Source: Candidatus Krumholzibacteriota bacterium (GTDB taxonomy: Bacteria > Krumholzibacteriota > Krumholzibacteriia > JAJRXK01). From it: a stretch of DNA of 64,000 nucleotides. Location of the stretch: contig CAVSGG010000008.1 of the NCBI GenBank assembly GCA_963727455.1, positions 64,001-128,000 of the forward strand, given 5' to 3'. The position numbers and the translations under genes were made by a program. The notes beneath the pieces are model-generated. The model was not told where the DNA came from. It did no database searches and worked only from the letters and a program-made list of their open reading frames with translations. Positions within the stretch are counted from its first letter, which is position 1, and each line of letters starts with the position of its first letter. Below are positions 1 through 64,000 of the stretch, one piece after another.

Positions 1-860
1 CGCAGGACGCGGCGCAACATGCCCAGGCTGTCGGCCTGCACGGTGAAGCTCAGGGGAATGCGTCCGCCTCCTTTGGGCCAAGAGAAGCTGAGAGAATCCG
101 GGCCTGCACCACCCTGCAAGATGGCGCTCGCGTGTCCGGCATTGGCGGATTCCACCACCGCCTCGGCCGTGATTTCGATCTCATCGCCGCGGTAAGCCAC
201 GGTAGGGTAGTGAACACGATCGAGTCGCAGATCTCCGGGACCATTGCTGTCACCAACGGCAATCGTGAATACCGGAACACTGAGACCGCGCAGTGAGGGC
301 AGCTCGGGGTCCGTGCTTCTTCCGTCACTCAGTAGCAGGATCGCCTGCAGGTTGTCCTCCAGGTGAGATTGAGCTGCGGACAAGAGAAGCGCGGGTAGAT
401 TGGTTCCCTCCTTTGAGCCCGTCTGCAGATCACGATGCAGTCGGCGCGATCCCTCCGAGTCGAAAACCTGCGGCTTTTCTCGTCGCCCGGCTAGTTGCCT
501 TTGGGCAAGTTCGGCCAAGCTGCGGGCATCCTGGAGACGCGTCGAACCATCGCGGGACTTCAGTGTCATACTTCCACTGTCGTCCACGAGCGTGAGCACC
601 GACGGCGGAAGCTGCTTGCTGTGACGCGAGAAGAGAACAGGTTCGAGAATCAGGAACAACAAGATGAGAAGTGCGCCAGCGCGCAGAGCACGCAGAATCC
701 AGCGTCGGTTCGCGCTGAGCGAGGGCTGCGTGCGGTAGTAAGCGAGATACGAGACCGCAAGACCGACGAGCAGCAGCAGGACGACCAATGACCAGTCGAA
801 AGCGCCCCTCGGCCAGACACTCAGTTTTGCCAGAGGGAGAGAAAGGGATGAGAGGGTCAC
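1..860 (-). CDS. VWA-domain membrane protein (5' part; runs off the window's left edge)
   Basis: Frame translated by hand, absent from the ORF track. Two N-terminal TM segments (WSLVVLLLLVGLAVSYLAYY...ILRALRAGALLILLFLILEP), MIDAS-type DDSGSM, GTNL, ILLLSDG and PVFTIAVGD. The GTG start at 860 is tentative. Confidence 0.8.
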   Translation of the reverse strand, partial: MTLSSLSLPLAKLSVWPRGAFDWSLVVLLLLVGLAVSYLAYYRTQPSLSANRRWILRALRAGALLILLFLILEPVLFSRHSKQLPPSVLTLVDDSGSMTLKSRDGSTRLQDARSLAELAQRQLAGRREKPQVFDSEGSRRLHRDLQTGSKEGTNLPALLLSAAQSHLEDNLQAILLLSDGRSTDPELPSLRGLSVPVFTIAVGDSNGPGDLRLDRVHYPTVAYRGDEIEITAEAVVESANAGHASAILQGGAGPDSLSFSWPKGGGRIPLSFTVQADSLGMLRRVL

Positions 861-1068
861 CGCGAATCCACTGCTCCGGGAAGGCTCTTGAAAGAGTCGG
901 GGTGCGGGGCTGGCCCGAGGTCCACGCGTGTTCCCCCGCGGCGAGGACGAGAATTATCCGTGGAGGACTTGCTGAATACTCTACATACGATCGGACCGGA
1001 TTCGCCACCCGGAAACAAAAGCGCCGGCGTAGGTAGCCGGCGCTTCGAGGCTCAGGAAGGCAGTTTTC

Positions 1069-1428
1069 TCAAGTCGTTGCTGATGCGCTCACGGCTTCTT
1101 CCACCGTCGCGAAGGCCTCGAGGATGTTCTGGAACTCCAGCAGTTCGAACACTTCGTAGACGTCGGGAACCATACCGACCAAGCGCAGGTCGCCGCCGTT
1201 CTCCCGGATCTCGCGAATGACGCTGATGAAAATACCCCAGCCAGCCGAGGAGATGTAGGAGACCCGGGAAAGGTCCACGATGATCTTGTAGCGCTTCGAC
1301 TGAATCAGGGACTTTATTTCCTTCTCGAATTCGGCCGAGGTGGTCGTGTCGATGTAGCCTGCCACCTCCAGGACCTGCTGATCCGGGCAGGATTCGTGCG
1401 CCTTCGAAATGACCATGATCCCATCCAT
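1069..1428 (-). CDS. STAS-domain anti-sigma factor antagonist (RsbV/SpoIIAA family)
   Basis: GYIDTTT, IIVDLSRVSYISSAGWG with the conserved phospho-acceptor Ser, and VYEVFELL; 119 aa. Confidence 0.93.
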   Translation of the reverse strand: MDGIMVISKAHESCPDQQVLEVAGYIDTTTSAEFEKEIKSLIQSKRYKIIVDLSRVSYISSAGWGIFISVIREIRENGGDLRLVGMVPDVYEVFELLEFQNILEAFATVEEAVSASATT

Positions 1429-1484
1429 CGAAAGCCCGTCTCTTTCTCTACTTGAGCTACTTTAGCAAAGCTGTTGTAGCATAA

Positions 1485-4007
1485 CTAGTTACGTGTTTTT
1501 TCCAATCCGGCGTCTACGGACTCCGTCCCCGCTTCCTGCGACGCCGGCGGTTGCTCTTCATCCGTGTGCAAGCTTCGGTCCAAGCCAAGGCCGTGATCGG
1601 CCCGATTCTCTTCGGGTGCGCCCTCCTGGGGATCCAGGCCCCGGCGCCGCAAATAGAGGCGTCGTTTGGGCTCGTTGCTGAGGTCCAGGCGTACGAGTTC
1701 GTCGTAGACCATCTTGGCATTGGCCTCGTGGCCCCGCTCGCTCAGGCGATCGGCCAGGCGTTTGGCACCCAGACTTGGATCCGTCCGCACGAGCTCGACC
1801 ATCGCCTCGCGCCCCTCGACGGTGAGGCGGCGCAAACCCGCCTGGGAGGCCCGGCCAGCGAGGGCCTCCTCGCCACCCAGCTCGCGCATTCGCCGCCAGC
1901 GGTAGTACGTGGAGACGGAGGTACCATAGGTCCCGCAGGCCTCCTCGATGCTCATCCCCTCGACTTCCACCATGTCCAGTAGGCGTTGTCGCCGCTCGAT
2001 CTCCAACGAGGCCGGTCGTAGCTTCTCCTTCACCGCAACCACCGTGATGTCGTCGTTTTGCGCGTTGCCTCCGGTGAAGGCGGCAATGTCATCATTGAAG
2101 GCAGCAATGAACTCTTCAGCTGTCCGGCCCGCGTTCTTGCGCACGCACTCGATGAGACGCTGCTCGCCGTACTGTTCCCGCGCAGCGTTCATCGCCTCGG
2201 TCACGCCATCGGTGTAGATGAGGAGCAAATCGTCTTGCTGCAGCTGGACCTTCTCCACCTCGATCGTCTTGGAGAACAGCTCTGGATCGGGCAGCGAAAT
2301 TCCTACCGGGAATCCGGCCGGATTCAAGAAGAAGACCTCGTCGGTTTCAATGCGATACAGGAGCATCGGGTTGTGGCCGGCCGAGGAGTAACTGATCACG
2401 CGATTCCGCGAGTCGAGAATGATGTAAAAGAGGGTGATGAACATGCCACGGCGCATGTCCTCGGTGATGAAGGTGTTGACGCGGCTCATTACGTCGCTGG
2501 CCGAGTGATTTCCCCTGGCCTCCATGCGCATGGCGGTGCGGATCATGGTCATCACCAGGCTACCGGGGATTCCTTTCCCCGAGACGTCCGCGACCACGAT
2601 TCCCACTGTGTCCTCGTCCACCGCGAAGAAATCGTAATAGTCGCCGCCGACTTCCGCCGCTGCGCGATACATCGCGGCGATCTCGTATCCGGACAGTTCC
2701 GGCATCGCGGTTGGCAGCAGGGTGTGCTGAATCTCCCGCGCGAGTTGCATTTCCTTTTGGAGGCGTTCCTGCTCGACCAGATGCGATTGCGCATGGCGGA
2801 ACTTGGACGCAATTTCATTGAATGCAGCCGCGATGGTGGAGATCTCCTCGGGGCCGTGCACCTCGATGTTCTGCTCGAGCACCCCGTCACCGATCGCGAG
2901 CACGCCCTCGGTGAGCTGCTGGATGGGACGAACGAAGAGATTCACCATCACGAGGATGAGCAGGATACCCACCAGCAAGATGACCAGTCCGATTCCCATG
3001 GCGTGTAGAAGGGCCGCGCGATATCGCCGCTCCAGGTCCGAGGTCTTCAGTCCCAACACCACCCGTCCCAATTCGACTCTCTTCCCGGAGGGCCCTTGGA
3101 TGCTCACCGGGTAGTTCAGCTGGAGCACCCGTCCTGAGTCGAACTGGATACGCGTCCACGCTCCCGAATTCTCTCCGTGGTCGATGAGTCGACCGGGCTC
3201 GGGGTGCCAGGCGTTGAAGAGATCGTCCAGCACACTATCGGCCCAGATGCTGCCATCGGTGCCGTGCACCACGCGCGCGAAGGCGATGGTGGAATCGTGA
3301 CGCGCGAGTTCAGTGACGCTCTGCTGCAGAAGCGTTCGTTCCACCGAATAGGGATCGCTGCTGGCAAGCACGCTCCTGGACTGCACGGCCAGGTCGCGCG
3401 CGGTCGCCTCGATACGGCTGAGCTCTTGGTCGAAGATCGTCTGCCGTTGGCGATAATGCACGACCGAGAGAGCGAGAATCACCAAGAGCGCCAGACCGAA
3501 GGAGGCGCGTAGGGTGAACCGCATCCTCAAGCTACGGTGAAGAGCGGAGAACTGGATTCCCGGAATCCAGCGGTCGATGGGCGGACGCCGGTCCATGCAC
3601 ATTCGGAGCTCGTTGCTTCCGTCCGTGGTCGTGTAAATCACCTCATCCATGATCCGATTGATGAGGTAGATCCCGAGTCCTCCACGTTTCCCGATCGCCA
3701 CGTAATGGTCCAGGTCCGGTACCGCCACCGAGCCAAAGTCGAAAGACTCGCCGGTGTCCTTCAGGACGATCTCCACCTGACCGGAGAAGTACTTCACCTG
3801 GATGGCGATCTCACCGCCCTGATTGTGATAGGAATGCTGGATGATGTTCGTGCAGGCTTCGTCGACCGCGAGTTTGAAGTTGGCGGTGTCCGCCGGATCG
3901 AATCCGGCCTGCATGCAGATGCGTGCCACGAAATCGCGTACCTGAGCCAGATGACTCTCGCGGGCCTCGATTACGAGCTCCGCCGTCTTGATCCGGCTGC
4001 CGATCAC
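1485..4007 (-). CDS. Membrane partner-switch protein: RsbW-like HATPase + 2 TM/sensor + HAMP + SpoIIE PP2C phosphatase + C-terminal HTH
   Basis: LAVDEACTNIIQHSY, D.G..FD and GGLGIYLI (anti-sigma kinase); VGGDYYD, VADVSGKG, SAGHNP, YTDGVTE and DDITVV (PP2C). The GTG start at 4007 overlaps the upstream stop (GTGA). Confidence 0.9.
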   Translation of the reverse strand: MIGSRIKTAELVIEARESHLAQVRDFVARICMQAGFDPADTANFKLAVDEACTNIIQHSYHNQGGEIAIQVKYFSGQVEIVLKDTGESFDFGSVAVPDLDHYVAIGKRGGLGIYLINRIMDEVIYTTTDGSNELRMCMDRRPPIDRWIPGIQFSALHRSLRMRFTLRASFGLALLVILALSVVHYRQRQTIFDQELSRIEATARDLAVQSRSVLASSDPYSVERTLLQQSVTELARHDSTIAFARVVHGTDGSIWADSVLDDLFNAWHPEPGRLIDHGENSGAWTRIQFDSGRVLQLNYPVSIQGPSGKRVELGRVVLGLKTSDLERRYRAALLHAMGIGLVILLVGILLILVMVNLFVRPIQQLTEGVLAIGDGVLEQNIEVHGPEEISTIAAAFNEIASKFRHAQSHLVEQERLQKEMQLAREIQHTLLPTAMPELSGYEIAAMYRAAAEVGGDYYDFFAVDEDTVGIVVADVSGKGIPGSLVMTMIRTAMRMEARGNHSASDVMSRVNTFITEDMRRGMFITLFYIILDSRNRVISYSSAGHNPMLLYRIETDEVFFLNPAGFPVGISLPDPELFSKTIEVEKVQLQQDDLLLIYTDGVTEAMNAAREQYGEQRLIECVRKNAGRTAEEFIAAFNDDIAAFTGGNAQNDDITVVAVKEKLRPASLEIERRQRLLDMVEVEGMSIEEACGTYGTSVSTYYRWRRMRELGGEEALAGRASQAGLRRLTVEGREAMVELVRTDPSLGAKRLADRLSERGHEANAKMVYDELVRLDLSNEPKRRLYLRRRGLDPQEGAPEENRADHGLGLDRSLHTDEEQPPASQEAGTESVDAGLEKTRN

Positions 4008-6019
4008 TTGGGTCCACCCTCTCGGCCAGTGTCCTGCTCGATGCGTTCGATCCTTGCCTTGGCTTCGGCAATATTGTTTTGGGCGCCCTGGTTTCCAGGA
4101 TCGACCTTGAGAATTTGCTCCCACTGCCGAATCGCCTCTTCGTAGTTGCCCTCGGTGAAGGAACGCAGTCCCGCCAGATAATACTGACGCACCTGCTTCT
4201 CCTCACTCGGACTGAGCCTAGTCGGTCCGGATTTGCGGTGGGCGATCTGATCGAGAAGGGCCAGCGCCTGAGCGTGCTTGGGCTCACGCTTCAGGACCTC
4301 ATGGCACAGCGCTTCAGCTTGGTCCAGTTCACCTTTCGAGAATGCCTCGAGTGCCTGGGTGAAGCGTCGCTCCTGCGCGAGCTCGCCGCGGGCGCGCTCG
4401 GCATCGGCCTGCGCTTGTTCGCTCTCGTGACGCGCAGCATCCAGCTTCGCCTTCCATCGTTTCAGGGCGGCAGCGGGAGCGGGATTCTCCGGATCGAGAG
4501 AGGCCACGACGCTCCAAGCGTTCAGCGCGGATTCCCAATCGCCCGCCTCTTCCGCCGCGGTGGCTTTGGAGGTGGCGGTGGCCATCGCACTGGCCTCGAG
4601 GTCCTCCACCTGCAGGGTGAGTCGCGGCAGCATGGGATAGTCCGCCGCGAGTTCGCTGAGAGCGTTCAGCTCCGCTCGGGCCCTCAATGCGTCATTCTGG
4701 TTCAGAGCGGCCCGAACTTGAGTTTCCGCGTCTTCGATCCGAAGCGCGCGGCGCTGCTCGTCGGCTTTCTGCCTGCCAACGCGCTGCTCCAGATCCTGCA
4801 GGCTTGCCAGCTGGGTCGAGAGAGAGTCGTCGGCCACTCCGAGGCTGCGCGCCCGCGCCAGGCTCCTTTGCGCGTCCGGTAGAGAACCGCGGCTCAGGGC
4901 GTCCTGGAATTCCTGCACCGCGCTCTCAATCTGTGATTTGCGCCAATTCTCCACCGCCTCCATGCGGGCCTGCATCAGCTCTTTGGCCCGCAGCTCGTCG
5001 CGGTGACGGCGACGATCCTTCATGTCCTGGCCGAAGTACCAGGAAAGGCTCAAGAACTGCGAGGAACCCAGTTCTCCGCCCGAGCGAAATGCGTAATCCA
5101 GGGAGTAGTCGCGCCAACGGCCGCCCAAGCCGGCGTTGAAATGACCGTCGTCGTAACTCAGGCGCAGAGTGTAGAGTCCTTCATACTCAGCCTCCGCGCC
5201 CAATCCGAGACGATTGTCGGCGTACTGTGGTTTGTCGTAGACCGCCGCTAACTGGACCGTCGTATTCTCACTGAAATCATACCGCTTGCTGAACGCAAAG
5301 CGTTGGGCATAGGGGAGCTTGTCTTCACGCTCGATCAGGCGGAAGCTCGGGGCGATCAGATTTTGGTATACGAAAGAGACCCGTACCCCCCCGAGACGCG
5401 GAGGAACCCAGGCGAGTCCCAGGTCCATGCCGCCACTGGTGCTCTTCTCGCCCAGATCCAGGCTGTGGATCTTGGCGCTGGTGCCGAGATCGAGTCGGCC
5501 ACCCAGGTAGGGCAGCCTTCCCCCGTATCCATAGCTCAAGAGAAGTTGGGTCTCACCGTAGCTGATGCTTCCGGTGGGTCGACTCGTGCTATCGTAAGTC
5601 TCGATGTCACCCAATTTGAGCCGCAGGATGCCGATACCGAAGCCCCCCGCGTTCAGAGTTGGGTAGGCAAGTCCCAAGTAGCCGTAGGTCGCGCCGCCGT
5701 CGAGACCATAGAGACGGTTGTAACTGAAGGTGAGCTGTGAACCACGCGCATGGGGCAAGAGCGCCGGATTCCAGAAACAGGCGCTCGCATCATCGGCCAG
5801 CCCCACCATGGTTGATCCCAAACCCACTCCGCGCGCAGTCGGACCCAGCTTGAATATGGACTCCGTTCCTCCTCCGTCGCCGGCAGCACTCGCGGAGCTT
5901 GCCGTAAGGAAACAGCCGAGCAGAAGCATCAGAGCGGCTACGCTCAGCGTTCCGCATGCGCTCTTGTGGAGAGAGGAACGCGGCGCGGTGAACTCGGGGA
6001 TGGGGCAGCCGGGCTTCAT
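4004..6019 (-). CDS. PorV-like outer-membrane beta-barrel fused to coiled-coil/TPR C-terminus
   Basis: Signal peptide; ARGVGLG...DDASACFWNPA PorV/FadL-like N-terminal motif; barrel end DYAF...SLSWYF; TPRs (GNYEEAIRQWEQILKVDPGN). ATGA overlap with the upstream gene. Confidence 0.8.
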   Translation of the reverse strand: MKPGCPIPEFTAPRSSLHKSACGTLSVAALMLLLGCFLTASSASAAGDGGGTESIFKLGPTARGVGLGSTMVGLADDASACFWNPALLPHARGSQLTFSYNRLYGLDGGATYGYLGLAYPTLNAGGFGIGILRLKLGDIETYDSTSRPTGSISYGETQLLLSYGYGGRLPYLGGRLDLGTSAKIHSLDLGEKSTSGGMDLGLAWVPPRLGGVRVSFVYQNLIAPSFRLIEREDKLPYAQRFAFSKRYDFSENTTVQLAAVYDKPQYADNRLGLGAEAEYEGLYTLRLSYDDGHFNAGLGGRWRDYSLDYAFRSGGELGSSQFLSLSWYFGQDMKDRRRHRDELRAKELMQARMEAVENWRKSQIESAVQEFQDALSRGSLPDAQRSLARARSLGVADDSLSTQLASLQDLEQRVGRQKADEQRRALRIEDAETQVRAALNQNDALRARAELNALSELAADYPMLPRLTLQVEDLEASAMATATSKATAAEEAGDWESALNAWSVVASLDPENPAPAAALKRWKAKLDAARHESEQAQADAERARGELAQERRFTQALEAFSKGELDQAEALCHEVLKREPKHAQALALLDQIAHRKSGPTRLSPSEEKQVRQYYLAGLRSFTEGNYEEAIRQWEQILKVDPGNQGAQNNIAEAKARIERIEQDTGREGGPK

Positions 6020-9000
6020 CGTGTCACCGCGATTCTAAAGTAGATCTCCCGTCCGGCCGCGCGCACACGGCAGAGGTAGACTCCATTCCGCACCTCTTGA
6101 CCGAGACCGTTTCGCCCGTCCCAGAGCACGTCGCCGTCGTGAATCCCCGGCTCGGTTTCAGGACTGCCGTTGGCAAAACTCCACTGGCGAACTCGCTTTC
6201 CCAAAAGATCGAAGATCTCGATCTCGACCGGGCCGCTCTCGGGAAGCGAATACGAGAGGGTGGCGGGCTGCCGGCTCGGAACGAAGGGATTGGGGTAGCT
6301 ATGTGCATCCAGTTCGGAAGACGCTTTCGCCGTGACACTGTGGCCAGCCAAGATGAGCGAATGGCCGCCTCCCTCTACGTCGAGCAAGGCGTAGCTGAGC
6401 TCAAATCCTCCGGAGTCCAGAATCGAAGCACTACCGCCATCCACCGCGAAACGGAATGAGACGTAGCCCGCGTCGGATTTGGCCTGCGCTCCCACTCGGA
6501 ACGCAGCCGAGGTGTCCGAATCGATGACCAGATCTACAGGAATACTCACCGGATTTCCGCCGACCGTCGCACTCCAGCTTCCCGTGCCGTCGGTACGCCG
6601 CACCTGAATGGTCTGCAAGAAGCTCGAGGGATCGGCGAAAGGCTGTCCTGCGTCGTCGACCAGTGTCAGCTCGAGCTGGGTGAAGTGCACCGCTTCGGGA
6701 TGCCCGTTGCTGAGATGCATTGCCAAGCGCTCGTAGATGCGATCGCTGCCGATCAGCGGGCCCGTGTCGCTCAAATCACTGATCGTGAGCCGCAGAGGGT
6801 CTGCCAGGATCGAGAGCGCGACAGTGCTCTCGGCCGTCGATTCTCCAGCTGCCAGTCCGCTGTTTTCGTCCACCGGGATCTGCTCAGCCGTCAGAGTAAT
6901 CTTCTGCACCCCAAGGTCCAGACTCATGGGACCCTGGACTCTCCACACGAATTGGTCACTGGGATCGGCAAGGTCGACGCTGGCCGGCTGGCCATCGAGA
7001 ATGGTGAAACCGGAGGGCACCGAAAGGTGAAGACGCGCCGGTCCCAGAACCTGGGCGCTGCCACTGAGCGCGAAATCTCCGCGAAGCTCGACGACCGCTC
7101 CCGGCGGTAGTTCGCCTCGATCGCGCGCGCTGTTGGGCTCGAGAATCGCGAGACGGGGAACCGCATGCGCAGCTTCCACGATGTCCAGAGCCGAACTCGC
7201 ACAGGTGTCCGCCAACACACTGCCACTCTGCACGTCGGTGGCGTGAGCCACCGTGCGCAGCAGGAGGCCGGAAACCGGCGTGCTCGAACAGAGCAGCTGC
7301 CAACTCACCGTCGTCTGTCCAGGCACCATCTCTTGACGCGCATTCCCGCCAACGAGCGCCAACTGTGGCGGCAAGAGCAACTCGAGGGAGCGCTGCTGCA
7401 AATTCGCCGGCCCGTCCACTTCCCCTTGCAGGGTGAAGGTCTGCCCCGTGCTCAAGACCGTATCCTGAGCCCCCTGGGGTGAGAGAATGCTCAAGCCGCA
7501 GGAGTTGAAGGAGACTCCGCCAAACACCTCGACTTGCAGGGTTTGGCTGGACGCCGTGGTGAGCGGCCGCGCATCGGGATCGTTGACGTCCAGGTCCACC
7601 CGCGACAGCTCCGCCACCAGCTCGGCGGTCTGGGCCGTCGCAGGAGCCACGAGTTGAATGGTGGCTTGGGGATTGGAGGGATCGAGCTGGACTGGGAGAG
7701 TGCTCTGGGAGTCCAGAGTAAAACCCTGCAAACTGCTGAAATCGACCTGGACGGGCAACCAGGATCCCGATTCCTGTAGGGAGTTGTTCTCATCCAGAGC
7801 GAAACGGACCGAAATGACCTGGCCTGGCGATACGGACATGGTGAGGGGATCGAGGCTGTCCACGAGTTCGGCGTTGAAGCTGAGAGAGACCGGCTGTTGA
7901 ACCTGAAGATTCGCGAGATCGTCCAGGGGAGTCTGCGGAATGATTTCCTGCTGGGTGGTGGATGACAGAGCGCGCACGATGGAAACGCGCAGCGATTCGG
8001 GACCCGGAGATGTCGTGACGGTCGTATCGAAGTAGAGGGTATCGACTTCACTGGATTGCAGTCGTGGAATCAAGATATCCGCCGCGCTCGAAGCGGGTAC
8101 TGCGCTCCCGCCGAGACGCACGGTCAGCGAATCGATGGCCTCGCCGGCGTTGTTACCCACGACCACTCGCACCGGAATGAGCTGGCCGGTGTTCACCTGG
8201 GTGAGAGGGGCGCTCGGATTTAGAGCTACGGTGGAGAGAATGCGCAATCCGGCCGGGTCGAAGAGCGAGAGCGTTCCGTCGGGTAGGGCCAGATCGGTGC
8301 TGAATGGCAGACCATTCTGCGTACCCCGCACTTGGAGGTATCCCTGCGGAGTGCCCAGTGCCAGATCCGAGGGTAGGCTCAGGGGGGAGAAAGCGAGTTG
8401 GGTGCTGCCGGTGGTCAGTTTCGACGGCCCAAGAGGATCCAGTACGGCCCCGATTCTCGTCCCCTGAGGCTCACCGAAGTTGAAGCGCGTCGCGAGGGGA
8501 TCGAGGACGATCTCCGCCTCTCCCTGGTTCTGCAGAGAGAGCTTGAACGCGACCGTCGATCCACGCAACGCCGAGGCCGGTTCGAGAGGAGTCGGTACAA
8601 GCGCGAGATTGGCCGGGGTTTCGGTGGTGATCGCGCCTGCTCCGATGAGATCCGCGGAGAAAGCAAAGCTGTTCTCGGTGCCCTCCAAGTGCAGTTGAAG
8701 ATCCTGACTTCGACTCCCTAAAGCCGCGTCAACGGGCGTGGGGCCAAAGCTGAGTTCCGCTTCCTGGCCGGGCGCGAGAGCGAGAGATGTGGTCAACGCG
8801 CCGCTCCAGAGCCCGCCTCCGAAGCTCGCAAGGGAAGTCGCCGGGTTCAGAGAGACCGTGGCGCCGCCGTTGTTCTTGACCCGCGCCTTCAACAGCAGAT
8901 CGGCTCCGTAGTGGATTCGGGAGGGACTCACGCTGCCGTCCACGAACTCGAGCTGTGAGGCCGCACTTACCAACAGCGGAGTAGCCGATGAGTCCGGTGG

Positions 9001-12000
9001 AGCCGTGAAATCGGCCCCCGCCACCGTCCCCGTGACGCGCGCTATGAAGCGGTATGTTCCAGGTGGAGTGGCAGTGCCCACTCTGACTCGCGAGCTCAAA
9101 TCATTCTGACCCCCGGCTGCGACCGTTCCGAGGGGATCCTGATCGACCAGTGTGAAGTCCGCCGGCGGTGAAGACTGCAGCGCGAGTTGCGAAATTCCGA
9201 TCGGACCCGCACCGAGGTTCTCCACCGTAACGCGAAGATTGAGAGTATCTCCGGGTACCGCCTGGGTTTCGTGAGCCACCGAGCGGATGACCAAGGCGCT
9301 GACCAGAAACGAGCCTTGAGGAAGCACGATGAAGCTCGTAACGGCTTGACCATGGATGTCCTGTCCGGCCAGTTGCAGCGTGGGTCGAAAAGAGCCCAGA
9401 GCGAAACTGGCGGGGAGGGTCGCCGTGCCGAAGCTGAGGGTTCGGCTCGACGAAGCCGGCACAGTCGTATCGCTGAGCAGGGAAGCGCTAAGGATTCCCC
9501 CCTGTCCGTCCTCGATCCTCAGCTGCGAGAGACCGGCGTCCAGAATCGCGTCGACGCCACCTTTGTTTTGGAGGGAGATGGTGAAGTTGAGATCCTGACC
9601 CGGCACCGCGGCCGCGGGAGCAAGAGTGCCGTCGATTGCAAGCGCTGCTGGCGCTGCAAAGATCGCATTCGCACTACCAGTTGCGGCTGCACTCGCGAAA
9701 CTGACGGTGACCGTGCCGGCAGTGAGAGGTGATGCCAGCCGGAGGTCCACCATTCCCGACTCGTCGCTCGCTCTCTGGACTCCGCTGCGCTGAAGATCGA
9801 AATCGTCGGAGATGATCCCACCCCCGGTCGCGCTCACGTCCACCGAAGTCCCCGTTGCCACCACGTTTCCGAATGCATCGCGAATCGGCCCCGCACTCAG
9901 GCGCGTCACCGAGAGCCCGTTTGCCGTGTTCTCGCTTGGATCCACCAGGGGCACTGGAATCGTTCCCGAAGCCGACGCGGGAACCACCAGAAGATTGTTC
10001 AGGCTGCCCGTGACGGCGGGAAGGGAGGCAAGGCTCACATCCACGGTCAAAGGTCCGGCCTGCAGAGCACTCAGTTCCACCGTGGCCTTTCCCGCCACCA
10101 GGGAAGCCGGCGAAGGCGTAACGCCTACCCCAGACGGTGTCGAATTGAAGACGAGCTGACCCGTCAGGTCCACAACGTTGCCGGCGGAGTCCTTGGCGAT
10201 GATCGTGAGGGTGTTCGGGTCTCCCGCGGTAAAGAGGGTATCGCTGATCGCGAGTTCGAGATGGTCCGCGGAACCGGGCAGAGCCTGCACCGTCCAACGA
10301 GCGGTCTCCAGCGCAGCGGGGTTGCCGTCCAGGATCGAAGCGCGCACCCGATGGTCTCCGCTGGTCGCCGAGAGATGAAGGTCGAAAGACAATTCCCCGT
10401 TGCTGTCGGTCGAAGCAAGACCGTCGTCCGGGGGTGCGGTGGGGTCTTCCAGGCTTGCGCCTGCGGGGGAAGCCAAGAGACTCAAGTGAACGGGAACCCC
10501 ACTCACCGCGTTGCCGTAGGCGTCGACGACACGCGCGAGGAGTGAGACCGTCGTTCCGGCGGGCGCGCTCTGGAGCGTGTCCCCTACAGCCCTAAGCTGG
10601 AAGGCAGTGCCGGACGCCACGCTGATCAAGGGACTCTGGGCGTTGATCGAGGGTTGTGATTTCAGACTGGCAGTGATGGAGAACTGCTCCACCAGCGTGT
10701 CCCGCGCGCTGGCCGAGAGAAGGCCCGCGTTCAGCGCTCCTTCGTCGGGAGTCAGGACCACTCCAGACCCGGTGGAGCTCAGCATTATGGAGTCCGCGGC
10801 CGCCAACACCTGGTTGCCTGCGGCATCGAGGGCAGTGATCGCAAGCGGGAGGTTCTGCCCCGCAGTCACATTCGTCTGCGAGGGGAACACACTGAGCGAG
10901 GCGATGGGACCAGCCACGGTCTGCACCACGAAAAGAACCGTCTCCCGTCCCACGGGATTTCCATCCAGGATTCCCACACGCAGACGCAGGGTTTGCACCG
11001 TCGAGTCCGTGAGGACCGTGAAGGTGGCCTGGCCGTTGCCGTCGCTGACGGTCGGGCCGACTTGGATCACTCCCCCCTCCAAGGACAAAACGTTCAACGC
11101 CTCGTTGCCTACCGCATTGCCGAAGGCGTCCAGTACCTGCACTCCGAGGTTGACGCTCGAGCCTGAAGTCACACCGGACAATGTATCCGCGCTCGTGCTC
11201 GCGAGTTCGTAGGCGCTGGCCGGGCCCACCGTCAAAGGCGGTCCCACGTACCCTTTCCCGTCCGCACTGAGCCGGATTCTGTAACTCCCAGAGGTATCAA
11301 TGCGTTGCAGAGAGGTCGAAAAAGTGCCCCGGGTAAGTTGGCCCTCACTGACCATGAGCGGGAGCGAAACCACCGTGGTGGTGTCCGCGCCATCGACGAG
11401 ATCGAAAGAGAAGCTATCGAGAGCGGCGCTCGCCACATTTCCGAAGGCATCGTACGCAGTTGCGCTCAAGCTGAAGGGCGTTCCCGCTGTCACGATCGCG
11501 GGATAGGCGAGCTGATAGTCGGCCACCATCGAGTTCGCCAGGATTTGTAGGCTCCCGCTATCTCCGTCCAGGAACGCCGCTGAATCGTCCGCGGTCAAAG
11601 CGTGAGTTCCGGCCACACTTCCCTGGTAATAGACCGTAGCCTGACCGTTGACCGGGAGGTTCAGTGTATCGAGGTACGGTCCGCCGCTCTGCGCAGAAAA
11701 GGCGAGACCGGTCGAGGGATCGGCGTGCACGATGACGGTAGCGGAGTTGGTGAAACTCGTATTGGAAAAGCTGTCCACCAGTGCCAGACCGAAGCTGCCC
11801 TCGACTCCCGCCTCGATGCCGCCCGTGGGCAGAGCGAGTTCAATCGCGCTCGCGCTTCCCACCACCGAGGTGTAGACGAGATCTTGAACCGCGGCTGAGG
11901 GAACTTGACTCGAGCTCGCGTCCAGAACGTCCTGGCGACCCGCCGCCGAAGGTGCGTGGTACATCACGTGGATTTGTCCGTCGACATCGGTCAGTCCACG

Positions 12001-14568
12001 CTGTGAAGCCAATCCGAGAGAATCCGTCTCTCCCACTCCGGAAAGTACCCCGTCGAGCAGGTCGCTGGAAAACACGGTGACCTCGACGCCAGCCACCGGG
12101 TTTCCGTAAGTGTCGGTGGCCAGGGCCGCGACCAGTTCCGAGCCGCCCACCACGAGATCGCGCGCGCCGTTGGGTTGCAGGACGAGTGAAACGGTCTGTC
12201 CGGCGGTAGCGACGGCGTTGAAGTTCAAGGGCGACGCGAAGGAAGTCTCCGCCGAGAGACTCTGTGGACCGGCCACCGTGCCCAATTCCCACAGATCACA
12301 GCTCGCGTAGCCCAGTGAATCACTGAGAGCTGCACTCTGATCACCCGGAGCGAGGGGATCCGTGTCGACACGTCCACCGTCGGTCGGAAGGAACTGGACG
12401 GAAGCGCCACTCACGGGATTGCCAAAGGCATCCAGCACGCGCGTTCTAAGCGCCAGCGCTAGGGCAGTTCCCACCGTGGCGCTCTGTCCGTCTCCCGAAA
12501 TCTCTTGCAGAACACTCGCGGGAGCGGCAAGAAACTCAAGATCCACCTCAGCTGAAGCCGATCCGTCACTGAGAGTGACACTCAGATCTTCCGCCAAGGT
12601 GTTCGTCAGCTGGAGCTCGACTCTTCCCGAGTCGGCCGGAGCGAAGACGTAGTCCGCCTCACCGGAGGGCAGAAGGCTCAGACTGCCAGCGCCGTTGCTC
12701 GCCCAGCTCAGATTGCTCCCGTCACCGATACTCGTGCTTGAAAGATGCATCGTGCCGCCGTAGCCGCTCACGCGGTTTCCCGATACATCCAGCGCATCCA
12801 CCTGAATAGCCAGGGCTGCACCCGCTGTTCCGACATTTCCCGCCGGAAGGTTCACCGTGAAATGGTCGAGCGGTCCGGGCACGAATTCCAAGTTCCGTTG
12901 GGGCCCCACCAATAGACCATCGAGGCTTGCCTGCGCAGTTCCCGCGCCGGCTGCAGTGGAACGCAGGCGCGCATGAAACTCTCCCAACGCATCACTGCTC
13001 GCGTCCAACTTGTCGAGCTGCCACGCAGCGGAGAGCGTGAAACCGATGCGGCTCGAGTCGATCCCCGCCACAGGATTCCCGAACGCGTCTTTCAGGCCCA
13101 ATAACAAGTCGATGGTATCGACTCCGTCTGCGACCGCGGATGCGTTGGCGGAGAGCGAGGTGGCAGAAGAATCCACGGCAGAGGCGGTGAATACGGCGAG
13201 GGGTTGGGCGCTGAGCGCCGCACCGCCGGCCGTTACGCTCACTGGCCTGGTGCCAGCGGTCGTCGAACGAAGCCGTGCCGCGAAAGTACCGTCCGTCGCG
13301 CTCGATCCACTCAGCTTCTCCACCGCGACCGCGCTGGCGCTGATCACGATCTGCGCGCTGTCCACCCCGGCCACGGCATTGTCGAAGGCATCTCGCAGAG
13401 TCGTCTGCAGAGTCGTGAAATCCGTACCATCCGCCAGCGCCGGCCCGCTGACCACGGCTGAGGAATGGTCGGGGTCCACGGGTCCCGCGCGGAAATCGAT
13501 GTCAAGAGTATCACTCAGTGCCACTCCACCTACGGTAACGGCGAGGCGACGTGAGGACGCGACAGTGGTGCGCAAGAGGGTCGTAAACGAGCCATCCAGG
13601 GCCGAACTTGCCGCCAATTTTTCCACGGACAGTCCATCTCCCAGTACCGTGAAGACAATTGCGGACGAGTCCACGCCCGAAACCGCGAGTCCTCCACCGT
13701 CGCGTAGAACGAGGTCCACCTGGATTGCATCCACACCGTCCGCTACTGCGCCCGGGCCGCCACTCAGGCTTGATTGTGTCGAGTCGATCGCTCGCGGCGT
13801 GAATTCGATCACTGGGTGATCGCTGAGCGTCGTTCCATCCACTGCCGCGTCCAGACTCCAAGAACCAGCCAGAAGCGTTCTGACCCGCAGGGGGAAGCTG
13901 CCCTCGGCTGCACTCGCCGCCGACGGCTTCTCCACCGTGAAAGCGGAAGCTGACAACGCGGCTGAAATTCGCGCACTGTCCACTCCTGCAATCGTGTTCC
14001 CAAAGGAGTCGCGCAGGACCAAAGTGACCGAGCTGAACGCGCTTCCGTCGGCCACAACCGGTGAAGTTGAACTCACCGAGCTCTGCTGTGAATCCACTGC
14101 AGCGGGAATCAAGGTGATCGAGGCCTGGTCGTAGCCCAAATCCGGAGAGCTGGTCGATCCATCGACCACCGTGAGTCCAACGGGAAGCGAAGTGACGTGG
14201 GTGGCGCGATACAGGAGATCCACTCCGGAGGAATCGGCGGCGATGCTGGCCGAACTCACCGCGGGCCCTCCCACGAAGCGATAGTAACTTCCGGAGGAAT
14301 TGTCGCTGAAGAGGTCGATTACCTGCGCAGCGGATACGGGCGAAGGATCGCCGGAGACATCCACACTGGAGACCCGAATGGGCAAGTACTCCCCCGCGAT
14401 GGCCGTGTCCGAGGCGGCCTGGATCACCAGGGCTGAGGGGGGTTGCACGGCCAGGGCCGTCCGAGGCAATAGCAGGCAGATGCACGCCGCGCTGAGGAGC
14501 AGGGAAACCCGTCCCAGTTGAGCGAGACGTTCGTGAATGCGCGTGAGTGGTCCCGGCATAGTGTTCAT
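6016..14568 (-). CDS. Giant (2850 aa) Ig-like/invasin (Big_1-type) repeat surface protein with C-terminal T9SS/FlgD-like sorting domain
   Basis: Signal peptide; many D.(F/Y)GN.V Big_1-type motifs; C-terminal YPNPF...IFDLLGKRVR...WDGRN...NGVYLCRV. Confidence 0.85.
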   Translation of the reverse strand: MNTMPGPLTRIHERLAQLGRVSLLLSAACICLLLPRTALAVQPPSALVIQAASDTAIAGEYLPIRVSSVDVSGDPSPVSAAQVIDLFSDNSSGSYYRFVGGPAVSSASIAADSSGVDLLYRATHVTSLPVGLTVVDGSTSSPDLGYDQASITLIPAAVDSQQSSVSSTSPVVADGSAFSSVTLVLRDSFGNTIAGVDSARISAALSASAFTVEKPSAASAAEGSFPLRVRTLLAGSWSLDAAVDGTTLSDHPVIEFTPRAIDSTQSSLSGGPGAVADGVDAIQVDLVLRDGGGLAVSGVDSSAIVFTVLGDGLSVEKLAASSALDGSFTTLLRTTVASSRRLAVTVGGVALSDTLDIDFRAGPVDPDHSSAVVSGPALADGTDFTTLQTTLRDAFDNAVAGVDSAQIVISASAVAVEKLSGSSATDGTFAARLRSTTAGTRPVSVTAGGAALSAQPLAVFTASAVDSSATSLSANASAVADGVDTIDLLLGLKDAFGNPVAGIDSSRIGFTLSAAWQLDKLDASSDALGEFHARLRSTAAGAGTAQASLDGLLVGPQRNLEFVPGPLDHFTVNLPAGNVGTAGAALAIQVDALDVSGNRVSGYGGTMHLSSTSIGDGSNLSWASNGAGSLSLLPSGEADYVFAPADSGRVELQLTNTLAEDLSVTLSDGSASAEVDLEFLAAPASVLQEISGDGQSATVGTALALALRTRVLDAFGNPVSGASVQFLPTDGGRVDTDPLAPGDQSAALSDSLGYASCDLWELGTVAGPQSLSAETSFASPLNFNAVATAGQTVSLVLQPNGARDLVVGGSELVAALATDTYGNPVAGVEVTVFSSDLLDGVLSGVGETDSLGLASQRGLTDVDGQIHVMYHAPSAAGRQDVLDASSSQVPSAAVQDLVYTSVVGSASAIELALPTGGIEAGVEGSFGLALVDSFSNTSFTNSATVIVHADPSTGLAFSAQSGGPYLDTLNLPVNGQATVYYQGSVAGTHALTADDSAAFLDGDSGSLQILANSMVADYQLAYPAIVTAGTPFSLSATAYDAFGNVASAALDSFSFDLVDGADTTTVVSLPLMVSEGQLTRGTFSTSLQRIDTSGSYRIRLSADGKGYVGPPLTVGPASAYELASTSADTLSGVTSGSSVNLGVQVLDAFGNAVGNEALNVLSLEGGVIQVGPTVSDGNGQATFTVLTDSTVQTLRLRVGILDGNPVGRETVLFVVQTVAGPIASLSVFPSQTNVTAGQNLPLAITALDAAGNQVLAAADSIMLSSTGSGVVLTPDEGALNAGLLSASARDTLVEQFSITASLKSQPSINAQSPLISVASGTAFQLRAVGDTLQSAPAGTTVSLLARVVDAYGNAVSGVPVHLSLLASPAGASLEDPTAPPDDGLASTDSNGELSFDLHLSATSGDHRVRASILDGNPAALETARWTVQALPGSADHLELAISDTLFTAGDPNTLTIIAKDSAGNVVDLTGQLVFNSTPSGVGVTPSPASLVAGKATVELSALQAGPLTVDVSLASLPAVTGSLNNLLVVPASASGTIPVPLVDPSENTANGLSVTRLSAGPIRDAFGNVVATGTSVDVSATGGGIISDDFDLQRSGVQRASDESGMVDLRLASPLTAGTVTVSFASAAATGSANAIFAAPAALAIDGTLAPAAAVPGQDLNFTISLQNKGGVDAILDAGLSQLRIEDGQGGILSASLLSDTTVPASSSRTLSFGTATLPASFALGSFRPTLQLAGQDIHGQAVTSFIVLPQGSFLVSALVIRSVAHETQAVPGDTLNLRVTVENLGAGPIGISQLALQSSPPADFTLVDQDPLGTVAAGGQNDLSSRVRVGTATPPGTYRFIARVTGTVAGADFTAPPDSSATPLLVSAASQLEFVDGSVSPSRIHYGADLLLKARVKNNGGATVSLNPATSLASFGGGLWSGALTTSLALAPGQEAELSFGPTPVDAALGSRSQDLQLHLEGTENSFAFSADLIGAGAITTETPANLALVPTPLEPASALRGSTVAFKLSLQNQGEAEIVLDPLATRFNFGEPQGTRIGAVLDPLGPSKLTTGSTQLAFSPLSLPSDLALGTPQGYLQVRGTQNGLPFSTDLALPDGTLSLFDPAGLRILSTVALNPSAPLTQVNTGQLIPVRVVVGNNAGEAIDSLTVRLGGSAVPASSAADILIPRLQSSEVDTLYFDTTVTTSPGPESLRVSIVRALSSTTQQEIIPQTPLDDLANLQVQQPVSLSFNAELVDSLDPLTMSVSPGQVISVRFALDENNSLQESGSWLPVQVDFSSLQGFTLDSQSTLPVQLDPSNPQATIQLVAPATAQTAELVAELSRVDLDVNDPDARPLTTASSQTLQVEVFGGVSFNSCGLSILSPQGAQDTVLSTGQTFTLQGEVDGPANLQQRSLELLLPPQLALVGGNARQEMVPGQTTVSWQLLCSSTPVSGLLLRTVAHATDVQSGSVLADTCASSALDIVEAAHAVPRLAILEPNSARDRGELPPGAVVELRGDFALSGSAQVLGPARLHLSVPSGFTILDGQPASVDLADPSDQFVWRVQGPMSLDLGVQKITLTAEQIPVDENSGLAAGESTAESTVALSILADPLRLTISDLSDTGPLIGSDRIYERLAMHLSNGHPEAVHFTQLELTLVDDAGQPFADPSSFLQTIQVRRTDGTGSWSATVGGNPVSIPVDLVIDSDTSAAFRVGAQAKSDAGYVSFRFAVDGGSASILDSGGFELSYALLDVEGGGHSLILAGHSVTAKASSELDAHSYPNPFVPSRQPATLSYSLPESGPVEIEIFDLLGKRVRQWSFANGSPETEPGIHDGDVLWDGRNGLGQEVRNGVYLCRVRAAGREIYFRIAVTR
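12875..14105 (-). repeat. Four tandem ~102-aa diverged invasin/Big_1 repeats within the giant protein
   Basis: Repeated unit VDS..SS......ADG.....L.L(R/K)D.FGN..AGVDS..I......VEKL...S..DG.F...LR.T.AG. Boundaries approximate. Confidence 0.8.
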
Positions 14569-14604
14569 CGCAACCCAAGTGTCTGTGGATCAAGAACTTG
14601 GAAA

Positions 14605-14619
14605 GCAATGACCGTGCCC
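14605..14619 (-). promoter_or_regulatory. Sigma54 (-24/-12) promoter for the giant-protein operon
   Basis: Minus-strand GGGCACGGTCATTGC(T) versus consensus TGGCACGN4TTGC, with exact GG-N10-GC spacing, ~36 nt upstream of the ATG at 14568. Confidence 0.75.
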
Positions 14620-14770
14620 GGAGCGCGGGAGGTGGAAACAGAATGTCAGGGGGTCTTCCAAGGGGCTCAGGCAAGGGAATCTGTACGATCCTCGGCCGCC
14701 GGCGCACAGGAACCGGCCGGCCCCGTCCCCAAAGGAGAGGGTCCTGGGACCAAAGCGGCGCAGCGGGTTC

Positions 14771-15295
14771 TCAAGATGCGTCTTGGCTGCCCAGCTCGTC
14801 CAGTTTGCGCATCCCCTCGAGCATCAGATAGTCGAGACTGACGTCGAGCAGGATGTCTTCGTTCTCGGGGTAGATCTGAGAGTAGAAGGCGAAGGTGCCT
14901 TCCTCGATCGTCACCAGTTGAAAGACGATTTCCTCGATCTGACTGCGCACGGCTTCTTTGAGCTGCTGGTCGGTGATCGAGCCCACCTCGACCAGGATGG
15001 TACCGATCCTCTTACCGCCGGCCAGCCCCGCCTTCATTTTGGCGCCTTCCAGTTGGGAGCGCTCCAGCAGCCCGCTGCGCACCAGGTAATCGCCCAGGCG
15101 TTCGGTCCGGGCATCCGTGCGCGCGTAGATCAATCGTCCCTGGTGGAAATAGACGCGGGCCCGTTGCTGCGAGCCGTGAAGCACCAGCTTCCCGGTGGCC
15201 TGCGCAAGGTGCAGGAGCTGAAAGATGTTCGCCACACCGAAGAGTTCGATTCGGCCCCGCAGATCCAAGATTCTCTCCCCCTGAACACGGCTCAA
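14771..15295 (-). CDS. DUF4388 (PatA-N-like) domain protein
   Basis: LRGRIELFGVANIFQLL...TGKL...VYFHQGRLIYA, RLGDYLV, RIGTILV, EGTFAF and LMLEGMRKLDE. Start uncertain. Confidence 0.85.
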   Translation of the reverse strand: MSRVQGERILDLRGRIELFGVANIFQLLHLAQATGKLVLHGSQQRARVYFHQGRLIYARTDARTERLGDYLVRSGLLERSQLEGAKMKAGLAGGKRIGTILVEVGSITDQQLKEAVRSQIEEIVFQLVTIEEGTFAFYSQIYPENEDILLDVSLDYLMLEGMRKLDELGSQDAS

Positions 15296-15331
15296 ATCCG
15301 CCCAGGATGGCGGACTTTGGACCGCCTTCGC

Positions 15332-17992
15332 TCAACCGGCGCTCCCGTTCTTTTCGAGAGCAGCCTGTGCGGCGGCCAACCGGGCAATCGGCACCCGGTA
15401 GGGAGAACAACTAACATAATCCAGGCCAACTCGATGGAAGAATGCCACCGAGTCGGGATCACCTCCATGCTCCCCACAAACTCCCAGTTTGAGACCCGGC
15501 TTCACTCGGCGCCCCTTCTCACAGGCCATCTTAACCAGCTGACCCACGCCCTTCTGGTCAAGGCTCTGGAAGGGATCCTTGGGGAGAATTCCCTGTCCGA
15601 CATAGCCCGGCAGGAAGGAGCCAGCGTCGTCCCGGCTGAAGCCAAAGCTCATCTGCGTGAGATCGTTGGTCCCAAAGGAGAAGAAGTCCGCCTCCTTTGC
15701 CACCGCGTCCGCGGTCAGAGCTGCGCGCGGAATCTCAATCATGGTTCCCACCAGGTATGTGAGTTCTTGTCCGCTGTCCGCGATCAGCTCGTCCGCCTTG
15801 GCGATAGCCTGCCCGCGTAGGATGCGCAGCTCCTCGTCGATTCCCACCAAGGGAATCATGATTTCGGGCTTGGGGGTTTTCCCCGCCTTTTGCACTTCTA
15901 GAGCGGCGCGGATGATCGCCTCCACCTGCATCAAGTAGATCTGGGGATAGCTGATCCCGAGGCGGCAACCCCGGTGCCCCAGCATCGGATTGAACTCCTG
16001 CAGCGAATCTACGATGCGGCGCATTTCATCGACATCCATGGAGAGTTCACGGGCCAGCCGCTCGATCTCTTCTTTCTCGTGCGGTAAGAATTCGTGCAGC
16101 GGCGGATCGAGCAGACGAATGGTGACGGGAAGACCGTCCATCGCCTCGAAGATTCCCTTGAAGTCCTCCATTTGGTAGGGGAGCAACTTGGCCAGCGCCT
16201 TCGCTCTCTGGTCGTCGTTCTGAGCCACGATCATTTCGCGTACCGCGCCGATCCGCTCTTCCCCGAAGAACATGTGCTCGGTGCGACAGAGTCCGATCCC
16301 CTCGGCTCCGAATTCGCGGGCGAGTTCGCTGTCGTGAGGGGTATCCGCGTTCGTGCGGACTCCGAGCCGACGGAATTCGTCAGCCCAAGCCATGAGTGTG
16401 CGAAAATTCTCGTCCTGCTTGGGAGGAAGAGTCGGGACCTCACCTTCGATCACTTCCCCCGAACTTCCGTCCAGAGTGATGATATCTCCGCGGTGGAAGA
16501 CCTTCCCCTTGACCTTCATGGTCCCCGCAGACTCCTCGAGTGATATCTCGCCGCAACCGGCGACGCAGCACTTCCCCATCCCCCTCGCCACGACGGCCGC
16601 GTGGCTGGTCATCCCACCTCGCTGAGTGAGGATGGCGCGCGCCGCAGCCATTCCTCGGATGTCCTCGGGGCTGGTCTCCTTGCGCACCAGAATGACCGCG
16701 CGCTTTTCGTCGGCGGCATCGACCGCTTCTTCCGCGCTGAACACCAATTCCCCGCTCGCGGCGCCGGGGCTGGCTGGCAGACCCTTGGCCAACACGGTAT
16801 AGCTCGCCGAGCTGTCCAGCATCGGATGAAGCAATTGATCGAGTTGGTCGGGAAGAACTCGCTGGACGGCAGTTTTCTTGTCGATGAACTTCTCCTGGAC
16901 CATCTCCACCGCGATTCTCACTGCCGCGGCTCCTGTGCGTTTACCGGAACGCACTTGCAGCATCCACAGACGGTTTCTCTGAATCGTGAATTCGATGTCC
17001 AGCATGTCCCGGTAGTGATCCTCTAGCTTGCGCACGATCTCCAGAAGCTCTTGGTAGATCTCGGGCATCAGTTCCTCGAGCGAACCGCTCTCACCCTTTC
17101 GCTTGGCGAGATGCTGCGGAGTGCGCACTCCGGCCACGACGTCCTCGCCTTGGGCGTTGGGCAGATACTCCCCGTAGAAAGTGTGCTCCCCCGTGGAGGG
17201 GTCCCGCGTGAATGCCACACCCGTGGCGCAGTCGTCCCCCATGTTCCCGAAGACCATCGACTGGACGCTCACCGCAGTACCCCATTCGTCGGGATAGCCG
17301 TGCATTGCGCGGTAGGCGATGGCGCGATCGTTGTTCCAGGAGCGAAATACGGCCGTGATGGCTTGCCACAACTGGTCCCAGGGATCTTGCGGGAAATCGC
17401 TCCCGTGCTCCCTGCGTACGATCTCTTTGTAACGCTCGATCAGCTCGCTCAAGTCCGCGGCATCGAGCTGGGTATCCTGCTCGACGCCCTTCTTCTCCTT
17501 GAGAGCGTCCAGGGTGTCCTCGAAATTGGAACTCTCGATGCCCAGGACCACGTTTCCGAACATCTGGATGAAACGGCGGTAGCTGTCGTTCGCGAAACGC
17601 GGGTTCTCCGTCGCCCGCGCCAGAGACTTTGCGGTTTCGTCGTTCAGACCCAGATTCAGCACCGTATCCATCATACCTGGCATCGAGACACGCGCACCCG
17701 ATCGGACCGAAACGAGGAGGGGGTTCTCGCTACCGCCGAAGCGGCTCGAGAGAATGGACTCCATGCGTGAAATTGCGGAGCGCACGAGTTCGTCCAGCTC
17801 AGACGGGAGAGACCGGTCCTTCGAGGCATAGTAGGAGGCGCAGACCTCCGTGCTGATCGTGAAGCCAGGGGGCACCGGGAGTCCCAGGTTGGTCATCTCG
17901 GCCAGGTTGGCGCCCTTTCCCCCCAGTAGATCCTTCAGTTGAGCATTTCCGTCCGCCTTGCCCTCACCGAAGAAATACAAGATCTGGCTCAC
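15332..17992 (-). CDS. ppdK: Pyruvate, phosphate dikinase
   Basis: LLGGKGANLAEM, SVRSGARVSMPGMMDT, GGMTSHAAVVAR (phospho-His) and FSFGTNDLTQ. GTG start with a GGAGG RBS. Confidence 0.97.
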   Translation of the reverse strand: MSQILYFFGEGKADGNAQLKDLLGGKGANLAEMTNLGLPVPPGFTISTEVCASYYASKDRSLPSELDELVRSAISRMESILSSRFGGSENPLLVSVRSGARVSMPGMMDTVLNLGLNDETAKSLARATENPRFANDSYRRFIQMFGNVVLGIESSNFEDTLDALKEKKGVEQDTQLDAADLSELIERYKEIVRREHGSDFPQDPWDQLWQAITAVFRSWNNDRAIAYRAMHGYPDEWGTAVSVQSMVFGNMGDDCATGVAFTRDPSTGEHTFYGEYLPNAQGEDVVAGVRTPQHLAKRKGESGSLEELMPEIYQELLEIVRKLEDHYRDMLDIEFTIQRNRLWMLQVRSGKRTGAAAVRIAVEMVQEKFIDKKTAVQRVLPDQLDQLLHPMLDSSASYTVLAKGLPASPGAASGELVFSAEEAVDAADEKRAVILVRKETSPEDIRGMAAARAILTQRGGMTSHAAVVARGMGKCCVAGCGEISLEESAGTMKVKGKVFHRGDIITLDGSSGEVIEGEVPTLPPKQDENFRTLMAWADEFRRLGVRTNADTPHDSELAREFGAEGIGLCRTEHMFFGEERIGAVREMIVAQNDDQRAKALAKLLPYQMEDFKGIFEAMDGLPVTIRLLDPPLHEFLPHEKEEIERLARELSMDVDEMRRIVDSLQEFNPMLGHRGCRLGISYPQIYLMQVEAIIRAALEVQKAGKTPKPEIMIPLVGIDEELRILRGQAIAKADELIADSGQELTYLVGTMIEIPRAALTADAVAKEADFFSFGTNDLTQMSFGFSRDDAGSFLPGYVGQGILPKDPFQSLDQKGVGQLVKMACEKGRRVKPGLKLGVCGEHGGDPDSVAFFHRVGLDYVSCSPYRVPIARLAAAQAALEKNGSAG

Positions 17993-18082
17993 TGCTCGTC
18001 CTCCCGGATTGATTCTCATCATTGCGGGCAAGATCGAGAGGAAGGCTCCTGCTCTCGGTGCCCATCGCGAAAAGTGCCAGCG

Positions 18083-18111
18083 ATGATAGGTTGCTGGTCG
18101 CGGAGTGTCAA
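18083..18111 (-). promoter_or_regulatory. Sigma70-type promoter of ppdK
   Basis: TTGACA-17 nt-TATCAT on the minus strand. Confidence 0.65.
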
Positions 18112-18163
18112 AGTCTTCGGCGGAAGCGAAGAGGAAGGAGTGAGAATTTCAGGACGCTTCCGA

Positions 18164-20584
18164 TCAGCGGATGATCGTCAGCTTACCTACCCTCTCCCCT
18201 CCCTGCGCGTTCGTAATTCTCCAGATATACACGCCACTGACGACCTCTCGGCCCCTGGAGTTCTTGGTGTCCCAGACGATGGTCCCTCGCTGTTCGCCGC
18301 TCACAACCTCGTTGCTCAGCTCGGTCACGAGGTCCCCGGCCAAGGTGAAGATCTCCGCCTTGGAGTTCAGAGAAACGTTGACAAAGTGAATCGAGGACCC
18401 ACCCGTCTCATCCCAGCCCGCGTTGCGACGGAGTGGATTGGGAACGACCCAGATTTTCGAGAGATCGGGAGAGACCTTCTTGCTGACGGTAAATACCGTA
18501 TCGTTGTAGTTGCCGGGGAGAATTTGGTCCTGTGCCTGGGGCGATGACTCGTATTCCGAGCGAGGCGAGAACTCCATATCCCGATCCAAACCGCGGGGAC
18601 TGATATTGCCGACGAAACCGTAATCGAAGGTACTCACCGCGTAGTGATAGGTGAAGCCATCGTAAATGTCCCGATCGAAGAAGCTCACGCGACCAGTAGC
18701 ATCGTTGAAACTGAAACAGTTCGAGCGCTTGTCCGCGAAACAACCAGCGATGATCCGCGGGTTCTCCGCGTCGCACGGAGTCGAATAGCAAAATTCAGGA
18801 TTGTTTCGATCGTAGAGGCCGATCAGCTCCCAGAGAGGCTCCTTGCTATTGGGCACGAACTTCACCGAGCGCCAGACTGCGTACCCTTGGAAGGTCTGTG
18901 CTCGGATCGAAAAGCTATCTCCTTGACGCAATAATCCGTTGCTGTCCGCGGTGTCGGCGACCATGAATCTCATAATGAGACCTACGTCGGCGTTTCGTAG
19001 ACTCTGAGCCGATGCGGTCACGTCAATGGTGTCCGTGAGTGGAATAGGCGCCCCCGGCTCGTAGATTCCACCACCCCGGCTACCTAGAATCAGCTCCCCA
19101 GGTCGAGCCGGATTGAAGGCCAGATCTCCCACCTGAGAAGTAACCGGTGCAACGGTGAGTTCATCGTAGAGAAGTGTCCAGAGCTCACCACCATCGATGG
19201 AGTGGAGAATACCGCTCTCGGGAGTCGCCATGAAAAGCTCGCTGGGATTCGACTCGCTTTGGATGATTTTCCGCAAAGATGGGACCGGGCCATTCGTTCC
19301 TGGCGGCAAAAACGAGTTGGAGTCTGACCAACTCAAGCCGCCATCCTCGCTGATGAACAGACCTCGCGACGAAGAGGCAGCCAGAAGCCGCTGAGAATTG
19401 CTTCTGTCGATAAGCAAGTTTCGTATGCTCACCTTACGGCCGGAAGGATATTGAGTACTCGGGTTGAGGACCATGCCCCCATCCCTGCGCTCCCAGCTCG
19501 CCCCCCCATCTGTCGTTGCGTAAACGCCCCAACTCTGCAGGGCCACGTAAATGAGGTCGGGATCGCTCGGAGAACTCGCGACGTCGTAAACTTGGGGCAG
19601 AGCGACTTGAGCAGAATCGGGGCTCGTCGCGGTGGGGCGAGGCACCAGCAAAGACGAGAGGAGACTCCAAGTGTCGCCGTTATCCGTGCTCTCGAAGAAA
19701 CCCAGACCGTTGAGGGAAAGGAAGAGGCGTCCCGTCCTCCCTTCGTACTTGATCAAGCTTACCTCTTGCTTACCACTCGAGATACTCTTGCCGATACGCT
19801 CGAAGCTTGCCCCAGAATCGGTGGATCGGAAGAGGCCGTCGCTGGTCCCCACGAGGATACGATCGGCATTGTCTGGATCCACCGCAATCGAGGAACCGGT
19901 AGCACCTGCACCCTTCAGTTGATCCAAAAGGGGATCGTTCGACGAGCTCAGCGTCACGCGCCAGCTCGCTGTCCCGTCGTCACTGCGCAAGACTGGAACC
20001 CCGGGAACGACGGCGTAGACACGTGTGTTACCCTGACCATCGGACCAAGTACCGATCGCATCGATATTGGTGCGACTCAGTGACTTGGGAATCCCCTGAT
20101 TCGCTTGGCTGGCGACACCCGAGCTGAGATCGACCCGAAAAACACCCCCCGAGTTGGACAAATTCAAAGAGCCTTGGAGGTAGCCCTCCGTCACTGATTC
20201 GCTCTTCCAGATCACCGAGAGCAAATCCACGCTCGGATCCCCCACGATTCCCCGACCCACGACGATGAAGTCGATATCGCGGTCGGAGTCCAAATTGTAG
20301 CTTCCTTCCACCGTGGGCACGAACTCCGTCAGAGCATCGGCACCGGTCATTACGTAACAGGCTGTGCTGTCAGTTGGCTGCGGCTGCCAACTGAGTTGAT
20401 TGCCTTCCACCGGCGCGGCCTGGAAATCGATGGTGAGATCCAATGGCGACCGCAGCTGCAGGAAGTCCCGACAGCCGCCCTGCGCACTCGCGGCGCTCGG
20501 AGCCAAGAGACATAGTACGCCGATCAAACTCAGGGCTGAGAGTCGGACTCGGGGAAACGTGAGGTGCATGCTACTACTCTTCAC
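18164..20584 (-). CDS. Secreted BNR/Asp-box (VPS10/sialidase-like) beta-propeller protein with T9SS/FlgD-like C-terminal domain
   Basis: Signal peptide; repeated S.D.G.(S/T)W boxes; C-terminal VVPNP...IFTLAGDLV...WDTKN..G..VVSGVYIW. Start 20584 (GTG) or 20569 (ATG). Confidence 0.8.
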   Translation of the reverse strand: MKSSSMHLTFPRVRLSALSLIGVLCLLAPSAASAQGGCRDFLQLRSPLDLTIDFQAAPVEGNQLSWQPQPTDSTACYVMTGADALTEFVPTVEGSYNLDSDRDIDFIVVGRGIVGDPSVDLLSVIWKSESVTEGYLQGSLNLSNSGGVFRVDLSSGVASQANQGIPKSLSRTNIDAIGTWSDGQGNTRVYAVVPGVPVLRSDDGTASWRVTLSSSNDPLLDQLKGAGATGSSIAVDPDNADRILVGTSDGLFRSTDSGASFERIGKSISSGKQEVSLIKYEGRTGRLFLSLNGLGFFESTDNGDTWSLLSSLLVPRPTATSPDSAQVALPQVYDVASSPSDPDLIYVALQSWGVYATTDGGASWERRDGGMVLNPSTQYPSGRKVSIRNLLIDRSNSQRLLAASSSRGLFISEDGGLSWSDSNSFLPPGTNGPVPSLRKIIQSESNPSELFMATPESGILHSIDGGELWTLLYDELTVAPVTSQVGDLAFNPARPGELILGSRGGGIYEPGAPIPLTDTIDVTASAQSLRNADVGLIMRFMVADTADSNGLLRQGDSFSIRAQTFQGYAVWRSVKFVPNSKEPLWELIGLYDRNNPEFCYSTPCDAENPRIIAGCFADKRSNCFSFNDATGRVSFFDRDIYDGFTYHYAVSTFDYGFVGNISPRGLDRDMEFSPRSEYESSPQAQDQILPGNYNDTVFTVSKKVSPDLSKIWVVPNPLRRNAGWDETGGSSIHFVNVSLNSKAEIFTLAGDLVTELSNEVVSGEQRGTIVWDTKNSRGREVVSGVYIWRITNAQGGERVGKLTIIR

Positions 20585-20603
20585 CGATCCATCTTCCTCG
20601 GGT

Positions 20604-22943
20604 TTAGTTCGAAACGTTGATGTTCCAGTTCTGCCCGATGATCCAGAGCAGAGCGTTTTCCACATGATCCAGGTCGAAAGCCAGCGGATTGAATCCCCAA
20701 AGAAAGTCCTGCGATCCCGGCAGCTGCTTGTAAGGTGAGTACACATTGCTAACGATGCCGACCGCTGCCCCGTCCAGGGGAGAGTCCTCCCTGCCGTAAG
20801 GCTCGCACGAATTCTTGGGGTCAGAAACGATAGGATCCCCCGCCAAGGCCGTGCCTGCCGGCCAGACCTCGTCTCTCGCGGCTCGATGCACATACATGGC
20901 CATCTGGCAATCGCGCGGGATGAGAGTGACTTCCCGCGCGGGAGCAATGTTGCGGTTGTAGAACTCTTCCCACTGGTAGCGATAGAAGGTCAGACCAATG
21001 GGTAGGCCGTTCGATTGGGGAAGCCGTGGTGAATCTGCCTTGGACACCAGATCCTGAACGATTCCCTGCGCGCTCGGATACTGTTCCAGAAATTTCGGAT
21101 CGACTTCGGCCCGGAACAGGTAGTCACAATTCAACTGGCTGGTTCTCGGATTCCCGGGTCCCTCGCCAGTCCGACCGTTACTGACGGGCCTCACATGGTC
21201 ACTGGCCTCCAGACACCATCCGCTATAAGGCCAACGCTGGGTCCCGGCCGGTGTACACACCCCTTCGCTGGAGATAGAGGTGCAACCCAGTCCCAGGGGC
21301 GGTCTCTCCTCGGTATTGTAGATAAATGGATACTCCAGCGTGACCTTCTCGATGGCACCCTCCGTGGCGTAGGGGCCCACTAGGAGGAGGTTTCCGATCT
21401 TGGACTGATAGACTTCGAGCCAATTGTATCTTGGCCCATTGCCGGTGGGACGCAACTTCGTGGCAAACCCCGTGTCGTTACTCGTTCCCTGAATGAACCA
21501 GATCACCGATTTATAGCGGTTGATCAGCCGGAAATCCACGTCCACACCCCTGACGTAGTCCACCGAGGGATCGAAACCCGCGACTTTTCCTGCCAGCATG
21601 CTCTCCCACTGCGCGCGCCAAGCTATGGCATGAGAATCGTCCGTGAGCAAGTCGTAGTCGCTGACGAAGAGGAGATTTAGCTGTTGCGAACGTGGGGTGA
21701 TCTGGACGACCTCAAATTGAAAAGTTCCACGCGAAATGGACCCCGAGTTGTCGCGGCACTGCACGATGAAGTTCGGACTGCCTTGCTGAAAGGAACGGGT
21801 CGGAGCGCGCAAATAGCTGCTCCCCTTGCCCCAAGGCACCGCCCAACCCGGGTCATTCTCGTCGTTCACGTCCTGGACCTCCCAGCCATATCGATAGGCG
21901 TCGATAATGCCGGCATAGCTGGTAGCATCCGCGTACCAGCGGAAGTTCAGCGGTTGTCCGGCAGCGATCTCGAAGGTCTTCAGTAGATTGGTACCGCCGA
22001 ACGATGAGCTCCCCAGGAACTGATCCGTCACGACCAACGAGGGGAACTTGCCCCGCGAAATCTGCACATGGCGTACGTTGGTCCCCCACTGTAAAGTGGG
22101 AGTCACCGCTCCCGCCACATCCTTGGCTTGCACCGCGAAGAAGTACGACTCTCCGACGTCCTTGACGGGAAAGGTCACCACTCTCCCACTGTCGTCGGCC
22201 GCGTCGTACGCGATCCAATCGCTCCAGTGGCCGTTGAAGATCTTGGCCGGATCGAGGGTCTCATAGACGAACCGAGTCAGGCAGGTATCCGGCCCCAAGT
22301 CTGGCTCCATCACGTCGCGCGTGTTGACCAGCGCGTAGCGAACCGCCGCCGGGTCCTTGGCGAGATTGTCCGGGTCGTTTCCCTCCCAGCCAAAGGTCAA
22401 TGCACGCGCGGAGGCCACACAGACGATCGAGTTATTGGACTTGGGAAGAGTGATGTTGATGGTTGGCGAAAGGGTCGTGGCAGTGAATGAGACCATCGCT
22501 GGGGTGGCATCAGCCATGCCGAGGTTATCCACCGCTCGCACGAAGAAGGTATGCGTTTGCCAATAACGGAAGTCCTTGGGATCGGTAATCTGGGGGTTGT
22601 CGACGTCGGTCTGGAACAAGGCGATATCCGCGCTTACCGAGAAGGTGGAATCGGTCACTACGGTGGAATGCCATGCGAGTCCCAGAGTGTCTGCCTGGTC
22701 CACAAAGCCATCTCTGCCGTTGTCGCTGATGCGCCATTCGAAGTGGTCCACCCAGCCGTCATTATCCAGCCCGGTCCAGAAGAACTTCACCGTAAAGGAG
22801 GTCTCTTCAAGAGCGGGGGGGGTCGCCGTCACTCGGGTATCGGGGGGTTGATTCGCCGTCACTGTACCTTCGAAGCCGCTCTGGCAGGCGCTGATTCCCA
22901 GCGCTGTTAGCAGTGACAGAGTTAGGCAGATTAGTTTCTTCAT
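20604..22943 (-). CDS. Large uncharacterised lipoprotein (Ig/FN3-like modules)
   Basis: MKKLICLTLSLLTALGISA-C lipobox; NQPPDTRVT..P, F.W.G.D.DG.V..F and HTFFVRAVDN.G..D.TPA motifs; GGAGG RBS. Confidence 0.8.
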   Translation of the reverse strand: MKKLICLTLSLLTALGISACQSGFEGTVTANQPPDTRVTATPPALEETSFTVKFFWTGLDNDGWVDHFEWRISDNGRDGFVDQADTLGLAWHSTVVTDSTFSVSADIALFQTDVDNPQITDPKDFRYWQTHTFFVRAVDNLGMADATPAMVSFTATTLSPTINITLPKSNNSIVCVASARALTFGWEGNDPDNLAKDPAAVRYALVNTRDVMEPDLGPDTCLTRFVYETLDPAKIFNGHWSDWIAYDAADDSGRVVTFPVKDVGESYFFAVQAKDVAGAVTPTLQWGTNVRHVQISRGKFPSLVVTDQFLGSSSFGGTNLLKTFEIAAGQPLNFRWYADATSYAGIIDAYRYGWEVQDVNDENDPGWAVPWGKGSSYLRAPTRSFQQGSPNFIVQCRDNSGSISRGTFQFEVVQITPRSQQLNLLFVSDYDLLTDDSHAIAWRAQWESMLAGKVAGFDPSVDYVRGVDVDFRLINRYKSVIWFIQGTSNDTGFATKLRPTGNGPRYNWLEVYQSKIGNLLLVGPYATEGAIEKVTLEYPFIYNTEERPPLGLGCTSISSEGVCTPAGTQRWPYSGWCLEASDHVRPVSNGRTGEGPGNPRTSQLNCDYLFRAEVDPKFLEQYPSAQGIVQDLVSKADSPRLPQSNGLPIGLTFYRYQWEEFYNRNIAPAREVTLIPRDCQMAMYVHRAARDEVWPAGTALAGDPIVSDPKNSCEPYGREDSPLDGAAVGIVSNVYSPYKQLPGSQDFLWGFNPLAFDLDHVENALLWIIGQNWNINVSN

Positions 22944-23029
22944 TGCACCCCTCCCGCACTGGGCAGGCATGATCGTTTCTGGGGGGTCGGGATTCGTTTT
23001 CGCGAGATATCGAGGCCTCCGCTCGACGC

Positions 23030-25261
23030 TCAATTGTCCGGCATATAGTCGTCCGGCGGCCAGAGCTGGGTGATCACGCCGGTGCCTCCCGGATCCAGTC
23101 CGAGGTAGGCGGGGAATACCGTCTCGACGATCTTCGAACGTCTACCCTTGTCGGACATCGGTATGTCGACCGTATTGCTACCGCAGCTTTCTCTCACGCG
23201 GAGGTAGCAGTACTGAAACACCTGACCGACTTTGGTCGTCTTCCCCTGAACTCGCAGATGAAGATGCCCGAGCTGGCGTGCCAGCACCACTCCCAACTTG
23301 TAGAACTGCCCCTCGGATGTCGTATCCGTTCCCTTCGCGAAGAGTTGCGGGGCACGCCATAGAAGCTGGGGAACGAAGATCTCGACTCCCTTGCCTGGCA
23401 CGCCGGCGCTCATTTCCCAGAAGTTGCTGGTCCCCGGGGACTCCCAGCGCCCGAACACGTCGCGTCCGGCCCCTTCTTTCGTTTGATTCAGCGGATCGTT
23501 CTCGCTGTTGAGCTGGTAAGTCCAGGATTCCAGCGAACCCTCCGGTTCACGCGCATCGGGGCGTCCCTCGAAGCGTACCGAGAAACGGATGATGTTCCCC
23601 TGGATCGCTCTCCAACTATCATCCTCTTTGGTCGCGGAGAAGACGTACTTCGAGCCATCCCAGTAGCGCACCGTGCCTTCCGGCGGATTATCCAGATTCA
23701 CGGTGTAATCCACGGTGTTCGCGGGCCAACGTTGCGTCGCAAAGGCCGGCTCCTTGATCACGAGACTGTCCGCGTTACCGGGAGAGACCGAACTGAGAAT
23801 CGGGATGAAGCCCGCCACGAAACTGAATGTGGGAGGCGAAGGATCCTTACGGAGAAGTTCGTCCTCGGTGCGAAACGACATGGAGTAATCGAAGGGCCCT
23901 ACGTGAAAACCAAGCGTGTCTGGACGTTCGGCCGGACTATAGGAGGACTTCCAGTAAAAATTCGCTCCGCGATCATTCACCGCACGCGCTTCTTCGATCC
24001 TCGTCTGGTAACTGACCTCGCTATCGGGATTGGAACTCACGTTCGGGTAGTCGCAACAAGGCAGGCCGGCAAGCAGGGGATCGTTACGATTCCGCTCGAA
24101 ACGGTCCACCCCTCGCTGCTTGAACTGCACGTAGGACTTGTCTGGTACCGTATCCCCTTCGCTGAAATTGAGCCAGTTGACGCCGTCCGTCGTGTACCTC
24201 GGCCACTGCGAGTCCCTGATCAACTCGGTTTCGGGCGGATAATTCACGTTGAAACGCAATTCTCCCGAGAGAGCCGTGCTCTGCACCAGTGCCTCATCCA
24301 GCGCCACGACCTTCAACAGATGGAAGCCAGAGTCCCACATGCGGAGTTCGGGACAATCGCCCCAGCCCGAGTTACAGCCCGAAGGGAGGTTATTAGGATC
24401 GATATTCTCGTCGTTCTGGTAGTCAAAACACGTGGTGTCCAGACCCCAACTCTCCACTTCGCGGCCGAGATCCGGATCGTAGGTCGTCGGATAGAACCTG
24501 GCATTCTGGATGTCCGACGCCTTATAGCGATACCCGGTAATGGCTCCGTTCGGTGATGAAGCCTCCCAGCAAATGCGGAAGTGATTGGCGAAACCGATGT
24601 AGGGCTCATCCGTGGACTCCGGCGAAATTACATTCGGATCGGGAGCCCAGGGCCAAATCGTGTCCCCGGAAAGCTTCGGGCCATCAGTGGTGCCTACCCA
24701 ACGCTCCGTCTCCTGACCGGACTCATCGATGGTTGTGACAGAAAAGCGAATGACCGGATTCCCCAGGCTGTTGTTGAAAAAGTGCAAGCGAGCTGGAGTC
24801 GGATCGATTGCCCCCCTATCGTCCACTGCTACGATATGGAAGGTAATGTCCTTGGAAGTGTTGGACTCTCGATCGATGGTGAAGACGAAGACCGAATCGG
24901 TCTTGGTGGTGTAGCCAACGATCCTCCCGTCTGTCTGCCTCAAGGTGAGCGCGTCGTCGGCGGGATCGAAGCGGACATCTTCCTCGTCGACGTTCGGTTG
25001 AGTCTCGTCCCGCACCGTGGAATCGGTGATCGCGAAGATGAACTTCACTACCTCTCCGTCTACGTCATTCCCATACCAATACATGTGCCGGTTGAACACC
25101 GTTCCGGTGGTCTCCGCCGGAGCCCCGGTTATGAAGGTGTCGGGAGGAATGTTGACGATGATCGGTTCGGGGTCGAAGGCCCGGCACCCGTAGAAGACCA
25201 CGAGAAAAAGCAGCAGCAAGAGTGCCGCGGAGGCAAATCTTGATTCGATTCGGCGTACCAT
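23030..25261 (-). CDS. Large uncharacterised lipoprotein, paralogous to the adjacent one
   Basis: VFYG-C lipobox; NIPPDTFIT..P, W.G.D.DG.V..F and FHIVAVDD.G..DPTPA motifs shared with 20604..22943. Confidence 0.8.
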   Translation of the reverse strand: MVRRIESRFASAALLLLLFLVVFYGCRAFDPEPIIVNIPPDTFITGAPAETTGTVFNRHMYWYGNDVDGEVVKFIFAITDSTVRDETQPNVDEEDVRFDPADDALTLRQTDGRIVGYTTKTDSVFVFTIDRESNTSKDITFHIVAVDDRGAIDPTPARLHFFNNSLGNPVIRFSVTTIDESGQETERWVGTTDGPKLSGDTIWPWAPDPNVISPESTDEPYIGFANHFRICWEASSPNGAITGYRYKASDIQNARFYPTTYDPDLGREVESWGLDTTCFDYQNDENIDPNNLPSGCNSGWGDCPELRMWDSGFHLLKVVALDEALVQSTALSGELRFNVNYPPETELIRDSQWPRYTTDGVNWLNFSEGDTVPDKSYVQFKQRGVDRFERNRNDPLLAGLPCCDYPNVSSNPDSEVSYQTRIEEARAVNDRGANFYWKSSYSPAERPDTLGFHVGPFDYSMSFRTEDELLRKDPSPPTFSFVAGFIPILSSVSPGNADSLVIKEPAFATQRWPANTVDYTVNLDNPPEGTVRYWDGSKYVFSATKEDDSWRAIQGNIIRFSVRFEGRPDAREPEGSLESWTYQLNSENDPLNQTKEGAGRDVFGRWESPGTSNFWEMSAGVPGKGVEIFVPQLLWRAPQLFAKGTDTTSEGQFYKLGVVLARQLGHLHLRVQGKTTKVGQVFQYCYLRVRESCGSNTVDIPMSDKGRRSKIVETVFPAYLGLDPGGTGVITQLWPPDDYMPDN

Positions 25262-25390
25262 AGACTTCCCCGAGCCCCTCGGCTATGACCCCAGCAAAGG
25301 GAGCGATTCTAGACTCTTCGATTCACCAATCGGACACCCGGTGGGGGCTGGGTGCGTACAAATCAGGAACTTCCGACTTAAGCCGCTGGA

Positions 25391-25420
25391 AATATAGGGC
25401 TTCGGTCGCGTCACTGTCAA
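25391..25420 (-). promoter_or_regulatory. Sigma70-type promoter of the lipoprotein cluster
   Basis: TTGACA-18 nt-TATATT on the minus strand. Confidence 0.55.
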
Positions 25421-25528
25421 CACCTCCATCCCGCGGGGTGAACGCGGTAAATTCCTTTGCTAACAGTAACTTATACCGGTCGAGGGGCGACCCCCGCCGC
25501 CCCCTTCAAGACGAGGCGGAAAGCCCCT

Positions 25529-27703
25529 TCAATTGGCGGGAAGGCGGCTGAGATCGGCGAAGCGCGCAAAAAGATAGTGCAGGGATTCGAGCCAGTCCAG
25601 GCGCCGCGTCCGCACCCCGGGATCGGGCGCATTCACCAGGACCTCGACGAAATAGCGATCGATGGGCTCTCCCAGGGTTGCCAAGGCCTCGTAGGCGAGA
25701 GTGTAATCGCTGGTGCCGAGCGCCGTCTCGAGCCGCGGTAGGATCCCCTGGGCCGCCTCGACCAGCTTCTGCTCGGCCTCGTCCACCTGCTCGTTCGCGC
25801 GGTAGCTCTTCAACTCCTCCCTCTCCCAACGGGCACGCGACTCACGCTGCAACGACCGCGCCCGCTCCTGGGGCGAGAGCGATTCCTCCTCGAGCCGGTC
25901 CGCTTTCACCAAGATGTTTCGACAGCGCCGCGCCCCTTCGATGAGCATCTGAAAAGTCTCGCTCCCCTGGAGTTTGGCGAGGTCCTCGCTGGCACGAGCA
26001 TTCTCAACCGGGTCCAAAGGAAAGACCGAGAGCACGGCCTGCACGATCTCCACCGGGAGGTCCTGGAGAAGGGTCTCCAGACGGCCCCAGAAGAGGCCGG
26101 TGATCACCGAGGCGGCCTCTCTTACCGTCTCGGGCGGTTGCGAGTAGTTCTTCAGGCTCTTGTCGATCCAGCTCGTGAGATCGCACCGCAATTCGTTCTC
26201 GCTCAAAATTCGAAGAACTGCCAAGGCCTGACGCCGGAGCGCGTAGGGATCCTGGCTCCCGGTGGGAAGGAAACCGGCTAGAACACATCCCGCGAGCGTA
26301 TCGAGCCGGTCGGCCAGGGCGATCACTTGGCCCAACTCGCCCTCGGGAAGCCTATCCTCTGCGAAACGCGGATACAGGTGTTCGGCGATCGCATCTGCCA
26401 CATCCTCGTCCTCGCCGGCGGCCAGGGCATAGTAGCGTCCCATGACTCCCTGGAGTTTGGTGAACTCCTTGCCGTCCTTGATCATCTCGGTGGCCAGATC
26501 GCTTTTGGACAAGAGGCCAGCACGATGGACCTTCTCCTTGGGAAGCTTCGGCCTGAGGACTTCGGCGAGTTCACAGGCGAGCTCTGCCACGCGACGGCAT
26601 TTGTCGCCAACCGAACCAAAGCCCTCGATCCAGACCACAGAGTCCAGTTGCCGCAGCTTTTCTTCGCTGCTCTTGGCAGTGTCCTCGTTCCAGTAGAAGA
26701 CCGCATCTTCCAGACGGGCGCGCAAAACTCGTTCGTTTCCTTCCTTCACGTTCTCGAGGCCTTCGTCCGAGCCGTCTCGGAAGGTGAGGAAGCACGGGAA
26801 GAGCGCGCCCTTCTCCGACTCCACGCTGAAGTACCTCTGATGGGCGCGCATGGCGGTGATGATGACTTCGCGGGGAAGCACTTGGGTCATGGCCGGGTCG
26901 AAATCGCCGCGCACACCGCGCGGATGCTCCGCCAAGTAGACTAACTCTTCGAGGAGTTCGGGATCCTCGTGAACCCGCCCACCGATCTCCTCCGCCAGCC
27001 GGCGCCCCTCGCTCTGGATGAGTTCGCACCGCCGGGACGGCCGAACGATGACCGACGCCTCCGCGAGGCGAGTCTCGTAGGACCCGGCATCGGGCAATTC
27101 CACCCGGCCCCCGTGAAGAGTGCGATGCCCCCGGCTCTCGCGGCCCGCCTCGAGCGAGGCCAGACGCAACGGCACGACCTCCTCGCCCAAAAGACAGACC
27201 AACCAGCGGATGGGCCGCGCATAGCTCAAGTCGTTCCCGCTAATCCAGCGCATCGTCTTGGGAAAACCCAGGTTCACGAAGCGGCGCAAGGGGTCTCCCT
27301 CTTGCAGGAGATCCACGGTTCGCTCACCGCCAAGCTCCTGTTCGATTCCCAGACGCTCTCCCTTTTCCTGTGGAAATCGTCCGAGTTCCTCCACTTTCAC
27401 TCCGACGCTGCGCGCGAATCCCTCCGCCGCTTTGGTCGGTTCTCCCTGTGCATCGAAGGCCGCGCTTACCGAGGGTCCCAGCTTCAAGCTCCTGGTGCGC
27501 GGCGTGGCCAGTGCCACTTCGCGGATCAAGACGGCGATGCGACGCGGCGTAGCAAAGGACTCCATCCGGTCCTTTGGAAAGTCGATCCCCTTTTCCCTTA
27601 GGAAAGAGCTCACCCTCTCGGCCAAAACTTTACGAGCGCGACCGAGATAGCCGGCTGGAATCTCCTCACTGCCGATTTCCAGCAGAAAGTCGCTTCTATC
27701 CAC
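25529..27703 (-). CDS. glyS: Glycine--tRNA ligase beta subunit
   Basis: [37 protein letters not shown] and [12 protein letters not shown]. Confidence 0.97.
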
Positions 27704-28580
27704 GACCCACCTTCTTCAGCAGAGGAAAACCCATCTCTTCTCGTTTGGCGACGTAGGCTTTTGCGGCCAGACGGGCGAGTCTGCGAACGCGCGCGATATA
27801 GCCCGTGCGCTCCGTGACGCTGATGGCGCCACAGGCTTCCAGCAAATTGAAATAGTGACTGCACTTCGTCACCGCATCGTAGCCGGGAAAGACCAAGCCC
27901 TTCTCCAGGAGGATCTCCGCCTCCTTTTCCCGCTCCTCGAACCAGCGAAAATAGAGTTTGGTGTCGACCCATTTGAAATTGAACTCGCTGAACTCACGCT
28001 CGGATTGACCGTTTACCTCACCCCAGGTGACGCCTCCTCCCCAATTCAGGTCCATGACGTGATTGCAGTCCTGGATGTACATGGCGAGGCGCAGAAGGCC
28101 GTAGGTGAGTTCGCAACTCACCGGTTCCAGCTCCAATCCACCGCACTGCTGGAAATAGGTGAACTGTGTGACCTCCATGCCATCCAGCCAGACTTCCCAG
28201 CCGAGGCCGGCCGCCCCCAGAGTCGGACTTTCCCAGTCGTCCTCCACGAAGCGAACGTCGTGTGCTTTGGGATCGATTCCGATCGCGTCGAGACTGCTGA
28301 GATAGAGATCCTGCACATCTTCTGGTGCCGGCTTGAGCAGAACCTGGTACTGCAGGAACTGCTGCACGCGATTCGGATTCTCTCCGTAGCGGCCGTCCTT
28401 GGGTCGCTTGGAGGGCTCGACGTAGGCTACGCGCCAGGGCTCCGGCCCGAGACATCTCAAGAAAGTGTTGGGATTGAAGGTTCCCGCCCCCACCTCGCTG
28501 TTGTGGGGCTGCACGATGACGCAGCCCTGGGCCATCCAGAACCGTTGCAGTTCGTGGATCATCTCCTGATAGCTCTTCAC
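27696..28580 (-). CDS. glyQ: Glycine--tRNA ligase alpha subunit
   Basis: [35 protein letters not shown] and ELTYGL. The GTG start overlaps the recO stop. Confidence 0.97.
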
Positions 28581-29359
28581 CGCGCGGCTCCTCGCTCGTC
28601 GTTGGGAACATTGAGCCAGAACAGCGCTTTCGGAATACGGTACTGGGGAAGGTGATAGCTCATATGCAGATGAAGACACTTGCCGATTCGTCTTCGCTGC
28701 TGATCGCTCAACTCCATTGCCTCTTCTCCGTCCAGGATCTCGTCCAAATCTCGCCAGGTGTCCAGTTCCTCGGCGCTCACCCTCTGCCCCTTGCCAAAGC
28801 TACAACGCGGGCAGCTCAGATCACCCTCATTGGGACGAAAGAAGGCGGCGTCGAACTCCTTCAGCGAGGCACTACAGACCCCACACACGTCCAGGTTGAT
28901 CCCCAGTCCCAGATTCCACAAGAGCCGCGTCTCCAGGGCGAAGAACAGGGCTGCCACACTGCGGGAGCCTCCCTCGTGCCAGCGCTGCAAATAGCCGCGA
29001 AAAACCGCGACAACTTTCGCATCCGGTTCCCTCTCCGGAAGCAGACGATCCGCGAGTTCCAGGGCAGCGAGAAGGTAGGAGAGCTTATCCAGGCTGCCGG
29101 CTCCGGTCAAGACGGCCCGGACCAGGCTCGCCTCACTCAGAGTCCAGAGCTCGCGGTCCTTGCGGGGATAAAACAGAAGCTCGACTTCGTTGCCGGGCTG
29201 GAGCACTCCTGTGAGTGGCGAGTTGGGCCGCCGCACACCCTTCGCCACGACCTTGATTTTCCCATGCTCTCTGCTGAGAGCGCTCACGATGCAGGAACTC
29301 TCCCCCAACTTCAAGCTACGGAGAACGACTGCCTCGTCCCGGCATACCGTGCCGCGCAT
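28577..29359 (-). CDS. recO: DNA repair protein RecO
   Basis: [23 protein letters not shown] and a C..C...C..C zinc finger; recO-glyQS synteny. Confidence 0.93.
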
Positions 29360-29385
29360 GATGCCATCTCCTGATGGTCGAAGGC

Positions 29386-30744
29386 TCAGAGGCCGAGAAC
29401 CTTGTGGGCGAGGCTCAAATAGACCAAGAGTCCCAACACGTCGTTGCTCGTCGTGATGAAAGGACCAGTGGCCAGAGCCGGGTCAACCCCCATCCAATTC
29501 AGCACCAAGGGTACGATCGTCCCAATCGAAGTCGCGACGACGACGACGCACATCAACGCCAACCCGATCACGAAGCCGACGGCTGGGTCCTGCCGGAACA
29601 GGACCAGAGTCAGCACGAGCATTCCACCCAGAAGAAACCCGTTGAGCAGTCCGACAAATACCTCGCGGGCGATGTGTCGGCGCGCCCGGAAGCGATCGAA
29701 ATTACCCGTGGCCAACGCCCGAATGAGATTGGACGAAGTCTGTACCCCGGAATTTCCTCCCGTCGCCATCACCAGAGGAATGAAGAAGGCCAGAATCACT
29801 TTCACCTGAAGTCCGGCCTGAAATCGGGAGATCACCAGGGCCGAGAGCAATTCGCCCAGAAGTCCCATCATGAGCCAGGGCAGCCGAGCTCTGGAGATGG
29901 CCTTTACCGAAGTCTGCCCGAACTCCTCCTCGCTGGAGCCGGCGAAGCGCGCCATGTCTTCGGTCGCTTCCTCGGTCATCACGTCGATTACGTCGTCGAC
30001 GGTGATGCGACCCACCAGACGGCGGTTCGTATCCACCACCGCCATAGATAGCAAGTCTCTCCTGGCAAATAGCTGCGCCACTTTCTCCTGATCCTCCATC
30101 ACCTCGATGGAGACGGGCTCGGGATTCATGACCGCGGCGGCCTTGGCCTTCGGATCGAGAATGAAAACCTTGACGACAGGAATCTGGCCCAAAAGCCGCC
30201 CGGAGGAATCGACCACGAACACGAACTGGTGGCTGAGAAGCTCTTCCTCTCCGAGCTTTCTCAACCCTTCGGCGATCTTGCCGATCGTGTGCTCCTGGTT
30301 GACCGAGAGGAACTCCTTGGCCATGACTCCGCCGGCGGAGTCCTCGGGGTAGCGCAGCAGCTCGGAGAGCTCGACTGCGTCCTGATGGTCCACTTGGTCC
30401 AGGAGGTCGACGACGCGGACCGCTTGGTCGTTCTCCATGTGGGCCACGACGTCCGCGGCATCGTCGCTATCGAGTGCGTCGAGCATCTCCACGATCTCCT
30501 GATCTTTGAGCAGATCCAGCAGATCGGGCAAACTACGCTCGTCCAATTCGGTGAGAATCGCGGCCGCCACTTCCGCGGGAAGCAGTCTGAGTACCGCTAC
30601 TTTGCGTTCGTGTTCGAAGCCGCGCAGGATGTCGGCCACGTCCGCCGGAGTGCGATCCAGGAGAAGACGCGCCGCTCCATCGACATCCTCCGCTTCGAAG
30701 CGCTCGAGGATCTGTTCGAAAAGAGGCTGAAGATCTTCGAGCAT
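29386..30744 (-). CDS. mgtE: Magnesium transporter MgtE
   Basis: MgtE N domain, YPEDSAGGVM CBS pair, ITVDDVID, RLPWL, GGNSG.Q and DPALATGPFITTSND. Confidence 0.96.
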   Translation of the reverse strand: MLEDLQPLFEQILERFEAEDVDGAARLLLDRTPADVADILRGFEHERKVAVLRLLPAEVAAAILTELDERSLPDLLDLLKDQEIVEMLDALDSDDAADVVAHMENDQAVRVVDLLDQVDHQDAVELSELLRYPEDSAGGVMAKEFLSVNQEHTIGKIAEGLRKLGEEELLSHQFVFVVDSSGRLLGQIPVVKVFILDPKAKAAAVMNPEPVSIEVMEDQEKVAQLFARRDLLSMAVVDTNRRLVGRITVDDVIDVMTEEATEDMARFAGSSEEEFGQTSVKAISRARLPWLMMGLLGELLSALVISRFQAGLQVKVILAFFIPLVMATGGNSGVQTSSNLIRALATGNFDRFRARRHIAREVFVGLLNGFLLGGMLVLTLVLFRQDPAVGFVIGLALMCVVVVATSIGTIVPLVLNWMGVDPALATGPFITTSNDVLGLLVYLSLAHKVLGL

Positions 30745-30765
30745 CTCGCGCGTCCGGGCTAGAGT

Positions 30766-31437
30766 CTACACCTCGCTCATGTCGGCAGAGCGGTCGGGAT
30801 GATCGCCGATTCTCGCGAGGACCAACGCTCGGGCCCGAGGAGAGACCACCGCGCCACCTGAGATCACCATCTTGAGGCCTTCTTCGATGGAGATGTCTAG
30901 CTGAATAGCATCTTCGACGGGAATCAGCAAGAAATAGCCGCTGGTGGGGTTGGGAGTCGTGGGCAGGAAGATGTGATAGAGACCGGCGCTGCCGGGATGG
31001 TTCAACTCGTTGGTGACGAAACCCAGGCTCCACGATCCACGCCGGGGATACTCGAAAAGAACGACCTTCCGGAAGGCTCGGCTCTGGTCCGCGAAGAGCA
31101 CGGTGGTGAGCTCTTTGGTGGCGGAGTAGATCCCCTTGAGAAAGGGAATGCGCGCCACGAGGCGGTCGAATGCACCCAACACCGCCTTGCCAAAGAGACT
31201 GTTGGCCGTTGCTCCCACCGCGCTGATGGTCAGGATTGCCGCGATCAGCCCGATTGCCGTCCCGGCAATCTGCGGCAGGTGGCCGTAAAGCCAGGGAGTT
31301 CGCGCGATCCACGGCCCCAACCATCCATCTACCGTGCGCACGATAAACCAGAGCACCCAGAAGGTCACCACCACGGGTATGATCACCACGAGCCCGGTAA
31401 AAAACGCTCGCCGCAAGCCGCGCAAAGGAGTTCTCAC
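30766..31437 (-). CDS. DUF502 membrane protein
   Basis: FFTGL...P...T, RIPF...IY, VVLFEYPR.G, FLPTTPNPTSG and ISGG. Confidence 0.9.
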   Translation of the reverse strand: MRTPLRGLRRAFFTGLVVIIPVVVTFWVLWFIVRTVDGWLGPWIARTPWLYGHLPQIAGTAIGLIAAILTISAVGATANSLFGKAVLGAFDRLVARIPFLKGIYSATKELTTVLFADQSRAFRKVVLFEYPRRGSWSLGFVTNELNHPGSAGLYHIFLPTTPNPTSGYFLLIPVEDAIQLDISIEEGLKMVISGGAVVSPRARALVLARIGDHPDRSADMSEV

Positions 31438-32744
31438 GATTCCTGCTCCGTGGAATTGCCGTTGCCCTCTTCGCGGGGAGCAAGCACGCGGTCGCTGACG
31501 AGAGTGACCTGGAGCATGCGTTGCCGTTCCACGCGATCGATGGTGAAGCGTAGACCTTCGTATTCCACCCCATCCCCCCGACTCGGCACTTTCCCCAATT
31601 CCGCGTAGAGGAACCCACCCAGGGTGTCACTGTCCTCGGTGGGAAGGGTTAGTCCGAGTTCCTCGTTCAAGTCGTCGAGATCGATGCGAGGATCGAGGAT
31701 CACGTGGTGATCGTCGAGCACACGAATGCGCTCGCCTTCCTGATCGAATTCGTCGCGAATCTCGCCGACGATCTCTTCGAGGATGTCCTCCATCGTGACG
31801 ATACCCGCCGTCCCGCCGTACTCGTCCACCACGACCGCAAGGTGAACCCTCTGCTCGCGAAATTCCCGTAGGGCCTCGTCCACGCTCTTGCTCTCAGGCA
31901 AGAAGTGCACTGGCCGAAGGAGTTGGCGCAGCGTCGGAGTCTCGCTCCTGGCGCGAGCGACCAATAGATCCTTCGTGTGCAAAATGCCCAAGATGGTGTC
32001 CTGGTTCTGCTCCCACACCGGCAGTCGCGTGTAGGGTTGGTTCACCGCGAAGCTTTCCGCGTCCCCGAAACTCGTGTTCACGTCGAGACCCTGTACGTCC
32101 ACTCGGGGGACCATGATCTCGCGGATTTCGGTGTCTCTCAAATCGAAGATGGAACGCACCAGATCGCGCTCCTCCTCTTCCATCTCCACCTCAGCATCCT
32201 CGTCGGCCAGGATGGCGCGCAGCTCGCCTCCGCTCAGAGGCGGGGAAATGTCCATTGCTCCCAGTTCGGGTGCCACTCGTGCCACCAAGAACCAGAGCAG
32301 ACGGGTGAAGGGCAGAAATACCGCAAGAAGAAGGGAGGCAAGCGGAAGGCTGGCTCGGGCGAACGCCGCGGGACGCGAGAGGGCCACCGACTTGAAAAGC
32401 AAGCTGCCCAGGACCAGGAGCGCGAAGAAAGCGATCCAGGCCGGAATCCACAGGACCGGGCTCCAGTCCAGTGCCACCAAGATTCTCCAAAGTAGCGCGG
32501 CGGTGAGACAGGCCGCGACGAGATGCGAGGTCGAAAGCGAAAGGAGCAGATCCTTGGAGCGGGAGATGAGACCCCGGATCGGCCGAGGCAAGTCTTCGTC
32601 GCCCAGCAGTCCCTCGCGCCGCATCCGCAAAAGCGTGACATAGGAGCTGATCATTCCGGCCGCAAGGAAACAGAGCAAGAGCCCGCTAAAAAAGAGCAAG
32701 AGGTCCGATCCGATGAGCCCGTGATCCAGATCGCCTTCGTTCAC
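31434..32744 (-). CDS. Hemolysin-family/CorC (CNNM-CBS-CorC) protein
   Basis: N-terminal TMs, REIMVPR, HLAVVVDEYGGTAGIVTMEDILEEIVGEI and DTLGGF. Confidence 0.92.
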   Translation of the reverse strand: MNEGDLDHGLIGSDLLLFFSGLLLCFLAAGMISSYVTLLRMRREGLLGDEDLPRPIRGLISRSKDLLLSLSTSHLVAACLTAALLWRILVALDWSPVLWIPAWIAFFALLVLGSLLFKSVALSRPAAFARASLPLASLLLAVFLPFTRLLWFLVARVAPELGAMDISPPLSGGELRAILADEDAEVEMEEEERDLVRSIFDLRDTEIREIMVPRVDVQGLDVNTSFGDAESFAVNQPYTRLPVWEQNQDTILGILHTKDLLVARARSETPTLRQLLRPVHFLPESKSVDEALREFREQRVHLAVVVDEYGGTAGIVTMEDILEEIVGEIRDEFDQEGERIRVLDDHHVILDPRIDLDDLNEELGLTLPTEDSDTLGGFLYAELGKVPSRGDGVEYEGLRFTIDRVERQRMLQVTLVSDRVLAPREEGNGNSTEQES

Positions 32745-33271
32745 CTACTCGCTCCTCCTTCTGATCCTCCGAGAGGCTCTTCTCGAGGGGCCTTGAGGAT
32801 TGTGTCCTGTGCGTCTTCCATCTCCTTGGCATCCTCGGCGTTGATGTGATCGTACCCGAGAGTATGAAGCATGCCGTGGATGGCTAGAAACTGGAATTCC
32901 TCGTTGTCATCGTGATCCCGCCGAATATCTCGCTTTTGCATGGTCTCGACGCTGATGAGAACTTGCCCAACCACGATCTGGTCTTCCGGGGACTCCTGGT
33001 TGAATTCGCGCGCTTTTCGTCTTCCCTGCAGCAGATCCTGCCGGTGCTCTTCGTGCCCTTCCAGATACGAGAACGAGAGTACGTCAGTCGGCCGGTCCTT
33101 GTTGCGATAGTCACGATTGAGCTGACGAATTACCTGGTCGTCGGTGAGCACGACTTCCAGTATCCCGTCGGGGGGGCCAAAACCAGCGATGAGTCGACGC
33201 AGTCGGGTCTCTGCTTCAGCGTCTGGTAGCCACGGAGTCTTGTCCCCGTCGACCGCGAGCTCGAGTCTCAA
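32741..33271 (-). CDS. ybeY: rRNA maturation endoribonuclease YbeY
   Basis: LNRDYRNKDRPTDVLSF and HGMLHTLGYDH. Probable TTG start with an AGGAG RBS, overlapping the 3' end of the HD gene. Confidence 0.93.
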   Translation of the reverse strand: MRLELAVDGDKTPWLPDAEAETRLRRLIAGFGPPDGILEVVLTDDQVIRQLNRDYRNKDRPTDVLSFSYLEGHEEHRQDLLQGRRKAREFNQESPEDQIVVGQVLISVETMQKRDIRRDHDDNEEFQFLAIHGMLHTLGYDHINAEDAKEMEDAQDTILKAPREEPLGGSEGGASR

Positions 33272-35507
33272 TGCTCTCCTTCTCCTTCTTGTCCTCATGC
33301 TCTTTCTGTCCGGGATAGGCAACCCGTTGGTGATGAATGCCCACCAGGATCGGCACGAACGCCTCACGGACTCGCGCGAGGTCGCGCATAGTCAGATTGC
33401 AGTCGTCGAGCTCGCCCTCTTCCATTCTCCGCTCGAGAATTCCTTTGACCATTTCCCTGATCCGGCTCGGCGTGGGCCGACGCAGCGAGCGAGTGCTCGC
33501 CTCGACACCGTCCGCGAGCATGACGATGGCCGTCTCTTTGGACTGCGGTTTGGGACCGGGATAGCGGAAATCCTCGACTTTTACCGCACCGCCATCATCG
33601 CGTTCGAGCGCCTTGTGGTAGAAATATCGCATCACGCTCGTGCCATGATGCTCGGGAATGAAGTCGGTCACATCCTTGGGTAGGCCCCACTGACGCCCCA
33701 GTTCGACACCATCTTTCACGTGCGCCGCTATGACCAGAGCGCTCATTCGCGGCGACAGGTCGTCGTGAGCGTTGGGCCCACCCTTTTGATTCTCCACGTA
33801 GTAGCGAGGCTTAAGCAGTTTGCCGATGTCGTGGTAATTCGCGCCGACGCGAGTGCGAAGCGAGTTGGCACCGATCGCACGGCTGGCGGCCTCCGCCAGG
33901 GTGCCAACCACTTGGCTGTGGTGGAAAGTACCGGGTGATTCCAGGGCCATCCTGCGCAAGAGGGGATGATTGAGGTCGCTCAGCTCGAGCAGAGTGAGAT
34001 CTGTCGTGATCTCGAAGATGCTCTCGAATACCGGCAAGAGAAAGAGCGCCAGGGCCGTGCTGACGATGCCGCTGCCGATGCCCCACAGAACGGGATGCAC
34101 CCACTCTCTCAGACTGTTGGCCTGACCCAGCTGCAGCGCGCCGACCGAGATCAGATAGCCGATTGAGACCACTCCGATCGCCTTGTAGAATTGGTTGCGA
34201 TTTCTCACTCGCCTCACCATGCGCATCGCGATGGCGCCGGCGACGATCCAAACCAAAAGGGTCGAGGCAGGAATGCTGGGCAGCAGTGCGATGAGAAGAA
34301 CGGAACACAGGAGCATCCTCGCGGCAGGACCCTCGCCGTGCAGAATGGTGGCCAGCATGACCAGCATGACGATGGGGACCGCGATCGGTCCAAAGGTCCC
34401 GCGGCTGATCGCTATCCAAGTAAACAAGAGGTAGAGCACGAGAAGCACGCAGAGCGCGAGGAAACGCCGGTAGTCACTCAACTGCTTCTTGTGTCTCCCG
34501 CTCAAGCTCAAGCACAGCCCGAGCAAGAGGGAGAGCACCAGAATCGCTCGTCCGGTACGCAGTCTCAGAGCTATGCCCTTGTTCGAAGCGAACGCACGCT
34601 CACGGCGCGCCTCTTCGAGTGCAGTGAGTACCGCGAGGTCCTCGCGATTGACTCGCACGCCACTGTCCAGAATTCGCTCGTTGCGCGCGAATTCCCGGTT
34701 CGTGGGCACTTCCGACACCCCGAGGCTTCTCTGCTCTTCGGTACGCGCGTCGTCGTAGGACAAATTGGGGGTCAGCAAGTAGGCCAAGATTGCGGCTACC
34801 GCCGTCTTCTCGTCCGCTCGGCGAAAGAAGGCGCCGGCCTCCTTGCGCGCCGCTTCGCCCTGACGGTAGCCCAAGACCAGGTCATCCACTTCTTCCACCC
34901 GGTCTTCCAGACTGTCCGGATCGATGACGTGGACGAGACTGTAATTGCCCCGCGGAGTGGTATCCACGATTCCGCGTTCCAGCAGCTTGTCGGCTAGGCT
35001 TGCGATCGCATTCGACTTGCTCTCGGTACCACCATTCACCAGCCACCGCAGGTATGGAGCACCGATTCCACGGAACTCGGATTGAAGTACCGTGACTTTC
35101 TTTGCCAGCGTGAGGCTGTCCGAGGCGGCAAGGAACTTGGCCCGAGCCAAAAATCGCACAACTTCTTCCTTCGAGTGTTTTTCCGCCTCGGTCTCTCGCA
35201 AGTAAACCGGCTCGATTCGCCGGGAAGCTTCGAGACGCGCCGCTTCCAATTCCCTGCGCGGCCGGGGCGCGCTAAAAGGAAAGGGGGCGCGAATCTCGTG
35301 CTCGGTGATGTCCCCCACCTCAAGCTTGAGGCTGGGCGCGGTCCGAATGGGTGGAAAGAGCAGAAGATGCAGAGCGGTGATGGCCAATAGAGGTAGACCG
35401 TAGACGAGAACGAGACGGAAGTTCAGCCCTTCGCGCCACCGCTGGGTGTCCGGATCGCGCGCTTCGACCTGCGCACCTTTCCGGAGAGCCTGTCGCCACG
35501 ATCTCAT
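33216..35507 (-). CDS. 7TM-HDIG phosphohydrolase (PgpH-like c-di-AMP phosphodiesterase family)
   Basis: 7TMR-HDED extracellular domain, 7 TMs, PGTFHHS, YHDIGK, EHHGT, FRYPGPKP and MLADGVEA; phoH-HD-ybeY synteny. Confidence 0.92.
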   Translation of the reverse strand: MRSWRQALRKGAQVEARDPDTQRWREGLNFRLVLVYGLPLLAITALHLLLFPPIRTAPSLKLEVGDITEHEIRAPFPFSAPRPRRELEAARLEASRRIEPVYLRETEAEKHSKEEVVRFLARAKFLAASDSLTLAKKVTVLQSEFRGIGAPYLRWLVNGGTESKSNAIASLADKLLERGIVDTTPRGNYSLVHVIDPDSLEDRVEEVDDLVLGYRQGEAARKEAGAFFRRADEKTAVAAILAYLLTPNLSYDDARTEEQRSLGVSEVPTNREFARNERILDSGVRVNREDLAVLTALEEARRERAFASNKGIALRLRTGRAILVLSLLLGLCLSLSGRHKKQLSDYRRFLALCVLLVLYLLFTWIAISRGTFGPIAVPIVMLVMLATILHGEGPAARMLLCSVLLIALLPSIPASTLLVWIVAGAIAMRMVRRVRNRNQFYKAIGVVSIGYLISVGALQLGQANSLREWVHPVLWGIGSGIVSTALALFLLPVFESIFEITTDLTLLELSDLNHPLLRRMALESPGTFHHSQVVGTLAEAASRAIGANSLRTRVGANYHDIGKLLKPRYYVENQKGGPNAHDDLSPRMSALVIAAHVKDGVELGRQWGLPKDVTDFIPEHHGTSVMRYFYHKALERDDGGAVKVEDFRYPGPKPQSKETAIVMLADGVEASTRSLRRPTPSRIREMVKGILERRMEEGELDDCNLTMRDLARVREAFVPILVGIHHQRVAYPGQKEHEDKKEKESIETRARGRRGQDSVATRR

Positions 35508-36493
35508 TGCGGACCCTCCGCACCGCTGGCCTTGTCGCCACGTCCGTTCGAAGCCGCGTTCTCCTCGAAGGCGGCCACGATGCGGCGTACCAGAGGATGG
35601 CGCACCACGTCTCGTTCGTCGAGGTCGATGAAGCTCACTCCAGCTACGTCCTTGATGATGGAACGAACCCTCACGAGCCCGCTGGCTTCGGGCTGGGTGA
35701 TATCGATCTGCGTGATGTCACCGGTAACGATGGCGCGGGTCCCTTCACCGATGCGCGTGAGAAACATCTTCATCTGGCCCAAAGTCGTATTCTGTCCCTC
35801 GTCCAAGATGACGAAAGCGTGATTCAAGGTTCGGCCCCGCATGTAGGCCAGAGGGGCGACCTCTATGGTCCCGTTGGCCAGCAAGCGTGTCAGGCGCGAG
35901 GTGCCGAGACACTCGCTCAAGGCATCGTGCAGGGGGCGCAGATACGGATCTACCTTCTCCTGCAGATCGCCCGGCAAAAAGCCGAGCTGTTCCCCCGCCT
36001 CCACCGCCGGACGCACGAGGAAGATCCTCTCCACCTCTCGGTTCTGCAGGGCCATGAGCGCAAGCACCACGGCGAGGTAGGTCTTTCCCGTTCCGGCCGG
36101 CCCCACCGCGAAGACGACGTCGTGATGTCGAACTGCCTCGAGGTAACGCGCCTGACCCCGAGTGCGCGCATGAATGATGACGCGCTGCTTCCCGTTCAGG
36201 TGAATACCCTCGGCTGCCGCGCCGCGCAGCTTCGGAGCCTCTCCCGCCAGGATCCGATCGATGCTCTCGGGGTCGATGCGCCGGCCCTCCTGGGCCCAAC
36301 GCAAAACTTCGCCCATGGCCTTCTCCATGGCGTCGACGCGCTCGGGTTCACCTTGGAGGATGAGGGTGTCGCCGCGCACCACGAGAGTGCCTTCGAAACG
36401 CTCTTCTAGACGTCGCAGATTGGCGTCTTGGTGGCCCAGGAAATCGAGGAGGTCCAGGCCCTTCAAGGAAATGGTGGTTCGCTTCTCGTTCAT
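35504..36493 (-). CDS. phoH: PhoH-family ATPase
   Basis: GPAGTGKT, RPAVEAGE.LGFLPGDL, APLAYMRGRTL, DEGQN and GDITQID. Confidence 0.95.
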   Translation of the reverse strand: MNEKRTTISLKGLDLLDFLGHQDANLRRLEERFEGTLVVRGDTLILQGEPERVDAMEKAMGEVLRWAQEGRRIDPESIDRILAGEAPKLRGAAAEGIHLNGKQRVIIHARTRGQARYLEAVRHHDVVFAVGPAGTGKTYLAVVLALMALQNREVERIFLVRPAVEAGEQLGFLPGDLQEKVDPYLRPLHDALSECLGTSRLTRLLANGTIEVAPLAYMRGRTLNHAFVILDEGQNTTLGQMKMFLTRIGEGTRAIVTGDITQIDITQPEASGLVRVRSIIKDVAGVSFIDLDERDVVRHPLVRRIVAAFEENAASNGRGDKASGAEGPQ

Positions 36494-36720
36494 CGAGGGC
36501 GGCGCCGCGGCAAATGGGGAACTCCAAAAGGCCCGGTTTCGGGCGCTGGCGATCGTCCGAGGAGTCCCTGGCTGAAATCTATCCCAGTTCCCAGGGCCCT
36601 GCAAGCTACCAGGCAGCAGGGTACGTGCCGAGAAGACCCCTCTTGCGGCGCGAAGATGACGAAGCGCCCCCGGCTCTTGCCGGGGGCGCCCAGGACGCAT
36701 GGAGCGAGCGAGCTCAGTGG

Positions 36721-37428
36721 CTAGTCGCGCGGAATCCGCAGCTTCCAGCCGGGCCAGATGATGTCGGGATCGCTAATTTGATCCTTGTTGGCCTCGTAGA
36801 GCTTGGTCCACTGCGCGGGATCGTTATAGACCTCCCAATACCAGGCAATCTTGCCCAGATATTCGTCCGGCTGCACAGTCCAAGTGCTAGGCCAGTCGCG
36901 AGGGATGGTCAATTCCCAGCCAGGGTAGATCAGGTTGGGATCCTCGATCTTGTCCTTGTTGGCACGGTAGATCCGTGGCCACTTCAGGGGATCCGCATAG
37001 ATATCGTCCATGGCCGAGATGCCGTAAAGGAATTCTCCGTCTTTCACGGTCCAGACCTTCGGCAGGTTCTCGTAGTAGTCGATCTCCTTCTGCACCGCGT
37101 CGATGTCAGATTTCTTCTGGCTGTACTGATCCTCGAGCTTCTTGATGTCGGCGTCCAGCGAAGCAGTCTGAGCCTTGAGCTTCTGCGTTTCGCCGCTCAC
37201 TTCCTGCGACTTCTGCCCGAGGTTTGCGAGCTCCTGATCCAGAGAGGCGCAGTAATCGGAGTACTGATCCTTGCTCAGCTTCTGCACCTCTTCGGGGGTG
37301 TAGTAATCGCCGGCCGTGACGTCGACCTGGCGGTCGACACCCGAAGAGCAAGCGGTGAGTGCCATGAGTCCGACAGCGACCAGGGAGAGCCCAGCGCGGC
37401 GGATGATCTGCTGCTTCATGTTGATCAT
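36721..37428 (-). CDS. Coiled-coil lipoprotein with two LysM domains
   Basis: ALTA-C lipobox; two copies of WTV...E.L..I.....Y.DP..W...Y.ANKD.I.DP..I.PGW.L.IPRD. Confidence 0.9.
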   Translation of the reverse strand: MINMKQQIIRRAGLSLVAVGLMALTACSSGVDRQVDVTAGDYYTPEEVQKLSKDQYSDYCASLDQELANLGQKSQEVSGETQKLKAQTASLDADIKKLEDQYSQKKSDIDAVQKEIDYYENLPKVWTVKDGEFLYGISAMDDIYADPLKWPRIYRANKDKIEDPNLIYPGWELTIPRDWPSTWTVQPDEYLGKIAWYWEVYNDPAQWTKLYEANKDQISDPDIIWPGWKLRIPRD

Positions 37429-37446
37429 TCCTTTCCGGCTTGGGGC

Positions 37447-37725
37447 CTAGCGGCCGCTGCCCTTCTTGAGTGTATCCAGGTGCTCGTCCAACTCACTCTT
37501 GTCGGGCAAGTTCTCGAGCTTCTTCTGAAGATCCGCCTGCTTGGTCTTCTCCGTCTCCAGCTGGGCCTTCGCGGAGTCCAACTGTCCTTGTGCCGTCTGC
37601 AGCTCCGAGCGAGCGCTCTCGATTTGCGACGGATCCGTCGCACAGGGTTGGTTCTTGGAGCAACCCGTGACAAAAAGCGCCAAACCGATCGTGCAAACGG
37701 TGACGAGCCTGATGATGTTCTTCAA
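37447..37725 (-). CDS. Small coiled-coil lipoprotein
   Basis: TTG start after GGAGG; FVTG-C lipobox; heptad-rich ~70-aa mature part. Confidence 0.75.
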   Translation of the reverse strand: MKNIIRLVTVCTIGLALFVTGCSKNQPCATDPSQIESARSELQTAQGQLDSAKAQLETEKTKQADLQKKLENLPDKSELDEHLDTLKKGSGR

Positions 37726-37836
37726 GCCCGCTGCACCTCCTCTCGCGCCACTTCGTTTCGAGGGCGCAAACGTTGGATCCCGACAAAACGCCCCAATCGC
37801 GTCCTGACGGTGATCGTTCTTCACGATTTCCTCGCC

Positions 37837-37864
37837 AACATAACCTCAGCGGGAATAGTGTCAA
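37837..37864 (-). promoter_or_regulatory. Possible sigma70-type promoter for the lipoprotein pair
   Basis: TTGACA-16 nt-TATGTT overlapping the aspS stop. Confidence 0.4.
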
Positions 37865-39663
37865 GCACTATTGGTGCCGTTTTCCGAGCCACTTTCCGTC
37901 GGAAGTGTCAGTTTCAAGCCCAGTTCTGCCAATTGACGGTCCGAGATCCTCGAAGGCGCACCGTCGAGCGGGTTGGCCGCGATGGTGGTCTTGGGAAATG
38001 CGATGACCTCGCGAATGCTCCGTCCGCCGACCAGCATGGTCACGATTCGGTCGAGCCCCAGAGCGATTCCCCCATGCGGTGGGGCCCCGTACTCGAGCGC
38101 TCGCAAAAACCAGCCGAACTTTCGCTGGGCCTCTTCCTTGGAAATGCCGCACACCGAGAGGACCCTTTCCTGCAGCTCGCGCTGGTGAATCCGAATGCTT
38201 CCGCTGCCCAGTTCCACGCCGTTACAGACCAGATCGTAGAGCCTGGCGTACACGCTCCCCGGATCGCTCTCCAAGACCTCGAGGTCCTGCTCGCGCGGCA
38301 TGGTGAACATGTGATGCATGGCAGTCCAGCCGCCGCTCTCCTCGTCCTTCTCGAAGAGGGGAAAGTCATGGACCCAGCAGAATTCGAACTCCTCGCCTTC
38401 TCGCAAGCCCAAGCGTTCTGCAACTTCAAGCCGCAGCTGACCCAAAATGCGATTCGCACGCGACCGTGTGTCCGCTACGAAGAGAATGAGATCCCCCGGC
38501 CGCGCACCCGCGTCCTCGGCCAAGCTCTGCAGAGCATCGCTCGTAAAGAACTTGGCGAAAGAACCGCTCAATCCCTCCTCGCCCCACTTCAGGTAGGCCA
38601 GCCCTTTCCCGCCGAACTTGCGCGCGATCTCCTCTAGTTCGCCAATGTCCTTACGCGAGCTCGTGGCCAAGCTCGGTGCGACCACGGCCTTTACTCTTCC
38701 GCCCTCCGCCACCACTTTCGAGAAGACCTTGAACTCGCCGGCAGCGGCTTGCTCGCTGAGATCTACCAAGGGCAGCTCGAATCGCAAGTCGGGTTTGTCC
38801 GAACCGTATACGTCCATCGCTTCATCGAAACTCAGTCGCGGAAAGGGAGTCTGAACCTCCCTTCCCAACGCGCGCCCCACGATGCTGGTCATCAGTCCCT
38901 CGACCAGGGAGTAAATTCTCTCTTCGTCGATGAAGCTCATCTCCAGATCGATCTGGGTGTGCTCGGGTTGTCTGTCCGCGCGAAGGTCCTCGTCGCGGAG
39001 ACAGCGCGCGAGTTGGAAATAGCGATCCACTCCGCTGATCATGAGCGTCTGCTTGTAGAGCTGCGGACTCTGGGGGAGCGCGTAGAACTTGCCGGGATGA
39101 ACGCGACTGGGAACGACGTAGTCGCGCGCGCCCTCTGGCGTGGTCTGAATCAAGAGAGGCGTTTCGACTTCCAGAAAGCCCTCATCTGAGAGAAACTCGC
39201 GCGTTGCGCGGGCCACCTCGTGGCGAATCCGTAGGTTGCGCTGCATCTCGGGCATGCGCAGGTGAAGATAGCGGTGTTTGAGAATGAGCTCCTCGCCCGC
39301 GCCTTCAATTTGCTCGGGTTGGAAGGGTAGGACCGCGCAGCGGTTCAAGAGCTCCAAGCGCTCGGCCACTACCTCGATTCCCCCGGTGTGCATCTGGGGA
39401 TTGATCATGTCGTCGGGCCGTGCGCGGACGGAACCCTTCACCGCCACCACGTCCTCCTGGCGCAGAGACTGCGCCCTCTCGTGCATCGCTTCATCTTGCG
39501 GGCCGAAGACCACTTGGGTCACCCCGTAGCGATCTCGCAGATCGACGAACACAAGCCCCCCGTGGTCACGCCGCGAAGACACCCAACCATTGAGGGTGAC
39601 CCCTTGTCCGACTTGAGCCGGAGTCAGTTCCCCGCAGGTGTGACTGCGCCTGAGCCCTTTCAT
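37861..39663 (-). CDS. aspS: Aspartate--tRNA ligase
   Basis: RSHTCGEL, RRDHGGLVFVDLRD, TPEGARDY, YALPQSPQ and YGAPPHGGIALGLDR. Confidence 0.98.
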   Translation of the reverse strand: MKGLRRSHTCGELTPAQVGQGVTLNGWVSSRRDHGGLVFVDLRDRYGVTQVVFGPQDEAMHERAQSLRQEDVVAVKGSVRARPDDMINPQMHTGGIEVVAERLELLNRCAVLPFQPEQIEGAGEELILKHRYLHLRMPEMQRNLRIRHEVARATREFLSDEGFLEVETPLLIQTTPEGARDYVVPSRVHPGKFYALPQSPQLYKQTLMISGVDRYFQLARCLRDEDLRADRQPEHTQIDLEMSFIDEERIYSLVEGLMTSIVGRALGREVQTPFPRLSFDEAMDVYGSDKPDLRFELPLVDLSEQAAAGEFKVFSKVVAEGGRVKAVVAPSLATSSRKDIGELEEIARKFGGKGLAYLKWGEEGLSGSFAKFFTSDALQSLAEDAGARPGDLILFVADTRSRANRILGQLRLEVAERLGLREGEEFEFCWVHDFPLFEKDEESGGWTAMHHMFTMPREQDLEVLESDPGSVYARLYDLVCNGVELGSGSIRIHQRELQERVLSVCGISKEEAQRKFGWFLRALEYGAPPHGGIALGLDRIVTMLVGGRSIREVIAFPKTTIAANPLDGAPSRISDRQLAELGLKLTLPTESGSENGTNSA

Positions 39664-40094
39664 GAATTCACTCCTCTATCCGTTTCGACACCTGCGCCTG
39701 CGCCTACCCGCATGCGGCCAGTCAGAGCATAGTACACGATGGCGATCAGGCCTCCCGCCGAACTTCCTACGAGGTCGGCCGCGTAGTCCGTGAGAGAGGT
39801 CGTGCGCCCGGGAATCAGCCGCTGGTAATTCTCATCCACTGCTCCCATGAAGATCACGACCAGAATCACCCAGATCCAAGCTCCAAGAGGGCTCTTGCCC
39901 TGCGCTCGGAAAAGGCGAAAGGAGAGAAAGCCCAAAATCGAGTACTCGATGCCATGGGCCAAATAGTCCTTCACGGAAAAGCCGACCTTCTGCAGGGTCG
40001 GCTCGGGAATCGAAGATACGGCCAGAATCACCGCCATCCAGATGATGAGCGGGATTCGGTAGTGGAGGGTAGAAGTCGCGTTTCCTGCTGTCAA
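39660..40094 (-). CDS. VanZ-family membrane protein
   Basis: W...I...SSIP, HGIEY..LG, DE.YQ..IPGR and D..AD..G. Confidence 0.85.
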   Translation of the reverse strand: MTAGNATSTLHYRIPLIIWMAVILAVSSIPEPTLQKVGFSVKDYLAHGIEYSILGFLSFRLFRAQGKSPLGAWIWVILVVIFMGAVDENYQRLIPGRTTSLTDYAADLVGSSAGGLIAIVYYALTGRMRVGAGAGVETDRGVNS

Positions 40095-40112
40095 GACGGC
40101 CCGCCAATGCGC

Positions 40113-40976
40113 TCAAGGACGCAGGTTGGGAAAGGGACGGTCCGGCACGAAGCCGTCGATCCCCAGGAGCGCCAGCCCACTCAACGCGAGCGCGGCGGGC
40201 ATGTGCTTATTGTCGAAGCGGAAGGCGTCCAGATTCAGAGCTGCCGAACGCAAACTCCTGCGCGCGGCATTGGAGATGCTCGGTGCGGCGGCGAGAACGA
40301 TTCCACCCCCGGGCGGACCGGCCGGACCGAAGCTGAAGCGCTTCGGGTCGATGATACCATCCTCGATGGCACGCCGCAGATCACTCTCTCTCACGATGGC
40401 CAGGTCGTAGCCCCCGTGGGCCAGGGCGCAGAGCGCCTCCTCGTGATCGTAGACGTCATGGCCGCTCGCTACCTCGGAGAAGCCGGAGTCCAAGGGATGG
40501 CCGTGATCCGCCAGGTATTTGCTCGCGCCCTTGCCACCCATCCACGACCAGGAGTCCCCCAGGATCAACCGTGGCTTGGCAAGCTCGAACCAACGCTTGC
40601 CCTGAGGGAATACCAGATAGGGCCGCTCGTAGGCTGCATCCAGGCCCGGGCCTTTGGCGCGCGCGAGGATTTCAAAGCCCGTCGAATCCGCGAGGAGGGT
40701 AGCCGGCAGCAGGAAGAGCCGCGCCTTGGAGAGTTCCCCGGGCAGCTCGGAGGCCGTGACCACCTTGGGCACCACGCTACGCCTCAGCTGTTGCGAGAGG
40801 TATTCGCAGAGCGGCTTCACCGCGCGTAGGGTGCGCGTTCGCCCTCCACCTTCCAGCACAGTGAGTTGCACCGATCCCGGCAGCTGAGGATCGTGCCAGG
40901 GCAAGAAAGTACTGAGCGCCGCAATTACCACGAGTCCGAAAATGACCCAAGTTCCCACTTCGCCGACTCGCTTCAT
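40113..40976 (-). CDS. PhnD-like periplasmic substrate-binding-fold protein
   Basis: N-terminal anchor; PL.EYLS..L.R.V, D..S..G and H.E.L.AL..G.YDLA resemble phosphonate-binding proteins. Confidence 0.55.
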   Translation of the reverse strand: MKRVGEVGTWVIFGLVVIAALSTFLPWHDPQLPGSVQLTVLEGGGRTRTLRAVKPLCEYLSQQLRRSVVPKVVTASELPGELSKARLFLLPATLLADSTGFEILARAKGPGLDAAYERPYLVFPQGKRWFELAKPRLILGDSWSWMGGKGASKYLADHGHPLDSGFSEVASGHDVYDHEEALCALAHGGYDLAIVRESDLRRAIEDGIIDPKRFSFGPAGPPGGGIVLAAAPSISNAARRSLRSAALNLDAFRFDNKHMPAALALSGLALLGIDGFVPDRPFPNLRP

Positions 40977-41899
40977 TGCTTGCCGTTCCCCCCATCGACG
41001 ATTACCTGGAAACTGGGAGGGTCGACCGTGGTGGAGATGACTCCATCGGGTACTTTGACCTTGGGTTCGATCTGATACACTCCACCTTTCGCTTCTTCGA
41101 AGTGCACTACGACACTGAGGTCCTTCTGGGTGATCGCGGCGAGAAGGTGCGCCGGGCCCTTCAGCCGAAGCTTGGCGGTTCGCGGCTGCACGTATACGCG
41201 TGAGGTGTCCACCTGGTCGCTCACCACGCCAATGGGCACGTTGATGAAGCTACGGTCGATGATCTCGTCGATGGCGACGGAGACGTCGGCTTCCACCGGT
41301 AGGAGCACGAGGTCGGCATCGGGGCTGACCAAACGTACGGTTTCACGGAATGAGCGGCGCCGCTTGGAAATCTTGAGCGGCTGTGTATTGACGTGATCGA
41401 GCGAAGCCACCAAGGGAGCCGCACCTTCCACTTTCACTTGTGGTGGGGTCGCTTCCGGCTTCCCGGCCAGAATCAATCCCTCGTCCAGCTTACCGGACAA
41501 AACGACTCGAACCGGAACCGAGGCTTGCGCCTTGGGATAGATCCTGAGGTGCAGCGCGGTGGGGCTCTCGACCGAGAGCGGCGTGCCCCCGTCGACCACC
41601 TCCCGCACCGAGATGTCGTGGTGAAATTCGCCAACGCTCACCGAGGAGAGATCGACCTCCACCTTGCCCCGGCCCTTGTTCAGAAGATCGTGGAGCAGAC
41701 GTTCCAATTTCGATTCTCGGAGCCTTACCCAGATCACTTCTGGCGCCTTGGAGGCCCGAATCGCCAAACTGTCCGGCAAACCGGTAAGTTCCAGAGGCAA
41801 TTCCACGACCTTCTCCACGTCCTGCTGGGCCGCGGCCTGCGCCCAAAGCACGAGGGCAAGGAGCACGCAAACGATTTTGACACTGAGGTTACGGGTCAT
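40973..41899 (-). CDS. YbbR/CdaR-like repeat protein
   Basis: N...KI..VLLA.VLW anchor, then three YbbR-like domains (VPVRV, P.QVKVEG, P...K.RLKGP). Confidence 0.85.
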   Translation of the reverse strand: MTRNLSVKIVCVLLALVLWAQAAAQQDVEKVVELPLELTGLPDSLAIRASKAPEVIWVRLRESKLERLLHDLLNKGRGKVEVDLSSVSVGEFHHDISVREVVDGGTPLSVESPTALHLRIYPKAQASVPVRVVLSGKLDEGLILAGKPEATPPQVKVEGAAPLVASLDHVNTQPLKISKRRRSFRETVRLVSPDADLVLLPVEADVSVAIDEIIDRSFINVPIGVVSDQVDTSRVYVQPRTAKLRLKGPAHLLAAITQKDLSVVVHFEEAKGGVYQIEPKVKVPDGVISTTVDPPSFQVIVDGGNGKQ

Positions 41900-41931
41900 G
41901 TCTGCATGACCTCAACGCGAAGTACGGTCTA

Positions 41932-43305
41932 TCAAGGGAGAATCAAGTCCTGTCCCACCCGGAGGCTACTCGTTTTGAGATGGTTGAGTTCCCGAATCGT
42001 CACGACGCTCGTGTCGTACACACGTGCGAGATCCCAGAGGGTGTCGCCGCGGCGAACTTTGTGAGTCCGCTGTCTCACGATCTGAGGCTGTCCCTTTTCC
42101 CCGTAACGCTCGCAGTACGCGATGACCGCGCTGGTGATCGCTTTCGCAATTTCCACTTGAGTGCTGCGACGTCTCAGGTGCCTCGCCTCGGCCTTGTTGC
42201 TCAAATACCCGACCTCGACCAAAATCGAGGGCATGGAGAGGGTACGCAGGACCGCAAAGCGCGCCTGTTTGATGAAACGGGTGTCCATGCTGGAAACTCC
42301 TCCGAGATGCTCCAGCGTAAGCTCCGCGAACTGACCACTCCGGCGCAGAATTCCCGAGGACTGCAGGTCCATGAGGATCGACATCATGGTGTCGTCCACC
42401 TGATCTGTGGCGCCCATCCCCACCATGTGCGCGGCGTTCTCGCGGTTCGCCAACTCAGCGGCGGCCTGGTCGGTCGCTCCGCGGGGTGAGAGAAAATAAA
42501 TCTCCACTCCGTGCGCCCGTGAGGAACGGGCACTGTTGGCGTGGATGCTCAAGAACAAGTCCCCCTGATGCCGTCGCGCGATCTGCACCCGTCCGTGAAG
42601 GTCGACGAAGCGATCGTCGCTGCGGGTCAGGATGACCTTGAAGTTGGTCCGCGCGCGCAGCTCCTCGGCCATGTACTTCGCGATGTTCAGGACCAGGTCC
42701 TTTTCGCGGATCACTCCACAGCCGCGCGTACCAGGGTCCTTTCCACCGTGACCGGGGTCGATGACGATCACATAGGGATGACCCTCTCCCGGTGCATGCA
42801 GGGTCGGTGAACTCGCACGGCTCGCCTCGGCCTGCTTGCCAGAAGGGCTCGAGTCCTCAGAAGCGCCCCTGTCCGTGCTCGCAAGTTGCGCCACCTGCGG
42901 TTCGGAGCTGTCACTCACGTCGACTACCACGCGCGGAGGTTGCGAGCCCGAGGCGGCCAAGCTGAAGTGGGAATAGGGCAGTTGACTCTCGAGATCGAGG
43001 ACAACCTGAAGGCGATTGCGAAGATCGTTGAAGCGCACTCTCTTTACCCGCCGCTGATCCAGCTCTACCGCGCTCATGTTGAGCTTCGCGGAATGCGGAA
43101 ATTCCAGCACGATCCGTTCGGGATTGTGCACGCGTCGGATGCGATACTGGCTCACCTGACTCAGGTCGAGCACGATCCGCGTACGCTCGTCCGAGCTGGA
43201 ATGGCGTACACGCAAGAGCTGCGCGGCCGACGCATCCAGCGTGACGCACACGCTCCAAATGAGAGCGAGCGAGACGAGAAAGAGCTTCTTGATCATGTGT
43301 TGCAC
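41932..43305 (-). CDS. N-acetylmuramoyl-L-alanine amidase (AMIN + Amidase_3 + LysM)
   Basis: TRIVLDL, IDPGHGGKDPG, EKDLVL, SIHANS, SILVEVGYLSN and HKVRRGDTLW. Confidence 0.95.
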   Translation of the reverse strand: MQHMIKKLFLVSLALIWSVCVTLDASAAQLLRVRHSSSDERTRIVLDLSQVSQYRIRRVHNPERIVLEFPHSAKLNMSAVELDQRRVKRVRFNDLRNRLQVVLDLESQLPYSHFSLAASGSQPPRVVVDVSDSSEPQVAQLASTDRGASEDSSPSGKQAEASRASSPTLHAPGEGHPYVIVIDPGHGGKDPGTRGCGVIREKDLVLNIAKYMAEELRARTNFKVILTRSDDRFVDLHGRVQIARRHQGDLFLSIHANSARSSRAHGVEIYFLSPRGATDQAAAELANRENAAHMVGMGATDQVDDTMMSILMDLQSSGILRRSGQFAELTLEHLGGVSSMDTRFIKQARFAVLRTLSMPSILVEVGYLSNKAEARHLRRRSTQVEIAKAITSAVIAYCERYGEKGQPQIVRQRTHKVRRGDTLWDLARVYDTSVVTIRELNHLKTSSLRVGQDLILP

Positions 43306-43332
43306 GGAGGATGGCTGAATCCTCTCGGCGGC

Positions 43333-43361
43333 AGCCTAGATAGCCGATGCGAGCCTGTCAA
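43333..43361 (-). promoter_or_regulatory. Sigma70-type promoter of the amidase operon
   Basis: TTGACA-17 nt-TAGGCT. Confidence 0.55.
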
Positions 43362-43412
43362 TGTCGGGACGCGCTAAGAAGTCAATTCCAGAACTATTTC
43401 GGTGGCTTCGGC

Positions 43413-44327
43413 TCAGTCGCGGATGATGAAGAGGAAGGGATTCTCGGTCTTGCCGTTCTGCACCACTTCGTAGTGGACGTGCGGTCCAGTGCTACGACCG
43501 GTATTTCCCACGTAACCAATGAGATCGCCGCGATGGACGTGCTGCCCCTTGTGCACTGTGAAACCGTTCAGATGACCGTAGCGTGTGTGCACACCGCTCC
43601 CGTGGTCCAGCTCCACCATCTTCCCCATACGGCCACGCCGCGAAGCGCGCACCACCACTCCGTCCGCGGTTGCGTGGACCGGAGTGCCAATGGGGGCCGA
43701 AAAGTCCACGCCGTTGTGGAAGGCAGGTCGTCCGGTGAAGGGATCAATGCGCCTGCCGTAGCGGCTGGACAGATAGCCGCGCTGCAGAGGACGAATACTG
43801 GGAGTGGCCTCGCGCGCGAGTTGATCATCCTGGAGGACGCGGAGTACCTGCTGGTAGCTCTCCTCCTGGAAACGGGCCTGCCGAAGCAGTTTGTCGAGCT
43901 GGTCGGAGACCTCGCTCAGACGTTCCCGGCTCAGGGGCGTCAGGCTTTCCACGGAGGGATCCGGTGTCGGCTCCGGCCCCCCCACTCCCATTTGGATGAC
44001 CGTCTTGTCCAGAGTGCCCAGTCCGGCCAGGAGGTTGGCTCGCTCCAGGAGCTCGAAATTGCGATTCATCTGAGCTTCGTAGTCGGCCGACTTTTCCTGC
44101 AGTTGGGTGATCTTGGTCTGCAGCGCCCTGATTTCGCGGCCGCGACGTCCCTCGTCGTGCATGGCGATGCCCTGGCGCGCGAATCCGACGGTCATCACCC
44201 CAACCATCAGGAAGAGGAGTAGGAGAGCCGCGGCCAGAGCGCTCACTAAGCGCTTGCTGAGCCGCACCGTGCGCACTCCACCTTCCCCGCTCGGGACGTA
44301 GAGGAATGTCCAATGGGAGTTTTTCAT
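43413..44327 (-). CDS. M23-family metallopeptidase
   Basis: TM + coiled coil, PSIRP, HNGVDF, TRYGHL and GNTGRSTGPHVHYEV. Confidence 0.95.
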   Translation of the reverse strand: MKNSHWTFLYVPSGEGGVRTVRLSKRLVSALAAALLLLFLMVGVMTVGFARQGIAMHDEGRRGREIRALQTKITQLQEKSADYEAQMNRNFELLERANLLAGLGTLDKTVIQMGVGGPEPTPDPSVESLTPLSRERLSEVSDQLDKLLRQARFQEESYQQVLRVLQDDQLAREATPSIRPLQRGYLSSRYGRRIDPFTGRPAFHNGVDFSAPIGTPVHATADGVVVRASRRGRMGKMVELDHGSGVHTRYGHLNGFTVHKGQHVHRGDLIGYVGNTGRSTGPHVHYEVVQNGKTENPFLFIIRD

Positions 44328-44403
44328 CGTTTCGTGATTGGAGCTCTGTTGGCGGTCGTTCGCGGTTTGGGTTCGTGCGGGGCCTGATCCGAAGAGCCGC
44401 GCT

Positions 44404-44432
44404 ACGTTACGCAGGCCCTCGCGGCTTGTCAA
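44404..44432 (-). promoter_or_regulatory. Sigma70-type promoter of the M23 gene
   Basis: TTGACA-17 nt-TAACGT. Confidence 0.5.
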
Positions 44433-44526
44433 GCCGGCCCCACCGGTCCAACGCGGATCAGCAAAAGATGTTCCAAGAAATTCCGCCCCACTCCCGGCGC
44501 TGGCCGGAGGCGCCCAATCGCGCCCC

Positions 44527-45393
44527 TCAGCCCTCGTCGTAGTGCATTCGCAGAACCTCGCATTCTTGGTCGGCTTCGCGCAGACGTCGCAGAGCACGCT
44601 CCTTGAGCTGGCGGATTCGCTCACGGGTGAGATTCATCCGCTGGCCAATCTCTTCTAAGGTCAATGAACGTACCTCATTCATGCCGTAATAGAGCTGGAG
44701 AATCTCCGCTTCTCGCTGGGGAAGACCGGTGAGGGCCTTCTCGATGTCGTCGCGGCGGCTCCGCTCCAGAAGGGGCACCTCCGCGCCTCTCTCGGGGCGA
44801 TCGGCCAGGGTCTCGACGTAGCTCCGGCCATCCTCGTCCGAAAGAAGATCATCGAGATACGCCTCGGATTGACCCACGCAGAGCGCCTCGCGGACTTCGG
44901 GCTCGCTATAGCCGCAATCGGCCGCGATCTCGTCGGGCCGCGGATCGCGGCCGAGAACCTGCTGCAGACGTCCCTGCGACTTGGTGACGCGGTGCAGAAC
45001 CGCGGTGCGATTCTGGGGCAGGCGAACTACCCGAGATTGGTCCGAGAGCGCCTGCAGGATGGACTGGCGGATCCACCACACTGCGTAGGAGATGAACTTG
45101 AAGCCCCGCTTCTCGTCGAAGCGATGCGCCGCCTTCATCAGGCCCAGATTGCCCTCGTTGATAAGGTCCTGCAGTGAGAGACCCTGATTCATGTATTGCT
45201 TGGCCACGGTGACCACGAATCGGAGATTCGCGCGCACCATCTCGTGCGCGGCCTCCTCGTCACCGTCGTGAATCCTGCGAGCCAGACGAATTTCGTCGTC
45301 CTTGGTAAGAAGCGGATAGCGTCCGATCTCTCGCAGGTATTGTTCGAGACTGCGTTCGTTCCTTCCTCCACCTCGTGCGCGATGGCGGATCAT
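44527..45393 (-). CDS. RNA polymerase sigma70-family factor (RpoD/RpoS-like, lacking region 1.1)
   Basis: YLREIGRYPLLT, ANLRFVVTVAKQY, DLINEGNLGL, FISYAVWWIRQSI and TLEEIG...LTRERIRQL. Confidence 0.95.
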   Translation of the reverse strand: MIRHRARGGGRNERSLEQYLREIGRYPLLTKDDEIRLARRIHDGDEEAAHEMVRANLRFVVTVAKQYMNQGLSLQDLINEGNLGLMKAAHRFDEKRGFKFISYAVWWIRQSILQALSDQSRVVRLPQNRTAVLHRVTKSQGRLQQVLGRDPRPDEIAADCGYSEPEVREALCVGQSEAYLDDLLSDEDGRSYVETLADRPERGAEVPLLERSRRDDIEKALTGLPQREAEILQLYYGMNEVRSLTLEEIGQRMNLTRERIRQLKERALRRLREADQECEVLRMHYDEG

Positions 45394-45539
45394 GACAAGG
45401 TTCCTGACCTGGGGTACGGATCTCAGCGACCGGCTCGCTGATCGGTTGACTTCACCCCCTCCTTCGACATGGACGGTGGCAAGCCCGCCCTACCGCGTGC
45501 GCTCTGATCGGCGAGATAGAGCGCAGCGGAAATTCACGA

Positions 45540-47111
45540 TCAAGGTTGCTCCGGAGCCTTTTTTGGCGAGGGCTTCGGATCGATTTCGAGATAACTGTTC
45601 ATGTCGCCACGGCGCACCAGAAGTCGTATGGGATTCCCATCCTTCGCTCCCTGGCGCGCCTGCAACTGGATCTGAAAGACTGCGTAGGAATCGTCGTTGC
45701 CCTCCAGCGGCACTCCGTCGAATTCCACGATCAGATCTCCCGGACGAAGTCTCGCCCGGTCGGCGGGACTGTTCTTCCACACTCGCACCACCACGATGCC
45801 TTCCTCGTCCGAAAGATCGAACTCCTCTTTGAGGGTCTGCACCTGCGGATCAGGGCTATCCAGGGGCGCCGCGGTGAATCCGAGCCAGGGCTCGGATTCG
45901 CTTGGATTGCCGTTCGCATCGTGGGAGGCGAGCGCCGCCGCTTCGTCGTATTCGTCCAGCACCACATCGAAGTCGAGCGGTTTGCCGTCGCGCATGACGC
46001 GCAGGTGAGCCTTCGACCCCACTTCGGATTCCGCGACGCGGAAACGCAGGGCCGGGATGTGCTCCACGGGTTCGCCGTTGTACTCAGTGAGAACGTCTCC
46101 CGCCTTCAGCCCCGCGCGCGCGCTCGGGGTGTCGGGAAGGACCTCGGTGATCACCACTCCCTGATCCTCCGGGATCGTCTGGCCCTGTTGGCGCAGGTTC
46201 TCGATCTCCGCCATGGTAATGCCGAGATAGCCGCGCCGTACGCGACCGAACTCACGGATCTGCTGATAGACGTAGCTGGTAAGGCGCGCGGGAATCGCGA
46301 AACCGATGCCCTGACCGGCCCGGTTGATGGCGGTGTTCACTCCGATCACGTCGCCGCTGATGTCCACCAAGGGCCCACCACTGTTGCCGGGATTGATCGC
46401 CGCATCGGTCTGCAGAAAGTTCTGGTAGCGCAGCATGTCCGCGCCCTGGATGGCCAGGTTGGCGCGACCCTTGGCGCTGATGACGCCGACGGTCAGGCTG
46501 CCTTCCAGCTCTCCCAGTGGATTCCCAATGGCGATGGCCCAATCACCCACGCGGATTCCGTCGCTGTCACCGAAGCGCAGATAGTGGAGCTCGTGACCGG
46601 GCTCGACCTTGATGACCGCCAGGTCCGTGGCAGGGTCCGCCCCGACCACTTTGGCCGTCAGGGGTTCGCTCACTCCGGCCAACTTGACGTGAATGTTGTC
46701 GGCGTTCTCGATGACGTGGTTGTTGGTGACGATGTATCCGTCGGATGAGACCACGAAACCCGAACCGGCACCGGGTACGTCGAAGTCCGGATGATGGAAA
46801 TCGCGCCCCTTGGGGAAGAACTCGCGGAACATCTCGCGCAAACTGCTATCGCTACTGGAGCTGTGCACGGTTCGAATGGCAACGACTGCAGGAGTCACGC
46901 GCTCGGCCACCTTGACGAAGGGCGAGTGCGGGGTTTGGGTCGCGGGAACTCCGCCCCCTTCCGCAGCAGTGGCAAGCTTGGTCGAGAAAAAGAGGGAACT
47001 CGCGCACAGTACGAGACTACAAGTGAGCAGCACAGCCAGACCCGCAAGTAACTCAAGCCGCTTGCGCGGAGAGGTCGGGGTATGTGAAAACTTGGCGTAT
47101 TCAGTTTGCAT
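45540..47111 (-). CDS. HtrA/DegQ serine protease with two PDZ domains
   Basis: GSGFVV, TNNHV, TDLAVIK, QTDAAINPGNSGGPL and PDZ motifs. Confidence 0.96.
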   Translation of the reverse strand: MQTEYAKFSHTPTSPRKRLELLAGLAVLLTCSLVLCASSLFFSTKLATAAEGGGVPATQTPHSPFVKVAERVTPAVVAIRTVHSSSSDSSLREMFREFFPKGRDFHHPDFDVPGAGSGFVVSSDGYIVTNNHVIENADNIHVKLAGVSEPLTAKVVGADPATDLAVIKVEPGHELHYLRFGDSDGIRVGDWAIAIGNPLGELEGSLTVGVISAKGRANLAIQGADMLRYQNFLQTDAAINPGNSGGPLVDISGDVIGVNTAINRAGQGIGFAIPARLTSYVYQQIREFGRVRRGYLGITMAEIENLRQQGQTIPEDQGVVITEVLPDTPSARAGLKAGDVLTEYNGEPVEHIPALRFRVAESEVGSKAHLRVMRDGKPLDFDVVLDEYDEAAALASHDANGNPSESEPWLGFTAAPLDSPDPQVQTLKEEFDLSDEEGIVVVRVWKNSPADRARLRPGDLIVEFDGVPLEGNDDSYAVFQIQLQARQGAKDGNPIRLLVRRGDMNSYLEIDPKPSPKKAPEQP

Positions 47112-47271
47112 CGAGCACGACCATCCTACTACTGCTCAACCTCTGACCTCGGCCTGATCCCAAGCCCGGGGGCAAATGCAGCTCGGATCGATCGTCCAGT
47201 GGAACGGAGGAGGTTGGGAGCCTCCTGGCAAGCCCGTTCTAGTTCCAGAATAGCAGCAAGCGCCGGCACGG

Positions 47272-47670
47272 TCAATCTGGACGATCGGTCGCCTCCGCTT
47301 CGGCAGCGCCCTCCTCGGCCTGCTCGGCGCTCCGCTCCGTGGTCTCCTCGGCGCCTTCGGCGGCGGGCTTCGACTTGGACTCCCGCAGCTCCTGCATCTC
47401 CTCCTCGGCCTGATGCAGCTCCTCCTGATGGCGTGCAATCCGGCCCATTTCGGCCCTCACGGTGGCATCCGTGCTCAGAACCGCGTTTTCGTCCTCGCTC
47501 ATCAGGCGGTGCACCAGGCGCCCCAGACGCGCGTAATCCCGTTCGAGATCGCGTGCGATTCCATGGCGGTCGTAGGCCCTCATTCCCAGGCGAGCCAGTC
47601 GATCGGTGCCCTGAGCCGCCTCCTGGAACCAATTCCCCATGCTATGCTTGACGTCTTCCCACGAGTTCAT
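47272..47670 (-). CDS. Hypothetical coiled-coil protein
   Basis: AGGAG RBS; helical content (IARDLERDYARLGRLV) and an acidic tail. Confidence 0.7.
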   Translation of the reverse strand: MNSWEDVKHSMGNWFQEAAQGTDRLARLGMRAYDRHGIARDLERDYARLGRLVHRLMSEDENAVLSTDATVRAEMGRIARHQEELHQAEEEMQELRESKSKPAAEGAEETTERSAEQAEEGAAEAEATDRPD

Positions 47671-47761
47671 GGCATTCTCCTTCCCGCCCGCGGTTGCCCG
47701 CACCCGGGGCTTCGTCTAACCTGCGTTCACGCCGGCGGGGACGTGGACCAGGAATCTCATA

Positions 47762-48511
47762 ATGACAGAAACCGTCTATTTTGCCAGTGACACGCACTTC
47801 GGAGCCATGGCCGCATCGCGCGAACGAGCCCGAATCCAGCGCTTTCTCAACTGGTTGCAGAGTTTGGAGGATGGCTCCGAGCTCATCCTCCTGGGGGATA
47901 TTTTCGACTTCTGGCTGGACTATCCCACCTTCATGCCCAAGACGCACCTGGAGATTCTCTATGGGCTCAGAAAGCTGCAAGACCGCGGCGGGCAGATCTC
48001 TTTCGTGGGGGGAAACCACGACGTTTGGTGCGCGAATTTTCTGCGCGAGGAGCTGGACATCCCCACGCTCGCCAGCGGTACCGTCATCGAGCGGCAGGGA
48101 AGCAAGCTACGGCTGGATCACGGCGACGGCATCCTGAGCGGCGACATCTTCTACCGGGGCTTTCGGGCGGCGGTGCGCAATCCCTTCCTAGTGTTCCTCG
48201 CCAAGTCCCTCCATCCGGAGATCTTGAACTGGCTGGCCAACCAGATTTCCCATGCCTCGCGCAAGAAAGGCAGGAGTTATGGCAAGGCCTTGGACGGGGC
48301 CATTCGGCGCTACGGCGAGCAGCACGATCACTCGGACGTCGACTACCTGGTGATCGGACACATCCATCACCCCTGCAACGAGAGCTTCGATTCCTGGCGT
48401 CTGGTCTGTCTGGGAGATTGGGTGCAGCACCACACCTACGGGCGATTGCGGAATGGAAAACTCGAGGTTCTCACGGCCGAAGAACCCTCCAGCGAGGCCG
48501 TGGGCGCCTGA
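47762..48511 (+). CDS. lpxH: UDP-2,3-diacylglucosamine diphosphatase (LpxH-like metallophosphoesterase)
   Basis: SDTHFG, LLGDIFDFW, GNHD, HGD, GHIH and LGDW. Confidence 0.85.
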   Translation: MTETVYFASDTHFGAMAASRERARIQRFLNWLQSLEDGSELILLGDIFDFWLDYPTFMPKTHLEILYGLRKLQDRGGQISFVGGNHDVWCANFLREELDIPTLASGTVIERQGSKLRLDHGDGILSGDIFYRGFRAAVRNPFLVFLAKSLHPEILNWLANQISHASRKKGRSYGKALDGAIRRYGEQHDHSDVDYLVIGHIHHPCNESFDSWRLVCLGDWVQHHTYGRLRNGKLEVLTAEEPSSEAVGA

Positions 48512-48518
48512 GTGCGAA

Positions 48519-49448
48519 TCAGGGCAGGAAGGCGAAGGACAGCGAGATGCGGTGGTCGTCCGAGAGATCGTTGCCGCTGTCCATGTAGGCGTAATCCACG
48601 CTCAAGCTTCCCGCGTGATAGCCCAGGCCCGCCGTGAGTCCGTAGGAATCGTAGTTGATGCGATAGCCGGCTCGCAGCGCGAAGCTCGAGTGGAGCCTCA
48701 TCTCGCCTCCCACGTGAATACGTCCATTGCCGTCATTGGGCAGCACGAGGTCGGTGGCCAGAGTGAGGTTTTCCGCCATCCCCTCCCCCTCGGTGTGCGG
48801 GGTGTAGCTCGCGCCCAGACGGGTGGTGAGGGGCAGATCGTAGGGTTCTTCCTTCAGGGTCATCTGTCCGCCGAGATTGGCGACGGCCGCGGCCAGGGTC
48901 AGACCGGGGATCTTGCTGCGGTGGCTGATCCCCAGATCCAGGGCCAGGCCCGCGGCGCTGTAGGCATCGATGCGCTCGTACAGGAACTTCCCTACCAGGC
49001 CCAGCGAGAAATCCTTGAATTGGTAGGCGTAGCCCAGGCCCACCGCGAGTTGGTAGGGCTGGAACTCTCCCTGGTACACGCCGATTCGATCCAGAGTGGT
49101 GCGTGGGATGGACTCACTATAGAAGCCACTGAAGATGAGACCGATGGCGCCTTTGGGGAGGCGATGACTCACAGCCGCAGCCTCCTGCCGGAAGAGGCTG
49201 AAATGTTCAACGTGCTGCAGGGTGAGGTTCGTTCCCTCAGCGAGCACGAGGTTGGCAGGGTTGTAGTACATGGCCGTCGCGCCGGTCGACTCGGCAACGC
49301 CCACGTCCCCCATCGCGCCGTTGCGGGCCCCGATACCGAACCTGAGGGAGAGAAATCCCGCGTCCCCGGGATTTCCCGCCCAGGCAGAGGGCGCGATCGC
49401 CAGGAAGACGAAAAGCGTCGCGATGGCGAAACAGGATGATTTGCGCAT
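48519..49448 (-). CDS. PorV-family outer-membrane protein
   Basis: Signal peptide; FLSLRFGIGARNGAMG..., AMYYNPANL, LALDLG, LRAGY and DYAY...HRISLSF. Confidence 0.85.
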   Translation of the reverse strand: MRKSSCFAIATLFVFLAIAPSAWAGNPGDAGFLSLRFGIGARNGAMGDVGVAESTGATAMYYNPANLVLAEGTNLTLQHVEHFSLFRQEAAAVSHRLPKGAIGLIFSGFYSESIPRTTLDRIGVYQGEFQPYQLAVGLGYAYQFKDFSLGLVGKFLYERIDAYSAAGLALDLGISHRSKIPGLTLAAAVANLGGQMTLKEEPYDLPLTTRLGASYTPHTEGEGMAENLTLATDLVLPNDGNGRIHVGGEMRLHSSFALRAGYRINYDSYGLTAGLGYHAGSLSVDYAYMDSGNDLSDDHRISLSFAFLP

Positions 49449-49540
49449 GAGGCTCCCCCAGGGATTCGAATCGCGCCCGCGGCGCGGATTGGAGAATTGA
49501 GTATACAGCTCCCACAGAGACCTTGGCAAAGACCAGCGTC

Positions 49541-52500
49541 TCATCGAACGATAGCAAAGGGTTTGAAGGCGACGCTGCCTTCGGTTTCCACCTTCGCCAC
49601 ATAGAGCCCGGCGACCAGACCATTCAGAGGGATCTCGAACTCCAATTGACCCGGCCCCTCGCCGCGGACTGTGCCCGTCTGGCGCACCACCTGTCCTTGC
49701 AAGTCGAAGACGGTCGAGCGCACCTGAGCCGAGCGGTGCAGCTGAATTCGCACATGCACGCTGGGACCGTCCGCCGGGTTGGGGTAAAGAACGAGGTCCT
49801 CGTCGGCGAAGGCCTCGCCTCCGCCAGGAATGGCACTCCCGCTCGAGTCGAGCGCTTGGTGTCCGGTTCCCCAGGCATCCGCCCCACCCTGGTTCCAGGG
49901 CGCAAAGCGCGTGCTGGGAATCGACAGACCATAGACGCGGATCTCCCCCACGCGATGGGTGAGTGGCAAGCGCTCCTCGAAGTCCGTTCCCGTGAGAGCG
50001 TCGAAGCCCGAGGCCAGGACGAGTTCGAGCTGCCCGTCTCCGTCGAGATCCGCCACTGCGGGCGAGCCGCAGGGTTCGCCGGGACCCTGGATGGGCCATC
50101 CTGGCAGACTCTCAGATTCCAGATTCACCGCGTGGACCCGTCCCACCCGATCGTGCCACAGCGCTTCCACTCTTCCGTCCCCGTCGAGATCCACGAGCAG
50201 CGGAGCGGCGGGAACGCTGCCCTCGATCGCTGCCGTGGAATAGCCGGGCTGGTAGGGGCCGCCGGTGAGCTGCGCGAGATTTCGGTCCAGAAGCCACAGT
50301 TCATCGCCCGCCACCACGGCCAACACGGGGTCGCCGTTCTCGCGCGCTGGCCCACCCACCAGGGCCGACCAAGGCGTGGGAAGGGTGCGGCCGTGGGCGG
50401 TCAGCGGGGTGCGAGGAACTCCCATGGTGTCGATCAAGGCCAAGCCCAGCCACATGTCACCCCGGAAGCGGTAGCTCAAGAGCTCCGCCGGTGTCTCCAG
50501 AACCAGTGGGACCGGCGGCGTGAGCGCCGCTTTGGCGAGCTTTGCGGGCCCGCGCAGGAGAATGCGGCCCGCGCGATTCTCAGGGATTCCCCCACCGACC
50601 GCGAGATAGAGTACTCCGGTGCCGCCATCGATCAGCACGCCGCGGCGCGCGGCTCCGTCGCAACGATCGGGGGAGATGCTGACGCTGGGTGCCGCCGTGC
50701 CGTCCCACTGCACGAGACTCGCGCCCACCGGATCCCCCTCCTGCAAGCCGCGGAAGATCATGACCAGATCGGCCTGTGACCGGGGTATGGCGTCGGCGAG
50801 AGTGCCGCTATGGGGAGCCAAGATGCAGGGGTGCGAGAGCTGCGTCGGCGCTCCATCCACCTGGGGTGCGGCCAAAAACAGCCCAAAGGTCGCCGGATTC
50901 CCATCGCCATCGCGCAGCTCGTTCCCCTGCGGGTCGAAAGCGAAGACCCCTTCTGCTGCGCTGAGGAAGATCTCCGGAGTACCATCGCCGTCGAGATCGC
51001 CGACGACGGGGGCGCCCAGCCAGTTCGGCGGACCATCAGCTCCGGTAGCGCGCGCGAGCACGGCGGGATTGTTGGGATCGGCTCCGGCTGACCAGGGTGA
51101 GAGATCGCCATGCAAGACCAACAGCGCGCCCTCATCGCCCGCCAGGAGGATCTCGGGTACTCCGTCGCCATCCAGGTCCGCGAGTCGCACATCGTCCAGC
51201 GGCCCATCCGCCGCAAGCTTGCGCTGCGCCTGAAGGGTGACGCCGGCCGCCTGCAGCTCAGGAGCGAAAGCGAGATCGAAGCCGAGTCGATCCCGATACA
51301 GAAAGCGGTTGGCATAGGGACAGTCGGGACCCGGATTGCACGCTTCGATCCCCAGCTGCACGCTGTCGATTCCGCTGATGGAGAACCCGATCGAGGCGCC
51401 ATCATAGCTCAAACTGCTGGGCAAGGTGTCATCCGCGAAGCGCGTGCCGAAGAGTTGGTCTCCGATGAGCACACCCTCTCCGCGGAAGCAGTCGCGATCC
51501 CATCCCAAGAGGAAACGCGAGGCCTTGAGGGTATCGAGATCCTGGACACCGTCCGCTTCTTCGAGGTCGACGCCCTTGCGCTTGGGATCGGCATTGATCG
51601 TGTTCGATCCGGCGTTCAACGACTCCTGGATGACGCGCTCGTCGATGTGCCACACGTAGAGGCCGTTGCCGCGCCCCGGCCCGCGCAGTGAGCCATCCGA
51701 GTCGTTCACGGGGAATTCGCTCATGAAGAAATCCCACTCCGCCCCAAGCGTGCTCTCCCAGGTGTCAGTCGCGGGGTCGAAGGTCGATGTGGGCTCTCCG
51801 TCTCCACTACTGCTGTCCGCGTCGTAAAAATCCGGCACCCGGTTCCCGTTGAGGTCGTCGAAGCTGAAAGTGAAAGTCCCGTCAGGATCCTGAAGACGGT
51901 ATTCCAGCAGGAAGTACTCGCGGTCGGTGATGGGAACTTTGACCAGGAGGGTGTCCCCCACTCCCGTCTCGATGGGCGGCAACTCGACCCGCGTGTCGGA
52001 ATCGATCGTCACGGCATCCACCCAGCCCATGAGCATGCGATTCATGGCACATGGCTCGGCGGGAACGATGCCGAGTCCGGTGAAAAGCCCGTAACCCATC
52101 AGGCCGTAGTTCCCGATCCCCTGACTGTCGGGACGTCCTTCTGGAGTGAAGTCCGCCAGACTGAGCATTCCCAATCGCAGCCCCACCTCAAAGCAGTAGA
52201 CGCCTCGCATTCCGAAAAAACCATTGAGGCCGAGCGAGGCCACCGCGTCTTGCGTCTCGGTTTCAGGCAGAATGAGGACGTGACGGATCAGAACTCCATC
52301 CTGCGTGCTGATCCCCGGCTCGGTGAGAACGGTGTCCGCCATGGCCTGCTCGAAATCGCGGCGATCCAGGTAGTTCGAAAATAGCTGCTGAGGGCTGTCG
52401 TTGTTGATGTCGGTCTCTCGTCCGGCGCCGGCGTGGATGAGGACCAGCGTATCGAAGTCGTTGAAGTCCACTTCGGGGTCGATGGCCTCCACCACCTGCT

Positions 52501-53083
52501 TGGCCATCTCCACCAGACGATCGTTGTCCTCGCGGTCCGCGCCGTAGTAGCCCATGGACTCGGGTAGATTCACCAGAGTCGACAGTGCCTGCCACTGCAG
52601 AGTGAACTTGCCGCGCGAGACGGTGCTGAAGTAGTCCGCGGTCTTGCGCATCTGCAGGTCGAAGTAAGTGGAATCGTGCGCGGCGAATTCGTAGATCGGA
52701 TTGCCCTGCTGGTCGGTGATCGCCCGGCCCAGATCGTCGTAGAGGAAGTTGCCCTCTCTGGCGGGAGTTGGCCAAGCGGCGAACTGCGTACGGTCGCGAC
52801 CCCAGAGCAAACTGTCGGCGAAGTCACACCCCACGACCAGCATCCGCAGAGTGTCGGGAGCCTTGTGCGAGCGCAGCGCTTCCATCTGGCTCGCCTTGGC
52901 TCCACTGACCCGCATTCGGGCCGACGAGCGCGCCAGCAACTGACGCGTTGCATCCTTGGCGGAAAGAGCGCGGCTCTGAAACCAGGGCGCTGTTTCAGCG
53001 CTTCTCGCCGCACCGGCAAGGAGGTGGATTGATAAGAGGGTGCAAACCAGCAGGGCAGCCCAGGACCCACGGCTCGAGCTCAT
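49541..53083 (-). CDS. M6/immune-inhibitor-A-like (catalytically degenerate) domain + FG-GAP repeats + T9SS-like C-terminal domain
   Basis: IHAGAGRE, GV.CFEVGLRLGM (where HExGH is expected), GLMGYG, GWV, EYFLLEYR, GLYVWHIDE and GVDLEEADG; DLDGDG repeats; YPNP...VFDLQG...GLYVAKV. Confidence 0.82.
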   Translation of the reverse strand: MSSSRGSWAALLVCTLLSIHLLAGAARSAETAPWFQSRALSAKDATRQLLARSSARMRVSGAKASQMEALRSHKAPDTLRMLVVGCDFADSLLWGRDRTQFAAWPTPAREGNFLYDDLGRAITDQQGNPIYEFAAHDSTYFDLQMRKTADYFSTVSRGKFTLQWQALSTLVNLPESMGYYGADREDNDRLVEMAKQVVEAIDPEVDFNDFDTLVLIHAGAGRETDINNDSPQQLFSNYLDRRDFEQAMADTVLTEPGISTQDGVLIRHVLILPETETQDAVASLGLNGFFGMRGVYCFEVGLRLGMLSLADFTPEGRPDSQGIGNYGLMGYGLFTGLGIVPAEPCAMNRMLMGWVDAVTIDSDTRVELPPIETGVGDTLLVKVPITDREYFLLEYRLQDPDGTFTFSFDDLNGNRVPDFYDADSSSGDGEPTSTFDPATDTWESTLGAEWDFFMSEFPVNDSDGSLRGPGRGNGLYVWHIDERVIQESLNAGSNTINADPKRKGVDLEEADGVQDLDTLKASRFLLGWDRDCFRGEGVLIGDQLFGTRFADDTLPSSLSYDGASIGFSISGIDSVQLGIEACNPGPDCPYANRFLYRDRLGFDLAFAPELQAAGVTLQAQRKLAADGPLDDVRLADLDGDGVPEILLAGDEGALLVLHGDLSPWSAGADPNNPAVLARATGADGPPNWLGAPVVGDLDGDGTPEIFLSAAEGVFAFDPQGNELRDGDGNPATFGLFLAAPQVDGAPTQLSHPCILAPHSGTLADAIPRSQADLVMIFRGLQEGDPVGASLVQWDGTAAPSVSISPDRCDGAARRGVLIDGGTGVLYLAVGGGIPENRAGRILLRGPAKLAKAALTPPVPLVLETPAELLSYRFRGDMWLGLALIDTMGVPRTPLTAHGRTLPTPWSALVGGPARENGDPVLAVVAGDELWLLDRNLAQLTGGPYQPGYSTAAIEGSVPAAPLLVDLDGDGRVEALWHDRVGRVHAVNLESESLPGWPIQGPGEPCGSPAVADLDGDGQLELVLASGFDALTGTDFEERLPLTHRVGEIRVYGLSIPSTRFAPWNQGGADAWGTGHQALDSSGSAIPGGGEAFADEDLVLYPNPADGPSVHVRIQLHRSAQVRSTVFDLQGQVVRQTGTVRGEGPGQLEFEIPLNGLVAGLYVAKVETEGSVAFKPFAIVR

Positions 53084-53123
53084 GCGCGTTCGTTCCTAGA
53101 GAGAGAATAAGGTAGCGGAGTAT

Positions 53124-53162
53124 AAAAAGGAGACGGCGGTAGGGTCAACCGCCGCCCCTTTT
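53124..53162. terminator. Bidirectional intrinsic terminator-like hairpin overlapping a sigma70-like promoter
   Basis: AAAAAGGAGACGGCGGT-agggtca-ACCGCCGCCCCTTTT; minus-strand TTGACC(53143-53148)-18-TATACT(53119-53124). Confidence 0.6.
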
Positions 53163-53388
53163 CACCACATCCACCGCACGAAACCGTGGGAGAGGAGCGT
53201 CGGGTCCTGCATCGTCGCCCCTGATCGACAAATCCGGCCTTTGGCCCCTCTCCCAAGAGGGTCCCATGGAGTCCGCTGATTCCCCCCTCCCGCTTACGGC
53301 TGCCAACCATCAATGGGGAAGGAACTTGCGGCCCGCTCGCACCTTTCAGGCAGAGTGGGAATCCCTCACTTCAATCGTTCGCGAGTTG

Positions 53389-55230
53389 CTATTCGCGACC
53401 TCCTCTGCCTCTGGAATGGGAGCTCGAACCGGATCTGCCGGAGCGCGCAGGGGCGGACGGACGCGGAGCCGAGGAATTCCGCGGAGCCGGTGCCACTCGC
53501 CGACTCGAGGCGCCCTGCGAAGGTCTCCGCGGGGCTGCGGAGTACCCTTGCCTCGAGGAGGATTGAGAGGGCGCGCGACGCGCTTGCGCTCCTTGGCTCC
53601 GCGAACCGCCGGAACGCGGTGCCCGATACGAGGAAGCGTGAGGAGCCCCTTTCGAATCCCGGCTACCAGACCTTTGCCGGGTGTCCCTGGACTTCACACG
53701 GGGCGCTGCCTCGCGCCTCTTGGGTTGCGAATTGCGCGCTGGCGGAGAGACACGCTGTCTCTCTCCCTGCTGTTGAGGAGCGGAGGGCCTACGTAGGTTC
53801 CTGTCGCTACCCTGGCGCTGAGGCGCGCTTTGCTTCGGCGCGGGAGATACCCGCGTTGCGGGCGCGTTGCGTACGACCGGCCTGGTCCAGCGCCGACCAT
53901 GACTCGTACCGGTGGCGCCTGACTCGCGCCCTCCACTCCGCTCGCGCACCGTTGGCGACACTGTGGTAGTTCCGCTGGGATTCAAGCTGCGCACGGTACG
54001 GGCCGGCCTTCCACGAGTGGGCCGTACTCCGGACCGTTCGCCGGTAGTCCGTGAGCTCGAGGGAACCAGCTTGCGATCGCCAGGCGCCCGCACCGGCATC
54101 TCGTTCCGCGTGAGCTGGTCGCGACTCACCCGCGAGGGATGCTTGGAATCCGTGGACCCGCGCCGCGCAATGCTGGGGGGAACGCGGGTGAGATCGCGTC
54201 CCCGCACCGGCGAGGGCTCGCGGCTATGACGGATGTCGTAGATCGGCCTCTGCTTCACCACTCCGCGGTCATACAAGGTTACGTAGTCCCCTCGATAGCG
54301 CGGGTGATTCCGCCAGCGATACACCGGATAGCTGCGCACATAGCAGTTCCAGCTGGGCCACGAGTAGTAGATCGGGTAGTAGCTGTAGTAGTACGGCCGG
54401 TAGAGCCAGCGGTCCCAGTAGTAGTACGGCGCGTCACAGTACAGAGGGTAGTAGCCGAAGCTCGCGTACCAGTGCGTGTACCAGCCCCAGTCGGCATAGA
54501 TGTTCACCTGGGTGCAGGTACTCGTGTAGGGGGCGTACTTGGGATCGTTGCCCGTGTGACACTGCGTGCAAGTATAGCGCGGATACTCCACTTTCTGATC
54601 CACGTAGATGTGGGTCCAGTCGGTGACCAGCCAGTCCACGTCTTCATCGAGGCCCGTGATGGCGTAGTTGATGTCGTTCACCGCCAGGAACGGATCTCCC
54701 GACACCCGGTGCGCGTACTCGCCCGTCTCGTCCGGACCAAAGCGGAAGTCGATCGCCAGCTGACGCAAATCGAAGGGGTACTGACTGGCGATGGCCTCCA
54801 CGTATTCCACTCCGCGAGACTGCGAAACCCACAACCCCTGATCGGAGGAGCGTCCGGGAATGGAGTAGGTATGCCCGCCGAACACGAAGCCGTCGTCATA
54901 GCGGCTCTGCGGCCAGAGGATCTCGGTGTAGCCGTCGGCATCGATGTAGTAGAGCACCACATAGGCGTCGTCGTTGGTGCGGAAGTACAACTGGAGCGCT
55001 TCGCCGCGCGCAAAAACCGCGTCGTCGTCCTTGTCGTGCCACACTCTGACCCGCAGCTCACGCGAAGCGTAGCGGACCTCGTCCGCCGAAGAGTCGCCGG
55101 CCGGCTGTTGATCCTCCAGCGAGAGAACCGTGGTCGGGGTGACCGTGGTAGCGACCGAACTCGAGGGCCAAGCCCCCAGAACGATCAGAGCAAGAAACAG
55201 GGGAAGTATGGTTTGAATCCGGGTGCTCAT
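53389..55230 (-). CDS. Exported DUF4384-domain protein with CxxCH, Tyr/Trp-rich segment and long Arg/Ser/Pro-rich tail
   Basis: Signal peptide; GE.LQLYFRTNDDAYVVLYYIDADG...ILWP...G.EYVEAIAS; CTQCH; low-complexity C-terminus. Confidence 0.8.
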   Translation of the reverse strand: MSTRIQTILPLFLALIVLGAWPSSSVATTVTPTTVLSLEDQQPAGDSSADEVRYASRELRVRVWHDKDDDAVFARGEALQLYFRTNDDAYVVLYYIDADGYTEILWPQSRYDDGFVFGGHTYSIPGRSSDQGLWVSQSRGVEYVEAIASQYPFDLRQLAIDFRFGPDETGEYAHRVSGDPFLAVNDINYAITGLDEDVDWLVTDWTHIYVDQKVEYPRYTCTQCHTGNDPKYAPYTSTCTQVNIYADWGWYTHWYASFGYYPLYCDAPYYYWDRWLYRPYYYSYYPIYYSWPSWNCYVRSYPVYRWRNHPRYRGDYVTLYDRGVVKQRPIYDIRHSREPSPVRGRDLTRVPPSIARRGSTDSKHPSRVSRDQLTRNEMPVRAPGDRKLVPSSSRTTGERSGVRPTRGRPARTVRSLNPSGTTTVSPTVRERSGGRESGATGTSHGRRWTRPVVRNAPATRVSPAPKQSAPQRQGSDRNLRRPSAPQQQGERQRVSPPARNSQPKRREAAPRVKSRDTRQRSGSRDSKGAPHASSYRAPRSGGSRSQGAQARRAPSQSSSRQGYSAAPRRPSQGASSRRVAPAPRNSSAPRPSAPARSGRSGSSSHSRGRGGRE

Positions 55231-56165
55231 GACGAGCCCTCCTTCCCGGTGCCCCGCGGCGGTAGCGCCTCACGGGCCTGCTTGAGCTCGGGCAAGCCGT
55301 CTACCGGCTGGTAGCCCCACATCAAGCTAATCGTGCCGTTGTTCGGCGAGATGTTCACCACGTAAACCTTCGCGTAGTTGAGCTGCTCACCGTCTACAAT
55401 CTCAAGAAAATAACTGTGTCCCTCGATCGCTTCCATCATCCCGGTCTGCGACCAGCCGAACTCGGGGGCATAGCTGGCCACGTCGAAATCGACGTTCCCG
55501 TAATCCTGCATCCTCACCCAGGGAATCTGAGCCGTGAAGACGGGAACGCCGCTCACGAAATCGAAGCTGAGATCGCTAAGAAGGTCGGCGGGATAGCGTC
55601 GCGTTTCCTCACTGAAATCGAAACCAGCGCGCGAGGAATCCATGCTGGCCGCGCTCAGGGTCACCGTGCCTTCCGGCCGCGGGGTGTCCACCACGTAGTC
55701 GGTAGAAAGCGCGCTCTCGTTGCCCGCATCATCGAAGGCGGTGATCGCGTAATAGTAGTCGAAACCGTTGTCGACGGTGTGATCCTCGAAGATCAGATAG
55801 GGTCGTCCACCGCTGGTGTCGGGATCATAACTGACCAAGTTGGGAATGTCCGGGTACGGCGTCCCCACCTCGAGTAGCTTCTCCCAGTGGATGGGGTTGC
55901 CGTTGCCATCGGCTTCGGTGGTCGAATAGACACGGTAGCCGGCCAGGTCCGGCTCGCGGTTAGCGTTCCAGATGACCCAGATCACCGAATCGCCGGTGAT
56001 TGAGCTCACCCCATTGGGAATGGCCGGCGGTGTGACGTCCACGATCTCGTCGTTCTCGTCACAGCCGGCAGAGAGGAGAGTCAGAAACGCCAGCGAGAGG
56101 ACGAGGAGCACACGGAAATCCCTCAAGGAAGTGCTCTTGGTCTGTGCTTCAAGTGCTGCGTTCAT
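55227..56165 (-). CDS. Lipoprotein with FN3-like domain
   Basis: LSAG-C lipobox; PPAIPNGV...GD..I...W..N.E.DLAGYRVY and YYYAITAFDDAGNESALS. AAGGAG RBS; ATGA overlap with the downstream gene. Confidence 0.85.
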   Translation of the reverse strand: MNAALEAQTKSTSLRDFRVLLVLSLAFLTLLSAGCDENDEIVDVTPPAIPNGVSSITGDSVIWVIWNANREPDLAGYRVYSTTEADGNGNPIHWEKLLEVGTPYPDIPNLVSYDPDTSGGRPYLIFEDHTVDNGFDYYYAITAFDDAGNESALSTDYVVDTPRPEGTVTLSAASMDSSRAGFDFSEETRRYPADLLSDLSFDFVSGVPVFTAQIPWVRMQDYGNVDFDVASYAPEFGWSQTGMMEAIEGHSYFLEIVDGEQLNYAKVYVVNISPNNGTISLMWGYQPVDGLPELKQAREALPPRGTGKEGSS

Positions 56166-56222
56166 GGCTCTCTCCTTCAGCGGAAGGCCTCGTCCCCTCC
56201 CTTGTCCCCACCCTCTCTCTTC

Positions 56223-56237
56223 GCAGCCGCCATGCCA
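56223..56237 (-). promoter_or_regulatory. Sigma54 promoter of the FN3 lipoprotein-DUF4384 operon
   Basis: Minus-strand TGGCATGGCGGCTGC with GG-N10-GC spacing, ~57 nt upstream of the ATG. An IHF-like AT-rich tract lies at ~56290-56302. Confidence 0.65.
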
Positions 56238-56474
56238 CCGCCTGGCACGGGGGCTTCCGTGAGCGGAGCGTCTCTTCCAAGATATTGACTTCTAATGGCT
56301 TAGACTCGTAGATCCGGAAGATCTCAGAAATTAGAGCAGGCAGATTGGCTTCTCCGAGAAGCGGAAGTTGTCGCCATCCAGATATAAAAACGTCCCATGG
56401 AGGGGACACTGCCAAGCCCCTGCTCCACGGCATCCTCGACTTCCTCAGCGCTGGAAAAATGGCGTTGGAACGCA

Positions 56475-56503
56475 CGAGAGCCGCCCCTGAGGGACGGCTC
56501 TCG
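56475..56503. terminator. Strong GC hairpin, possible 3' end of the intergenic transcript
   Basis: CGAGAGCCG(C)CCC-TGA-GGG(A)CGGCTCTCG; no immediately adjacent U-tract. Confidence 0.5.
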
Positions 56504-56852
56504 CAACCATAAGAGCGTGAGTGGTGCACCAGATCCCCTTGAGCGGCCGCTCCAAGATCTCGCCAGTCCTGGATGCCGGGGGTGTCTCGTGCTGGATCTC
56601 TCCTTTTACCTCTCTCACTGCATCCCATGGGATGTTTCGGAGGACGGTGCGATAACGCTGTCTTCCTAGCTTCCGCCGAGATCCTCAGCCCGACCCCACC
56701 TCGTGCTGATGAATCGACGAACCGAATTGATGGAAAACAACCTCTTTCAGCCGGTTGACGGAGAGGAGCGTTCCCACCCCGTCCTCCGATAAACTCAGGC
56801 CCAGAAGGCCAACTGGACGACCGGACCACGTTTGCCTAGTGACTCCAGCCGC
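56475..56852 (-). ncRNA. Putative sigma54-dependent structured RNA (unassigned family)
   Basis: Bounded by a sigma54 promoter and a terminal hairpin. Contains an 11-bp perfect long-range stem (56637-56647 with 56779-56789) and further helices; no convincing long ORF. Confidence 0.4.
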
Positions 56853-56863
56853 ACATACCCATT

Positions 56864-56878
56864 GCACCCTCCATGCCA
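56864..56878 (-). promoter_or_regulatory. Sigma54 promoter immediately downstream of the TPR activator gene
   Basis: Minus-strand TGGCATGGAGGGTGC(AA) with GG-N10-GC spacing. Confidence 0.7.
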
Positions 56879-56916
56879 TGGGGACGGCGTCCGGATAGAA
56901 AGTGTATCTTGTTATA

Positions 56917-56929
56917 AATCAGTAAGTTA
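56917..56929 (+). promoter_or_regulatory. IHF binding site
   Basis: AATCAGTAAGTTA matches WATCAR-N4-TTR exactly, ~40-50 bp upstream of the -24 box, in an AT-rich tract. Confidence 0.65.
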
Positions 56930-57079
56930 TAAACGGAAGTCCGCACCCTTGCCGGGGAGATTTTCGCGTCCGGATCCAGTTAGAAAGTTCCTTGATAGGC
57001 GCGGAAGGGGGAATTTTCGTAAGTACCAAAAAACAGAGAACTTATTCGCTATAAAAAGAATTGATGAAGAATGTCCGCA

Positions 57080-60000
57080 CTAGTTAGGGAGTTTGAGACC
57101 ATAGCGCTTGATCTTCTGCAGGATGGTGGGATAGCTGATCTTCAGCCTTCGGGCTGCCTCGCTGCGATTCCAAGCGCAGCTCTTCAGCGCTCGCTCCAGG
57201 AGGACTTTCTCGAACTGGGCGACCTCGCTCTTGAGCGGCTGAATCCGATCAAGCGCCTCCTCAGCGTCGACGGCTCCCTCGGGGTCATTTCCACCGCGGC
57301 AGAGGCTGGGCAGATGCCGGGCCTGCAGACGCTCGTCGCCGGCACTCAAGATGACCGCCCGCCGAATCACCTTCTCCAGCTCGCGGACGTTGCCCGGCCA
57401 AGAGTAGGCGCGCAAACCACTGGTAAAGGCGCGCGTCATCTGAGGGATCGGCCGCCCCAGTTCACTCGAGACGCGGTCGAGGTAGTGGCGGGCCAAGAGG
57501 AGGATGTCGTCGGCGCGCTCGCGGAGCGGCGGAACGTCGATGGGAAAATCCAGCAGGCGGTAGTACAGATCCTCCAGGAACAGGTCCTTGCGCACCATTT
57601 CTTTCAGATCGCGCATGCTCGCACTGAGTACGCGGACGTCCACGGTTTGACTCTCCCCACCACCCACCGGTCTCACTTCCTTGCTGTCCAAGAAGTGCAA
57701 GAGCTTCGCCTGCATGGGCAGGCTCATCTTGCCGATCTCGTCCAGGAAGAGGGTGCCTCCATCGGCGCTAGGAATGAGCCCCTTGCGAGTTCGATCCGCG
57801 CCGGTAAACGCACCCTTCACGTGGCCGAATAACTCGCTCTCGAGCAGGCTCTCGGGAATGGCGGCGCAGTTTAACGATACGAAGCGCTGGTTTCCGCGCG
57901 GGCTGAAGCGGTGCACCGCGTAGGCCAACAGACCCTTCCCGGTTCCGGTCTCGCCGGTGAAAAGCACGGAGTATGGAGTGGGAGCGACTTTCGCGCAGAG
58001 ACGCAGGACCTCCACCATCGCATCGCTCTCGGTGATGATGTTCTCGAAGGCCTCTTCCAAGAGGAACGCGCGATTCCCGCTGTCGCTGCGCCCGCCACGC
58101 GCCAAATCGAAGATCGGGGCGCGCAGAAGTTCCACGTAGCTCGCCGCCACCGCCAGGGCCTCGTTGTTGAATCCGCGCGGAGCACCCTTGCGCGGCGCGG
58201 TGTCGAAGTAGATCAGAGCGCGCAAGGAACCGGAACTTCCCAAGGGCAGCGCCGCGGCGGCGCCGATCTCGCGAAGCTCTTCATCCTGAAGCACGTTCCA
58301 CGTTTGGTCGGCTTGGGGATTCGTCCAGACCCTGGGGCCGGTTGCCTCGTCCAGGAGCGCGAAGACGTGACGCGCGATGGTAGCGGCGCGTCCCCGCGCC
58401 AGGTGGTGCGCCGACAGAATGCGAGGGGCCTCGCTTGCCTCCTGCACCGCCAGGAAGGCCCGATCAGCCTGTAGACGATCCGCGAGGGCCAGTAGCATGC
58501 TGCGCAGATTCCGCTCGGCATCCGGCTTTTCGGTATCCAGGAGTTCGGGAAGATCGGCCAGCGCCTGGTAGCTCGAGGAGATCGTTTCCGCGTCCTGCGA
58601 AAGTGCTTCCTCGATTTCCGCTCGCAGAGCCTGTACCTCGCCCATGAGACTTCCGTGATTCCCCGTGCAGGAGAGGCGCTCGAGTTCGTACAGAGCCAGC
58701 AGGGCTTCGTCGTATTCGCCCAAGTTCAGTTCCACGCGGGCAATATCCAGTTGCACCTGGCAGGGCGAATATTCCCCGTCCTCGTCGGGAATCTCGGACA
58801 CCTCGCGCAGGCGTGTGCGCGCCAGAAGCAACGATTCGCGTTCGGGCTGAGCCATGTGCAGATGCACTAGATCCCTCAGGATTCGCCGCATCTGGACCGG
58901 CAAGCGAAACTCGCTGACCCGATTCAGTGCCGACTCCAAGGCGTCCCGGGAGGCCTGGTACTTTCCCCGCGAGGCCAGAGCCAATCCGATCACGCGCTCG
59001 AAGAAAGGCAGCTCGAAACGCTCGCCGCAGGCCTCGGCGATGCGAACCCCCTGGTTGGCCAGAGCAAGCGCAGCTCCCTCGTCTCCCCGGCGCAGGGCCA
59101 ACTCGGCACGGCGCCGGAGAACTTCGGCCTGGATGTCACTGGCCGGGCCCATGCTCTCGGCCCGTTTCTCGGCCAGACGGTAATTGAGTTCAGCCTCTTC
59201 GAAGCGTTCCTGAGCGGCCATGAGGTCCCCCAAGAACTCGTCCGCGAGCGCGAGATCGCGGCCGGTCTGGCGACGCTCGGCCAGCACCCGGGCCTCCAGC
59301 AAATTCTGCTCGGCCTCCGAGTACCGCCCATCCTCGATGAGAATCTGTCCTTTGAGTAGTCTCAGCCGGGTGAGCCGGCTCTGATCGCCCAGATTGCGAC
59401 CCAGCTCCAGCCCTCGTTCCACTTGAGCCATGGCCTCGGCTCGCCGTCCCATCTTCCGGTAGAGCACCGCCATGCTGTTGTGAAGCACTGCGAGCTCGTG
59501 GGAATGGCCGCGGTCGCGCACGATGGTCTCGGCTTTGGAGAAGAGCTGGAGTGCGCTGGACCAACGGCATTCGTTCTTGGCCAGAGTCGCCAGGTTGATC
59601 AGGGCTTGCGCCTGACCCAGCGGGAGATCCACGCGCCGGAAGGTCGCCAGGGCATCCTGAAAGAACTCGTCGGCCTTTTCGGTGCGTCCGAGGCGGGTGG
59701 CACAGTTCCCCAGAATCATCTGGGCGTTCCCCACCTCGCGGTGTTGGTCGCTCGTGGCGAGGTCCCGGAATCCCTCCATCGCTAGGGTCTGTGCCTTGCG
59801 GTACTTGCCCTGTCGGAAGTGGACGAGAGCCCTGCGGACTCTCAACACGGCGTGAGCCAGCGCAGCGCCATTGGGAAGCAGGTTTTCGGCTTGGTTCAGC
59901 TCACGGGAGGCGTCAGAGGGAAGTCCCTGTTGAAGCAAACAGTCGCCCAGCTTGCGGTGGAGCCGGGCCAGGGTCTCCGCCGGCACGCTCCCCGCCTCAG

Positions 60001-60172
60001 CGCCACTACGCAGCGCGGAACGGTAGTACTCCATGGCCGAAGAGTACGCCGCGCCGTCATAGTGCAAGTCACCCACTTGCTCCGTACGCAACAGAGTGGG
60101 GTTCTCAGCGCTGTTGCTTGGACTTGAGGAGGAGGGCCTGAAGCCCTCGTCTCCCTCTCGAAACTCCTGCAT
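57080..60172 (-). CDS. TPR-GAF-sigma54 AAA+-Fis HTH enhancer-binding protein
   Basis: ~530 aa of TPR-like helical repeats, then a GAF-like segment, GETGTGK, LNCAAIPESLLESELFGH.KGAFTGA, TLFLDEIG, DLYYRL, WPGNVRELE and WNRSEAARRLKIS. ATG start at 60172 (the ORF track extends it to 60199). Confidence 0.93.
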   Translation of the reverse strand: MQEFREGDEGFRPSSSSPSNSAENPTLLRTEQVGDLHYDGAAYSSAMEYYRSALRSGAEAGSVPAETLARLHRKLGDCLLQQGLPSDASRELNQAENLLPNGAALAHAVLRVRRALVHFRQGKYRKAQTLAMEGFRDLATSDQHREVGNAQMILGNCATRLGRTEKADEFFQDALATFRRVDLPLGQAQALINLATLAKNECRWSSALQLFSKAETIVRDRGHSHELAVLHNSMAVLYRKMGRRAEAMAQVERGLELGRNLGDQSRLTRLRLLKGQILIEDGRYSEAEQNLLEARVLAERRQTGRDLALADEFLGDLMAAQERFEEAELNYRLAEKRAESMGPASDIQAEVLRRRAELALRRGDEGAALALANQGVRIAEACGERFELPFFERVIGLALASRGKYQASRDALESALNRVSEFRLPVQMRRILRDLVHLHMAQPERESLLLARTRLREVSEIPDEDGEYSPCQVQLDIARVELNLGEYDEALLALYELERLSCTGNHGSLMGEVQALRAEIEEALSQDAETISSSYQALADLPELLDTEKPDAERNLRSMLLALADRLQADRAFLAVQEASEAPRILSAHHLARGRAATIARHVFALLDEATGPRVWTNPQADQTWNVLQDEELREIGAAAALPLGSSGSLRALIYFDTAPRKGAPRGFNNEALAVAASYVELLRAPIFDLARGGRSDSGNRAFLLEEAFENIITESDAMVEVLRLCAKVAPTPYSVLFTGETGTGKGLLAYAVHRFSPRGNQRFVSLNCAAIPESLLESELFGHVKGAFTGADRTRKGLIPSADGGTLFLDEIGKMSLPMQAKLLHFLDSKEVRPVGGGESQTVDVRVLSASMRDLKEMVRKDLFLEDLYYRLLDFPIDVPPLRERADDILLLARHYLDRVSSELGRPIPQMTRAFTSGLRAYSWPGNVRELEKVIRRAVILSAGDERLQARHLPSLCRGGNDPEGAVDAEEALDRIQPLKSEVAQFEKVLLERALKSCAWNRSEAARRLKISYPTILQKIKRYGLKLPN

Positions 60173-60250
60173 GGCATCCCTTGGGCGAGAAGGGTTCAAC
60201 TAGAGATACCGCTTTGGGAAAAAAGCGAGCTTCCTCGACTTCGATTTGTG

Positions 60251-60604
60251 TCAGCGAGCCTCCACGATTCGAAGCGTGCTTCCTTGGATCCATTTCACGA
60301 GTCGCTGCCAGAGACTCTTCATCAACGAAGAATCGTCCGAGCTGGAACTCGTCGGAGCCCAGACTGACAGGTTTCCCCCCGTCAACTCATCGGGATCTCC
60401 ATTTTGCGTGGTCGGAGTATCCTGGATGAAAATTCCACCATGGCTTCCGGTCGATCCCCCTGGGCTCGGCGCGGGGTTGTATACGCTGTTGTCGCAATCG
60501 ACTCGCAACGAAATTTCCGCGGCAGCGGCCGGCATCACCATCCACGTCATCGTGCAGATCAAAAGAGCGATTCCAATCGTGAGGCGCTTGCTCTTGCTCA
60601 TCAT
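60251..60604 (-). CDS. Small exported protein / candidate signalling-peptide precursor
   Basis: GAGGAG RBS; Sec signal MMSKSKRLTIGIALLICTMTWMVMPAAAA; disordered middle with GDPDE; C-terminal amphipathic helix LMKSLWQRLVKWIQG. Confidence 0.75.
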   Translation of the reverse strand: MMSKSKRLTIGIALLICTMTWMVMPAAAAEISLRVDCDNSVYNPAPSPGGSTGSHGGIFIQDTPTTQNGDPDELTGGNLSVWAPTSSSSDDSSLMKSLWQRLVKWIQGSTLRIVEAR

Positions 60605-60669
60605 GGCCAAATCTCCTCAGGCAATCTTGCTCGGCTCAGGCGGTAAGGCCGCAGATTGCCTCCGGCAGA

Positions 60670-60740
60670 CCTAAATCTGTGTTGTGGATCATACCACAAA
60701 TCTAGGATACACAATACGTAGGAGCAACGCACGGGGTCAA
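60670..60740 (-). promoter_or_regulatory. Sigma70-like promoter and inverted-repeat operator upstream of the small exported protein
   Basis: TTGACC-18-TATTGT (60740-60711); CCTAAATCTGTG-N13-CACAAATCTAGG (10/12 inverted repeat), with a nested TTGTGG-N6-CCACAA. Confidence 0.5.
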
Positions 60741-60758
60741 GCGCCCCGGACCAGCTCA

Positions 60759-62123
60759 TCAGCTTGAGGTCCTCAAGCCGTAGCGCTGGATCTTCTTGTA
60801 CAAATTGCTGCGCTGCATTTGCAGTTCCTCGGCGGTTCGGCTCACGTTGTAGCCGAATTCCCGTAGCTTCCCCTGCAGGAAGATGGCCTCGCTGGCCGCC
60901 TTGAAATCGTTGAAAGTGGGGCTCGAGAAGACGTCCTCGTGCTCCCGCTTACTCCCACCCTCGCCGGCCAGGACGCTCAAGTCCTCCTCGTGAATCGTCT
61001 CGTCCGGCGCGACGATCGCCAACCGTTCCGCCAGATTTCTCAATTCACGGACATTCCCGCGCCAGGGCTGCCGTTTGAGCAGTGCCATGACCCCCCGATC
61101 GACTCCCTTGACCTTCTGCCCCATCTCCAGTGCGGCGCTCCGGAGGAAGTGAAGGAAGAGACTTTCGATGTCCTCAGGTCGTTCCCGCAAGGGGGGCAAG
61201 TGGATCTGGATGACGTTGAGGCGGTAAAAGAGGTCCTGCCGGAAGCCGGTGCTTTCATCGCTCAGCTCACGGTTCGTGGCCGAGATTACCCGCACGTCGA
61301 CGTGGATGAGATCCTGTCCCCCGACTCTCTCGAAGGTGGAGGTTTCCAGAGCCCGCAAGACCTTGGCCTGTGCGGCCTGGCTCATGTCGCCGATCTCGTC
61401 CAGGAAGAGAGTCCCCTGGTCCGCTCGTTCGAACTTTCCCAGTCGCCGCCGTTCGGCCCCGGTGAACGCGCCCCTTTCGTGTCCGAAGAGCTCGCTCTCG
61501 ATGAGGTCATCGGGAATCGCGGCGCAGTTCAGCTCCACGAAGGGGCCGCTGGCGCGCGCCGAGCGGGCGTGGATGGCACGGGCCAGAAGTTCTTTGCCGG
61601 TTCCGTTCTCCCCGGTGATGAGAACCCTCGCGGGTGTCGGGGCGACTTTCTCCAGCAACTCCTTCACGTGATGAATCGAAGGGCCGTCGCCGATGATCTC
61701 GCCGCCGCGGGCGGAGGATTCGGCAAGCTCCCGATTGGCTCGCTTCAGTCGCGAGTGCTCCTGGGCCTTCTGCACGCGGACCTTCAGAGCCTCACGCTTG
61801 AACGGCTTTTCCAGGAAGTCGTAGGCGCCCCGTCGGATGGCTTCCACTGCGTTCGCCACTGCCTCGTGCGCAGAGATCACCACCACCGGCACTTCGAGCC
61901 CCTCGTTCTGCATCACCTTCATGACTTCGAAGCCGTCCATGCCGGGCATCTTGACGTCCAGCAATAGGACTTCACAGACACCTTTGCGCAATTCCCGGAG
62001 AGCGTGCGGACCGTCCTCGGCTTCGGCCACTTCAAAACCGTCGTACTCCAGAACTTGCCGCACCATCGCGCGCAGTCCTGAATCGTCGTCCGCAATGAGG
62101 ATTCGGCCCTTCTTGGAATCCAC
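60759..62123 (-). CDS. NtrC/NtrX-family sigma54-dependent response regulator
   Basis: ILIADDD, LLDVKMPGMDG, FLEKPF, GENGTGKE, GAFTGA, WRGNVRELRN and NVSRTAEEL HTH. Confidence 0.95.
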   Translation of the reverse strand: MDSKKGRILIADDDSGLRAMVRQVLEYDGFEVAEAEDGPHALRELRKGVCEVLLLDVKMPGMDGFEVMKVMQNEGLEVPVVVISAHEAVANAVEAIRRGAYDFLEKPFKREALKVRVQKAQEHSRLKRANRELAESSARGGEIIGDGPSIHHVKELLEKVAPTPARVLITGENGTGKELLARAIHARSARASGPFVELNCAAIPDDLIESELFGHERGAFTGAERRRLGKFERADQGTLFLDEIGDMSQAAQAKVLRALETSTFERVGGQDLIHVDVRVISATNRELSDESTGFRQDLFYRLNVIQIHLPPLRERPEDIESLFLHFLRSAALEMGQKVKGVDRGVMALLKRQPWRGNVRELRNLAERLAIVAPDETIHEEDLSVLAGEGGSKREHEDVFSSPTFNDFKAASEAIFLQGKLREFGYNVSRTAEELQMQRSNLYKKIQRYGLRTSS

Positions 62124-62138
62124 TGTCTCTCCCCACGC

Positions 62139-62528
62139 TCAGAGAAGAAAATCCTCGAGTTCCTGAGCTTGCGGACCGGCGGGGCCGCGAGCCGCGAGAC
62201 TCGGGTTCTCGCTCAAGTTCAGCCAGCGCTGCAAGAAACTCTGCAACTCGAACTCAACCGTTCCAGCGCCGGCAGGCGCCCAGCGGTACACCCGCTGTCT
62301 GCCCTTGGTCTCCACGGCCAAGAGTCCGCAACGGCGGAGGATCCCCAGATGATGGGAGACCCGCGGTTGCGCAGCACCGAGTTGTCGGCAGATCTCAGAA
62401 ACCGACGCCGGCTCCTCGGCCACGAAGCTCAAGATTCGCAGGCGGAGATCGTCGCCGACTGCGGAGAGCAGCGCTGCCAAAGCGGCCTCGCCGCGCGTCT
62501 TGGTTCCTTCTATACTCTTCTTGGCCAT
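62139..62528 (-). CDS. ArsR/SmtB-family transcriptional regulator
   Basis: D..RLRIL, SVSEI...LG..QPRVSHHL..LR..GLL and GRQRVY. Confidence 0.88.
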   Translation of the reverse strand: MAKKSIEGTKTRGEAALAALLSAVGDDLRLRILSFVAEEPASVSEICRQLGAAQPRVSHHLGILRRCGLLAVETKGRQRVYRWAPAGAGTVEFELQSFLQRWLNLSENPSLAARGPAGPQAQELEDFLL

Positions 62529-62608
62529 CTCGTTCCGCGCTTCTACTACGAGTTTCGTAGCAACTTGATCCCTAGTTCCACTCAGTGTCAAGTGATCGCG
62601 AGCCCAGA

Positions 62609-63664
62609 ATGAACCCTCGCCTGCACGATCTCAGCCCCGAAGAACTCGAGGAACTCCTCGGCCGCTTGGGCGAGCCCTCCTATCGAGGCCGACAGCTCGC
62701 CCACGGTCTCTATAAGAGGAGAGTTCGATCGATCGAGGAGCTGAGCGATTTGCCGTTTAGCCTCAGAATGCGGTTGTCTGCCGAACATGGCTTCACGCAA
62801 TTGCGCCAGGTGGGCCAGACTCCGGCCGCCGACGGGACGGTCAAGCACCTCTTCGAGCTCTGGGATCGCCAGCGCATCGAATCGGTGTCCATCGAAATGG
62901 AGAAGGGCCGCCGAACCTTCTGCCTCTCCAGCCAGGTGGGCTGCAAGATGGCGTGCCTCTTCTGCGCCACCGCCCGCATGGGCCTTAAAAGACAACTCAG
63001 CCCGGGTGAGATCGTGGCGCAGGTGCTCGCGCTCAGCCGAATCCATCCCACCCGTCGCCAGGCCAACCTGGTGTTCATGGGGATGGGAGAACCCCTCGAC
63101 AACTTCGACAATCTGCAGAGCGCACTGAGAATCCTCTCGCACAGGAAGGCACTGGATATCGGCGCGCGACACATCACGATCTCCACCAGCGGTCCCCTGG
63201 AGGGAATGCGTCGGCTTCAGGAACTCGAGCGGCCGTATGGGCTCGCGTTGTCCCTGACCACCGCGTCCCCCGAAGGCCGGCGACGACTGATGCCGGTGGC
63301 GGGAAGCGAAGCCATCGAGGAGATCGTGGCACTGGCCGCCGCCCACGGACGCCGCACGGGGCGCAAGGTGACGCTCGAGTGCGTTCTGATTTCCGGCGAG
63401 AACGACAGCGAAGACGACGCACGGGCTCTCGCGGGGTTCGCCCGGAGTGGTCCCTTCAAGGTGAACCTGATTCCCCTCAACGAAATCGACGGCTTCTTTG
63501 GAAAGCGGCCGGCGGCAGATGGGGTGAAGCGCTTCGCGGATCGGCTGTGGCGTGCGGGGATCGTATGTACCGTTCGTGATAGTGCCGGGCGAGAAGTCGC
63601 TGCCGCATGCGGTCAGCTGGTGCAGAAAAGCAAGCGATCCGCCCCCTCCAGCTCGCGCGTCTAG
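62609..63664 (+). CDS. rlmN: 23S rRNA m2A2503 / tRNA m2A37 radical SAM methyltransferase RlmN
   Basis: CLSSQVGCKMACLFCAT, VFMGMGEPL, ITISTSG, VNLIPLN and AACGQL. Confidence 0.95.
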   Translation: MNPRLHDLSPEELEELLGRLGEPSYRGRQLAHGLYKRRVRSIEELSDLPFSLRMRLSAEHGFTQLRQVGQTPAADGTVKHLFELWDRQRIESVSIEMEKGRRTFCLSSQVGCKMACLFCATARMGLKRQLSPGEIVAQVLALSRIHPTRRQANLVFMGMGEPLDNFDNLQSALRILSHRKALDIGARHITISTSGPLEGMRRLQELERPYGLALSLTTASPEGRRRLMPVAGSEAIEEIVALAAAHGRRTGRKVTLECVLISGENDSEDDARALAGFARSGPFKVNLIPLNEIDGFFGKRPAADGVKRFADRLWRAGIVCTVRDSAGREVAAACGQLVQKSKRSAPSSSRV

Positions 63665-63701
63665 GGCGAAAGTAGCGCCACCCAATTCTCGCAGAATCGG
63701 A

Positions 63702-64000
63702 TCAGGAGTGAGTCTGCGCCGCGAGTTCTTTGGGAACCACGCGCCGGTGGAAGGAACCGAAGCGGCTGCCGATCACGCACCCATAACCCAAACTCAGGGC
63801 CAAGAACTTCAGAACGAGGTCCACGTTGCGCGCCAACGCCATTCCCTCTCCTCCCGGAGAGAAGATCAATGCGAAGACCACCAAGAAGATGGCCGGACCT
63901 TCCAGCACGATGAGACCCAGGAGGATGCTCTGCCAGCTGAGGGGCTCGCTGCCCGGGCGTAGCGCGCGGAGAATACGCTCACCTAGCAGACGGCAGGTGA
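63702..64000 (-). CDS. Membrane protein, C-terminal part (starts beyond the window)
   Basis: Frame open to the window edge: LLGERIL...ILLGLIVL...GYGCVIGSRFG. Resembles the C-terminal TM region of bactofilin/polymer-forming-domain membrane proteins. Confidence 0.55.
   Translation of the reverse strand, partial: TCRLLGERILRALRPGSEPLSWQSILLGLIVLEGPAIFLVVFALIFSPGGEGMALARNVDLVLKFLALSLGYGCVIGSRFGSFHRRVVPKELAAQTHS

Follow-up and report, generated by a model that had tools for sequence, protein, structure and literature searches.

Introduction

FecA-FecR-FecI is the classical system of cell-surface signalling. RcsF-IgaA-Rcs and NlpE-CpxA are classical cases of trans-envelope signalling (RcsF and NlpE are cited in PMC12152298). 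In these systems an outer-membrane component reports the state of the surface or envelope to an inner-membrane transducer by periplasmic protein contact. In Porphyromonas gingivalis, as reported in PMC12152298, PorXY-SigP becomes active when the sensor kinase PorY is bound in the periplasm by the C-terminal sorting domain (CTD) of PorA, a T9SS cargo; this PorA - PorY/PorX - SigP signalling is also a subject of PMC7712824. Partner switching at the membrane is a subject of work on SiaABCD of Pseudomonas aeruginosa (PMC7647112, PMC8457831) and on RsbU/RsbW/RsbV of Chlamydia (PMC4552016). In such switches a membrane-anchored phosphatase of the HAMP-PP2C type and a serine/threonine kinase working against it control whether a small switch protein is phosphorylated, and this protein then changes partner. 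PorP/SprF-like proteins encoded beside type B CTD proteins are presented in PMC9143113 as cognate outer-membrane partners of T9SS cargos.

Here we describe a four-gene operon within a 64-kb stretch of bacterial DNA (the window) that encodes a giant surface protein with a type A CTD, a PorV/PorQ-family barrel with a TPR tail, a membrane kinase/phosphatase and a STAS protein. Of known systems, PorA-CTD/PorY signalling and membrane PP2C partner switches such as SiaABCD come closest to it. The possible likeness to the former is that a type A CTD cargo, which in P. gingivalis also binds PorV, is the periplasmic protein ligand of an inner-membrane sensor, tying secretion or display to transcription; here such a relay is suggested by the genes. 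In P. gingivalis, as far as the cited work describes it, the genes lie scattered, PorV lacks a TPR tail, and signals pass from a histidine kinase to a response regulator plus an ECF sigma factor, whereas in the window cargo, barrel and sensor share one operon, the barrel carries a 336-aa tail, and a partner switch, made up of a fused kinase/phosphatase with an HTH and of a STAS protein, forms the output. Compared with SiaABCD and the Chlamydia Rsb system, kinase and phosphatase belong to one chain in which they flank a membrane-spanning sensor, an HTH is added, the module appears wired to a T9SS cargo/barrel pair, and relatives mostly have three fused STAS domains. The likeness to FecA-type signalling is one of logic only; the operon has no lipoprotein sensor either, and all its parts come from families other than those of the classical systems.

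Operon layout and promoter

All four genes lie on the minus strand, in one orientation as the sequence-only reading had stated; a -24/-12 element of the sigma54 type (14604-14619) precedes them and a strong terminator hairpin (1013-1044) follows. Open reading frames and translations give, in order of transcription, the giant surface protein gene (6016-14568, 2850 aa), the PorV/PorQ-family barrel-TPR gene (4004-6019, 671 aa), the kinase/phosphatase gene (1485-4007, 840 aa from GTG) and the STAS gene (1069-1428, 119 aa). The open frame of the kinase/phosphatase extends to 4124; the GTG at 4007 is the start in database homologues, including an identical 840-aa entry. Direct reading confirmed both of the 4-nt overlaps previously proposed for the first three genes: ATGA between the giant and barrel genes (6016-6019, in ...ACACGATGAAGC) and GTGA between the barrel and kinase/phosphatase genes (4004-4007, in ...CCCAAGTGATCGG). 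A gap of 56 nt separates the STAS gene from the kinase/phosphatase gene upstream.

The promoter element GGGCACGGTCATTGCT (minus strand) has one mismatch to TGGCACN5TTGCW, with GG and GC at canonical spacing. As a motif alone it is within chance expectation, 1.41 such matches being expected per window and at least two occurring in 40 of 100 shuffles; it rises above chance because it lies 35 nt upstream of the ATG in an intergenic gap of about 200 nt and is kept in the closest relative, L001. There the element is identical (918-933) and the next ~25 nt are also kept, while in the alignment the rest of the intergenic DNA has diverged around element and leader. The leader, an operator-like block TTCCAAGTTCTTGATCCACA (14584-14603, minus strand) delimited by this alignment, contains a CAAGnnCTTG palindrome, overlaps the expected transcription start, is unique within the window and differs at one position from L001, with diverged flanks. 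The description of the operon as sigma54-driven thus holds for the window and L001 but not elsewhere: the cargo genes of L007, L011 and L015 have no such element in front of them, Ignavibacteria loci have a TTGACA-N17-TATCAT promoter in its place, and KSB1 has no such site. Two sigma54 activator genes occur in the window (57080-60199 and 60759-62123), neither adjoining the operon, and rpoN was not found within the 64 kb of the window.

At the other end, folding identified an intrinsic terminator on the minus strand, AGCGCCGGC-TACCTAC-GCCGGCGCU followed by UUUGUUU (-25.2 kcal/mol, z -3.42), with an equally good fold in none of 200 shuffles. It had been overlooked in the sequence-only reading and is not conserved in L001. 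The 4-nt overlaps, the conserved sigma54 element and leader, and the terminator together support the four genes being an operon.

Surface protein and outer-membrane barrel

The giant protein consists of a signal peptide, Big_1/Invasin_D3 Ig repeats, CARDB-type repeats and the C-terminal sorting domain (matches to Big_1, eight times, Invasin_D3, CARDB and TIGR04183). Hydropathy scanning and inspection place a hydrophobic segment at residues 15-33, followed by ALA-VQP, a predicted Sec signal peptide. The C-terminal half is conserved in relatives. The last 105 aa (6019-6333, minus strand) match the T9SS type A CTD model TIGR04183 at 28.7 bits when searched alone and at 23.1 bits within the whole protein (cutoff 23); 13 of 16 cassette CTDs reach this cutoff, with L007, L011 and L051 slightly under. 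This CTD is a distinct, well conserved subtype. Against cargo CTDs of class A from other phyla it reaches 55-84 bits, compared with no more than 26-37 bits against the other two CTDs of its own window, and identity across phyla is 35-44%, against about 25% for the cargo body. Class B CTDs show a distant likeness to class A (28-35 bits). Among the 75 loci that we retrieved with a PorV-TPR profile as our synteny sample, a CTD protein ends <500 nt upstream of the barrel gene in 31. Giant CTD and barrel thus look like a cognate pair, which we count in favour of a signalling operon. No T9SS core genes (SprA/Sov, PorK/L/M/N, PorU) were seen in the 64-kb window; another PorV-family gene and two more CTD proteins in it give indirect support to a putative T9SS in the organism.

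The barrel (aa 46-335 of 671; 5015-5884, minus strand) matches the PorV/PorQ subfamily model NF033709 over residues 56-327, marginally, at 91.5 against a cutoff of 90. It falls far below the equivalog cutoffs for PorV (NF033710, 18.6 against 250) and PorQ (NF033711, 52.9 against 220), and none of 10 barrel family members matches Pfam PF19572 PorV at E<=0.01. Structure comparison used the Atlas model of a homologue, P0006 (56% identical), in place of the window protein; the structural neighbours of its barrel are PorV/PorQ clusters (TM by row 0.78-0.81), in keeping with a FadL-like barrel fold. By its profile matches the protein is therefore a paralogue within the PorV/PorQ family and PorV proper is excluded, so that of the earlier label PorV-TPR the family and the TPR tail stand but the identification with PorV itself does not.

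The tail (aa 336-671, about 336 aa; 4007-5014, minus strand) matches TPR arrays by profile over about aa 359-646. Its last TPR (about aa 601-660) is conserved like the barrel, with identity 0.53 compared with 0.28 at the start of the tail, and the most conserved tail peptide is [QE]W[EQ][KRQ]ILx[IV]DP. Natural C-terminal fusions of PorV-family barrels to peptidoglycan-binding OmpA domains (L040 and one Atlas entry) place the barrel C-terminus in the periplasm. Tail length varies: L031 has a PorV-family barrel with 930 aa of TPR tail, while in L017 the tail is just 94 aa, the terminal TPR alone being kept, and the sensor kinase still adjoins, so most of the tail is dispensable for adjacency. 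A second CTD-protein/PorV-like pair in the window (49541-53083 and 48519-50099), which serves as an internal control, has neither tail nor sensor. The arrangement recalls that of the PorP/SprF-like proteins in that a cargo-specific barrel would be encoded right after its own CTD protein; the partners described in that work are type B CTDs and PorP-family barrels, whereas here a type A CTD is paired with a PorV/PorQ-family barrel that has a periplasmic extension and a signalling module attached.

Receptor and STAS protein

The 840-aa receptor comprises, in order, an RsbW-type kinase, a TM segment, a periplasmic sCache_3-like domain, a second TM segment, HAMP, a PP2C phosphatase and an HTH. The membrane kinase/phosphatase with periplasmic loop and HAMP of the sequence-only reading is thereby confirmed at the level of domains; kinase and phosphatase are a single polypeptide, and the HTH comes in addition to that reading. 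The serine kinase domain (aa 13-137; 3597-3971, minus strand; HATPase_c_2, E 2.7e-28) matches RsbW 6m36_A in a PDB search, and its N and G boxes are intact, N54, D84, G86 and the G106-G112 block being invariant in 25 sequences. TM segments at 165-183 and 341-359, with the cytoplasmic RsbW domain before and HAMP after, bound the sensor domain (2988-3458, minus strand), which is predicted to be periplasmic. Its sCache_3-like assignment comes from profile comparison: 13 of 25 family members match PF17203 (sCache_3_2), the window protein itself gives no match at E<=0.01, and a PDB search by sequence gave no match for this domain. It is also the least conserved part of the receptor (identity 0.31, against 0.71 for PP2C). 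HAMP (aa 354-400; 2808-2948, minus strand; E 3.8e-9) is present in 25/25 members.

The SpoIIE/RsbU-type phosphatase domain (aa 464-660; 2028-2618, minus strand; SpoIIE, E 7.2e-49) matches Rv1364c (3ke6), 3es2 and 6k4e in the PDB, and aspartates D456, D474, D600, D652 and D653, which we take to be the metal ligands, are invariant in 25 sequences. The kinase/phosphatase family of the receptor is a large one: scoring of 7999 entries gave 1649 hits. Rv1364c of Mycobacterium tuberculosis, a single-chain sensor-phosphatase-kinase-antagonist protein, likewise has partner-switch enzymes in one chain (PP2C match E 1.1e-14), but it is cytoplasmic, with a PAS sensor and another domain order, and has no known membrane, Cache, HTH or secretion link. 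The SiaA model NF038263 matches receptor residues 335-659 (E 1.3e-19), in line with the 6k4e match, although the score falls far short of its equivalog cutoff (700). Following the phosphatase is a bipartite HTH (HTH_23/28/32; aa 668-759; 1731-2006, minus strand) that had been overlooked, a DNA-binding fold of the IS481/IS630-transposase type found in 24 of 25 members (conserved S697, T700, Y701, Y702 and R703), weakly resembling sigma region 4 in seven of the 25.

The STAS protein is of the anti-sigma-antagonist type (TIGR00377, 68.3 against a cutoff of 53.45). Its predicted phospho-acceptor is S61, with 'YISSAG' aligning to 'YMDSAG' of TM1442. Domain matches and key residues agree with the RsbW/RsbU/RsbV-type assignment made earlier, and with kinase boxes, PP2C aspartates and STAS phospho-serine intact, the partner switch is predicted to be competent. 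The operon itself encodes neither a sigma factor nor another output partner; the closest sigma-70-family gene (44527-45393) lies 30 kb away. Candidate targets of the switch are the receptor's own HTH, a ParA-like ATPase and TPR protein in relatives, and a GGDEF protein in the Ignavibacteria locus L007, where the GGDEF gene follows the STAS gene, as with SiaD. In most relatives three STAS domains are also fused to the receptor. Domain searches found no TonB-dependent transducer, FecR-type anti-sigma or ECF sigma factor among the four operon proteins, so that the operon does not belong to FecA/FecR/FecI-type signalling.

Conservation across phyla

The synteny survey that had been suggested with the sequence-only reading found the genes linked in relatives. 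In 14 of the 75 loci (L001, L002, L004-L012, L014-L016), labelled Krumholzibacteriia, Latescibacterota, Ignavibacteria and KSB1, a CTD cargo is followed by PorV-TPR and then by the RsbW/sCache/HAMP/PP2C/HTH receptor. Wherever a long homologous TPR tail has readable downstream DNA, the next gene is an sCache/HAMP membrane sensor (17/17 loci), at a gap of <=30 nt or overlapping in 13 of the 17; on the other side, of the 13 class A loci whose upstream DNA could be read, 12 have a CTD protein that ends directly ahead of the barrel gene. The PorV-TPR gene of L003 has no CTD giant upstream. Literature searches found no description of a cargo/PorV-TPR/kinase-phosphatase cassette, and since the gene set recurs in several little-studied phyla it looks like an undescribed form of surface-to-cytoplasm signalling.

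In Elusimicrobia-type loci (L019, L033, L051, L017) an sCache_3_2-HAMP-HisKA-HATPase histidine kinase follows PorV-TPR instead. Aligned alone, the periplasmic domains of the window family and of these kinases give an hhalign probability of 96.7% (E 4.3e-10, 119 columns), compared with 0.1-0.4% for periplasmic loops of other PorV-adjacent inner-membrane proteins. Cargo bodies differ between the two kinds of cassette, and the CTD is the sole cargo part in common. That the input stays the same under a different output speaks for functional coupling in the periplasm. In the barrel tree class A groups with FliG-linked class C (95/86) and a 100/99 branch parts class A from class B, so the tail-plus-sensor arrangement does not simply follow barrel descent.

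Proposed mechanism and alternatives

The cassette is real and conserved, and from it we infer a mechanism of trans-envelope signalling. That the operon is self-contained, its sensor reading the state of cargo and barrel and its output passing through the partner switch, strikes us as evenly poised between right and wrong. The giant Ig-repeat protein would be exported by a T9SS-type route via its type A CTD, and at the outer membrane a barrel dedicated to this one protein would handle or retain it. The TPR superhelix of that barrel, ~336 aa long, would hang into the periplasm. TM segments, the HAMP/RsbW flanks and OmpA-fusion barrels do place TPR tail and sensor loop together in the periplasm, in agreement with the topology proposed earlier. 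There the sCache_3-like domain may read barrel occupancy, load on the surface protein or failed export, most likely through contact with the conserved terminal TPR. HAMP would pass the signal on, shifting the balance between the opposed kinase and phosphatase of one polypeptide: the RsbW-type kinase would phosphorylate the STAS protein at Ser61, a phosphate that the PP2C phosphatase would take off again. Unphosphorylated STAS would then change partner, and the output would be transcriptional, running perhaps via the C-terminal HTH of the receptor itself or via a factor that the kinase domain holds. The ligand of the sensor (TPR tail or cargo CTD), the direction of signalling and the identity of the output are likewise what we infer.

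The genes may instead be co-regulated without any relay, which we regard as a possible but doubtful account. The sCache domain would bind a small environmental ligand, the switch (kinase/phosphatase, STAS, HTH) would control the adhesin operon or other genes, and PorV-TPR would be an export or anchoring factor dedicated to the adhesin and no more, its tail docking to secretion machinery or cell wall and not to the sensor. No family of extracellular small-molecule sensors is larger, according to PMC4822843, than that of the Cache domains; many PorV-family periplasmic tails are unrelated to sensors (OmpA_C in L040, the long TPR array of L031), the sensor is retained with almost no tail in L017, and the palindromic leader beside the promoter would suit autoregulation by the HTH. 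This account leaves unexplained, however, why one lineage of sensor domain stays with PorV-TPR despite exchanged cytoplasmic outputs and why the sensor is absent at tail-less PorV pairs (the second pair of the window, barrel-only loci); the low conservation of the sensor domain is at least as compatible with co-evolution with a protein partner as with an unchanging pocket for a metabolite. Secretion-status sensing of the PorA/PorY type, with the giant's CTD as sCache ligand during its passage through the periplasm or when stuck there, PorV-TPR as a sink that removes it and the switch reporting export back-log and not surface contact, has the P. gingivalis precedent in its favour (PorA CTD binding PorY and activating the cascade, PorA also binding PorV; PMC12152298), and besides barrel and sensor the CTD, a conserved subtype, is all that partner-switch and histidine-kinase cassettes share. 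We judge it quite unlikely; class B CTDs are distant from class A despite homologous sensor domains, and the long conserved TPR tail is left unexplained. It is highly improbable that the four genes are merely adjacent, with an Rsb-type module serving an unrelated stress response: partner-switch modules are common and mobile and the sigma54 motif alone is within chance, but a gene order kept in 14 loci of four named lineages, where the genes overlap or follow one another closely, the parallel histidine-kinase version and the conserved promoter/leader block contradict it.

Several observations count against the relay from cargo and barrel to the partner switch. sCache domains usually bind small molecules, so that the sensor may read an environmental cue and regulate the operon only, and there are loci without a CTD giant (L003) or with a 94-aa tail (L017). 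The barrel tree, the lack of an output partner within the operon, the missing sigma54 element of L007, L011 and L015 and the missing terminator of L001 also weigh on this side.

A broader and speculative reading, which we think unlikely, is that PorV/PorQ-family barrels with modular periplasmic tails form a general, undescribed coupling platform of FCB-group and Elusimicrobia-type bacteria, in which the giant adhesin would serve as a tethered probe, mechanical or for contact, with its load being read in the cytoplasm as STAS phosphorylation, and the HTH would be an intramolecular target held by the RsbW domain and released by STAS at the conserved leader. If so, each barrel would be dedicated to one CTD-bearing surface protein, and the next gene would encode its cognate inner-membrane protein with a periplasmic loop of ~150-170 aa between two TM helices: the partner-switch receptor in the window, and elsewhere a histidine kinase, a FliF/FliG-like protein or an ExbB/ExbD-type motor.

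Operon layout and promoter

The operon lies on the minus strand and encodes a giant type IX secretion (T9SS) cargo protein (2850 aa, 6016-14568), a PorV-TPR protein (671 aa, 4004-6019), a receptor with a GTG start (840 aa, 1485-4007) and a STAS protein (119 aa, 1069-1428), each defined as an ORF and by its translation. The sequence-only reading had described four co-oriented genes behind a sigma54-type element, and direct reading confirms the ORFs and the 4-base overlaps that join the first three genes (ATGA, 6016-6019; GTGA, 4004-4007); the STAS gene follows the receptor gene after a gap of 56 nt. The element, GGGCACGGTCATTGCT (14604-14619, -), has one mismatch to the sigma54 consensus and lies 35 nt ahead of the ATG. 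The STAS stop codon has downstream of it a terminator hairpin (1013-1044, -) with an 11-bp GC-rich stem followed by a U-tract; a terminator scan missed it, and it came to light on inspection of the sequence and was folded afterwards (-25.2 kcal/mol, z = -3.42; 0 of 200 shuffles fold as well). Given the overlaps, the promoter-like element and the terminator, the four genes look like a single transcription unit in the window. Scans of 1-16000 gave no sigma-70 promoter site and no Rfam family.

The number of sigma54 motifs is within chance (1.41 matches expected per window; at least two in 40 of 100 shuffles). In favour of the element are its position near the ATG and its conservation in L001, the locus of the closest relative. 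The giant proteins of window and L001 share 51% identity, and almost no change is seen in the element or the next ~25 nt, while other intergenic DNA aligns poorly and the terminator hairpin is not kept. The conserved leader block of 20 nt just after the -12 element (14584-14603, -) contains a CAAGnnCTTG palindrome, is kept in L001 and is unique in the window; it may act as an operator, perhaps one bound by the HTH of the receptor. Two sigma54 activator genes occur elsewhere in the window. The description 'sigma54-driven' thus holds for the window and L001, but as a trait of the whole cassette it fails, being local to a sub-clade: the Ignavibacteria loci L007 and L011 have TTGACA-N17-TATCAT in place of the element, and the KSB1 locus L015 is without such a promoter site. 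Among the other 18 loci with a partner-switch receptor (class A) or a histidine kinase (class B), most of them lacking the start of the cargo gene, only L001 has the motif on the operon strand.

Conservation of the cassette

A PorV-TPR profile retrieved 75 loci from species-representative genomes, and all of their ORFs were searched with the window domains as seeds (tblastn, phmmer). The order PorV-TPR, then directly a gene with RsbW, sensor, HAMP, PP2C and HTH domains, recurs in 14 loci (L001, L002, L004-L012, L014-L016) labelled Krumholzibacteriia, Latescibacterota, Ignavibacteria and KSB1, which bears out the linkage expected from the window. Upstream DNA is readable in 13 class A loci, and in 12 of them a protein with the C-terminal sorting domain of T9SS cargo (CTD) ends 66-222 nt before the first aligned barrel residue; the 13 include L003, which is nested in class A on the barrel tree and has no CTD cargo upstream, its upstream genes being on the other strand. 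Wherever a long homologous tail and readable downstream DNA are present, the sensor is the next gene (17/17 loci), and in 13 of these 17 the gap from tail to sensor is at most 30 nt or an overlap. The receptor is the best-conserved gene across phyla (38-49% identity), followed by PorV-TPR (24-31%).

The window and L001 have the minimal form of the cassette, with one free STAS gene. In most relatives the receptor reaches ~1400-1490 aa because three STAS domains are fused to it (L002, L004, L009 and L014; e.g. L004 11866-19374), and 3' of it relatives have a ParA/MinD-like ATPase, a TPR protein, two free STAS genes and a vWA-like membrane protein. In L007 the receptor gene is followed by a ParA-like ATPase gene and then by genes for STAS, for a GGDEF protein and for polysaccharide export of Wza/Wzz type. 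The 64-kb window was searched for the second STAS, ParA-like, TPR, GGDEF and Wza genes of the longer cassettes, and only the single STAS gene was found. The vWA-like neighbour does occur after STAS in the window (3-860, -, cut by the window edge) and in L001 (15054-17294), and also in L004, L009 and L014; it is ~720-750 aa long and has TM helices at both ends, two N-terminal and one C-terminal, besides a 'VDxSxSM' motif and a weak GATase1_like match. In L001 there is no terminator between STAS and this gene.

Cargo, barrel and tail

In the giant protein a signal peptide is combined with eight stretches of Big_1, six of Invasin_D3 and repeats of CARDB type, and its CTD scores 23.1 in the whole protein and 28.7 scanned alone, against a cutoff of 23 for the T9SS type A model. 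Across phyla the cargo body is ~25% identical and the CTD 35-44%.

The PorV-TPR protein consists of a signal peptide, a barrel and a C-terminal tail of ~336 aa. Its barrel just reaches the cutoff of the PorV/PorQ-family model (91.5 against 90) and falls below the equivalog cutoffs for PorV (18.6 against 250) and PorQ (52.9 against 220); the Pfam PorV model matches none of 10 family members. The second gene had been read as PorV, but its barrel is instead a PorV/PorQ-family paralogue. For comparison with the ESM Atlas a stored homologue, P0006 (56% identical), stands in for the window protein, and in its predicted structure the neighbours of the barrel are PorV/PorQ clusters (TM by row 0.78-0.81). 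The tail profile fits TPR arrays over about 359-646, and in conservation the terminal TPR (0.53 identity) is on a par with the barrel. The cassette proteins are not rare. For PorV-TPR a word-index search gave only 13 matches; this was a sensitivity artefact, since an exhaustive profile search found 1232 cluster representatives at E<=1e-30, with lengths of 560-730 aa in about 120 among the 150 matches listed. The cassette suggests that members of the PorV family have roles beyond shuttling cargo.

Receptor and STAS protein

The receptor comprises an RsbW-type kinase (aa 13-137), TM1 (165-183), a periplasmic domain of ~157 aa (184-340), TM2 (341-359), HAMP (354-400), PP2C (464-660) and a bipartite HTH of IS481/IS630 type (668-759), from domain searches and a TM scan. 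The membrane kinase and phosphatase read from the sequence are thus both present, but in a single protein, and that reading had missed the HTH, which 24 of 25 aligned family members carry. This single chain of kinase, sensor, phosphatase and HTH widens the known partner-switching architectures. The N/G-box residues of the kinase and the PP2C aspartates are invariant in 25 receptor sequences, in keeping with catalytically competent enzymes. The fourth protein is a homologue of STAS anti-sigma-antagonists, with Ser61 aligned to the phospho-serine motif of TM1442. Weak Sigma70_r4_2 matches in the HTH region of 7 of the 25 family members (best E 5e-4) raise the idea that the fused RsbW domain could handle the HTH much as sigma region 4 is handled by an anti-sigma factor.

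The receptor has no signal peptide, and since RsbW precedes TM1 and HAMP follows TM2, the loop at aa 184-340 is predicted to be periplasmic. The C-terminus of the barrel should also be periplasmic, by analogy with PorV-family barrels that are naturally fused to OmpA domains binding peptidoglycan (L040 and one Atlas match), so that tail and sensor loop are placed in the same compartment, as first supposed. The sCache_3_2 model matches 13 of the 25 family members directly and gives no match to the window receptor itself; a PDB sequence search with the sensor domain returned nothing at E<=10. A homologue search with the sensor region alone gave 3 matches and is uninformative on other outputs, while the receptor search gave 1649 matches among 7999 scored, the best 120 of the 1649 all below 1e-220. 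Source names of relatives of the cassette proteins are generic ('anti-sigma factor antagonist', 'SpoIIE family protein phosphatase', 'TPR repeat protein').

The same input with another output

In L019, L033 and L051 the cargo is an Ig-repeat protein of ~1000 aa that ends in a type A CTD; after it come a PorV-TPR protein with the same ~337-aa tail, a sensor histidine kinase (sCache_3_2, HAMP, HisKA, HATPase) and a hybrid kinase; L019 and L051 are labelled Elusimicrobia or Endomicrobiales, and L033 Clostridia. L017 has the same kinase behind a barrel with a 94-aa tail, in which only the terminal TPR is retained. With TM helices and HAMP excluded from the comparison, the periplasmic domains of the window-type receptor and the histidine kinase are homologous (hhalign 96.7%, E 4.3e-10, 119 columns). 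As a control, periplasmic loops were compared from two further types of inner-membrane protein encoded beside PorV genes, the FliG-like (class C) and the ExbB-like; at 0.1-0.4% they are rejected as the same domain. The cargo bodies of the two cassette types are unrelated, and what they share is the CTD, the tailed barrel and the input made of sCache and HAMP. This natural swap of partner switch for histidine kinase pinpoints the input module, which makes the hypothesis directly testable.

Whichever of classes A, B and C they come from, the tails are homologous TPR arrays (hhalign 98.5-99.6%), and tail homology does not discriminate the classes. A careful IQ-TREE analysis of the barrels (46 rows, leaving out loci with a barrel seed match of 200 aa or less in the phmmer scan) groups class A with class C, the FliG-linked one (95/86), and sets class B off from class A by a branch of 100/99, so the two sensor-bearing classes are rejected as sister groups. 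The tail-plus-sensor arrangement would then be old and often lost, or have moved between barrel lineages.

Other PorV-family neighbourhoods were seen among the loci. The FliG-type cassette of Elusimicrobia-type loci (L018, L020-L023, L025, L026, L032, L036, L042, L043, L062) runs from a small CTD protein through PorV with a TPR tail of ~210-236 aa to an inner-membrane protein and a 1200-1850-aa protein (e.g. L023 9459-19055). In its inner-membrane protein a ~170-aa loop separates two TM helices, and FliG_M/FliG_C/MgtE_N-like domains and TPR come after them; L026 also shows a YscJ_FliF_C match. In three KSB1 loci (L047 2193-14372, L053, L065) two CTD proteins precede a 695-735-aa PorV-like protein, whose C-terminal extension has no Pfam match, a MotA/ExbB-like protein (~170-aa loop) and an ExbD homologue; this order suggests PorV-family barrels coupled to an ion-driven motor. 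Further tails include an OmpA_C peptidoglycan-binding domain (L040 9995-11728) and ~930 aa of TPR (L031 9962-13726).

Proposed mechanism and precedents

To our knowledge, the only worked case of surface-protein sensing by T9SS-bearing bacteria is PorA-PorY, from one oral pathogen. The present cassette is a compact candidate encoded by one operon, and several uncultured phyla share its cargo, dedicated barrel, periplasmic connector, receptor and switch. It is real, conserved and undescribed as a unit, a trans-envelope signalling cassette of T9SS and Rsb parts, much as the sequence-only reading guessed. Searches of full-text literature gave nothing joining PorV with partner-switching, type IX secretion with SpoIIE and STAS, or Krumholzibacteriota with type IX secretion, and wider literature searches found no paper describing such a cassette.

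In the relay that we propose, the giant protein would be exported and then held by its own dedicated barrel, and the TPR tail, above all its terminal TPR, would report the state of cargo and barrel to the sCache domain. HAMP would shift the balance of kinase and phosphatase on the same chain, and the phosphorylation state of STAS Ser61 would set the partner switch, whose target may be the receptor's own HTH or another factor. Established here are the parts of the cassette, their topology, the competence of the enzymes and the conservation; we infer the contact, its direction and the output, and rate the full relay an even bet. Against it stand the short tail of L017, the absence of cargo in L003 and the barrel tree, which puts class A with class C and apart from class B. 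The main rival, in which the Cache domain has a small-molecule ligand and does no more than regulate the adhesin operon, we consider rather unlikely. That the four genes are adjacent by chance is very improbable and is contradicted by the conserved synteny.

The closest functional precedent is PorA signalling in Porphyromonas gingivalis, where the CTD of PorA is bound in the periplasm by PorY, activating PorXY-SigP, and PorA is also a binding partner of PorV (PMC12152298). A similar variant here, with the CTD itself as the sensor ligand, seems to us more doubtful than small-molecule sensing, and the relay through the tail is still preferred. The cytoplasmic module has its closest relatives in membrane PP2C partner switches such as SiaABCD and Chlamydia Rsb (PMC4552016), with single-chain Rv1364c (PDB 3ke6) also near, and cognate cargo/barrel gene pairs are reported for type B CTDs and PorP-like proteins (PMC9143113). 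None of these systems joins a tailed PorV-family barrel, a Cache receptor and a fused kinase-phosphatase-HTH.

Other genes in the window

A second cargo/barrel pair lies at 48519-53083 (-). Its cargo (49541-53083, -) has an M6-like metalloprotease domain, FG-GAP repeats and a type A CTD, and its barrel, of the PorV/PorQ family (NF033709, 146 bits over aa 249-524 of ORF 48519-50099), probably has its true start near 49540. In contrast to the tailed barrel of the operon, this one has no TPR tail and no sensor gene after it. A 927-aa BNR/sortilin-like, glycosyl-hydrolase-like protein (18164-20947, -) has at its C-terminus a match to the PorZ and PorU CTDs, which makes it a third predicted cargo of T9SS type in the window; it is followed by two ORFs (20604-23033 and 23030-25261) with no family match.

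The operon is flanked upstream by a pyruvate phosphate dikinase gene and, directly, by a gene for a DUF4388 protein with an MshE-related c-di-GMP-binding motif (14771-15295, -), which shares 87% identity with its L001 counterpart, much more than the giant protein does (51%). This neighbour and, in L007, the genes for GGDEF and polysaccharide export after STAS hint at a biofilm or c-di-GMP context.

Follow-up and report, generated by a model that had tools for sequence, protein, structure and literature searches.

A conserved cassette of a small protein with predicted export, a TPR-type sigma54 activator and a candidate structured RNA in Krumholzibacteriota

Sigma54 activators are known to sense by way of receiver, GAF, PAS, V4R and similar domains. 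What, then, is sensed by an activator that carries a long array of TPR repeats, and what is the role of the small gene placed just ahead of it? This question arose at a locus of a Krumholzibacteriota genome, lying in a window of 64,000 nucleotides (the whole stretch of DNA that was analysed), for which an earlier note had proposed an RRNPP-like logic, with a small exported precursor feeding a peptide to the TPR domain.

Results

The gene pair and its predicted products

The genes at the centre of the locus are co-oriented, and their features are as follows.

57083..60172, minus strand: cytoplasmic sigma54 activator with about 12 TPR hairpins, an alpha/beta (GAF- or PAS-like) domain, an AAA+ domain with GAFTGA and a Fis-type HTH
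60254..60604, minus strand: small, putatively exported protein of 117 aa with a predicted signal peptide, a disordered acidic Gly/Asp/Ser/Pro middle and a C-terminal Trp-rich amphipathic helix
60386..60400, minus strand: GDPDE, core of the invariant GDxDDxxxG motif, its G and D invariant in 60/60 aligned members

The activator starts at an ATG at 60172, 78 nt past the stop codon of the small ORF, and comprises 1030 aa. Pfam analysis, numbered on the 1039-aa TTG form of the protein, revealed TPR_12/TPR_MalT at about 50-350, Sigma54_activat at 721-887 (PF00158, E 1e-63), AAA_lid_14 and HTH_8 at 993-1033, and detected no receiver domain. The GAFTGA loop was intact in the translation. Apart from the GAF-like domain, the architecture described in the earlier note was thus confirmed, as were the 78-bp spacing and the co-orientation of the two genes. 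In the AF2 model of the activator (mean pLDDT 87.6, pTM 0.71), 24 TPR-type helices were found at 25-501 and an alpha/beta domain with 5 strands of at least 3 residues at 550-693. The region at about 550-700 gave no Pfam match even at E<=10 and no PDB sequence match, so that the GAF-like domain claimed previously holds as an alpha/beta domain in the model but not as a GAF sequence match. The nearest solved TPR sequences were the peptide binders kinesin light chain, LGN and Rap3T (E 7e-5 to 3e-3), and helix A of consecutive repeats carries conserved Asn, Lys, Asp, Glu and Arg at its positions 4-6 and 12; conserved groove residues and PDB similarity of this sort are generic to TPR proteins. The gene rpoN lies on the same contig as the cassette. 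All in all, the activator shows the attributes of a bacterial enhancer-binding protein, namely an AAA+ domain with GAFTGA, an HTH_8 domain, rpoN and -24/-12 promoters with nearby upstream repeats, DNA binding being predicted.

The small ORF extends from an ATG at 60604 to a stop codon at 60251-60253 and is preceded by a GAGGAG Shine-Dalgarno (SD) sequence 8 nt upstream of the start. By a heuristic assessment, its N-terminus, MMSKSKRLTIGIALLICTMTWMVMPAAAAE, combines a K/R n-region with a hydrophobic core and an AxA site; the same heuristic detected all three features in 54/60 loci, which predicts export. Every one of the 60 small proteins has a hydrophobic N-terminal segment and just one has a lipobox-like Cys, indicating that the protein is not a lipoprotein. 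The mature product is predicted to comprise about 85 aa, disordered and carrying a single short motif; the C-terminal helix SLWQRLVKWIQ is present. The sequence therefore bore out the earlier description of a 117-aa ORF with a strong ribosome binding site, GDPDE at its place and a Trp-rich C-terminal helix, as well as the Sec signal peptide as far as the heuristic goes. Neither Pfam nor NCBIfam matched the small ORF.

Conservation of the small ORF beside the activator

An ortholog of the activator was present in 145/151 sampled Krumholzibacteriota genomes (116/117 among the high-quality ones), and its TPR region had an ortholog in 61/61 relatives. A signal-peptide ORF of 91-119 aa was located 15-119 nt upstream of the activator in 60 of the 61 genomes examined; in the one miss, G001, the assembly is frameshifted in the expected gene and in two neighbouring genes. 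Recurrence of a small ORF, a signal peptide and the motif upstream of the ortholog is more than chance would give. The adjacency persists in G048, which lacks the downstream operon, and in eight loci of family f3, with no NtrC-type gene in the ~1.1-1.5 kb upstream that was examined.

At the protein level, the family shows only ~17% column identity, yet keeps an invariant G-D inside GDxDDxxxG. Metagenomic searches yielded 275 representatives at E<=1e-3; among the best 150, length was 93-138 aa in 149, and the motif was found in 146/149. An adjacent small signal-peptide ORF and a conserved GDPD-like core had been set beforehand as the observations on which the earlier proposal was to stand or fall; the former was present in 60/61 genomes, the latter was the most conserved part of the small ORF, and both tests came out in favour of the proposal. 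The small protein evolves much faster than the neighbouring genes: its identity is 31-33%, whereas the activator reaches 61-62% and the NtrC-type gene 77-78%. An aromatic helix lies C-terminal to the motif in 42 of the 60 members and N-terminal to it in 10, and is weak in 8. This presence on either side of the motif fits a docking function exerted at the protein level. Large subfamilies have a Trp-rich extreme C-terminus, e.g. WW[KN][FY]M[IV]W[IM]R-stop, and several members end in aromatic residues.

Transcription and translation of the gene pair

60711..60740, minus strand: sigma70-type promoter of the small ORF, TTGACC-N18-TATTGT, conserved in 5 genomes of the genus
60219..60237, minus strand: short hairpin and T6 run past the small ORF stop, read from sequence, a putative weak terminator or attenuator-like element
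60178..60194, minus strand: hairpin CCCTT-CTCGCCC-AAGGG over the activator ribosome binding site, in a 26-nt stretch invariant in the genus

In 53/60 loci, a TTGACn-N16-18-TAnnnT site precedes the small ORF by 77-181 nt, and no conserved sigma54 promoter was detected for this ORF. A GGAG/GAGG SD sequence precedes the small ORF in 57/60 loci, compared with 22/60 for the activator. GC-rich hairpins follow the small ORF stop in many loci. The activator SD is fully paired in G000 and G003, with an unpaired probability of 0.00 in G000 compared with 0.31 in shuffled sequences. Sequestration was not phylum-wide, since the median unpaired probability was 0.34 in both native and shuffled sequences and only 6/60 loci were outliers. 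A CTCGCC box was present in 26/60 activator leaders, compared with 2.1 expected.

Promoters, a candidate structured RNA and a probable envelope-related operon past the activator gene

56981..57066, minus strand: two inverted repeats of TATCAA-N5-TTGATA type upstream of P1, candidate enhancer UAS1
56863..56878, minus strand: sigma54 promoter P1, TGGCATGGAGGGTGCA, its place conserved in 15/16 genomes
56470..56851, minus strand: candidate sigma54-dependent structured RNA of ~380 nt, ends predicted, based on covariation and covariance model matches
56391..56408, minus strand: palindrome of TGTCC-N8-GGACA type upstream of P2, candidate enhancer UAS2
56222..56237, minus strand: sigma54 promoter P2, TGGCATGGCGGCTGCG, 57 nt before the next gene, conserved in 15/16 genomes
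48519..56165, minus strand: probable P2 operon, assigned from Pfam, NCBIfam and synteny
55227-56165, minus strand: lipoprotein of the probable P2 operon
53389-55230, minus strand: DUF4384 protein of the probable P2 operon
49541-53083, minus strand: T9SS-sorted M6-like inactive metalloprotease of the probable P2 operon
within 48519-50099, minus strand: PorV/PorQ-family barrel of the probable P2 operon
60759..62123, minus strand: NtrC-type response regulator with a receiver, a sigma54 AAA+ domain and a Fis-type HTH (Pfam Response_reg, Sigma54_activat, AAA_lid_14, HTH_8)

The two downstream sigma54 promoters that had been put forward as outputs do exist as -24/-12 sites, with the conservation given above. 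Sites of the UAS1 type numbered 31 across 16 genomes compared with 5.8 expected, at least one occurring in 16/16 and at least two in 10/16, and a UAS2-type palindrome was found 170-204 nt upstream of P2 in 10/16 genomes compared with 0.3 expected. The sigma54 site claimed at 14605 is also present (14619-14604, one consensus mismatch), but nothing was found that connects it to the cassette.

The RNA encoded past P1 has two invariant loops, GGUGGGG (56700-56694) and GGCGAG (56564-56559), a closing hairpin (56502-56476) and 38 compensatory pairs. Matches to its covariance model lay directly after the activator in 54 of 57 cases, and a 300-nt contig from an RNA library aligned on 56544-56837. None of the 4227 Rfam covariance models reached its gathering score anywhere in the window, and a scan of 56100-57150 at E<=1 likewise yielded no match. 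This RNA, overlooked in the earlier note, is probably the direct output of the activator.

Synteny of the probable P2 operon was kept in 11/12 genomes (8/12 for the DUF4384 protein), and the conserved neighbourhood is envelope-related, comprising the lipoprotein, the DUF4384 protein, the T9SS cargo, the PorV-like barrel and LpxH. No kinase gene was found in the conserved block. The NtrC-type response regulator is the second sigma54 activator of the locus, and in 12/12 diverse genomes the stretch examined contains its ortholog, flanking the TPR activator on the side of the small ORF.

These data show or strongly indicate an arrangement of promoter, small ORF, activator, P1 with its RNA and P2 with its operon. 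A sigma70-type promoter would produce a transcript with a strongly translated small ORF, whose acidic, disordered product would be Sec-exported; the transcript would continue into a weakly translated cytoplasmic sigma54 activator with a TPR solenoid of ~480 aa as its sensor. Directly past the activator gene, the enhancer-like inverted repeats and P1 would drive the ~380-nt structured RNA, and P2 the envelope and T9SS-linked operon.

Does the small protein act on the TPR sensor?

The gene of the small exported protein, the TPR sigma54 activator and the structured RNA almost certainly form a conserved, previously undescribed regulatory cassette, and it is probable that the small ORF and the activator are functionally coupled. 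The form of coupling proposed here casts the small protein as the sensor's input: its motif or helix would dock in the conserved groove of the TPR domain, whether as a fragment brought back from the periplasm or as precursor still awaiting export, and would thereby switch ATPase-driven sigma54 activation of the RNA. Judging from its sequence, the TPR sensor looks like a peptide binder. The segment GDPDELTGGNLSV and the C-terminal helix are the candidate docking segments of the mature protein.

Co-folding, a check proposed in the earlier note, was run with the TPR domain and the mature form of the small protein and gave weak support, with a median score of 0.32 (runs 0.46, 0.32 and 0.26) compared with 0.01 for the best control, and returned no interface. 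The runs shared at least 42% of contacts, with a partner pLDDT of at least 40. In the calibration, 58/80 solved complexes and 2/110 mismatched pairs reached the mark; at scores of <=0.60 it was just 7 of the 80 solved complexes that did so, together with both passing mismatches, and by this calibration a score in that range is mistaken more often than correct, except where the guess was likely beforehand. As predictions place the mature protein in the periplasm and the TPR domain in the cytoplasm, the two could meet only through re-import or by binding ahead of export. Peptide import is possible, given the three OppA/DppA-family genes that were found. All in all, direct binding of the small protein to the TPR domain is possible, its chance falling somewhat short of even.

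Two points concern the motif itself. Its phylum-wide conservation, unlike the diversifying peptides of quorum-sensing pherotypes, speaks against this reading, and an Asp/Pro-rich motif could instead act at the ribosome or bind metal.

As a whole, the cassette looks like an undescribed signalling circuit. A self-contained version, universal in the phylum, which we propose tentatively and regard as doubtful, would have the exported mini-protein report on the envelope, on export capacity or on cell density, with a returned acidic peptide or the unexported precursor docking on the TPR sensor. The dedicated output would be the ~380-nt RNA, whose two invariant G-rich loops would act on C-rich boxes of target mRNAs, including the activator's own leader, to close a feedback loop.

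Discussion

Alternative roles of the small protein

The small protein could also do its work without ever touching the TPR domain. It might remain periplasmic or membrane-bound and, like QseG, act on a kinase or envelope component encoded elsewhere that signals to the adjacent NtrC-type regulator. Such a route is free of the topology problem; an orphan NtrC-type gene lies directly upstream in all sampled families except f3, and a pair of activators would match the two sigma54 promoters, each of which has its own type of enhancer-like repeat. There is also a precedent in glmY-qseE-qseG-qseF, described in excerpts of PMC6075780 and PMC8745638, where an exported lipoprotein exerts periplasmic control over a kinase and the sigma54 regulator drives an adjacent small RNA. 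Nevertheless, the conserved block lacks a kinase gene, the eight f3 loci pair the small ORF with the TPR activator without an NtrC-type gene in the stretch examined, the predicted mature chain offers no folded accessory domain, and the TPR sensor would be left without a ligand. This modulator role, though rather unlikely, is a serious rival of direct binding.

A further serious, though improbable, alternative is that the small ORF works in cis, in the manner of SecM, VemP and MifM, pausing unless the translocon pulls on the signal peptide, so that the pause tunes activator translation and the peptide has no function in trans. In all 60 loci the small ORF lies upstream and encodes an N-terminal signal, which fits such a leader, as do the fully paired activator SD in G000 and G003 and Asp/Pro-rich runs, which are known as stall-prone. 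The Trp-rich C-terminal motifs of the subfamilies also recall the published K-Y-x-I-W arrest motif, but the small ORF ends 2 residues past the Trp, whereas in that case the stall occurs 7-11 residues past the motif (excerpts of PMC10987492). The downstream gene is not sec or yidC, which the same excerpts give as the first criterion of the class. In addition, SD sequestration stands out in only 6/60 loci, the C-terminal motif is missing or moved in 10/60 and weak in 8/60, and the invariant element lies ~45 residues before the stop.

It is very improbable that the small protein is a plain envelope or surface component, e.g. acting with the T9SS-linked operon and co-transcribed for dosage with no signalling role, as the envelope-related neighbourhood and the aromatic C-termini, also seen in outer-membrane-targeted proteins, might suggest, given that the small ORF sits on the regulator transcript, outside the sigma54-driven operon, and keeps its place in G048 without that operon.

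Significance of the cassette

The excerpts of the literature returned by our search describe no sigma54 activator whose TPR sensor goes together with an exported mini-protein of its own. The cassette would add a new sensor type to this class of regulators. If the small protein and the TPR domain prove to be ligand and receptor, peptide sensing of the RRNPP type would extend to a diderm lineage and to sigma54 control, and the complete peptide and RNA circuit would represent the first peptide-sensing sigma54 activator together with a new RNA family. Even apart from its mechanism, the cassette belongs to the core of an uncultured phylum and offers a testable entry to the control of the envelope and of T9SS-linked surface proteins. 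It contributes an RNA family that is supported by covariation and has a defined promoter and neighbourhood, and every part of the cassette is open to testing in E. coli, a host that possesses sigma54.

Comparison with known systems

As in LuxO-Qrr of Vibrio, the direct output of the sigma54 activator would be an adjacent small RNA gene. LuxO, unlike the activator described here, is a phosphorelay receiver protein without a TPR domain; the Qrr RNAs are ~100 nt long and Hfq-dependent, and the signals of that system are small molecules.

SecM, VemP, MifM and newer arrest peptides (excerpts of PMC10987492) share with the small ORF an upstream position, an N-terminal export signal, a variable spacer, a C-terminal Trp-rich element and co-transcription with the regulated gene. 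They differ in that the gene downstream here encodes a transcription activator and not a Sec/YidC component, the most conserved element is mid-chain and no general SD-sequestering structure exists. The C-terminal element expected of a monitoring substrate is conserved within subfamilies only, being moved or weak in 18/60.

With the RRNPP systems (Rap-Phr, NprR-NprX, PlcR-PapR, PrgX and AimR-AimP), the pair has in common a small gene, predicted to encode a Sec-type precursor, adjoining the gene of a cytoplasmic TPR regulator (60/61) and, through Rap3T, one of the nearest solved TPR sequences. By the definitions in excerpts of PMC10075063, RRNPP receptors have 250-500 aa, carry their TPRs C-terminal to the DNA-binding part, pair with propeptides of 10-100 aa and belong to Firmicutes, and clusters with an N-terminal TPR region were discarded in that study. 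The activator has 1030 aa, with N-terminal TPRs (25-501) and a C-terminal HTH, and its host is a diderm candidate phylum; the small protein, of 117 aa here and 91-119 aa over 60 loci (below 100 in 2/60), is too long for such a propeptide, if by a small margin. Membership of the pair in RRNPP was consequently rejected on receptor size, domain order and host, and the RRNPP-like logic of the earlier note fails as a class assignment. Moreover, the output is a sigma54 AAA+ motor and not an HTH or phosphatase, and the small-protein motif is mid-chain and conserved phylum-wide.

The enterobacterial QseE-QseG-QseF/GlmY system differs in its kinase gene, in the lipoprotein nature of QseG and in its mode of sensing, since the activator beside the cassette RNA uses TPR repeats and has no receiver domain; the cassette RNA, for its part, matches no Rfam family. 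According to excerpts of PMC6075780 and PMC8745638, both arrangements combine a sigma54 activator with a small exported protein from the activator's own unit and with an adjacent sigma54-dependent RNA, which in Enterobacteriaceae has upstream activating sequences and is tied to envelope homeostasis.

The small ORF upstream of the TPR activator is conserved by position and by a short motif

The small ORF of the locus encodes 117 aa behind a GAGGAG Shine-Dalgarno (SD) sequence, with a signal-peptide-like N-terminus, a middle rich in Gly, Ser, Pro and Asp, the motif GDPDE (60400-60386) and then a Trp-rich C-terminal helix; the stretch GDPDELTGGNLSV is a segment of the mature protein, apart from this helix. 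The earlier note had read the ORF in the same way directly from the sequence, and the 78-nt distance that it gave between the ORF and the downstream activator was borne out. The features of the locus are as follows:

62139-62591, minus strand, ArsR-type regulator
60759-62123, minus strand, NtrC-type response regulator
60254-60604, minus strand, small ORF
57083-60172, minus strand, TPR activator
about 915 nt between TPR activator and lipoprotein gene, minus strand, spacer
55227-56165, minus strand, lipoprotein without family
53389-55230, minus strand, DUF4384 protein with a long Arg/Ser-rich tail
49541-53083, minus strand, T9SS-sorted M6-like inactive metalloprotease of 1180 aa with FG-GAP repeats
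within 48519-50099, minus strand, PorV/PorQ-family barrel protein

An identical 117-aa product is called, nameless, in public collections. No match was found in Pfam or NCBIfam, including the C-terminal sorting-signal models of the latter, and the genome from which the window comes encodes no paralog. Used as a single query, the protein retrieved relatives at E≤1e-5 in 5/61 genomes, all of its own genus, the remainder being noise. Because this query reaches genus members only, detection had to be based on position. One clear ortholog of the TPR region was present in each of the 61 sampled relatives (across the phylum, in 145/151 genomes and in 116/117 of the high-quality ones), and the stretch upstream of each of these 61 orthologs was scanned for ORFs on the same strand whose N-terminus is hydrophobic. 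Results showed such an ORF, of 91-119 aa and ending 15-119 nt ahead of the activator start, in 60/61 loci, as expected if a small signal-peptide-type ORF accompanies homologous activators. In the only miss (genome G001, locus L012, G001:C9:876000-890000), the small ORF can be followed through two frame changes, and RlmN and the DUF4384 gene are also frame-broken, all within 10 kb. Because these two neighbouring genes are broken as well, the frame changes are likely assembly indel errors and not pseudogenes.

Within the genus, identity was 31-33% for the small protein, 61-62% for the activator and 77-78% for the NtrC-type gene. When the 60 small proteins were aligned, mean column identity was 17% and the initiator Met and a G-D pair within a consensus GDxDDxxxG were invariant, so that the GDPD-like core pointed out in the earlier note is indeed conserved. 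When 1.84 billion representatives were searched with a profile of the family, 275 matched at E≤1e-3. Among the best 150 of these 275 matches, 149 were 93-138 aa long; the strict motif pattern was found in 146 of them and SGDDD in the remaining three. With a median net charge of −6, the mature part is acidic, and Gly, Asp, Ser and Pro are abundant in it. Relative to the motif, a hydrophobic aromatic helix is C-terminal in 42/60 proteins and N-terminal in 10/60, and in 8/60 it is weak; the motif and the helix both seem to be required, their order being free. A PEP-CTERM or LPXTG-like sorting tail was considered and dropped, since the hydrophobic stretch would have to be longer and less charged to span a membrane; the distance of 15-30 residues between this stretch and the motif also argued against it. 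In the ESM Atlas, the nearest clusters were nameless proteins of about 110 aa with weak scores (0.81-0.83), the few labelled members of which belong to Candidatus Eiseniibacteriota. Krumholzibacteriota stands directly under Bacteria in the NCBI taxonomy; the small-protein family or the whole cassette may extend past this phylum, or the taxonomies may label the same organisms differently.

The small protein as a candidate ligand of the TPR domain

The activator gave matches to TPR_12/TPR_MalT, Sigma54_activat, AAA_lid_14 and HTH_8, with an intact GAFTGA, and no receiver domain was found by the domain search; domain matches and translation therefore agree with the proposed architecture of TPR repeats, AAA+ and HTH. 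An AF2 model of residues 1-700, built from 49 of 60 orthologs after omission of 11 partial ones, had a mean pLDDT of 87.6 and a pTM of 0.71. It comprised 24 helices in residues 25-501, followed by a long helix and an alpha/beta domain (550-693). The GAF-like domain of the earlier note thus has a counterpart in the model. Because this domain had no Pfam match even at E≤10 and no PDB sequence match, to GAF or otherwise, the assignment is plausible at most.

A disordered chain that keeps one short motif invariant is typical of proteins that dock onto a folded partner. Because the small protein is just such a chain, because we found no other candidate ligand for the TPR sensor, because conserved polar and charged residues occupy the helix-A positions of successive TPR repeats, and because the TPR proteins of solved structure closest in sequence bind peptides, we infer, tentatively and a little short of an even chance, that the small protein contacts the TPR domain directly. 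The co-fold that had been proposed set the TPR domain and the mature small protein apart from the controls, with a score of 0.32 (runs 0.46, 0.32 and 0.26) vs 0.01 for the best control, in a band (≤0.60) where the mark was attained by only 7/80 solved complexes and by both passing mismatches, of the 58/80 solved complexes and 2/110 mismatched pairs that attained it in the calibration. At least 42% of contacts agreed between runs and the pLDDT of the partner was at least 40, so that the predicted complex lends weak support to direct contact. The predicted topology, which separates the small protein from the TPR domain, argues against it.

Alternatively, the small protein could be a QseG-like periplasmic modulator that feeds a kinase and the NtrC-type regulator. 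Such a modulator could act without re-import, and the QseG/QseF system, as described in excerpts of PMC6075780 and PMC8745638, is a precedent of closely similar architecture, but no kinase lies within the block, and in 8 f3 loci the small ORF stays beside the TPR gene with no NtrC-type gene in the upstream stretch examined; we consider this explanation rather unlikely. For direct contact of the small protein with the TPR domain, re-import of a peptide via OppA-family proteins would be permitted by gene content, three OppA-family genes being present in the genome.

Two sigma54 promoters and two kinds of enhancer-like repeats in the spacer

Across the 16 genomes compared, the spacer 3′ of the activator measured 859-1087 nt. 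Two −24/−12 sites (in the window, P1 at 56863-56878 and P2 at 56222-56237) occupied fixed positions in 15/16 of them, with weaker versions in the sixteenth, in keeping with the two sigma54 promoters that had been noticed directly downstream of the activator. Because matches to the sigma54 consensus with up to two mismatches were not enriched over the window (22 vs 23.4 expected), support for P1 and P2 comes from their position across genomes and not from their count. Upstream of P1, inverted repeats of the TATCAA-N5-TTGATA type (UAS1) were found at 31 sites vs 5.8 expected in the 16 genomes, and a TGTCC-N8-GGACA palindrome (UAS2) lay 170-204 nt upstream of P2 in 10/16 genomes vs 0.3 expected. 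Judged from sequence, two promoters and two kinds of repeat would match the presence of two activators in the locus.

The operon on the P2 side (48519-56165, minus strand) kept its synteny in 11/12 diverse genomes. Adjoining it is an envelope-maintenance cluster (41932-47111, minus strand) that encodes a DegP/HtrA-type protease with two PDZ domains, a sigma70-family factor with regions 1.2-4, an M23 peptidase and an AmiC-type amidase with AMIN and LysM domains.

Elsewhere in the window, a 2850-aa ORF (within 6016-14619, minus strand) begins 36 nt after a sigma54 −24/−12 site, GGGCACGGTCATTGCT (14619-14604, one mismatch). The earlier note had counted this site, at 14605, among the likely outputs of the system. 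Because UAS1- and UAS2-like motifs were not enriched elsewhere in the window, and no repeat of either type was found near the site, nothing ties it to the system.

A structured RNA is conserved behind P1

No conserved ORF was found between P1 and P2; sequence blocks are conserved there, and a structured RNA some 380 nt long (56470-56851, minus strand, ends predicted) lies in this interval. RNAalifold predicted 71 pairs from 9 sequences of families f1 and f2, the other 6 of the 15 extracted being too divergent for alignment. In this set 92.1% of cells pair, vs 37-50% when partners were slid by 1-3 columns, and 38 pairs showed compensatory changes, vs 9-15 in the slid controls. None of 500 shuffles attained the observed value on any of five measures. 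The loops of two hairpins, GGUGGGG and GGCGAG, are invariant.

A covariance model of a 157-nt core gave exactly one match per genome in 57/151 genomes, with 8/9 genomes of f1 and 48/60 of f2 and no match in the other families, for which the model is probably too narrow. In 54/57 cases the match lay on the contig and strand of the activator, 3.3-3.5 kb past the start of its N-terminal match; two were on another contig, probably due to contig breaks, and one was in a genome without an activator match. G048, a genome of f6, lacks the operon, yet downstream of its activator come a sigma54 site, related loop motifs and a U-tract terminator. Rfam gave no match, and we rate the RNA as a new family. 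The best-supported reading is that the small ORF, the TPR activator and this RNA form one conserved unit.

In a salt-marsh metatranscriptome, only two sizeable contigs fell on a 4.7-kb stretch that is also present in DNA runs from wetlands and salt marsh. The first (300 nt, depth 9.5) covers 56544-56837 within the RNA with 23 differences, as from a roughly 92%-identical relative, and the second (151 nt, depth 2.1) is identical to 60201-60351, the 3′ part of the small ORF. Because such contigs carry no strand or end information and may derive from DNA carry-over, they are only a hint of transcription, and the uncovered parts of the stretch are uninformative.

Expression of the pair and the activator leader

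A sigma70-type promoter lies 77-181 nt 5′ of the small ORF in 53/60 loci; no conserved sigma54 promoter was found there, weak matches occurring in 5/60 at varying positions. A GGAG/GAGG SD sequence precedes the small ORF in 57/60 loci vs 22/60 for the activator, and hairpins follow the stop codon of the small ORF in many loci. In families f1-f3 the weak ribosome binding site of the activator lies within a hairpin whose loop carries CUCGCC. This C-rich box (60183-60189, minus strand), just 5′ of the ribosome binding site, is present in 26/60 leaders, all of f1-f3, vs 2.1 expected, and its f6 counterpart is CCCCAC (5/60 loci). Because the two boxes are complements of the two invariant loops of the structured RNA, loop-loop feedback between RNA and leader is conceivable. 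RNAduplex pairing of the leader with the candidate RNA was no better than with shuffles (11 of 13 paired genomes, z −2.6 to +1.0).

That the small ORF is a SecM-like leader that monitors export is improbable: its position, signal peptide and C-terminal Trp motifs fit, but it lacks the first defining property of monitoring substrates in the excerpted text of PMC10987492, SD sequestration of the activator was negative phylum-wide, and the invariant mid-chain motif and the movable helix would be left unexplained.

Comparison with known systems

In the literature searched by title and opening of the abstract, we found no TPR-sensing sigma54 activator, and the matches listed under the phylum name include titles on ecology and metabolism. 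The layout of an activator beside its small RNA is common to the cassette and LuxO-Qrr. It is likewise shared with QseF-GlmY, according to excerpts of PMC6075780 and PMC8745638. RRNPP pairs resemble the cassette in outline only; the RRNPP-like logic proposed in the earlier note holds for the outline of the pair, but receptor size, domain order and host all depart from what PMC10075063, in the portion available, sets out for these systems. All in all, we rate the cassette as a variation on known kinds of system with a new RNA family attached.
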